Shown here piece by piece: positions 1-22,883 of a stretch of 22,883 nt of DNA. The DNA is taken from contig JACRKZ010000080.1 in assembly GCA_016235455.1 (NCBI GenBank), positions 1 through 22,883 on the forward strand, given 5' to 3'. Source of the stretch: Armatimonadota bacterium. Lineage in GTDB: Bacteria; Armatimonadota; UBA10988. Under the pieces are notes generated by a model, which saw only the letters and a list, made by a program, of their open reading frames with translations, made no database searches and was not told the origin of the DNA. The position numbers were made by a program, and so were the translations under genes. The stretch's first letter is position 1; each line of letters opens with the position of its first letter.

Positions 1-848
1 GCCACGCGCAGCACGGCGTGGGTCAGCGGGTTGACGCCATCGCGTCCGTCGGGCGTGGTGCCGCCGAGCATCACCGACTGTCCGTTGTCGCCCTGCTGCA
101 CGCCGGGATAGAGGTCGCTGTCGCGGTTGAGCGTGATGAAGAACTCGGCCAGCAGCTCGTCGGCCTCGTTCTGGCTCAGCCAACCGGCGGCCAGATCGGC
201 TTCCAGGTAGGGCCACAAGTACTGGTCGAGGCGGCCCAGGCCGACATGGTAGTGGCCACTGAGCCAGACCACGGCGTGCATCAGGCGCAGGGCTTGCAGC
301 GCCTCGCGGAAGCTGCGCGCCGGCTGCGCTGGCACGCGATCGAGCACGGCGGCGACCTTGTCGCGGCCGGCGGCGCGCGCGGCCTCGGCATAGCGCGCGG
401 CCAAGGCCAGCACGGCGTCGATGGTCTCGATTGCCGCGTCGAGGAACTCGGCGGACTCGGGCTGGCGGACCCGGGTGGCCTCGGCCTGGGCGCGCCGGGC
501 CAGCAGCCCATCAGCCAACACCCCACCCCAGTCGGCGCAGATGTTGCTGATTGGCCCCAGCTCGTGGAGCGTGCGGCCTTCGGTCAGGTCGGCCCACTGC
601 TCGGGTGTGTAGATCGGCGGCACCGTAGGCAGCGTCCGCGTGAAGGCGATGCGCTCATCGGGGCCGATGACCGGGCGCTCAGCTTCGCACATCCGCCGTG
701 TCAGCCGCGCGGCACGCTGGGTCCAGCTCAGGCCCTCGGCCTCGCACTCGGTCCACACGTCCGGCGACGCCGCTTGCCGCAGCGCGCGATGCTCGCCGGC
801 GCGCACCGCGCGCTTCATTTCGGTCAGCCGTTTGCTCAGTTCCCACAT
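1..848 (-). CDS. Glycyl-radical enzyme (pyruvate formate-lyase family), N-terminal ~282 aa; runs off the left edge
   Basis: Not in the ORF track; translated by hand from ATG at 848: MWELSKRLTEMKRAV...RPVIGPDERIAF...SNICADWGGVLADGL...RVPAQPARSFREALQ...HYHVGLGRLDQYLWPYLEADL...EADELLAEFFITLNRDSDLYPGVQQGDNGQSVMLGGTTPDGRDGVNPLT. PA-x-SF-x-EALQ, GRLDQYL-x-PY and LGG-x3-DG-x-D-x-VN-x-LT are GRE/PFL-family motifs. Starts 3 nt after the stop of an activase gene. Confidence 0.92.
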   Translation of the reverse strand, partial: MWELSKRLTEMKRAVRAGEHRALRQAASPDVWTECEAEGLSWTQRAARLTRRMCEAERPVIGPDERIAFTRTLPTVPPIYTPEQWADLTEGRTLHELGPISNICADWGGVLADGLLARRAQAEATRVRQPESAEFLDAAIETIDAVLALAARYAEAARAAGRDKVAAVLDRVPAQPARSFREALQALRLMHAVVWLSGHYHVGLGRLDQYLWPYLEADLAAGWLSQNEADELLAEFFITLNRDSDLYPGVQQGDNGQSVMLGGTTPDGRDGVNPLTHAVLRV

Positions 849-851
849 GGT

Positions 852-1604
852 TCAGGTCACTCGCACCGGCACGCCCAGCGCCTCGAAGGCCGAGGTGTTC
901 GCGTTGACCGGCTGCTCTTCCGGGTAGTGTGGCGCAAACTCGAGCCCACAGGCAGGGTACTTGCCGCCCGCGGCACGATTGTAAGGTAGCAGATCGACCC
1001 GCAGCAGGCCAGGCAGGCCCGCGGCGAGTTGCGCGATGGCGGCCAGATTGGCCGGCATGTCGGTCACCGTGGGCACCAGCGGCACGCGGATGACGAACGG
1101 CACGCCCAACGCCGGCAGTCGCGCCAGGTTGGCCAGGATGGCCGCGTTGTCCACGCCGGTCCACTGCCGGTGATGCTCGGCGTCGATCAGCTTCACATCG
1201 AAGTAGACCAGCCCGCAGCGGCTGGCCAACCGCTCGAACGCCTCGGCCTCGGCCTGACCCGAGGTGTCCAGCACCACGTGCGTGTCGCCCAGCCGGTCGA
1301 TGACCTCGGACACGAACGCCGCCTGCGCCAGCGGCTCGCCGCCAGAGAAGGTCACGCCGCCGCCCGAGCCGCGCAGCAGATCGGCCTGGCGTGCGAGCAG
1401 CGCGGCCAGCTCGCCGGCCTCGTAGATGCGCCCGGCCAGCCGTTCGCCGGCGGCGCTGCGCAGGATCTGCGGCTCGGCGGTCAGGCCCTCGGGGTTGTGG
1501 CACCAGGCACAGCGCAGCGGACAGCCCTTGAGGAAGACCGTCGTGCGCAGGCCTGGCCCGTCGTGGACGGCGAACTCGGTGATGTCGAACACGATGCCGG
1601 TCAT
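852..1604 (-). CDS. Glycyl-radical enzyme activating enzyme (radical SAM), short form without the ferredoxin-like insert
   Basis: HDGPGLRTTVFLKGCPLRCAWCHNPEG (CxxxCxxC), GGGVTFSGGEP, LDTSG, FDVKLID, IRVPLVP, LLPYN; 250 aa; directly upstream of the GRE. Confidence 0.95.
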   Translation of the reverse strand: MTGIVFDITEFAVHDGPGLRTTVFLKGCPLRCAWCHNPEGLTAEPQILRSAAGERLAGRIYEAGELAALLARQADLLRGSGGGVTFSGGEPLAQAAFVSEVIDRLGDTHVVLDTSGQAEAEAFERLASRCGLVYFDVKLIDAEHHRQWTGVDNAAILANLARLPALGVPFVIRVPLVPTVTDMPANLAAIAQLAAGLPGLLRVDLLPYNRAAGGKYPACGLEFAPHYPEEQPVNANTSAFEALGVPVRVT

Positions 1605-1699
1605 GCGCGCTCCGAGGCCCGTTCTTGCGGTCCCGTCCCAGGCCGAATGGCGACCCTACTCTCGATCAGTGCCGACCGACACGCCAGGCCGGCCGCGGG

Positions 1700-4042
1700 C
1701 TACACCGTCACTTCAGCGAAACCATACGCCACCAGCCCATCGTGCGGTTGACCGCTGATGTCGTTGATCGCCAGCGAGCAGCCCTGGGCCGTGCGGCGGA
1801 AGGCGGTAACGTGGGTGCTCTCCGGCCCGACGGTCAGCAGGCTGCCCTCAGCCGGCAGCTCGCCGCCGCCGGGCGTGACGGCGTGGACCGGCACCGCCGT
1901 GCGCAGTTGGCGCGCCACGAGCGCCAGGTGCGCCGCACCGCCGCGGACCAGCGCGAACCGGTGCTCGTACCAGTTGGCGAACTGGTCGCCCTTGGAGGTG
2001 ATCAGGTGGTCGCCGGTGCCGTCGGCGTGGAGGATGCACTGCGGCCTGGTGTCGGGCCGGCCCTGGGTCGACGTGCCCAGATTGGCGGCCAGATAGCCCT
2101 CGTCGCCACACACCTGGAACGACTGGTTGCCGCCCAGGCAGATCACGCCGAACGGTTCGGCCGAATCGAGCGCGGCGAAGCGCTGTACCGCCACCCACGA
2201 ACGGTCGCCCGTGGTGTGCGTGATGGTGGCGTAGGGAATGTCGTACAGCACGCGCCCAGGCGCGCCCCGGAAGCTGAGCTTGAGGCCCTCGGGGTCGTAG
2301 CCCAGATTGCCGATGCGGCGCGGCATGTCGAAGTGCACCTCGGCGCAGAGCTCGGCGCGGCCCGCGCGCAGGCCGATGGTCAGCCGCAGCCATACCGCCC
2401 AGGCCAGCTCGCAGAACACTTCCAACTCAGGGCCGAACAGTGTGGAGCGCACGCGGGTGGTGGCGCAGGCCCAGTCGGGCTTGACGTCCTCGGTCGGCGC
2501 GGTGCCCGACGGATCGGACAGCCGGAACGGCTCGATGGCGACGGTCAGGCCGTCGATGGTCAGCCTGCCGTCGACCAGCGCCGCGCTGACGCCGTCGGCC
2601 TCAATGGCGCCGCCGGCGGTCCAGACGGGCGGTGGAGTCGGGTCGCTGGGGTTCAGTTCGAGCAGGCGGTAGCCATAGGCCGGCAGCGCCACCTCGGCGC
2701 GCGCGGTCCAGCCGTGCTCGCCGCGCAGCGTGGCCGTGGCGCAGCCGACCAAGGCCATCGGTCGCGGCGTCGACACCTCGATCGTGACGGTGCGTGCCGG
2801 CCCGGGGTTGAGCGCGAGCACATGGCTGCGGGCGGCGCTGCCGGGCTGAGCCAGCCGCTGCGCAAGGTCGTCGGCAAACCGTTCGGTGACCTCCTGGGCC
2901 AGCAGCCTGGCACTGCGCAGACACAGGTTGCGGTGCCGCGTGCGCGGGGTCCAGGGGAACCAGCCGCTGGCGTCGGAGTTCAGCCCGATGAGTGCCAGAT
3001 GCCAGGCCCGCGACATGAGCGTGGGCCCGCCGGTGCGGCTCAGGCTCAGCGCCTCGGTCTCGGGGTACTCGGTGACCTCCTCGAAGTGATGGTCCCAGAC
3101 GTTGTCGGGCAGCGCAGCATACGATTCCGCCAGCGGCACATCAAGCTCATTCATGCCGCGCGTGGCCGCGACGACATTGGCGAATCCGGCCGCGCGCACG
3201 GCTTCCAGCGCCTCGACGGCATGGCCGTGCCAGATCATGTCTTCGGGGTCGCCCACCCAGCGCGAGAAGCTCGGGCTCTCAAACACGTCCTCTAGGCACT
3301 GGCCGCAGGGGTTCGGCGCCGGGCTCGGCTCGGGCAGGCCGACCTCCGCGTCGAAGCGGTCCACGGTCGTCCATTCGATGACCTTGCCGCGAGCGGCCAA
3401 CTCCTCGATGCTGCGGACCACGCCTTCGAGGTTGCACAGCAGCTCGAAATCGCCGCCCGCCATGACGAAACTGCCATCGTCGTGAGCGTCGTAATACTGC
3501 TCCAGCGCCCCGAGCCGGCAGGTGCGCAGGTTTAGCGGGTAGGTCGACAGCTGTCGACCGTCGACACCCAGGATGCGGCGCGGGCCTTTCCAGCCCGGCG
3601 GCATGACGATCAGCCGGCTGTGTCCCATCTGTTCCATGATGAGCGGCTGCTGCGGATGGTAGGTCATCTCCTGGGGGAAGAAGGTGGTCACCCGCGTGGC
3701 GCACTCGCGTTCTGTGATCTCGCGCGTCACGCGGCCTGAGAGCAGGTCGCTCTCCTCATCGGCGCACAACGCGTGGCTGGCGGCATACTGGCAGCCGACC
3801 ATGACGATCTGCCCACGGTCGATCAGCGGCTGCATCTCGTCGAGCAGCCACGGCGCATGGTGGCGTAGGCTGAGCACGGTCAGGCCCGGCAGGTCGATGT
3901 GCGCGGTAACCTGCGGGAACTTGGCCAGCCCGCGAATGCCGGCGGCATAGATGGTGGGGAACTTGGCGCGGATCTCCTGCTTGGTGTAGCGGTCGTAGCA
4001 CATGTTGCCGTGCAGGAGCAGTGAGAGATAGACCTTCTTCAT
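1700..4042 (-). CDS. Glycoside hydrolase-like protein: GH57-type N-terminal barrel with GH38-like C-terminal beta domains
   Basis: 780 aa from ATG 4042 (AGGA upstream). N-terminal LLLHGNMCY...IDLPGLTV...LIDRGQIVMVGCQY...FFPQEM resembles the GH57/GH38-N barrel, with a candidate nucleophile Glu in FFPQE. LNSDASGW, ALNPGPART, LPAYGYRLL and YDIPYATI resemble alpha-mannosidase-type C-terminal regions. No signal peptide visible. Confidence 0.65.
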   Translation of the reverse strand: MKKVYLSLLLHGNMCYDRYTKQEIRAKFPTIYAAGIRGLAKFPQVTAHIDLPGLTVLSLRHHAPWLLDEMQPLIDRGQIVMVGCQYAASHALCADEESDLLSGRVTREITERECATRVTTFFPQEMTYHPQQPLIMEQMGHSRLIVMPPGWKGPRRILGVDGRQLSTYPLNLRTCRLGALEQYYDAHDDGSFVMAGGDFELLCNLEGVVRSIEELAARGKVIEWTTVDRFDAEVGLPEPSPAPNPCGQCLEDVFESPSFSRWVGDPEDMIWHGHAVEALEAVRAAGFANVVAATRGMNELDVPLAESYAALPDNVWDHHFEEVTEYPETEALSLSRTGGPTLMSRAWHLALIGLNSDASGWFPWTPRTRHRNLCLRSARLLAQEVTERFADDLAQRLAQPGSAARSHVLALNPGPARTVTIEVSTPRPMALVGCATATLRGEHGWTARAEVALPAYGYRLLELNPSDPTPPPVWTAGGAIEADGVSAALVDGRLTIDGLTVAIEPFRLSDPSGTAPTEDVKPDWACATTRVRSTLFGPELEVFCELAWAVWLRLTIGLRAGRAELCAEVHFDMPRRIGNLGYDPEGLKLSFRGAPGRVLYDIPYATITHTTGDRSWVAVQRFAALDSAEPFGVICLGGNQSFQVCGDEGYLAANLGTSTQGRPDTRPQCILHADGTGDHLITSKGDQFANWYEHRFALVRGGAAHLALVARQLRTAVPVHAVTPGGGELPAEGSLLTVGPESTHVTAFRRTAQGCSLAINDISGQPHDGLVAYGFAEVTV

Positions 4043-4081
4043 GGGCACGTCCTGTTAGGGCGGGGCTTCGCCAGCGTCGAT

Positions 4082-4130
4082 GGGCCTCCTTCCAGCTGGA
4101 GGCCTTTGGCCCTCGGCTGGAAGGAGGCCC
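4082..4130. repeat. Perfect 15-bp inverted repeat in a divergent intergenic region
   Basis: GGGCCTCCTTCCAGC (4082-4096) / GCTGGAAGGAGGCCC (4116-4130), with further imperfect pairing in the spacer (GAGGCC-TTT-GGCC-CTC). Confidence 0.85.
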
Positions 4131-4168
4131 CTGGCGCTTGTCCAAACCGCGCGTCAGGGGAGCCTCAC

Positions 4169-7100
4169 ATGGTTCGCACGCTGCTTTCGCTGCTCCTGGT
4201 GGACGCCCTGGTAGGAGCGACTCCGATGGTCACCTCGCTCGACGGCACCTGGCAACTGACAACCGACCCGCGCAACGAGGGTCGCGAGGCGAAGTGGTTC
4301 GACGGCTTGCCGCCGGGCGCCAAGCCCGCGGCCGTGCCGTGGATCATCCAGGACGCCTTCCCCGGCTACCACGGTGTGGCCTGGTACCAGCGCGAGTTCA
4401 CCGCCGAGCCGCTGACGCATGCCGGTGGCCGCTACCTGCTGCGCTTCTGGGCTGTGGACTACCAGGCCGAGGTCTGGCTCAACGGCCAGCGGCTCGGCGC
4501 GCACGAAGGCGGCGAGACGCCGTTCGTCCTCGACGCCACGGCTGCCGTGCGCCTGGACGCGCCGAACCGGCTCACGGTGCGCGTGCTCAACCCGACCAAC
4601 GAGCCCATCGACGGCATCGTGCTGCGCGAGACGCCGGCGCGGAACAAGGTCATCCCGTATGCCGCGGGCAACTCCTACAACCACGGCGGCATTGTCGACT
4701 CCGTCGAACTGCTGGCCGCGCCCGCCGTGCGCATCGCCGACCTGTTCGTGCGCTGCGCCGTCGCGGACGGCACCGTGCGCGCGCGGGTGGAGATCGACAA
4801 CAGCACGCCCGCGCCGGTCACGCTGCCGCTGGCCCTGGCCATCGCGCCGGCCGCGGCCGGGGTGACGCTGGCCACGACCGCGGTCCAGGTCACCGCCGCG
4901 CCGGGCACCAGCGTGCACGAGGTCAGCCTGAAACTGGCCCAGCCGCACCTGTGGGACCTGAACGATCCCTACCTCTATCGCGTCACCGCGCGGCTGGCCG
5001 ACGACGAGACGTCCGTGCGCTGCGGCTTCCGTGATGTGCGGTTCGAGGGTGGCGCCTTTCGCCTCAACGGCCGGCGAGTGTTCCTGCGCTGCTCGCACAC
5101 CGGCAACCACTGCCCCGTGGGTCAGCAGTTTCCCGTCGATCCCGACTGGCTGCGGCGCGACCTGGTCAACGTCAAGGCCATGGGCTTCAACGCTATCCGC
5201 TTCATCGCCGGGCTGCCGACACGCGCGCAGCTCGACCTGTGCGACGAACTGGGCCTGATGGTCTACGATGAGCACTACGGGTCGTGGTGCCTGGCCGAAT
5301 CGCCCAAGTTCGTCGAGCGCTTCGACCGCTCCGTGGCCGAGATGGTGCGGCGTGACCGCAACCACCCCAGCGTCGTGTTCTGGGGCCTGCTCAATGAGAC
5401 CAACGACGGCACGCTGTTCCGCCATGCCGTGGCCAGCCTGCCGCTGCTGCGCGCGCTGGACGACTCGCGGCTGGTGCTGCTCAACAGCGGCCGTTGGGAC
5501 AACCAGGTGGGCAGCCCAATGGCCGGCCTGAGCATCTGGCGGCGCGAGGACGGCCCCGACCCCAACGTCACACAGAACAGCACCAAGCGGGCCATCACCG
5601 GCCTGGGCATCACCTGGCAGCCGGGCGCATTGGCGCTGCATCCGGGCGCCAAGGGCGAGTACAGCACCGTCCGCTTCGTCGCGCCGGCCGCCGGTACGGC
5701 GAGCATCGCCGCTGCGTTCACCAGCATCGCCGAACACGCCACCACCGACGTGCATGTGCTGCACAACGGCAAGCCGTTGTTCGACGGCGGCATCAACATC
5801 GACGGTCACGGCCCGCGCGCCGAGTGGCAGGGGCAGGTGCCGGTGGGCGACGGCGACACCATCGACTTCGCGGTGGGCTATGGCAATGGCCACTACGGCG
5901 GCGACACCACGGCGCTGGCCGCGTCCATCGACCTGGCCGGAACGGCTTATAACGCCGCGACCGGCTTCGCGCTGACCAACCCCGCCGGCCCCTGGACCTA
6001 CGGCACACTGGCGCCGGGCGCGAAGCCCGACGGCGCCACCTACGCCGCCTACGCCCAGGGCATCGTGATCGGCACAGGCAACGGCATCGGCAGCCTGAGC
6101 AACCCGGGCTCGGCGGTGTGGGAAGACCTGCTCGACGACACGCACCCCTACCAACGCGTGCCGCACACGGCCTCGGTCATCCGCACGCTGCGCACGCTCG
6201 GCGGCGGCGCGCGGCCCATGTTCGTCTCGGAGTACGGTGTGGGCAGCGCCGTCGACCTGCCGCGTGTGGCGCGCTGGTATGAGCAGCTCGGCAAGACCGA
6301 GGCCGAGGACGCCCGGTTCTACCGCGACAAGCTCGACCGCTTCCTGGCCGACTACCAGCGCTGGCACCTCGACGACTGTTTCGCGCGGCCCGAGGACTTC
6401 TTCGCGGCCAGCCACAAGAGCATGGCCGCCGACCGGCTCTACGGGCTCAACGCGCTGCGCGCCAACCCCAACGTCGTGGCCCACAGCGTGACCGGCACCG
6501 TGGACCAGGGCATGAGCGGCGAGGGCCTGTTCACCACCTTCCGCGAGCTCAAGCCGGGCACCGTCGACGCCCTGTTCGAGGCCTGGGCGCCGTTGCGCCT
6601 GTGTCTGTTCGCCGAGCCGGTGCAGGCCTATCGCGGCGGCAAGGTCCGGCTGGAGGCCGTGCTGGCCAACGAGGATGCGCTGGCTCCGGGCGACTATCCC
6701 GTGCGGCTGCAGGTGGTCGGGCCGGGCCTGACACGCGTGCTCGACAAGGTCGTCACCGCAACCGTCACCCGCGACGCGCCGTTCGCCGTGCCGCTGTGGA
6801 CCGACGATGTAGCCCTGGACGGGCCGGCCGGCGAGTACCGCTTCCTGGCCACCTTCGAGCGCGGCGGCGCCGCCACCGGTGGCGAGGCGCGCTTCCAGGT
6901 GACCGATGCGGCGGCCATGCCGGCGGTGGACACCATCATCACGCTGTGGGGCGAGGACGCCGGCCTGGCGCGCTGGCTGGCCGACCACGGCATCCGCACC
7001 CGCGCCTTCGCGGCGGTGGCGCCGGCGCGGCCCGAACTGATCCTGGTCGGCGACAAGGCGCCAGCCGACGAGGTGGCGTGGCAGGACCTGACCGCCCGCG

Positions 7101-7537
7101 TCCGGGCCGGCTCGCGCGTGGTCTTCCTCTCGCCCGCGGTCTTCCGGCGCGGCGACGATGCCGTGGGCTGGCTACCGCTCAACCCGCGCGGCCAGCTCGT
7201 GGGGCTGCCGGCCTGGCTGTACCACAAGGACGAATGGGCCAAGCCGCATGCGGTGTTCGACGGCCTGCCCGCGGGCGGGCTGATGGACCATCTCTACTAC
7301 CGCGAGATAATCGGTGATCAGGCCTTCACCGGCCAGGACGCGCCGCTGGAGGCCATCGCCGGCGCCTGCAACGCGTCGTTCGACTACAGCTCGGGCCTGA
7401 CCTGCGCGGCGTACGCGCTGGGCCAGGGCAAGCTGGTGCTCAACTCGCTGCTGATCCGCGAGAACCTCGACGGCCATCCCGTGGCCGAGCGCCTGCTGCG
7501 CAACCTGCTGCGCTGGATGGCACGCGATCTGGGATGA
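4169..7537 (+). CDS. Secreted glycoside hydrolase family 2 with an inserted beta-domain and a C-terminal extension
   Basis: 1122 aa from ATG 4169 (GGGGAG upstream); hydrophobic N-terminus; SLDGTW, YHGVAWYQREF, VWLNGQRLGAHEGGETPF, LWDLNDPYLY, CGFRDV, KAMGFNAIR, LDLCDELGLMVY, RDRNHPSVVFWGLLNE (acid/base Glu), FVSEYG (nucleophile Glu). Confidence 0.92.
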   Translation: MVRTLLSLLLVDALVGATPMVTSLDGTWQLTTDPRNEGREAKWFDGLPPGAKPAAVPWIIQDAFPGYHGVAWYQREFTAEPLTHAGGRYLLRFWAVDYQAEVWLNGQRLGAHEGGETPFVLDATAAVRLDAPNRLTVRVLNPTNEPIDGIVLRETPARNKVIPYAAGNSYNHGGIVDSVELLAAPAVRIADLFVRCAVADGTVRARVEIDNSTPAPVTLPLALAIAPAAAGVTLATTAVQVTAAPGTSVHEVSLKLAQPHLWDLNDPYLYRVTARLADDETSVRCGFRDVRFEGGAFRLNGRRVFLRCSHTGNHCPVGQQFPVDPDWLRRDLVNVKAMGFNAIRFIAGLPTRAQLDLCDELGLMVYDEHYGSWCLAESPKFVERFDRSVAEMVRRDRNHPSVVFWGLLNETNDGTLFRHAVASLPLLRALDDSRLVLLNSGRWDNQVGSPMAGLSIWRREDGPDPNVTQNSTKRAITGLGITWQPGALALHPGAKGEYSTVRFVAPAAGTASIAAAFTSIAEHATTDVHVLHNGKPLFDGGINIDGHGPRAEWQGQVPVGDGDTIDFAVGYGNGHYGGDTTALAASIDLAGTAYNAATGFALTNPAGPWTYGTLAPGAKPDGATYAAYAQGIVIGTGNGIGSLSNPGSAVWEDLLDDTHPYQRVPHTASVIRTLRTLGGGARPMFVSEYGVGSAVDLPRVARWYEQLGKTEAEDARFYRDKLDRFLADYQRWHLDDCFARPEDFFAASHKSMAADRLYGLNALRANPNVVAHSVTGTVDQGMSGEGLFTTFRELKPGTVDALFEAWAPLRLCLFAEPVQAYRGGKVRLEAVLANEDALAPGDYPVRLQVVGPGLTRVLDKVVTATVTRDAPFAVPLWTDDVALDGPAGEYRFLATFERGGAATGGEARFQVTDAAAMPAVDTIITLWGEDAGLARWLADHGIRTRAFAAVAPARPELILVGDKAPADEVAWQDLTARVRAGSRVVFLSPAVFRRGDDAVGWLPLNPRGQLVGLPAWLYHKDEWAKPHAVFDGLPAGGLMDHLYYREIIGDQAFTGQDAPLEAIAGACNASFDYSSGLTCAAYALGQGKLVLNSLLIRENLDGHPVAERLLRNLLRWMARDLG

Positions 7538-7588
7538 TCACGGCCTGGGAGCGATTCCACGCCGGATCAGCGCCGCCAGCGCCGGTCG

Positions 7589-9631
7589 CTACGGCTTGGC
7601 CAACACGGCGCAGTCGAGCCCGAAGTAGAACTTCGGCCCGGTCGACGCCGGATTGGTGCCGACCACCTCGGCACGCAGCGTCAGCACGCCGTCCTTCGGC
7701 GTGAAGGTGCCCAGCGCCACCGGGCCGGCCAGGACCGCCTTGGGGTCGTAGGCGTCGTAGTCATCGCCGGCCTTCTGACCGTTGACCGTGAAGCGCAGGA
7801 TGCCATAGTCGCGGCTCTTGGTCAGCCACAGGCTCACCGCGCGGGGCGCGTTGTCCGGCACCGGCAGCGCCAACTCAACGAAGTCGCCCGCCCGGCTGGC
7901 CAGGACGAAGAGCTGCTGACCACCGCTCCATTCGCCTTCAGTGAGCCCGGCGTTCTGCGTCTCCACCTTGAGATCGCGCGAGGCGGCGACCGGCTTGAGA
8001 GTCTCCAGTTCCACAGCGCCTGGCCGCTTGAGCGAGCCTGGAGCATCACGCACGGCGGCGATCGCTTCGGCCGGCTGCGGCACGCGGTTGTGGGTCGCGC
8101 CGGGCCGCGCATACCAGAACGAGCCGACGGCATAGTCCACCTGCGTGTCCGCCCAGTTCCAGATCTCCATGTCCACCCGCAGGTCGCGCGCGTAGGCGAT
8201 GCCGTCCAGCAGCCGCAAGCGCGAGGTGGTCGTGTAGCCGCGCCAGTCGCCCTGGTTGAGGATGTCGCGCTCGGGCATCGACAGCCACGGCGAGGAGAAG
8301 AAGTTGCTCATGCCCCAGGCGTAGCCGTAGTAGTCTTCGGTGCCCGTGCCGATATGCTGCGGATAGGTCGCGCCGTCGTAGTAGATGCGCTCGTCGCCCT
8401 CGCCATACCACTCGCGCGCCGGGCTGAACACCGACAGCGTGTCGCCCACGTAGGTGCCGGCGCCGGTGGTGGCCAGGTAGTTCCAGTCGCTCATCGGTCG
8501 GGTCTTGATGGGCTCCTGCCGCCGCCAGGTGGCGTGGAACAGCATCGAACGCTCATCCCAGGTCCACGGCCCCGTGCCCACGCCGAGACTGGCCATCACC
8601 GGCTCCGCGCCGACGTTGACCAAGGCGATGCTGCCGCTCTTGGCATACGGCATGACCCAGCGCGCGGTCAGCGTGCCGTCGACGGTCACCGCCCGCCACC
8701 AGTCGCGCACCGACCGCAGCCGCGGCCCGCAGCCGAAGAACTCGCCCAACGGGCACCACACGGTGTCCTCGCCGTCGAACCGGGCGGTCAGCACCAGCGA
8801 GCGCAACGCTTGCGGCGCGGCCTTGGGATCGACATGGATGCGCACCTCGGTCACGGCCTTGGGCCCGGCGGGCAGATCAACGGTCAGCGGCCGATCCTGG
8901 CTCAGGCCGCTCCACTTGGTGTCGTCGTCGATCGCGGGCTCAGGCGCCAGCAGCGCCGCGGCGGCCTTGTCCAGCGCGGGTTTGGCGGCCTCCAGCACGG
9001 CCGGGCTGAGCGATTCCACCGTCGTGCCGGCCACGTAGGCGCGGTAGTTGATGACGTAGTAGAACGGCGCCTGGTCGAGCGTGATCTTGAGGTGTCGGGC
9101 AAACGGGATGGGCAGGTAGAGGTCGCCCGACACGCCGCGCGCGGCCTTGTAGCCGGGCGCGAGTTGGTTGGCCAGGTCGGTTTCGTTCCAGCCGCGGAAG
9201 GCGAACGGCGGCTTGACAAAGCCCTGCCCGCAGAGCAGGTCGTTGAGCTTGGCGACAAAGCGTGGCGCGGGCTCGCCGTCGAAGTAGAACCGTACCTGCT
9301 GCGCGTCTTTCTCAGCCAGCAGCGGAATCCACCACCGCGTGATCACACCCGGCCCATCGGCGTCCATGATGACCCATTCGCGCCGGCCTTCGTTCAGCTC
9401 GGTGTGGATGAAGTTGCCATAGTCCTGGTTGGTGTGCCAGGTCTCCGCGTTGAACGGGTCGTTCTTGCGCGGGTCGTGGCTGCTGGCCTGCTTCAGCGAC
9501 CAAGCCGAGCCCGGCACGGTAGCCACGGCCGACCGGTCGGTCATCTCCGCCAGCAGCGAACTCAGCGTGACCGGAGCGGCGCCGGCAGCGGCGGCCACGG
9601 TCCCCATCAGTGCCAACACGAACCCACGCAT
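7589..9631 (-). CDS. DUF2961 / GH172-family glycoside hydrolase, secreted, with a C-terminal beta-sandwich (CBM-like) domain
   Basis: 680 aa; signal peptide MRGFVLALMGTVAAAAGA; DADGPGVITRWW, YLPIPF, PLGEFFG, WVMPY, FHATW, WYGEGDERIYYDG, GTGTEDYYGYAW. C-terminal WSGGQQLF...TKSRDYGI...FGLDC domain. Confidence 0.88.
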   Translation of the reverse strand: MRGFVLALMGTVAAAAGAAPVTLSSLLAEMTDRSAVATVPGSAWSLKQASSHDPRKNDPFNAETWHTNQDYGNFIHTELNEGRREWVIMDADGPGVITRWWIPLLAEKDAQQVRFYFDGEPAPRFVAKLNDLLCGQGFVKPPFAFRGWNETDLANQLAPGYKAARGVSGDLYLPIPFARHLKITLDQAPFYYVINYRAYVAGTTVESLSPAVLEAAKPALDKAAAALLAPEPAIDDDTKWSGLSQDRPLTVDLPAGPKAVTEVRIHVDPKAAPQALRSLVLTARFDGEDTVWCPLGEFFGCGPRLRSVRDWWRAVTVDGTLTARWVMPYAKSGSIALVNVGAEPVMASLGVGTGPWTWDERSMLFHATWRRQEPIKTRPMSDWNYLATTGAGTYVGDTLSVFSPAREWYGEGDERIYYDGATYPQHIGTGTEDYYGYAWGMSNFFSSPWLSMPERDILNQGDWRGYTTTSRLRLLDGIAYARDLRVDMEIWNWADTQVDYAVGSFWYARPGATHNRVPQPAEAIAAVRDAPGSLKRPGAVELETLKPVAASRDLKVETQNAGLTEGEWSGGQQLFVLASRAGDFVELALPVPDNAPRAVSLWLTKSRDYGILRFTVNGQKAGDDYDAYDPKAVLAGPVALGTFTPKDGVLTLRAEVVGTNPASTGPKFYFGLDCAVLAKP

Positions 9632-9705
9632 GGACTGGCTCCTGGTGGACAGTGTGGCAGGTTGGGGCAGGGCGTGGCAAGAGGAGTTGCGCGGCCCGGT
9701 GGCTG

Positions 9706-9735
9706 TTGACGCTCAAGGGGCCCGCGAGATAGAGT
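9706..9735 (+). promoter_or_regulatory. Candidate sigma70 promoter for the 9786-11016 cassette
   Basis: TTGACG (9706-9711) - 18 nt - TAGAGT (9730-9735), about 50 nt upstream of ATG 9786. The -35 lies within a small palindrome TTGA-CGC-TCAA. Confidence 0.55.
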
Positions 9736-9785
9736 GAAGATGTGCAGTCGAGCAATGGAGATGGCGAGGCGCGAGGGGTGGAGCC

Positions 9786-10217
9786 ATGAACCGAACCGAG
9801 TTTGAGGCGTTGCGCGACCTACCTGGCAAGACCATACGGGACGATATCAGGTTCGTCGAGAGGCGCGCGACCAAGCCGTTGCTCGTTGCCGAGGACCTGC
9901 GCATCCACAACGACCACGATGTGGACGCGCGTATGAATATCACCTACAACCCGGCGGTCCGCTCAGTGTCGATCAACGTGCATGTGCCGGGTCTCGGACC
10001 GATCTGCCGACTGGACAGCAATGGGCCGCGGCACCGTCCGTGCGGTCGTGACCACAAACACGCCCTGGTGACCGAGGAGTGCCCGCGCCGGAACCTCGCG
10101 GACGGGGTCACCGACCGGCCCGAGTTGGCTCGCAAGTCAACGAGGGAACTGTTTGCCTGGTACTGCACGGTCGCTAGAATCGACCATGAAGGTGTCTTTG
10201 TCGCGCCGGATGAGTGA
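9786..10217 (+). CDS. Small hypothetical protein, DUF6978-like, with a RLD-x5-H-x6-H-x-H motif
   Basis: 143 aa; GGAG RBS; MNRTEFEALRDLPGKTI...ICRLDSNGPRHRPCGRDHKH...ELFAWYCTVARIDHEGVF. Family call is from recall of the motif and its usual pairing with DUF1828. Confidence 0.6.
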   Translation: MNRTEFEALRDLPGKTIRDDIRFVERRATKPLLVAEDLRIHNDHDVDARMNITYNPAVRSVSINVHVPGLGPICRLDSNGPRHRPCGRDHKHALVTEECPRRNLADGVTDRPELARKSTRELFAWYCTVARIDHEGVFVAPDE

Positions 10218-10227
10218 GGAACAAGCC

Positions 10228-11016
10228 ATGTGGACCGTGGGCCAGATCGAAACGGCAGTGGCCGGGCACTCGCTGATTCGCGACATGGACCGGTTACCGG
10301 CTGGTGTGATGCGCATCGAGACGTCGTTCCAGTACCCAGACGGCGCATCAGTGGAGGTGTTCCTCGGCCACGAGCCCAGCCTGCTGCCCGAGGAACGTGC
10401 GCCGTACACACTGGACGATGCGGGCCAGACCATGGCCTGGCTGCTGGATGTGCAGGTGAAACCGTGGCTGTCGAGCAGGCGCAGAGCATTCGTCGACGAT
10501 GCACTGCGCGTCTACGGCATCCGTCAGGAAGGCGCCGTCCTGGGCTGCCGGTTGAGCGCGCTCAGCGAGCTGCCCGATGGCATTGTCAGGCTTGGCCAGG
10601 CGTGTCTGCGTGTGGCTGACCTGACCTACACCCGCAGAGCAGCCCTGCAGACCGAGTTCACCGAAGAGATCGGCGAGGTGTTGACCGACATCGAGGTCCC
10701 CTACGACCAGGACGTGGAACTCCTCGGGCGGTACGGCAACGTGGTCAGGGTGGACTTCGTCGCACATGGCGCCAGCACCACGTCGGCGGTCCTGGCGCTC
10801 TCATCGGCGAACCGGTCGCAGGCGCATGTGCTTGCCAACGAGGTCTTCCGCCGATGGTATGACCTGGACGTGCCGGAGCGGAGCGAGCAGCGCGTCACCG
10901 TCTGGGACGACCGGCACGATGTCTATCGCGATGACGACCTGCAGCGCCTGCATGAGATCTCCAGTCTGGTGCCGCTATCGGACCGGCAGGCGGTGGCCGA
11001 CTTGCTCGTGGCGTAG
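10228..11016 (+). CDS. DUF1828-domain protein with a C-terminal restriction-endonuclease-like (DUF1829-like) domain
   Basis: 262 aa from ATG 10228; GAGGA RBS overlaps the upstream stop. N-terminal IETSFQYPDGASVEVFL...LDDAGQT matches DUF1828. C-terminal FTEEIGEVL...VELLGRYGNVVRVDF...WYDL...VTVWDD has a REase-like pattern without an obvious (D/E)xK. Confidence 0.75.
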   Translation: MWTVGQIETAVAGHSLIRDMDRLPAGVMRIETSFQYPDGASVEVFLGHEPSLLPEERAPYTLDDAGQTMAWLLDVQVKPWLSSRRRAFVDDALRVYGIRQEGAVLGCRLSALSELPDGIVRLGQACLRVADLTYTRRAALQTEFTEEIGEVLTDIEVPYDQDVELLGRYGNVVRVDFVAHGASTTSAVLALSSANRSQAHVLANEVFRRWYDLDVPERSEQRVTVWDDRHDVYRDDDLQRLHEISSLVPLSDRQAVADLLVA

Positions 11017-11082
11017 ATCGGCCCAGCCTCCAACCCGACATCCACCCCATCGCGCACCACCATGCCTTGCGGAGCACAAAGC

Positions 11083-11904
11083 ATGGAGTTCCGGTACTTC
11101 CGCGCGATGTGGGGCATGGAGCAGCCGACGCTCGAAGCCAACCTGCGGCAGATCCGCGACGGCGGGTTCGACGGCGTGGAGATGGGCGCGCCCGCCGACG
11201 CCGACGACCGACGCGCATTGCGCGACCTGCTCGACGAGCTCGGCCTGGCGCTGATCGTGCAGCAGTGGACCCGCGGCGACACGCCCGAGCAGCACGCCGA
11301 CAGCTTCGAGGCGCAGTACCGCGCCGCGGCCGACCTGGCGCCGTTGCTGGTCAACTCGCAGTCGGGCCGCGACATCTACTCGACCGAGCAGAACCTGCTG
11401 GTCATCGACCGCGGCCGCGCGCTGGAGGACGAACTCGGCGTGACCGTCACCCATGAGGTGCATCGTGGCCGCGCCACCTTCTGCACCGCGTCGACCATGG
11501 CGCTGCTCGACGCGGCGCCCGACCTGCGGCTCACCGCCGACCTCTCACACTGGTGCTGCGTGCACGAATCGCTGCTGGCCGACCAGGACGCCGCCGTGCA
11601 ACGTGCCATCGAGCACGCCTACCACATCCACGCCCGCGTCGGCCATGCCGAGGGCCCGCAGGTGCCGGACCCGCGCGCCCCGGAGTGGCAGCCGGCGGTC
11701 GACGCCCATGTGGGCTGGTGGCAACGTATCGTCGATCACCAGCGGGCCCAGGGCCGCGAGACCATGACCATCTGCCCCGAGTTCGGCCCGCCCGGCTACA
11801 TGCCAACGCTGCCCTTCACCCGCCAACCCGTGACCAGCCTGTGGGAGGTCAACCTGCACATGAAGGACCTGCTGGCGGCGCGCCTTGCGCGGGGTCGGGC
11901 GTAG
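11083..11904 (+). CDS. Sugar phosphate isomerase/epimerase family protein (xylose isomerase-like TIM barrel)
   Basis: 273 aa from ATG 11083 (GGAG upstream); GFDGVE, HEVHRGR, TADLSHWCCVHES, HIHARVG, PQVPDPRAPEW, CPEFGP. Confidence 0.85.
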   Translation: MEFRYFRAMWGMEQPTLEANLRQIRDGGFDGVEMGAPADADDRRALRDLLDELGLALIVQQWTRGDTPEQHADSFEAQYRAAADLAPLLVNSQSGRDIYSTEQNLLVIDRGRALEDELGVTVTHEVHRGRATFCTASTMALLDAAPDLRLTADLSHWCCVHESLLADQDAAVQRAIEHAYHIHARVGHAEGPQVPDPRAPEWQPAVDAHVGWWQRIVDHQRAQGRETMTICPEFGPPGYMPTLPFTRQPVTSLWEVNLHMKDLLAARLARGRA

Positions 11905-11985
11905 GGCGTCGGGCGTGGGGGGGAACGGCCTCCGCACACGCGACGAGCGTCGCATGGAGATCGCTCTCCCCCACGCCCGACGCCC
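11904..11985. repeat. Perfect 18-bp inverted repeat between convergent genes (bidirectional terminator or REP-like element)
   Basis: GGGCGTCGGGCGTGGGGG (11904-11921) / CCCCCACGCCCGACGCCC (11968-11985). The arms are built of 7-nt units, with an inner GCGACG/CGTCGC hairpin (11940-11953). Confidence 0.8.
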
Positions 11986-12006
11986 GACACCGCGCGCAAA
12001 GCGCGC

Positions 12007-14238
12007 TCACCTGACCATGGGGCACGCCAGCAGGCACGCCTCGAAGTTGCAGGGCCGGTACTTGGGGATTGCCGGCTGCTGCCGCAGCGCCGTGGCCAGC
12101 GATTCGGCGGAGATGACGTCGGGAGCGGGCAGGTTCAGGTCCCAGCCCAGGAAGTTGACGCCCTCTTCGCCATTGAGCGAGTAGCGCTTGCTCCAGTCGC
12201 AGCGTGTGCGCTCGATCGGCCGGAAGCGCTCGATGTTGCCCGCCACCTCCACCGTCGCCTCGGGTCCGAAGGCGGTTGTGGCGCAGGCGCTCACGCAGCG
12301 CGTGCAGTCCTCGCAGGCGGCGGTCAGGCCGGCGTCGGCGATGACCTCGTCAGCCGCGATCTCGGCGTCGGTGATGACCGCCACATAGCGCCCGAACGGG
12401 CCCAGCACCGGCGATACGACGAAGCCCGCGCGGCTCAGATGGCCCAGCCCGGCGGCCACGGCGGCGAAGCGGTTGGCGAAGGCGTCCGGCTGGTCGCCGC
12501 GCGGATTACCCACCACCGATCCCGTGCCGCACAGATCGAAGCTCAGCGTGGCGCGATGGCCGCGATCCTCCAGCCAGCGCATCACCCGCAGTGCCGTCAG
12601 CCGCAGCAGGTTGGTCGATTCGTACTGCGCGAAGGCGTACGGCCCGACCGACTCCGCCGGCGGCAGGGCCGTGCGCTCCACCGACGCCCTGGGCAGCCGC
12701 AGGCCGATGACCAGCACCGACTTCGCGCCCGCCAGATGGTCCTCGGGCCGTTTGACCTGCACCGTCGACGCGGTCACCCGCGGCTCATAGGGCATGAACC
12801 GGTGCGACACATCGCGCGCGTCGAGCCGCGCCATGCCGTCGAACACCTCGGACAATGCCGGATGCAGCGCGTCGAGCCGCTCTGCCGGGGCCACGCCCAT
12901 GACATCGGCGCCCAGCTCGGCGGTCAGCCGCGCCAGTTGTGCGCGGCGCTGTGCCGCGTCGAGCGGCGGCGGCGCCGGCACGGCCAGGTCCAGGCTGGTC
13001 GGGCTCAACTCGGCGGCGCAGATGACGGTATGCGTCTGCACCGCCCAGCCCGCGGGCAGGCCGGTGAACTGCGCCTGCACCGTCGCTTCGTCCAAATCGG
13101 TGGCGCAGACGGCGCTGTAGCCCCAGCGCTCGATCTCGCGGGTCACGTCGTAGGCCGCGGCGTCGAGCAGGTAGCTGCGCGCCGCCGCGCTCAAGTCCGG
13201 TCCTTCGGGCCGACGGTAGCGCAGGCCGAGCGTGACCGCCGAGCGGCCGTCGGGCAGCCATCGCGTCACATCGCCCAGTTCGGGCACGGCCACGAAGTCG
13301 CAGCCCTGCCGGTAGGCCATGGCCGCCACGGCCTGCCCCAGCCCACGATGCCCCTCGTCGCCCGCGGGCGTGTTGCGTCGACGGCGTGGCGCGTCGGCAT
13401 AGCCGCGATCGAAGTAGCGGCGGGCCTTGGGCACGCAGAAGCGCAGGCAGCAACCCATCTCGCCGCCACGCAGGCCGTGCTCGCGGACGTTGGCCAGGAT
13501 GACCGCCTCGTCCACCACCTCGGGGATGGGCAGGTCCAGGTCCAGGTCGAAGTGCTCACCCCAGGCGCAACGCCACAGGTTCTTGTTGGCCTTGGTATAG
13601 ACCTTGTCCTCGATGGGCAGCTCGTCGAGGCCGCCAAGCTCCTTGGACAGCGCGCCCGACGGACAAAGCCGCACGCACAACCCGCAGTCGTCGCACACGC
13701 TGCCCGGCTCAAGCAGCGGCGTCGGCTCCAGGATCGCGTCGGTGATGACCGTGACGAAGCGTTGCCGCGCGCCATACTCGGGCGTGATGGCCAGCCCGCT
13801 GTAGCCCAGGTCCGACAGGCCCGCCGCCACCGAGGCGTAGATGTGGCTCATGTCCGGCGCGAAGTGTGCGGTCAGCTCCTTATACCCCTTGTACCGCCAG
13901 ATGTTCGAGCTGACGATGGGCACCGCGCGGTAGCCCTCGCGCTCCAGCCACACACCGAGCCGGTACGACATCTCGTCGAGGCGGTCGTTCATACGGTACT
14001 GCACGCGGTACGGCCCGATCTCCTGCGGATGCGTCAACCCACCCAGCTCGATGCACGCGTCGGGATGATGGATGGCCATGACCACCACCGACCGCGCCGC
14101 CGGGAACAGCCCTTGCGGCGACATCATCAGCGGCGCATGAGCGAACCGCTCGATGTTGGCCACGCCCACCAGGTCCGCCGCCAGCACCTCGCGCGCATAG
14201 GCCTTCAGCCGGCCGGTCATCACCGAGTCCACTGCCAT
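12007..14238 (-). CDS. Multi-module QueG / reductive dehalogenase-like cobalamin- and 4Fe-4S-binding protein (two full modules and one degenerate module)
   Basis: 743 aa from ATG 14238 (AGGAGG 6 nt upstream). Module 1: ADLVGVA..P..LFPAARSVVV..SHIYASVAAGLSDLGYSGLAITPEYGARQRFVTVITDA..CDDCGLCVRLCP..RC..CCLRFC. Module 3: GADVMGVA..HLAGAKSVLV..AAVAAGLGHL..YVAVITDA..CEDCTRCVSAC..RC..CNFEACLLACP. The middle module (GCDFVAV..WLPDGRSAVT..IERWGYSA..TVICAAEL) lacks the Fe-S motifs. Confidence 0.82.
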   Translation of the reverse strand: MAVDSVMTGRLKAYAREVLAADLVGVANIERFAHAPLMMSPQGLFPAARSVVVMAIHHPDACIELGGLTHPQEIGPYRVQYRMNDRLDEMSYRLGVWLEREGYRAVPIVSSNIWRYKGYKELTAHFAPDMSHIYASVAAGLSDLGYSGLAITPEYGARQRFVTVITDAILEPTPLLEPGSVCDDCGLCVRLCPSGALSKELGGLDELPIEDKVYTKANKNLWRCAWGEHFDLDLDLPIPEVVDEAVILANVREHGLRGGEMGCCLRFCVPKARRYFDRGYADAPRRRRNTPAGDEGHRGLGQAVAAMAYRQGCDFVAVPELGDVTRWLPDGRSAVTLGLRYRRPEGPDLSAAARSYLLDAAAYDVTREIERWGYSAVCATDLDEATVQAQFTGLPAGWAVQTHTVICAAELSPTSLDLAVPAPPPLDAAQRRAQLARLTAELGADVMGVAPAERLDALHPALSEVFDGMARLDARDVSHRFMPYEPRVTASTVQVKRPEDHLAGAKSVLVIGLRLPRASVERTALPPAESVGPYAFAQYESTNLLRLTALRVMRWLEDRGHRATLSFDLCGTGSVVGNPRGDQPDAFANRFAAVAAGLGHLSRAGFVVSPVLGPFGRYVAVITDAEIAADEVIADAGLTAACEDCTRCVSACATTAFGPEATVEVAGNIERFRPIERTRCDWSKRYSLNGEEGVNFLGWDLNLPAPDVISAESLATALRQQPAIPKYRPCNFEACLLACPMVR

Positions 14239-14256
14239 CCGCATCCTCCTCATGGC

Positions 14257-14288
14257 TGAAGGTCATTCATCATCGTGGAATGCCTTCA
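14257..14288 (-). promoter_or_regulatory. Hairpin / inverted repeat in the 5' leader of the QueG-like gene
   Basis: On the minus strand TGAAGG-CATTC-(9 nt)-GAATG-A-CCTTCA, between the predicted promoter and the AGGAGG RBS. Confidence 0.55.
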
Positions 14289-14299
14289 CTGATACAGAA

Positions 14300-14329
14300 A
14301 TCGTAGCAGGTTGGGCTGGCGCGAGTCAA
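14300..14329 (-). promoter_or_regulatory. Candidate sigma70 promoter for the QueG-like gene
   Basis: Minus strand TTGACT (14329-14324) - 18 nt - TACGAT (14305-14300), with an extended -10 TGn. The -35 overlaps the stop codon of the lipid kinase gene. Confidence 0.65.
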
Positions 14330-15246
14330 GCGTCCAGGCCCGACGGCCGATCTGGCACCAGAACGTTCACGGCGCCCGGCAGAACGCTCACGCTGACCGG
14401 CAACTCGCCCGCGGGGTCGCCATCAATCTGCACGGGCACCGCCCCGGCCGACCGCAGCTCGACGCGCGACGCGTGCGCGAAGCAGATGCCCCGTCCAGGG
14501 CGCAGCCGGTCGGTCAGCCAGCCGGCCACGAAGCGCGGAAGCGCGCCGCGAACGTGACCGTCGACCCAGCAGACATTGAGCAGGCCATCGTCGCAACGGG
14601 CCTCGGCGCAGACCCGGCGGTCGCCGCCATACCGACCGAGGTTGGCCACGATAGCCAGCGACGCCGTGTCGGTGAGCACCGTGCCATCGGCCACCACGCG
14701 CGTCAGCGGCCGGCCGCGGCGCAGCAGCGCGGCCAGCAGCGGACGCGCATAGGCGCGCTGGGTGATGCCGCGCGGCCCGCGCGCGGCATGGACCCGCGCC
14801 ACCACCTCGGCATCGAAGCCCGCGCCGAGGCACATGACGAACCGGGACGTCGCCACGCCAGCCCGCTCCACCAGGCCGATGTCCAGCGACCGCCGCCGGC
14901 CCGCCAGGGCCACGCCCACCAACGCTTCGGGCTCGCTGGGCAGGCCCAGCTCGAGCGACACAACGTTGGCCGTGCCCATGGCCACGGGCAGGATGGGCGT
15001 GCGCCAGCCGGCGTCGACCAGTCCGTTGATGATCTCGTTGAGCGTGCCGTCACCACCCACCGAGACGATCAGGTCGGCACTGCCGCCTAGCGCGGCGGCC
15101 CAGTGCCGCGCATCGCCCGCGGCGCGGGTGACGTGCAGCTCGACCACCCGGCCGGCGGCGGTCAGCAGCCCGGCCAGCTGCTGCGCGCGGGCGAGCGCGG
15201 TGGCGCGGCCGCTGGTGGGGTTGACGATCATCAGGACGTGGCGCAT
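14326..15246 (-). CDS. Diacylglycerol/lipid kinase family protein (YegS/Rv2252/BmrU type)
   Basis: 306 aa; IVNPTSG, VSVGGDGTLNEIING, MGTAN, GAGFDA, NLGRYGG, DDGLL, QIDGD. Confidence 0.93.
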   Translation of the reverse strand: MRHVLMIVNPTSGRATALARAQQLAGLLTAAGRVVELHVTRAAGDARHWAAALGGSADLIVSVGGDGTLNEIINGLVDAGWRTPILPVAMGTANVVSLELGLPSEPEALVGVALAGRRRSLDIGLVERAGVATSRFVMCLGAGFDAEVVARVHAARGPRGITQRAYARPLLAALLRRGRPLTRVVADGTVLTDTASLAIVANLGRYGGDRRVCAEARCDDGLLNVCWVDGHVRGALPRFVAGWLTDRLRPGRGICFAHASRVELRSAGAVPVQIDGDPAGELPVSVSVLPGAVNVLVPDRPSGLDA

Positions 15247-15360
15247 CGGCCCGCGGGCCTCCTGCTCACAGCATAGCCCACAGCGCGCACAGCCTGGGCT
15301 GGCACCGGCATCTTGTCGGCGGACGGACCGGCTCGACCGCGAACGGCCCCGCCGCGCGGA

Positions 15361-16398
15361 TTACCGCGCCACGTTCGGCAGCACCCGCGCCAGCCCGCTG
15401 ACCACGCGCGCGAAGCGGTCAAAGTCGAGTGTCTCGGGCCGGTCGGTGGGCTGGTGGTAGTGCGGATTGCGGAACGGCGCGGTGTCGGTGACCATCAGCG
15501 CGGGGTAGCCAGCCTTCCAGAATGACCAGTGGTCGGACCAGCCGATGCCGGGGATGCTGTTGGTGGCGGCCATGCCTTCGGACGGGAACGGCACCTGCGC
15601 GCGGAACGAGCCGACCGAGCGCCGCACCAGTCGGCCCGAGGTGGCATTGCCGACGAACGCGACAAAGTCGCCCCGGTCCGAGTAGAACAGGTCCAGCGGG
15701 TTGGCGTAGCTGGGCCCGGGGTACCGCTGCGTGCCGGGTCGCGCATCGAAGTAACCGATCGACTCCAGGCTCCACATGCCGACCACCGGGGTCCGCGCGC
15801 GGCGCAGGCTCTGGGCGTAGACGTAGCTGCCCATGGTCGGCGTCCAGAAGTGCGGCGGCTCCTCGTTGGCGAACGCGACGAAGCGTAGCGTCACCGGCAG
15901 GGGCCGGCCGGCGAAGTGTCGGGCCAGGGCCAGCAACGCAGCCACGCCCGAGGCGTTGTCGTCGGCGCCCGGCGTGCCGCCGTCGCTGTCGTAGTGCGCG
16001 CCCACCACGAACACGCGCTCGGGCCGCAGCATGCCGCGCAGCTCGGCGACGACGTTGTGGCAGGTCTCGCCGCTGTCCTGATAGCTCTGGCGGCTCACGC
16101 CGTAACCGGACTCTGCGAACCGCGCCTCCAGCCAGCGCACCGCCGCGTCGAGCACGCGGGGCGACATGACGTTACGGTCCTCCAGCGGCCCGGCCAGATG
16201 GCGCACATCCGCCTCCAGCCGATCGCGCAAGGCCACTTGCTCGGCGGTCAGCGCGGTCAGCGGCCCGTGGTAGGAGCGGCCGGGCATCCACACCATGACC
16301 GCCCACAGCAGGACCAGCACCAGCAGCATCGCCACCGTCGCTGTGCGCAACCGACGCCACGTGCCCGCGTCGGCGATGGGCATGCCCAGAAGTGTCAT
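15361..16398 (-). CDS. M28-family metallopeptidase with an N-terminal membrane anchor
   Basis: About 345 aa (start uncertain: 16398 or 16383); TM helix VAMLLVLVLLWAVMVW; VVGAHYDS, PGADDNASG, FANEEPP, SLESIGYF, SDHWSFW, NPHYHQPTD. Confidence 0.9.
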   Translation of the reverse strand: MTLLGMPIADAGTWRRLRTATVAMLLVLVLLWAVMVWMPGRSYHGPLTALTAEQVALRDRLEADVRHLAGPLEDRNVMSPRVLDAAVRWLEARFAESGYGVSRQSYQDSGETCHNVVAELRGMLRPERVFVVGAHYDSDGGTPGADDNASGVAALLALARHFAGRPLPVTLRFVAFANEEPPHFWTPTMGSYVYAQSLRRARTPVVGMWSLESIGYFDARPGTQRYPGPSYANPLDLFYSDRGDFVAFVGNATSGRLVRRSVGSFRAQVPFPSEGMAATNSIPGIGWSDHWSFWKAGYPALMVTDTAPFRNPHYHQPTDRPETLDFDRFARVVSGLARVLPNVAR

Positions 16399-16597
16399 CC
16401 GCGTACCCCGCTGGCAGGCTGTTACCCGCGGATGATGCCTGCCAAGCGGGCGATTGTTGCGCTGGCGTTGCCACCGGGTTGCGATCCGCCTTGACGCGGG
16501 GATCATCGCTGGGCAACGCTATAGGTGGGACCACCTTTGACGCCCATCGTGCGAGCACGTCTTGGCGCGAGGCCGGGTGGCCCAAGGAGAAATCGTG

Positions 16598-17308
16598 ATG
16601 CGCAGAACCAAGATCGGCCGTTCCGGGGCCGGCTTCACGCTGATCGAACTGCTGGTGGTCATCGCCATCATCGCCATCTTGGCCGCCATTCTGTTCCCCG
16701 TGTTCGCCAAGGCTCGCGAGAAGGCCCGGCAGTCGAGTTGCCAGAGCAACCTCAAGCAGATGGGTCTGGCCGCTCAGCAGTACGCCAGCGACTACGACAG
16801 CAACTATGCCGCCTGCAACACCGGCTCCGCCACCATCCTGGGCGTGACCGGCCGCATCTGGTGGCAGGGCCTGCTTCGGCCGTACACCAAGAGCTACCAG
16901 ATGTTCGCCTGCCCCAGCTTCACGGGCCCGCGCTTCTACGGCGAGACCGAGGCTTCGCCGTGGCCCGGCGACTCGTCGTACCGCTTCCACGCGGGCTACG
17001 GCATGAGCTGGTACCGCCCGGCGGGCATGGCTGACTCGGACCGCGGCCAGTGGGCCGACATCTCCGAGTCGTCCATCCGCAGTCCCGCGGAACTGGTCTA
17101 CATCACCGAAGGCACCAACATCGTGTGCGGCCCGCGGCCCAGCGGCGGCTACAGCACAGCGCAGTTCACCACGGACAGCCAGAACGACCCCAACCTGTGG
17201 CTCTGGCAGCGCCGCCACCTGGAGGGCGCCAACGTGCTGTTCTGCGATGGCCACGTGAAGTGGCAGAAGGTGGAATCGCTCAAGGACGCCAACTGGAACT
17301 ACCAGTAG
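16598..17308 (+). CDS. Prepilin-type N-terminal cleavage/methylation protein with DUF1559 and a C-terminal H-X9-DG motif
   Basis: 236 aa; AAGGAG RBS; G|[51 protein letters not shown]; FACPS; [17 protein letters not shown]. Confidence 0.95.
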
Positions 17309-17322
17309 GCTGTGCAGTCAGG

Positions 17323-17373
17323 GCACCTGTCCGGGGTCGAGGCTGAGGCCGAGGCCCTGGGCAGGTGCTTTGT
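17323..17373 (+). terminator. Probable intrinsic terminator after the DUF1559 gene
   Basis: 16-bp stem GCACCTGTCCGGGGTC / GGCCCTGGGCAGGTGC in which all 3 non-Watson-Crick pairs are G-U on the + strand, followed by TTTGT; the U-tract is short. Confidence 0.55.
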
Positions 17374-17418
17374 CCGCACGACGGCGTGCTGAGCCGCGCG
17401 GGCCAGGCGGCGTCGCCC

Positions 17419-17495
17419 ATGTGGCACAGCCGGCCCGGCTGTGGCTCAACCTGCCTCCCACCCCGACTGCCATCGGCGGGCCACCGACGCTACAT
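17419..17495. repeat. Inverted pair of GTRG-type REP-like units
   Basis: + strand: AT-GTGG-CACAGCCGG-C-CCGGCTGTG-GC (17419-17445). - strand: AT-GTAG-CGTCGGTGG-C-CCGCCGATG-GC (17495-17469). Both share a tetranucleotide followed by a 9-1-9 palindrome. Confidence 0.65.
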
Positions 17496-18919
17496 CACTC
17501 CGCCCGCAACACCACCAGCGCCAGGCTCGGCCGCGGCAGCCGCAGCCCCAGCCCCAGCGCGCCCGCCTCCAGCCGGCCCTGCGTCGGCTCATCGCTCAAG
17601 CGCTGGCCGGTGCCCACGCGCCGCACCTCGTAGCTCGTGGCGCCCGTCCACGGCAGGCCGCCGACCGTCAGCGTCAGATCCTCGCGTGCGTCGGCGTAGT
17701 TGGTGACCAGCAGCGTCACCGACCGCCGGTCCCCCGCCAGCGTGGCCACGGCGGCCAGCTTGCCCGGCACGGCGCCGTCCACGGCCAGCCGCGTCGGCCC
17801 GTCCAGCAGGCGGGCGAAGGCCAGCACGGCGTCGTAGATGGGCCGCGTGGATCCCTGCTCGGTGAACAGACCGAACGGCCCGACCTCGCCGTGGAACAGG
17901 TTGGCGGCCGTCAGTGGCGCGGCCTGCAGTTCCAGCAGCGCGGTGGCCACGAAGGTCGCCGCCTCGTCGCCGCTCATGCGCTGGTAGTAGCGTTCGCGCT
18001 CCGCGGGCGTGGCCTCGCGCGAGCCGCCATGCCAGTCGGCGTCGGGCAGGTAGTTCCATTCGTTCAGGTGGCTCTCGCTCCGCGCGTGGCCGCTCTGGTC
18101 GAGCAGTTGCCGCACCGCGGTCGAGCGCGCCACCAGCTCGGTCGGGTCGTTGGTGTAACAGTGCCAGGAGAAGAAGTCGAGGGGCCAGTTCCCGTCGCGA
18201 GCGCGCCGGAGGAACGTGGCCACGAACTCGGTGGGCTCGAAGCGGCCGTCGCGGAACCAGCCGCTGGCGCCCACGCTGGGCCCGCCGACCAGCAGTCTGG
18301 CGTCGTGCGCGCGGATGGCGCGTGACGCGGCGGCATACAGCCGATAGTAGTCGTCATCGGTGCCCGACCAGCATGATGGCCGGTTCTCGGGCTCGTTCCA
18401 GATCTCCCAGTAGCGGATGCCCCATTGGTGGCCGTTGGCCCAGCCTTCGTTGTAGTGACGGATGATGCCCAGCGCCACCTGCACCCAGCGCTCGGTGTCG
18501 GCCGGCGGATGCGCGAACCGCTTGACCGGTGTGTGCTCGATGCTCTCGCCCAGCCGGTAGAGCACCTTGGCGCCGGTGGCGCGCACCGCCGCGATGTAGG
18601 CGTCGGTCTGGCGGAAGTCGTAGCTCTCGGGCCGGCTGGGATCGGCCTGGGGGTTGGGGAACACCGCGTGGATGTCGACCACGTCGGGCACCGGCCAGTG
18701 GCAGTCGTGCAGCCGCGTCAGTGGCGGATGCAGCGCGGTCTGCGCCGCGGTCACCTCGACCAGCCCGCCGGGCGCCAGCGGCCCCTTGTTGATGCCGTGC
18801 AGCGCCCGCAACGGTGGCAGGAGCTGGTCGGCGCGCAACACCAACTGCCCGCTCGCCGCACCCGAAGCCAGTGCCATGACCATCACCACCTTGACCAGAG
18901 CGCGACCATGCCGCATCAT
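17495..18919 (-). CDS. Glycoside hydrolase family 39-like (clan GH-A), secreted
   Basis: About 474 aa; the real start is probably MMRHGRALVKVVMVMALASGAASG (signal peptide), and the longer 722-aa ORF is an antisense extension over the neighbouring gene. RLHDC, YDFRQTD, YRLGESIE, YWEIWNEPE (acid/base), LDFFSWHCY, LNEWNY (nucleophile). Confidence 0.85.
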   Translation of the reverse strand: MMRHGRALVKVVMVMALASGAASGQLVLRADQLLPPLRALHGINKGPLAPGGLVEVTAAQTALHPPLTRLHDCHWPVPDVVDIHAVFPNPQADPSRPESYDFRQTDAYIAAVRATGAKVLYRLGESIEHTPVKRFAHPPADTERWVQVALGIIRHYNEGWANGHQWGIRYWEIWNEPENRPSCWSGTDDDYYRLYAAASRAIRAHDARLLVGGPSVGASGWFRDGRFEPTEFVATFLRRARDGNWPLDFFSWHCYTNDPTELVARSTAVRQLLDQSGHARSESHLNEWNYLPDADWHGGSREATPAERERYYQRMSGDEAATFVATALLELQAAPLTAANLFHGEVGPFGLFTEQGSTRPIYDAVLAFARLLDGPTRLAVDGAVPGKLAAVATLAGDRRSVTLLVTNYADAREDLTLTVGGLPWTGATSYEVRRVGTGQRLSDEPTQGRLEAGALGLGLRLPRPSLALVVLRAE

Positions 18920-19021
18920 GCCGCCACGAGCCGTAGCCCTCACCATGCCCCAACCCATCGCCGTACCCTCATTGCCAACATGCAACGCGTCATCCGCGAT
19001 CCCTTCTCTCTGGATGGGCCA

Positions 19022-19780
19022 ATGAGTCTCGTGCATTTCGGGGCGCCGGAGTGGACCATGGTCGCCGCCATCTCCGCGCAGGCCACCAGCGTCGCCTACC
19101 TGCACCAGCCGCGGGTCAAGGCGGCCATCTGCTCGCTGCCCATCCCCTTCACCACCGCCTCGCTGTCGCTCGGCCGGCCGGTTACGGTGCACAACCTGCT
19201 GGCGCTGACGCTGCTGTACCTGTTTGCGGTCACCGTGCGCTGGCTGCATACGCGCTGGCGCGTGCCGATCGTGCTGGCCATCGTGTTGTCCGCGGGCGAG
19301 TATGTGGCGCTCGGCGCGTTCCTCAACCAGGCGGTGCCCGACAGCGGGCCGCTGTTCTGGATGACCGCCATCGCCACGATCACCGTCGGCTTCTGGCTGC
19401 TGGCGCGTATGCCGCATCGCGCCGAGACCGGCTACCGCAGCCCCTTGCCGGTCTACCTGAAAGTGCCCATCCTCAGCGGCGTGATCGCGCTGATGGTGCT
19501 GCTCAAGGGCCTGCTGGGCGGGTTCATGACGCTGTTTCCCATCATCAGCTCGGTTGGCAGCTACGAAGCGCGCCACAGCCTGTGGACGCTGGTGCGCCAG
19601 TTCCCCGTGACCATGATCACCATCACACCCATGCTCATCGCCTGCCGCCTCTGCCAGAGCCATCTGCCGCTGGGCTGGACGCTGGCCGTGGGCTGGCTGG
19701 CCTTCGCCGCGGCGTTCGTGCCGCTGACGCGCGCCGACTGGGCGTCGGCCTGCGTCGCCGACTGCCCGGCCGAGGCCTAG
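19022..19780 (+). CDS. Hypothetical polytopic membrane protein (about 8-9 TM segments)
   Basis: About 252 aa from ATG 19022 (start uncertain; 18980 is also possible); many long hydrophobic segments and strongly GC3-biased codons in this frame. Confidence 0.75.
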   Translation: MSLVHFGAPEWTMVAAISAQATSVAYLHQPRVKAAICSLPIPFTTASLSLGRPVTVHNLLALTLLYLFAVTVRWLHTRWRVPIVLAIVLSAGEYVALGAFLNQAVPDSGPLFWMTAIATITVGFWLLARMPHRAETGYRSPLPVYLKVPILSGVIALMVLLKGLLGGFMTLFPIISSVGSYEARHSLWTLVRQFPVTMITITPMLIACRLCQSHLPLGWTLAVGWLAFAAAFVPLTRADWASACVADCPAEA

Positions 19781-19796
19781 GAGCCACCCTGTCGGG

Positions 19797-20768
19797 CTAA
19801 CGCAGCGTCGCTTCGCGCGTCGGCCGCGCCGGCACCGCGCGTCTCGGTGCCGGGCCTTTGAGGGTCGCGATCAGGTACGCGTCGATGTTCGCGTGACGCA
19901 CCTCGGGCGCACCGGGATAGACCAGCTCGCAGGCGGTGCCAACGCGGCGGCAATGCTCGGCGAGCTTGACCCCGTAGTTGGCGGTGTGCGTGGGATCAGC
20001 CTGGTTCTGGCCCAGCGCGGGGGGCGTGGGATAGAACAGGTAGACGGGCGGATCGTCCTCGGTCACCAGCCCATAGGGCGAGTATTCGGCGATGTAGGGC
20101 AGCAGGTCACGGCGATGCGCCGCGAAGGCCGCGAAGCTCTTGTCGCGCGAGGCGATGTCGCGCGGGTTCATGAAGCCGAAGGCGTGGCCGCCATAGCGGC
20201 TGTTTGGCGTCCAGGCCACGAGCTGGCGCGGGTCCAGCGAGGTCTGCGCCACGTTCACCGCCGCGCACCACAGCCGAGTCGACTCACGCGCGACCGGGTC
20301 GCTGCTGAACGGCTGGGCCAGGTCGTCGTGGAAGGCCAGCCAGAGCGACGAGCAGGCTCCGGCCGAGCCGCCGCTGGCGCCGATACGCTGCTTGTCGATG
20401 TGCCACTCGCCGGCCCGCGAGCGCACGAACTGCAGCGCCCGCGCGGCATCGTGCAGCGGCCATGAGACCGGCGGCATCACGCCCTCGAGCTGCGCCTGCC
20501 AGGAGTAGCGGTAGTTGATGGAGACCACCGAAATGCCCGCCGCCAGACACGCCGCCAGACTGCCCGGCCGGGCCTTGTCGCCAGCGGTCCAGCCGCCACC
20601 GTGGATGAAGAACAGCAGCGGCCGAGGGCCGTCGCCCGCGGCCCGGTAGAAGTCGAGCACCTGCCGCTCGTGCGGGCCGTAGGGTACGTTAGCCAGCGTC
20701 GGCGCGACGCCCTGCGCGTGGAGCGCGGTGGTGAGCAACAAGCCGAGCAAGGTCACGTATCGAGTCAT
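19797..20768 (-). CDS. Secreted alpha/beta-hydrolase (carboxylesterase / feruloyl esterase-like)
   Basis: 323 aa; signal peptide ending ALHA; YGPHERQVLDFY, IHGGGW, SINYR, DAARALQFVR, GGSAG nucleophile elbow, DDPP, DPTH. Confidence 0.9.
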   Translation of the reverse strand: MTRYVTLLGLLLTTALHAQGVAPTLANVPYGPHERQVLDFYRAAGDGPRPLLFFIHGGGWTAGDKARPGSLAACLAAGISVVSINYRYSWQAQLEGVMPPVSWPLHDAARALQFVRSRAGEWHIDKQRIGASGGSAGACSSLWLAFHDDLAQPFSSDPVARESTRLWCAAVNVAQTSLDPRQLVAWTPNSRYGGHAFGFMNPRDIASRDKSFAAFAAHRRDLLPYIAEYSPYGLVTEDDPPVYLFYPTPPALGQNQADPTHTANYGVKLAEHCRRVGTACELVYPGAPEVRHANIDAYLIATLKGPAPRRAVPARPTREATLR

Positions 20769-20830
20769 GGACGGCCTCCGCCGCCCTATTCGCGCGCGCT
20801 TGGCCCGCCCCTTCCGTCATCAGGGACGAG

Positions 20831-20859
20831 CGCCCTGGGAGCGCGGCGCTCCCAGGGCG
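20831..20859. repeat. Near-perfect palindrome with 14-bp arms between co-oriented genes
   Basis: CGCCCTGGGAGCGC-G-GCGCTCCCAGGGCG, just downstream of the stop of 20867-21748; no U-tract. Confidence 0.8.
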
Positions 20860-20866
20860 ACCTTCT

Positions 20867-21748
20867 CTAGCCGCGCGCCAGCGCCGCGAACAGCGCCCAG
20901 GCCGCATAGGCCTTGCGGTTGCCGTTCAGCGCCTGGCTGTGCGCCGCGTCGCAGTTGTACCAGTCGACGCCCTCTTTGTGCGCGGCTTGCCAGTCGCGGG
21001 CCCAGTTGCGGCCGCCCTGGTAGTCGCAGCCATCGGTGGCCGCGCGCGACAGGTATTCCTTGCCGTCGGGATCGTAGCTCTCGATGTCGGCGAAGTCATA
21101 GAGCCACTTTCCGCCCGCGCGGCAGTGCGCGCGCACGATCTCGTTGTTCTGGTTAAGCCGGCCGTTGACGCCGGTGCCGTCGAGATGACCGGTCATGTAG
21201 ACGAAGCGCACCCCAGGGTAGGCCTTCTCCAGCCGGCCCATGCCGTCCAGGTACCAGCGCACTTCCTTGTTCGGGTCGAAACCGCTCATTTGGCCGCAGA
21301 ACGACCACATGATCACGTTGACCGCTGGCTGCTTGGCGCCCCGACCGTCGGCGGTGGGCTCGCCCAGCAAGCGGCGCGTATCGATCTCGTACTGCATCGT
21401 GCCCGCGTTGGGGCTGACGTAGCCGCAGTCGCTGGGCATGGCGCCGTCCAGGAGACGCAACGCCCCACCCGCGCCGTCACGGTTGAACGTGTACAGCCCG
21501 CGGCCACCCATGAACCGGTCCAGCGGGCCCATGCCACTGGGGATCTGGCTGCCGTGCGAGGTGTGACCGTAGGCCACGACCAGCTTCTGCTTGGCGGCCA
21601 CGATGTCGGCCGCGGGGATGGCCCGCAACGCCGCCAACGTGGCCTGCTGATGGCCGATGACCGCGCCCTTGACCGGATCGGAGCCGGCCCGCGAACACGC
21701 GGTCAGCGTCAAGGCGGCCAGCAGCACGCCGCTCATTCGAAACACCAT
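20867..21748 (-). CDS. Hypothetical lipoprotein with an SGNH-hydrolase-like fold
   Basis: 293 aa from ATG 21748 (GGAGG RBS); lipobox LTAC; AYGHTSHGSQ (block I-like Ser), VIMWSFC, FVYMTGH, NNEIVR, LYDFADIES, DAAH (DxxH). Confidence 0.6.
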   Translation of the reverse strand: MVFRMSGVLLAALTLTACSRAGSDPVKGAVIGHQQATLAALRAIPAADIVAAKQKLVVAYGHTSHGSQIPSGMGPLDRFMGGRGLYTFNRDGAGGALRLLDGAMPSDCGYVSPNAGTMQYEIDTRRLLGEPTADGRGAKQPAVNVIMWSFCGQMSGFDPNKEVRWYLDGMGRLEKAYPGVRFVYMTGHLDGTGVNGRLNQNNEIVRAHCRAGGKWLYDFADIESYDPDGKEYLSRAATDGCDYQGGRNWARDWQAAHKEGVDWYNCDAAHSQALNGNRKAYAAWALFAALARG

Positions 21749-21827
21749 GTGAGCCTCCGATATCACGACCTGCGTGTCGTGAAGTCGACTCATCGTGGCG
21801 CGAGGTCATGGCGGGCGCAAGGTGAAC

Positions 21828-22196
21828 TCAGTGGGTCATCTTGCTCTGATCCATGGTCTCGCCGGGCTTCATCTTGCTCATGTCGTGCGCGCCGGTGGTC
21901 GGCTTCGTGTCCGCGTTCATCTCGGCGATGTACTTCTCGGGGTCGGCCTTGAACTTGGCGGGGCAGTCGGCGCAGCAGAAGGCGTAGACCTTGCCGTGGT
22001 ACTCCACGGTCAGCTTGGGGTTGACCTTGTTGCCCTTCTCCACCGGGCAGGTGGTGTTGACCGGCTGCTGGGCAGGGGCCGCGGCGCGGGCCGCGGGCGG
22101 GGCAGCGGCGGGTTCGGCCGGCGCCTTTGGCCCACAGCCGGCCAGGCTGACCAGCATCGTGGCGGTCACGGTTACCATCATGGTTCGACTGCGCAT
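21828..22196 (-). CDS. YHS-domain lipoprotein with a Met/His-rich tail (putative metal, probably copper, binding)
   Basis: 122 aa; GAGGAG RBS; lipobox LAGC; Ala/Pro linker; TCPV...VEYHGKVYAFCCADCPAKFKADPEKY; tail HDMSKMKPGETMDQSKMTH. Confidence 0.85.
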   Translation of the reverse strand: MRSRTMMVTVTATMLVSLAGCGPKAPAEPAAAPPAARAAAPAQQPVNTTCPVEKGNKVNPKLTVEYHGKVYAFCCADCPAKFKADPEKYIAEMNADTKPTTGAHDMSKMKPGETMDQSKMTH

Positions 22197-22377
22197 GTCG
22201 CTCTCCTCGGTATCGTGTGGGCAAGGGAGGCAGACGCGCCCTCAGTGGTTCCCTGGAGTTCCCCGGGGTGCAACACCCGAAATGCGGCCACGGAGGTGCA
22301 TCGCTGGCCGTGGTGTACGATACTGGGGCAGGCGGTCCCAGGTGTCCGGCCACGCATCCAGAGCCAGGGAGACAGTT

Positions 22378-22883
22378 GTGACGCCACCGGGCGAAGCCGC
22401 GGAACCGACCGACGCAGACACCAGACCCAGCGCCGACCCATGTCCGGTGGTGGGTGTTGGCGCCTCGGCGGGCGGGCTGGCCGCGTTCGAGGCGTTCTTC
22501 TCGGGCATGCCGGCCGGTGCCGATCCGGACATGGCCTTTGTGCTGGTCCAGCATCTGGCGCCCGACCACCACAGCCTGTTGGTCGACCTGGTGCAGCGCT
22601 ACACGCGGATGCAGGTGTGCGAGGCCGAGGACGGCATGCTCGTGCAGCCCAACTGCACCTACATCATCCCGCCGAACCACGACCTGGCGCTGCTCAATGG
22701 CGCGCTGCACCTGCTGACCCCGGCTGCGCCGCGCGGGCAGCTGCTGCCCATCGACTTCTTCTTCCGCTCTCTGGCCCAGGAGCTCGGCGAGCGCGCGATG
22801 TGCGTGGTGCTGTCGGGCACGGGCAGCGACGGCTCGCTCGGCGCACGCGCGGTCAAGGGCGAAGGCGGCCTGGTGCTGGCCCA
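22378..22883 (+). CDS. cheB: CheB methylesterase domain, probably the N-terminus of a CheB-CheR fusion; runs off the right edge
   Basis: Not in the ORF track; translated from GTG 22378 (GGGAGA upstream): ...PVVGVGASAGGLAAFEAFF...AFVLVQHLAPDH.S...YIIPPN...PIDFFFRSLA...VVLSGTGSDGSLG. The Ser-His-Asp triad is intact and there is no N-terminal receiver domain, as in CheBR fusions. Confidence 0.9.
   Translation, partial: MTPPGEAAEPTDADTRPSADPCPVVGVGASAGGLAAFEAFFSGMPAGADPDMAFVLVQHLAPDHHSLLVDLVQRYTRMQVCEAEDGMLVQPNCTYIIPPNHDLALLNGALHLLTPAAPRGQLLPIDFFFRSLAQELGERAMCVVLSGTGSDGSLGARAVKGEGGLVLA

Follow-up and report, generated by a model that had tools for sequence, protein, structure and literature searches.

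A divergent PDC-M24-like gene pair, a candidate defence module, among the sugar-metabolism genes of an Armatimonadota bacterium

Gene organization and base composition

The window, by which we mean the whole stretch of DNA analysed here, is 22,883 nucleotides long and derives from contig JACRKZ010000080.1 of an Armatimonadota bacterium. Two genes, called A and B below, lie in it between a DUF2961 gene and a sugar-isomerase-like (xylose-isomerase-like TIM barrel) gene (Table 1). The initial annotation, made from the sequence alone, described them as a self-contained, low-GC cassette between unrelated sugar genes. The setting is as described, since the neighbours in the window are GH2, DUF2961, the TIM barrel, GH39 and an esterase. 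The tight coupling of the two genes is also borne out. The stop codon TGA of gene A (10215-10217) and the ATG of gene B are separated by a gap of 10 nt on the same strand, and the GAGG sequence assigned to gene B lies over that stop.

Table 1. Features of the cassette (positions are counted from the first nucleotide of the window)
Feature	Position	Strand	Description
Promoter-like site TTGACG-18 nt-TAGAGT	9706..9735	+	TTGACG at 9706-9711, TAGAGT at 9730-9735; 9/12 consensus; 5' of gene A
Shine-Dalgarno-like GAGGGGTGGAG	9773..9783	+	Purine-rich; ahead of gene A ATG; read from sequence
Gene A	9786-10217	+	143 aa; small alpha+beta protein, PDC-M24A-like and remotely DUF6978-like
Codons for A residues 75-92, R75-L-D-x5-H83-x6-H90-K-H92	10008..10061	+	Conserved His triad of the family
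Second promoter-like site TTGCCT-16-TAGAAT	10153..10180	+	In 3' end of gene A, 5' of gene B; consensus match only
Shine-Dalgarno-like GAGG for gene B	10216-10219	+	Overlaps gene A stop; 8 nt 5' of ATG 10228
Gene B	10228-11016	+	262 aa; two domains, PDC-M24B-like
DUF1828 domain of B, residues 32-129	10321..10614	+	PF08861, 32.2 bits vs cut-off 22; predicted docking surface for A
C-terminal PD-(D/E)xK-fold (restriction-endonuclease-like) domain of B, residues ~136-262	10633..11013	+	Foldseek, PDB

The promoter-like site that had been read upstream of gene A is present, as a putative promoter called by consensus match only. Two such sites were found in the region 9400-11400, where 0.2 are expected from shuffled sequences. 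No terminator-like site was seen 3' of gene B; a further gene on the same strand begins 45 nt beyond it. Thus, the term "self-contained" is true of the promoter-like site but not of the 3' end. Rfam and tRNA scans of the window gave no matches.

The low GC content of the cassette was confirmed in direction but not in size. Hand counts had given 55-65% against 77-82% in neighbouring genes, whereas the cassette has 64.4% and the window averages 69.8% (segments of the same size have an sd of 2.0 points). Segments as GC-poor as the cassette make up 0.7% of the total and every one of them overlaps it, so that it is the lowest-GC stretch of the window. GC3 is 0.778 in gene A and 0.833 in gene B, against 0.89-0.92 in most neighbours.

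Protein A

The search for relatives of A found 129 homologues, and 225 representatives were gathered. The histidine motif pointed out in gene 1, RLD-x5-H-x6-H-x-H, is present at residues 75-92. Among 76 divergent representatives, K15, H83 and H90 are invariant, and R75, G87, R88, H92 and C127 are conserved in at least 90%, so that the third histidine of the motif is nearly invariant as well.

The structure model of A is a confident alpha+beta fold (pLDDT 87.9). Foldseek gave no match at E<0.4 in the PDB (best E 0.48), and sequence-profile comparison with the PDB returned only noise (E~1). In BFVD, one borderline match was found by Foldseek, to a Siphoviridae protein (E 0.03, TM 0.56); as that protein is uncharacterised, it gives no functional clue for A. 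A recognisable catalytic fold was absent from A in these Foldseek searches of the PDB and BFVD, and the proposal that A is a metal-dependent nuclease is a guess.

Gene 1 had also been called DUF6978-like. This likeness stays below threshold: for A of the window, Pfam returned nothing at E<=1, and NCBIfam gave no match. DUF6978 (PF22398) is matched below threshold in 8 of the 76 relatives (best 24.9 bits, E 2.7e-5, co-linear over ~120 residues); its gathering cut-off, 29.6 bits, is reached by no member of the A family. By protein-language-model features, the nearest atlas clusters of A are DUF6978 (score 0.91, 26 of 30 matches), and a search of the atlas with DUF6978 excluded gave no usable match. 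P0366, the most DUF6978-like relative of A, matched itself alone when used as a homologue query.

A further proposal likened A to TumE. The histidine motif had been called reminiscent of an RYDN..H..HxH motif in DUF6516/TumE-type toxins. When the DUF6516 profile was applied to A of the window and its 76 relatives, neither A nor any of the 76 matched at E<=1, and the gene order is opposite to that of TumE; the comparison thus finds no support.

Protein B

B was correctly read as a DUF1828 domain joined to a restriction-endonuclease-like fold. The N-terminal match covers positions 1-91 of the 91 in the DUF1828 model, and Foldseek agrees with the reading of the C-terminal half. The structure model of B is fully ordered (pLDDT 90.5). 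Its matches in the PDB include VC1899 (E 9.8e-5), Cdn1, Can2, Card1, AF1548, Bax1 and the R2 endonuclease domain, with Foldseek probabilities of 0.94-1.00 to the first six and of 0.77-1.00 to four type II restriction enzymes. By Foldseek and by the order of secondary structures, B has the alpha-beta-beta-beta-alpha-beta core of the PD-(D/E)xK superfamily. B has 192 homologues and matches phrog_5059 (E 2e-15); NCBIfam and the sequence-profile search of the PDB gave no match.

Conserved residues of the C-terminal domain are E150, D176, H200, E205, D227, D228 and D237, of which E150 on helix 1 and D176 on strand 2 are invariant. The initial annotation saw no clear (D/E)xK in gene 2, and this is correct: strand 3, which follows D176, reads S186-A-x-L189 and has neither an acidic residue nor Lys. 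B may thus not cleave anything. The role of antitoxin suggested for it is a guess. Pfam detected no DNA-binding antitoxin domain (HTH, RHH, AbrB) in A or B, and mean column identity is higher in B (64%) than in A (52%). In these two respects B is unlike a typical antitoxin.

Predicted complex of A and B

The model of the A-B complex scores 0.88, against 0.25 for the best of three controls; this score expresses the confidence of a model, and binding is predicted by it. Among solved complexes, 116 of 157 attain this mark, against 2 of 215 mismatched pairs; the counts serve as a rough calibration only, since the alignments for the A-B run were our own. Separate runs share at least 87% of contacts, and pLDDT of the partner is at least 88. 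In the model, residues 18-137 of B face residues 27-34, 51-84, 92 and 100-105 of A, so the model supports binding of A to the DUF1828 domain of B. Residues 75, 77, 80-84 and 92 of A, including the invariant H83 and the conserved H92, are within the modelled contact. The model is consistent with the idea that a domain of B touches, and possibly masks, the His site of A.

Conservation of the pair

Conservation of A and B as a pair, which had been put forward as a check, was found in unrelated phyla and between unrelated flanks. In 50 related loci from many phyla, A and B are the only conserved genes, with variable flanks. An intact, adjacent A-B pair is present at 31 of these loci, with gaps from -14 to +16 nt and a 4-nt overlap in 16 of the 31; A precedes B in all 31, as it does in the window. 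An A-like sequence lies directly 5' of B at 42 of the 47 loci with room upstream, and intact B occurs without A at one locus only (L033). No third conserved gene exists, the next-commonest protein cluster being found at 6 of 50 loci. The distribution is patchy over at least eight phyla, and synteny is not conserved.

Distances within the A and B families co-vary (Mantel r 0.869, a value reached in 0 of 2000 permutations). The GC content of the pair is below that of its flanks at 28 of 29 loci, by 6.7 points on average and by 5.7 points in the window. Such co-variation and low GC are equally expected of any co-inherited accessory pair. Decayed copies, with split or partial A and/or B, were found at 15 of 47 informative loci, four of them without an A-like sequence, although some of the "split" genes may be assembly errors in MAGs. 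Two representatives (398 and 404 aa) contain A residues 1 to ~112 followed by B. As the last ~30 residues of A are unmatched in them, these fusions look like frameshift read-throughs, and they were dropped as Rosetta-stone evidence.

From these features, the pair could be a type II toxin-antitoxin system, a reading which we regard as rather unlikely. A would be a small toxin acting through its His residues, perhaps by RNase activity of the kind proposed for TumE, and B a large antitoxin whose DUF1828 domain covers the active face of A; the module would stabilise the islands and defence operons that carry it, and any phage defence, by abortive infection, would be a by-product. The bicistronic arrangement with its frequent 4-nt overlap agrees with this, as does the modelled interface over H83 and H92. 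Decay is common, yet B is hardly ever left intact without A. Pfam found MazF and HicA on the flanks at one locus (L021), and the promoter-like site within gene A could raise the expression of B. The fold of TumE, two helices on a seven-stranded antiparallel sheet without a PDB match, also resembles the model of A in outline (PMC10584680, in the text available). However, none of the 76 A-family members matches DUF6516 at E<=1, part of the apparent decay may be due to assembly, and B is fully structured, better conserved than its partner and devoid of a DNA-binding antitoxin domain. The strongly conserved second domain of B would be superfluous for an antitoxin. Moreover, the putative toxin gene precedes that of its partner, an order met with less often; TumE itself is mostly encoded downstream, according to the available text of PMC10584680.

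Defence genes and mobile elements around the pair

A scan with PADLOC models covered 167 flanking proteins from 49 loci, and generic matches were removed before counting. Specific defence neighbours, among them genes of DISARM, restriction-modification, BREX and Shango, remained at nine loci. In L023, the order is DrmD-DrmMI-[A-B]-DrmA-DrmB on one strand, and in L005 the pair lies within a type III restriction-modification system; at these two loci it is placed in frame in the operon. DrmA and DrmB follow immediately downstream in L003. The others have Shango SngB and SngC (L014), a type I restriction subunit (L015), BrxC (L016), a type III methyltransferase (L030), PDC-S13 (L033), and a DrmMI-like or type IIG enzyme together with Fic (L044). 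Enrichment in defence islands had been put forward as a check. Against these nine of 49 loci stand the other ~40, where the genes beside the pair are housekeeping or uninformative ones, for example those for isocitrate dehydrogenase, GroEL/ES, Lon, HSP90 and GAPDH, and the window, where the 14 other proteins gave no defence-specific match to PADLOC models. By raw counts, any enrichment near defence systems is thus modest.

The matches set aside as generic were Ser/Thr kinase domains matching PD-T4-6 (L006, L019, L025), ABC-F ATPases matching mad3 (L035, L041), Lon matching BrxL (L018), PolB matching a homing-endonuclease model (L006), a subtilase (L011), GlgB (L032), adenosine deaminase (L049), an HTH protein (L025) and Uma2/PDC-S03 (4.6e-11, L047). 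HerA-like matches that were weak, in L008 and additionally in L015, were left out of the count too.

As for mobile elements, B had no match in 72,556 plasmids and a single distant one in 50,697 phage records, to a haloarchaeal virus (29.7% identity). Pfam found a relaxase and a coupling protein on the flanks at one locus (L043). In the window, neither integrase nor transposase was found, and the repeats around the cassette are short, imperfect and at chance level, with no flanking direct or inverted repeats that would mark an insertion scar.

Two other explanations are to be weighed here. First, A and B may serve DNA processing or repair as an accessory pair and take no part in conflict; in this reading, a nuclease-fold DNA-binding protein, non-catalytic or specialised, works with a small cofactor subunit and hitch-hikes in variable regions. 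The ordinary metabolic neighbours at most loci, the window included, the missing (D/E)xK of B and the virtual absence of the family from plasmids and phages would suit such a pair. However, we consider it improbable, given the patchy occurrence without conserved synteny, the GC content systematically below that of the flanks, the frequent pseudogenisation and the in-frame positions within the DISARM and type III operons. Second, the cassette may be selfish, with a homing-like nuclease that cuts and invades target sites and with A as specificity or control subunit. A small autonomous cassette with a promoter-like site, a nuclease fold, many unrelated contexts and lowered GC is what such an element would look like. 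Since its catalytic triad is incomplete, the loci have no target gene in common and the window lacks flanking repeats, integrase and transposase, this is the least credible of the readings.

Relationship to PDC-M24 and a proposed mode of action

The initial annotation considered the pair as a candidate new system. This part did not survive, because both proteins match PADLOC models of PDC-M24. A matches PDC-M24A with E 1.2e-7 (29.8 bits; residues 1-141 on positions 2-142 of 151), and B matches two PDC-M24B models, PDLC04540 with E 1.7e-39 (residues 27-261 on positions 24-254 of 256) and PDLC04539 with E 9.2e-15. Membership here means matches to the PADLOC HMM library together with adjacency on the same strand. 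The pair thus matches a system that already has a name, though the name of a candidate only. The PDC catalogue was built on genes that lie inside BREX, DISARM and type I restriction-modification systems, and its 145 phage defence candidates remain untested (10.1101/2024.01.29.577857, in the part available). Four of eight randomly picked PDC/HEC candidates protected E. coli, and PDC-M24 was not in that set according to the available part of the report (PMC12881386). Neither the name PDC-M24 nor experiments on it were found in the literature searched, and DUF1828 (PF08861) and DUF6978 (PF22398) have only incidental mentions there. The name PDC-M24 by itself gives no mechanism.

On the evidence of its sequence, the cassette belongs, as a new and divergent member, to PDC-M24, a rare, horizontally moving two-gene candidate defence or conflict module. 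The earlier view of a horizontally acquired conflict module remains the best reading, given a conserved unit in unrelated phyla and flanks, its low GC and its embedding in DISARM and type III operons. That this PDC-M24 member serves most likely against phages or mobile elements, and acts as a heterocomplex, is in our judgement about evenly balanced between right and wrong. Its defence function, its nucleic-acid target and the direction of control are the inferred parts of this explanation.

In the mechanism that we propose, A, with a fold unseen in the PDB, its H83/H90/H92 and its basic K15, R75 and R88, would dock its His face on the DUF1828 domain of B. The C-terminal PD-(D/E)xK-fold domain of B would be left free for nucleic acid. 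The complex may be latent in uninfected cells, and a phage cue may alter or break the contact between A and B, by which a nucleic-acid-directed activity would be released. This activity would come from the non-canonical nuclease-fold domain of B, from the His site of A, or from a site common to both, and it would either damage the DNA of the invader or arrest growth of the host.

A bolder version, which we hold as tentative and would not expect to be correct, is that A and B represent a new kind of defence effector whose active or ligand-sensing centre is at the A-B interface and not in the nuclease fold. The DUF1828 domain of B, a degenerate PD-(D/E)xK protein, would then lie against the site that the His triad of A makes up with a Lys and two Arg, and would complete or mask it. 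If this version is true, it would provide the first function for DUF1828 and the DUF6978-like fold, and it would explain the in-frame insertion into DISARM and type III operons, the pair being their accessory sensor or effector.

For PDC-M24 as a candidate defence module, the window adds a copy that is divergent yet intact and carries a promoter-like site of its own. The analysis adds a family-wide picture of obligate A-B pairing, of translational coupling, of placement within DISARM and type III restriction-modification operons and of foreign composition, as well as confident structure models of A and B and a predicted interface at which the best-conserved residues of A and B come together. 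If A and B defend against phages, functions would be gained for DUF1828 and the DUF6978-like fold, and maybe an accessory module of DISARM; if it gives no defence, it would be one further accessory pair.

Comparison with known systems

By protein-language-model features, DUF6978 (PF22398) is the nearest named family to A, and it is the sole Pfam family that recurs among the relatives of A. However, none of the 76 attains its gathering score.

In structure, B is matched best by Card1, Can2, Cdn1 and VC1899 (E 1e-4 to 5e-3). These proteins share the plan of B, with a sensor or docking domain at the N-terminus and a PD-(D/E)xK-fold domain at the C-terminus. With TM of 0.30-0.37 and rmsd of 12-20 A to these CARF-nucleases, the match is essentially one of the nuclease-fold domain alone. 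B differs from them in lacking a CARF sequence signal and (D/E)xK, no CRISPR or cyclase genes are nearby, and its N-terminal domain is predicted to bind protein A rather than a cyclic nucleotide.

DUF1829 is a frequent companion of DUF1828 in Pfam architectures. DS-6/HipAD, found by DefensePredictor, is a two-gene defence system whose second protein consists of DUFs only (DUF3037 and DUF1829), according to the available part of PMC13092281. Our pair is different: B matches neither DUF1829 nor DUF3037 at E<=1, and A does not belong to the HipA kinases.

TumE-TumA (DUF6516) shares with our pair a small alpha+beta protein without a PDB relative, a conserved bicistronic arrangement and a predicted complex (PMC10584680, in the available text). 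However, no profile links it to A (0/76). TumE lies mostly downstream of its partner, as stated in the same text (PMC10584680), whereas A lies upstream of B. The partner here is a 262-aa protein of DUF1828 and nuclease fold, not a small DNA-binding antitoxin.

PDC-M24 has the same architecture as our pair. A of the window is far from the PDC-M24A model, and the window copy lies among sugar genes, outside defence systems. Nevertheless, both proteins match full-length, the same two genes are arranged on one strand, and relatives of the pair occur inside DISARM and restriction-modification systems, the very property by which PDC systems were defined.

A catalogued candidate system

The two-gene cassette was initially annotated as a candidate new toxin-antitoxin or anti-phage system. 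In PADLOC-DB, however, protein A matched PDC-M24A (E 1.2e-7) and protein B matched PDC-M24B (E 1.7e-39), both over their full length, and a second B model matched at 9.2e-15. NCBIfam gave no match for either protein. By sequence similarity, the cassette belongs to a catalogued candidate system, of which it is a divergent representative, and is not a new system. According to the available text of its source, the PDC (phage defence candidate) set consists of 145 candidates drawn from genes located within BREX, DISARM and type I restriction-modification systems, and the authors call the candidates untested (10.1101/2024.01.29.577857).

The cassette and its surroundings

Gene A ends with TGA (10215-10217), and the ATG of gene B follows after a 10-nt gap; a GAGG at 10216-10219 overlaps the stop codon. 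Two promoter-like sites were found in 9400-11400, where shuffled sequences gave an expectation of 0.2. The second of them may allow expression of B independently of A. No terminator-like site was found 3' of gene B, and 45 nt separate B from the next gene, which has the same orientation. A plausible start signal is thus present in the cassette, but no evident end signal.

Features of the window
Feature	Position	Strand	Remarks
Glycyl radical enzyme gene, pyruvate-formate-lyase-like	3-1604	-	partial, off window end
ORF	1700-4048	-	
GH2 gene	4106-7537		carbohydrate neighbour
DUF2961 gene	7589-9631	-	carbohydrate neighbour, other strand than the cassette
Promoter-like site TTGACG-18-TAGAGT	9706-9735		upstream of A, consensus match only
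Gene A	9786-10217	+	ORF, 143 aa
Promoter-like site TTGCCT-16-TAGAAT	10153-10180		inside 3' end of A, consensus match only
Gene B	10228-11016	+	ORF, 262 aa
Xylose-isomerase-like TIM barrel gene	11062-11904		carbohydrate neighbour
ORF	12007-14253	-	748 aa
ORF	16562-17308	+	
ORF	20867-21793	-	

The cassette is the lowest-GC part of the window, with 64.4% against a mean of 69.8% (sd 2.0 points, windows of equal size), and GC3 is 0.778 in A and 0.833 in B against 0.89-0.92 in most neighbours. The direction of the difference agrees with the hand-counted lines of the initial annotation, whereas its size (55-65% against 77-82%) was overestimated there. The same tendency is found in other genomes: GC of the pair is below that of its flanks in 28 of the 29 loci with enough flank, by 6.7 points on average, and the window pair, at -5.7 points, is typical among them.

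Further carbohydrate neighbours, a GH39 and an esterase, lie at greater distance. None of the 14 other window proteins had a defence-specific PADLOC match, and no RNA genes were found in the window. The glycyl radical enzyme adjoins a radical SAM activase, a pairing that points to an anaerobic glycyl-radical pathway encoded next to the glycoside hydrolases. The 748-aa ORF has no match in Pfam or PADLOC; its translation contains two CxxCxxCxxxC(P) ferredoxin-like cysteine motifs, and it may encode an unclassified iron-sulfur enzyme amid the sugar genes. The other three ORFs of the table, with GC3 of 0.89-0.91, had no PADLOC match, and those at 1700-4048 and 20867-21793 no Pfam match at E≤1e-5.

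Protein A

Protein A had no Pfam match at E≤1, and its family is small, with 225 representatives at E≤1e-3 among 1.84 billion. K15, H83 and H90 do not vary among 76 divergent representatives, and conservation reaches at least 90% at F6, R75, G87, R88, H92 and C127. Because of this conservation, the RLD-x5-H-x6-H-x-H motif noticed earlier is real and represents the family signature. Its supposed likeness to the toxin TumE was not borne out, since none of the 76 relatives matched the DUF6516 HMM. The likeness to DUF6978 holds at a distance. By language-model features, DUF6978 clusters are nearest to A (score 0.91; 26 of 30 matches), and that search reached no other named family. HMM matches to DUF6978, all sub-threshold, occur in 8 of the 76 relatives (best E 2.7e-5, 24.9 against 29.6 bits, co-linear). 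Therefore, A is a remote relative of DUF6978, and not a member by the Pfam rule.

A was modelled with confidence (pLDDT 87.9, pTM 0.84) from 31 homologues, and the model contains two helices and six strands of at least three residues. Foldseek found no relative in PDB (best E 0.48) and one borderline, uncharacterised phage protein in BFVD (E 0.03, TM 0.56). This only structural neighbour, A0A8S5NGZ0, has 154 aa, comes from a metagenomic siphovirus, and is a possible phage-borne relative of the predicted A fold.

Protein B

Both domains assigned to B at first reading were recovered. DUF1828 covers residues 32-129 (Pfam, 32.2 bits; cut-off 22). The confident model of B (pLDDT 90.5) matches VC1899 best in PDB (E 9.8e-5), followed by Cdn1, Can2, Card1, AF1548 and Bax1, and also the R2-element endonuclease domain and several type II restriction enzymes. 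Thus, the C-terminal half, from about residue 136, has a PD-(D/E)xK fold. Long alignments gave TM-scores of 0.30-0.37 and rmsd of 12-20 Å, so that little superposes outside this domain. Helix 1 carries an invariant E150 and strand 2 an invariant D176. The sequence of strand 3, S186-A-x-L189, lacks the (D/E)xK, as had been suspected. Other polar residues, H200, N204, E205, R208, D212, D227, D228, Y233, D237 and R240, are invariant or nearly so and could form a non-canonical site.

Predicted A-B complex

The A-B complex model scored 0.88, against 0.25 for the best of three controls. Among solved complexes, approximately 116 of 157 reach this mark, and among mismatched pairs 2 of 215; these counts are rough because own alignments were used. 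Runs agreed in at least 87% of contacts, with partner pLDDT of at least 88. PDB sequence-profile and Foldseek searches with A and B found no similar solved complex. The predicted interface comprises B residues 18-137, which are the DUF1828 domain and the start of the linker helix, with the invariant R29, Y36, P37, G39, F45, G66, G102 and R137, and A residues 27-34, 51-84, 92 and 100-105, including R75, H83 and H92. Thus, the most conserved residues of A and B would meet there, and the nuclease-fold domain of B stays free. The model supports binding of A to B. Masking of the His site in the predicted complex fits a classical toxin-antitoxin system with A as toxin and B as antitoxin, although B is fully ordered, has a conserved second domain and lacks a DNA-binding antitoxin module.

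The pair in other genomes

In a scan restricted to a single genome for each species, B relatives were encoded at 50 loci, most of them in Myxococcota and others in Acidobacteriota, Planctomycetota, Verrucomicrobiota, Alphaproteobacteria, one Cytophagia MAG, Leptospiraceae, Bacteriovoracaceae and Schekmanbacteria. By profile searches of six-frame ORFs, intact A lies directly upstream of intact B in 31 loci, A and/or B is split or partial in 15, B is at an uninformative contig edge in 3, and intact B lacks A in one (L033). Some split genes may be assembly errors of MAGs. An A-like sequence directly precedes B in 42 of the 47 loci with upstream room; none remains in 4 of the 15 decayed loci. Gaps between intact A and B range from -14 to +16 nt, with a 4-nt overlap in 16 of 31. 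Such closely coupled genes and the abundance of decayed copies again fit a toxin-antitoxin system, while the stronger conservation of B than of A argues against this role. Distances of A and B co-vary (Mantel r 0.869, n=32 pairs; none of 2000 permutations as high), which shows co-inheritance as a unit and nothing beyond. There is no conserved third gene, the largest other cluster of flanking proteins occurring in 6 of 50 loci.

Two database proteins, P0258 (398 aa) and P0324 (404 aa), join A residues 1 to ~112 to full B. They were rejected as true fusions and look like frameshift read-throughs, because unrelated sequence stands in place of the last ~30 residues of A. Extra B fragments also occur. 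At L012:9597-9929, a C-terminal half lies 2.6 kb downstream of the intact pair and adjoins a PIN_8 protein, and in an Opitutus MAG the contig with an intact pair (L037) is accompanied by a second contig with a C-terminal B fragment (L050).

Genomic contexts

At 49 loci, the two closest genes on either side of the pair (minimum length 100 aa, maximum distance 5 kb; 167 proteins) were searched with Pfam and PADLOC. With generic PADLOC matches excluded, 9 loci, as a raw count, have specific defence neighbours. In a Nannocystis MAG (L023:639-16178), the pair lies within a complete-looking DISARM operon, DrmD-DrmMI-(A-B)-DrmA-DrmB, all on one strand, with 4-nt overlaps between A and B and between the B ORF and the predicted drmA start. 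The same DrmA and DrmB proteins adjoin the pair in L003, immediately downstream, and, by protein clustering and outside the count of nine, in L008. L005:1-9211 is a type III restriction-modification locus, with the restriction subunit (E = 0) on one side, and a DUF4391 protein and a protein clustering with the type III methyltransferase of L030 on the other. Here A is reduced to a 26-residue remnant, and the intact B seems to have persisted after its decay. Other neighbours are Shango SngC and SngB (L014), a type I restriction subunit (L015), BrxC of BREX (L016), the type III methyltransferase of L030, PDC-S13 (L033), and a DrmMI-like or type IIG enzyme plus Fic (L044). At L033:8106-10771, the neighbour upstream is a Bro-N protein with matches to models of PDC-S13 and of type I specificity subunits, accompanied by a second Bro-N-like ORF fragment. 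Pfam added MazF and HicA (L021), PIN_8 (L012), and T5orf172 with a helicase (L037).

At L043:3915-9357, Pfam also identified a relaxase (DUF3363/MobA-like) on one side of the pair and a type IV coupling protein on the other, which places the pair inside a conjugative element of a Rhodospirillaceae MAG. B had no match among 72,556 plasmids and one distant match among 50,697 phage records. The best-supported reading of the pair is a horizontally mobile two-protein conflict module; that it is a homing-type selfish nuclease is less likely. The remaining loci, including the window, have metabolic or housekeeping neighbours, and an accessory role outside conflict is also a less likely reading than the conflict module.

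Comparison with known systems

As a conflict module, A and B would act as a heterocomplex, most likely on a nucleic acid. A defence role is favoured because the pair is embedded in DISARM and type III restriction-modification operons, and because about one in two tested PDC/HEC candidates succeeded: the available text reports that 4 of 8 randomly chosen ones protected E. coli, a set outside which PDC-M24 falls (PMC12881386). The defence and toxin-antitoxin readings overlap, as in abortive infection of the toxin-antitoxin type. The name "PDC-M24" was not found in the literature searched, and A resembles TumE only in the verbal fold description available from PMC10584680. To the catalogued candidate, the present analysis adds the family-wide anatomy of the pair and structure models of both proteins: A has no solved relative, B carries a degenerate catalytic motif, and the two share a specific predicted interface that can be tested.

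Follow-up and report, generated by a model that had tools for sequence, protein, structure and literature searches.

A candidate B12/Fe-S reductase with three tandem cores of the RdhA/QueG fold

A reading frame on the reverse strand of a 22,883-nucleotide stretch of Armatimonadota DNA (the window, meaning the whole stretch analysed) encodes, as judged from its sequence, three homologous cores of the RdhA/QueG corrinoid-binding type, in the order complete module, vestigial core, complete module. The first-pass annotation had proposed a fused pseudo-oligomer of this fold, and this reading holds up. The protein is not a canonical QueG and not a respiratory RdhA, and it failed the curated models for both enzymes. 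We lean, if only slightly, towards a soluble, cytoplasmic class III B12 reductase that is substrate-inducible, acts on a small molecule and has an architecture for which we found no description.

Three related cores in one reading frame

The coding sequence and its parts are as follows.

12007..14253, reverse strand: whole coding sequence, 748 residues plus stop
13708..14253, reverse strand: module 1 core (residues 1-182), nitroreductase-like and, by homology, of the corrinoid type
13414..13707, reverse strand: module 1 ferredoxin-like domain (residues 183-280), with C187/C190/C193/C197, C229, C269 and C273
13348..13413, reverse strand: linker (residues 281-302), poorly conserved in the conservation profile
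12964..13347, reverse strand: middle vestigial core copy (residues 303-430), from profile match and predicted structure
12328..12963, reverse strand: module 3 core (residues 431-642), with Y539, D573, R585, D590, N594, R622 and the AAGL..ITDA block
12010..12327, reverse strand: module 3 ferredoxin-like domain (residues 643-748), with C647/C650/C653/C657, C685 and C735-x4-C740-x3-C744
14300..14329, reverse strand: promoter-like site TTGACT-18-TACGAT, a consensus match only, inside the 72-bp gap 5' of the ATG

Module 1 had been annotated as starting at 14238, where an in-frame Met6 does offer an alternative start giving 743 residues, the length of the database copy of the window protein (P0002); the reading frame itself extends to 14253. 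At the other end, four residues separate C744 from the C-terminus. The promoter-like site was the one match found, against a mean of 0.1 in shuffled sequences. The gaps flanking the reading frame measure 72 and 102 bp and contain no open reading frame, and therefore leave no space for an rdhB-like gene.

Module 1 (residues 1-275) and module 3 (residues 436-748) aligned directly in BLASTP (28% identity over 236 columns, E=3e-22). BLASTP matches of the middle part to modules 1 and 3 were not significant (E=0.054 and 2.2), so that profile comparison was needed. When HHalign was run on slices of a 49-sequence family alignment, the middle copy matched core 1 (probability 97.4%, E=1.5e-11) and core 3 (98.0%, E=2.9e-13) from end to end, and its alpha/beta order was identical to that of the other cores. 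Core 1 matched core 3 (99.9%, E=1.7e-32) and Fe-S domain 1 matched Fe-S domain 3 (98.7%, E=2.8e-16). These comparisons bear out the three tandem copies of the fold that had been annotated. The middle module had been described as shortened and devoid of an Fe-S motif; in the family alignment it indeed has no Cys motif, no Fe-S domain and no SSNIWRY..FAPD..H..AAGL active-site loop block. In a phylogenetic tree, module 1 and module 3 sequences each formed a clade with 100% support, and the internal topologies of the two clades ran in parallel.

A conserved family in several phyla

The family search returned at least 652 matches (clusters at 90% identity) among 8000 scored candidates. Its main length range took in 828-1309 aa, and of the 120 matches listed, the best of the 652, 119 span at least 98% of the query. 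The three-module architecture was confirmed in 300 of 332 candidate stretches from species-representative genomes, a collection of 185,579 species with one genome apiece. An assembly artefact was rejected because the 119 listed relatives beyond the window's own entry lie on other contigs, with 118 of them spanning at least 98% of the query; together with the 300 confirmed loci and the number of clusters, this indicates that the annotated fusion is real. No fused form of at least 1310 aa was found, which is weak evidence.

Members occur in Armatimonadota, Lentisphaerota, Kiritimatiellia, Planctomycetota, Spirochaetes and a few Firmicutes, and their hosts are glycan degraders of gut, digester and sediment. 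Several bear the JGI automatic name 'epoxyqueuosine reductase QueG', and most of the family is either nameless or wrongly labelled as QueG. Matches in the ESM Atlas were restricted to the family's own clusters and to nameless or 'QueG-fragment' clusters. We found no description of the three-module form in the openly readable literature, in agreement with its initial annotation as undescribed. The nearest sequence relatives of module 1, at 37-45% identity, are single-module proteins of ~280-340 aa (for example P0274, P0292 and P0295) and two-core proteins (P0286, P0344), and module 1 nests in the tree among these uncharacterised proteins.

Fold and class membership

The full-length structural model (pLDDT 91.9, pTM 0.93) matched NpRdhA (5.5e-12), PceA (3.8e-10) and QueG (1.8e-08) in Foldseek, and E-values against these three enzymes ranged from 5.5e-12 to 1.8e-07 over the models used. 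Weak matches, at E ~1e-2, were obtained to CblC/MMACHC/CblD and to flavin nitroreductases. The module 1 profile scored highest against PceA (1.3e-23 and 1.7e-18), followed by QueG (4.5e-15 and 1.2e-12) and NpRdhA (4.6e-11), so that module 1 aligns with QueG and RdhA as well as with module 3. The domain order expected of class III enzymes, in which a two-[4Fe-4S] ferredoxin domain comes after a nitroreductase-type core, occurs in two full copies, and a third copy consists of the core by itself.

Family models were matched in part (NCBIfam RDH, E=7.1e-23; NCBIfam QueG, E=3.1e-11), with every score below its cut-off: 81.9 bits against 160.35 for the RDH model TIGR02486, in two stretches, 42.9 bits against 200 for the QueG model TIGR00276, and 16.2 against 25.1 for PF08331. 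All Pfam matches were under their cut-offs, and there was no Dehalogenase match at E<=1. As annotated, motif scans of the protein revealed no Tat-like motif; there was likewise no signal peptide and no hydrophobic or membrane segment (maximum 19-residue Kyte-Doolittle mean, 1.45), and the flanking gaps are too short for an RdhB-like anchor. The QueG motif RYAxGxDYH is absent from all 121 family sequences (0/121).

In catabolic RdhAs, NpRdhA among them, the cobalamin-binding core is duplicated and one copy is vestigial (PMC10463259), and to that extent the middle copy has a precedent. The statement in the first-pass annotation that QueG and RdhA are single-module enzymes is thus only partly right. 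Residues 296-748 modelled separately (pLDDT 94.2) did not superpose globally on NpRdhA (TM 0.22-0.33, rmsd ~20 A over ~580 columns), and we therefore do not claim an NpRdhA-like packing of the vestigial core and module 3.

Conserved residues and the predicted active sites

We counted columns that are at least 95% conserved, with residue counts taken over 120 sequences. Such columns make up 68/173 of the module 1 core and 41/98 of its Fe-S domain, compared with 26/212 and 21/106 for the corresponding parts of module 3 and 7/118 for the middle copy. Module 1 is much more conserved than module 3, which has evolved about twice as fast.

The AxAAGL...TDA regions and Cys motifs that had been annotated were all located in the modules to which they were assigned: AxAAGL...ITDA blocks in both complete modules, CxxCxxCxxxC at residues 187 and 647, MGCCLRFC at 266-273 and CNFEACLLAC at 735-744. 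The conserved Cys number seven in module 1 and eight in module 3, which, with the difference in column conservation, agrees with the annotated non-equivalence of the two complete modules. The position of the eighth Cys is occupied in module 1 by M266 (Met in 118/120 sequences), next to the invariant E265. When clusters are assigned by the Cys ligand scheme of QueG (PMC5175355), it is the proximal cluster, predicted to adjoin the corrin, that is one Cys short in module 1. The second motif of module 3 has the form Cx4Cx3C in 101/120 sequences.

Invariant residues of module 1 are Y82, N89, S116, N117, W119, R120, Y121, D134, S136, H137 and R165, along with the AAGL..ITDA block, and the loop at residues 121-134 has low pLDDT in the model. 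In the solved members of the class, a Tyr lies above the corrin (Y246 in PceA, Y426 in NpRdhA, Y101/Y105 in QueG). HMM alignment of module 1 placed N89 at PceA Tyr246 and R91 at QueG Tyr105, and the catalytic Tyr common to the solved members is therefore not clearly kept. Seven residues upstream of the aligned Tyr position, both modules have a conserved Tyr (Y82 and, in module 3, Y539), which 28/39 sister proteins share. F131 aligned with QueG Asp134 (B. subtilis numbering; Asp130 in S. thermophilus)/PceA Asn272; since the invariant D134 is three residues past F131, a loop Asp could still be present. R165 and R622, each found in 120/120 sequences, align to PceA R305 and NpRdhA K488, the Arg/Lys partner of the proton-donor Tyr (PMC4646009, PMC7565698), for which QueG has no equivalent (PMC4646009).

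Homology of the AAGL..R..TD block is what points to base-off cobalamin in the cores. The vestigial domain of NpRdhA weakly matches the AAGL signature and does not bind cobalamin (PMC10463259). The signature alone is therefore no proof of corrinoid binding.

Gene context

Flanking reading frames of 80 loci were clustered, of which 52 have at least 1 kb on both sides. An IclR-type regulator is adjacent in 39/80 loci; among the 52 well-flanked loci, IclR occurs at 29, AraC at 8 and either one at 36. No other adjacent gene recurs in the 80 loci, and no gene for an electron donor, cobamide uptake or cobamide synthesis is recurrent near the homologues. The wider contexts include GH20, GH89, GH92, GH123, GH10 and sulfatase genes, together with TRAP, SSF and MFS transporters. 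The IclR subfamily was considered and rejected as a clue to the ligand: the adjacent regulators match generic models only, far under cut-off, with partial matches to the PcaR/PcaU/PobR model and equally weak ones to BhcR and KdgR.

Among the 25 reading frames scanned in the window there is no IclR or AraC, and Rfam and tRNA scans of the window gave nothing, including no riboswitch. Of the 13 window neighbours, DUF1559 (10 loci) and, as a partial match, M28 (2 loci) are the only ones that recur at homologue loci. The convergent neighbour is a TIM barrel of the xylose-isomerase-like superfamily, with no NCBIfam match at E<=1e-5 and no recurrence near homologues. A xylose-isomerase-like TIM barrel also lies near the homologue at locus L079; it matches CbiR at 41.6 bits against a cut-off of 105, as well as sugar epimerase and IolE models. 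Collectively, and indirectly, the IclR/AraC neighbours and glycan-utilisation surroundings suggest an inducible catabolic reductase for an imported small metabolite, and not a tRNA modification enzyme.

Discussion

The class III B12 reductase that we favour joins observed homology, architecture, conservation and gene context to a putative set of cofactors, a putative reaction and a putative type of substrate. In the mechanism suggested by homology, the outer Fe-S cluster would be reduced by a low-potential donor, the inner cluster would bring a base-off corrinoid to the Co(I) state, and this Co(I) would cleave a C-O or C-halogen bond reductively, with two electrons, in a small substrate held above the corrin. 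Module 1 would be the principal catalytic site: constraint is strongest there, and its loop of invariant polar, aromatic and basic residues is disordered in the model, much as the catalytic loop of QueG is mobile. In module 3 the full set of eight Cys and the conserved Arg are present; it could relay electrons or serve as another, looser active site. The middle copy may have a structural role like that of the vestigial core of catabolic RdhAs.

Going by PMC4646009 and PMC5175355, dehalogenation and epoxyqueuosine reduction are the two established chemistries of the B12/Fe-S class. We tentatively raise the possibility, itself doubtful, that the family forms a third functional branch beside them, distinguished by two corrinoid/Fe-S modules, a vestigial bridge and one three-Cys proximal cluster, and that under IclR/AraC control it performs reductive C-O (or similar) cleavage of a glycan-derived metabolite in anaerobic PVC/Armatimonadota. 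The family is widespread, combines two full redox modules within a single chain and has regulators of the substrate type as neighbours, which makes it a candidate, open to testing, for new B12-dependent chemistry in anaerobic carbon turnover by sugar-polymer degraders. For annotation, 'QueG' or 'RdhA-like' labels on its members are no basis for inferring queuosine synthesis or organohalide respiration.

An unlikely alternative, though the strongest of those considered, is a catabolic, non-respiratory reductive dehalogenase that, like NpRdhA/BhbA, strips halogens from naturally occurring organohalides, for instance halogenated phenolic acids. The best matches in fold and profile are those to NpRdhA and PceA, modules 1 and 3 invariably keep the equivalent of PceA R305/NpRdhA K488, the lack of a Tat signal and the vestigial core are as in catabolic RdhAs (PMC10463259), and the adjacent IclR proteins partly match a model of aromatic-acid regulators. 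Against this, the RDH model scores about half its cut-off, an invariant Asn occupies the PceA Tyr246 position, and the IclR matches are as weak to BhcR and KdgR. Aromatic-catabolism genes do not recur, the contexts instead comprising glycoside hydrolases, sulfatases and sugar or organic-acid transporters in gut and digester glycan degraders, and the middle copy and module 3 do not superpose globally on NpRdhA.

It is improbable that the cores bind another cofactor or none, which would make the protein a flavin-type reductase or an electron carrier with several Fe-S clusters. Such a role would fit the core fold shared with flavin nitroreductases, the catalytic Tyr that is not clearly kept, the signature in the NpRdhA domain that does not bind B12, and the Pfam matches, which are to Fer4 models only. 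However, corrinoid enzymes are the strongest matches by 8 to 20 orders of magnitude, both complete cores are fused to the two-cluster domain in the order that RdhA and QueG show, and the loop residues near the expected corrin site do not vary from phylum to phylum.

Action on corrinoids themselves, by CblC-like dealkylation or decyanation or by cobamide remodelling, is very unlikely. The structural matches to CblC/MMACHC/CblD and the TIM barrels at L079 and in the window would be in keeping with it, but RdhA and QueG give far stronger matches than CblC, the CbiR match stays under its cut-off and comes from a single locus, in a protein that also matches other models, the window barrel is not recurrent, and neither are cobamide transport or synthesis genes. 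Least credible is a QueG isoenzyme, as the JGI automatic names on several members and the partial TIGR00276 and PF08331 matches would have it, given that TIGR00276 falls far short of its cut-off, that RYAxGxDYH is missing throughout the family, that module 1 passes directly into the 22-residue linker with no C-terminal HEAT-like tRNA-binding domain (as defined in PMC5175355), that the RdhA Arg absent from QueG (PMC4646009) is kept, and that substrate-type regulators would be unexpected beside a housekeeping tRNA enzyme.

Among known systems, catabolic RdhAs (NpRdhA, PDB 4ras/6zxu; BhbA; JtRdhA) are likewise cytoplasmic, without Tat signal or RdhB, and combine a functional corrinoid core, a two-cluster domain and a vestigial core in one chain (PMC10463259). 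NpRdhA is the best Foldseek match, and the basic residue of the Tyr-Lys/Arg dyad is kept in both. The family differs in having three cores instead of two, two complete core-ferredoxin units instead of one and the vestigial copy between them, as well as in its Asn at the Tyr position, its hosts and context (glycan degraders, IclR/AraC) and its RDH score below cut-off. With respiratory PceA (PDB 4uqu, 8q4h), which gave the highest profile scores, it shares the Arg305 equivalent and the order of core, CxxCxxCxxxC and second Cys motif. Unlike PceA, it has no Tat signal or membrane-anchor partner and is not a homodimer of single modules; its second motif is one Cys short in module 1 and reads Cx4Cx3C in module 3.

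QueG (PDB 5d08, 5d6s) is also cytoplasmic, its core and ferredoxin unit are similarly small, and its mobile Asp134 loop (PMC5175355) is at the place of the low-pLDDT loop before the AAGL helix in our model; the family diverges from it in the missing HEAT-like domain and DYH motif, the Arg where QueG has none and the TIGR00276 score. The single-module and two-core relatives, with one or two cores in place of three, share Y82, S136, H137 and R165 with module 1, and 28/39 of them keep the canonical Cys where the three-module family has Met266.

Three tandem copies of the core in a single ORF

The three-module protein was encoded by a single ORF, flanked in the window by two other genes:

12007..14253 (-), three-module ORF, 748 aa
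11062..11904 (+), xylose-isomerase-like TIM-barrel gene, convergent neighbour
14326..15246, YegS/diacylglycerol-kinase-like gene, the other neighbour

The first-pass annotation had started the protein at 14238, which corresponds to the in-frame Met6; the database copy, P0002, is 743 aa. The DNA has a G+C content of about 70%, and the flanking intergenic gaps are 72 and 102 bp. A scan of the target region placed a promoter-like site within the upstream gap and detected no terminator-like site. The motifs listed earlier were all found: AxAAGL...ITDA blocks in both outer thirds of the protein, CxxCxxCxxxC at residues 187 and 647, and the second-cluster motifs MGCCLRFC (266-273) and CNFEACLLAC (735-744). 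A sequence scan of the protein revealed neither a Tat-like motif nor a hydrophobic segment, bearing out the claim that a Tat signal is absent.

Module 1 (aa 1-275) and module 3 (aa 436-748) aligned by BLASTP (28% identity, 236 columns, E=3e-22), and the middle part (aa 303-430) had no significant BLASTP match to either. Using HHalign on segments cut from a family alignment of 49 sequences, we obtained end-to-end matches of the middle copy to core 1 (97.4% probability, E=1.5e-11) and core 3 (98.0%, E=2.9e-13), as well as matches of core 1 to core 3 (E=1.7e-32) and of the Fe-S domain of module 1 to that of module 3 (E=2.8e-16). The full-length AF2 model was confident (pLDDT 91.9, pTM 0.93), with the same order of secondary structure in all three copies: helix, strand, strand, long helix, helix, strand. 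The proposed tandem repetition of the fold was confirmed. The middle module was indeed shortened and without an Fe-S motif, missing both the loop block SSNIWRY..FAPD..H..AAGL and the entire ferredoxin domain. Conserved-column counts also agreed with the proposal that modules 1 and 3 are non-equivalent.

Conservation by segment (columns conserved at ≥95%)
Module 1 core: 68/173
Module 1 Fe-S domain: 41/98
Middle copy: 7/118
Module 3 core: 26/212
Module 3 Fe-S domain: 21/106

We propose that module 1 is likely the main active site, that module 3 could be a second site or relay electrons, and that the middle copy probably has a structural role.

Distribution and origin of the family

A protein search returned 652 matches among 8000 scored candidates, drawn from 5.8 billion clustered proteins. 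The best 120 of the 652 were 663-827 aa long and 45-100% identical, with 119/120 covering at least 98% of the query. Since these same-architecture relatives form a family, we rejected the reading of the target as an artefact. The closest named relatives among the matches listed were from Armatimonadota (66% identity). In the GTDB set, with one genome per species, 300/332 candidate stretches encoded a relative. The 80 loci kept came from Armatimonadota, Lentisphaerota/Victivallales, Kiritimatiellia, Verrucomicrobiota, Planctomycetota/Phycisphaerae, Spirochaetes, and a few Clostridia/Limnochordia, and many were from gut, digester, and sediment MAGs. A full-text literature search, covering few subscription journals, found no description of the three-core architecture or the family.

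An exhaustive phmmer search of 1.84 billion representatives with module 1 yielded 1986 proteins at E<=1e-3, of which 99 reached E<=1e-30; by hand count from the listing, 42 of the best 150 matches were 725-836 aa. Two-core forms were also present (P0286, 550 aa; P0344, 500 aa), in which a Cys-free N-terminal core precedes one complete module. By HHalign, this N-terminal core matched core 1 at 96.5-99.4% and the middle copy at 97.6-98.1%, so that a core order like that of the catabolic RdhA NpRdhA occurs within the target's own clade. In a Verrucomicrobiota MAG (L039), a single-module paralogue at about 4110..5057 (+) lies directly downstream of the three-module gene; it shares 37% identity with module 1 across 202 residues and has only sub-threshold Fer4 matches.

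A quick maximum-likelihood tree had 75 rows: both complete modules from 18 of the 120 family members, 24 single-module relatives (of 39), and an outgroup of 15 more distant proteins. Modules 1 and 3 each formed one clade with 100% support and parallel internal topologies, which indicates that the fusion is old and occurred once. Module 1 was nested among single-module proteins (sister P0274, support 99), while the module 3 clade sat on a long stem (1.04). Deep supports were 80-92% SH-aLRT, so module 3 could be either an older paralogue or a duplicate that has evolved fast.

Relationship to RdhA and QueG

Collectively, these data support a cytoplasmic corrinoid/Fe-S reductase of new three-core architecture, with cofactor content and chemistry as predicted from its relatives. 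Foldseek searches of the PDB with the full model ranked NpRdhA first (5.5e-12), followed by the respiratory RdhA PceA (3.8e-10), a membrane RDH complex (8q4h; 6e-10), QueG (1.8e-08), and CblC/MMACHC (~1e-2). A profile of module 1 with its single-module relatives matched PceA (1.3e-23 and 1.7e-18), QueG (4.5e-15 and 1.2e-12), and NpRdhA (4.6e-11). We rejected a respiratory RdhA identity for the target.

The main alternative is a catabolic dehalogenase acting on natural organohalides, which we consider improbable. Catabolic RdhAs such as NpRdhA are described as carrying a vestigial duplicated core, incapable of cobalamin binding, that imitates the dimer interface of respiratory RdhAs (PMC10463259). 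The earlier statement that QueG and RdhA are single-module enzymes was thus only partly right, failing for catabolic RdhAs. We modelled the middle copy and module 3 separately (aa 296-748; 41 sequences; pLDDT 94.2). Although this part and NpRdhA have a common domain order, global superposition was poor (about 580 columns aligned, rmsd about 20 A, TM 0.22-0.33).

A QueG function is less likely than the catabolic dehalogenase. Source names among the 120 listed relatives were 'hypothetical protein' or, from JGI, 'epoxyqueuosine reductase QueG', and Pfam gave no model at cut-off, with sub-threshold Fer4 and QueG_DUF1730 only. The NCBIfam QueG model TIGR00276 scored 42.9 bits against a cut-off of 200, and the RDH model TIGR02486 scored 81.9 against 160.35. 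Because the target lacks the tRNA domain and DYH motif and falls below the curated cut-off, we rejected a QueG identity.

Predicted cluster ligands and active-site residues

QueG's cluster ligands are given as C188-x2-C191-x2-C194-x3-C198...C214...C240-x2-C243-x3-C247, of which C198, C214, C240, and C243 bind the cluster adjoining cobalamin (PMC5175355). Across the 120-sequence alignment, module 3 has eight Cys (647, 650, 653, 657, 685, 735, 740, 744) and module 1 seven invariant ones (187, 190, 193, 197, 229, 269, 273). The missing-ligand position in module 1 is Met in 118/120 sequences, beside an invariant Glu265; it is Cys in 28/39 single-module relatives, within a canonical CGxCxxxC, so the loss is a specific feature of module 1 in three-module proteins. 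Of the 120 sequences, 78 have Ser and 37 have Cys at position 268. By QueG's scheme, the lost Cys would be a ligand of the cluster adjoining the corrin, implying either a [3Fe-4S] cluster or one with a non-Cys ligand. Some RdhAs are reported to have a [3Fe-4S] cluster. The first Cys motif is canonical in 119/120 for module 1 and dimorphic in module 3 (Cx2Cx3Cx3C in 60/120, Cx2Cx2Cx3C in 56/120), where the last motif is Cx4Cx3C in 101/120.

A Tyr above the corrin is described as common to QueG and RdhA, paired with Arg305 in RdhA and without such an Arg in QueG (PMC4646009); the NpRdhA dyad is Y426/K488 (PMC7565698). R165 and R622 align with PceA R305 and NpRdhA K488, and each is invariant (120/120). 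HMM alignments placed N89 at PceA Y246, R91 at QueG Y105, and F131 at QueG D134/PceA N272, so the corrin Tyr and QueG's Asp are not clearly kept; conserved Y82/Y539 and D134/D590 lie a few residues from the aligned positions. In QueG, the loop bearing Asp134 is described as mobile, and a HEAT-like tRNA-binding domain forms the C terminus (PMC5175355). The only low-pLDDT regions of the AF2 model were the first three residues and 121-134 (<50 at 121-125 and 130-134), an invariant loop immediately before the AAGL helix of module 1 that is reminiscent of QueG's mobile catalytic loop.

A non-corrinoid redox protein is also less likely than the catabolic dehalogenase. Residues 182-226 of NpRdhA match the AAGL block a second time, weakly; since the vestigial, non-binding core of this enzyme keeps the signature, retention is no proof of B12 binding.

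Gene neighbourhood

The predicted corrinoid reductase had one recurrent neighbour across the 80 loci, an IclR-family regulator (39/80), which was adjacent to or overlapping the target ORF call in 39/39 cases and on the same strand in 36/39. Where both flanks reached at least 1 kb (52 loci), IclR was present in 29, an adjacent AraC regulator in 8, and at least one of the two in 36. The IclR proteins matched generic models only, far below cut-off. Variable neighbours included GH89-like proteins (8), GH20 (6), FAD oxidoreductases (5), sulfatases (4), and MFS transporters (4); eight fully annotated loci added GH123, GH92, and GH10, and L044 an SSF symporter. Further out in the window lie GH2, DUF2961, an M28 peptidase, DUF1559, a GH39-like protein, a BD-FAE esterase, and a partial glycyl-radical enzyme accompanied by its activase. 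Near homologues at the 80 loci, none of the listed window neighbours recurred except DUF1559 (10) and a partial M28 match (2). The most likely role of the target is catabolic, as an inducible enzyme whose predicted substrate is a small metabolite.

A role in corrinoid processing is likewise less likely than the catabolic dehalogenase. Xylose-isomerase-like TIM barrels adjoin the target in two unrelated genomes, the window (11062..11904 (+)) and L079 (13345..14301 (+)); the latter has a sub-threshold match to CbiR (cobamide-remodelling; 41.6 bits against a cut-off of 105), and at E<=1e-5 the two barrels showed no match to one another.

On a Phycisphaerales chromosome (L064), a complete TRAP transporter (DctP, DctQ, DctM; 12362..15243 (+)) follows the target after 49 bp in the same orientation, a hint that the substrate in this genome may be of carboxylate type. 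In an Oscillospiraceae MAG (L053, 2..1222 (+)), the target and IclR gene adjoin a serine recombinase and a V-type ATPase operon, a setting that would fit horizontal transfer of both genes as a unit into Firmicutes.

Other loci in the window

3..848 (-), PFL-like glycyl-radical enzyme fragment, cut by the window edge
852..1604 (-), its radical-SAM activase
1700..4048 (-), 782-aa ORF adjoining the activase
20867..21793 (-) and 21790..22881 (-), consecutive ORFs of 308 and 363 aa, the second running off the window

The best partial NCBIfam match at the glycyl-radical locus was (2S)-3-sulfopropanediol dehydratase HpsG (78.8 bits against a cut-off of 1000). The 782-aa ORF matched nothing in Pfam (E<=0.1) or NCBIfam (E<=1e-5) and overlaps an opposite-strand 556-aa ORF (1625..3295); either may be real. 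The two consecutive ORFs had no Pfam match at E<=0.1. Between 9001 and 11000, G+C dips to about 0.65 compared to about 0.70 elsewhere; this segment, which contains a DUF1828 protein (10153..11016) and a 143-aa ORF without a family, may be a foreign insert.
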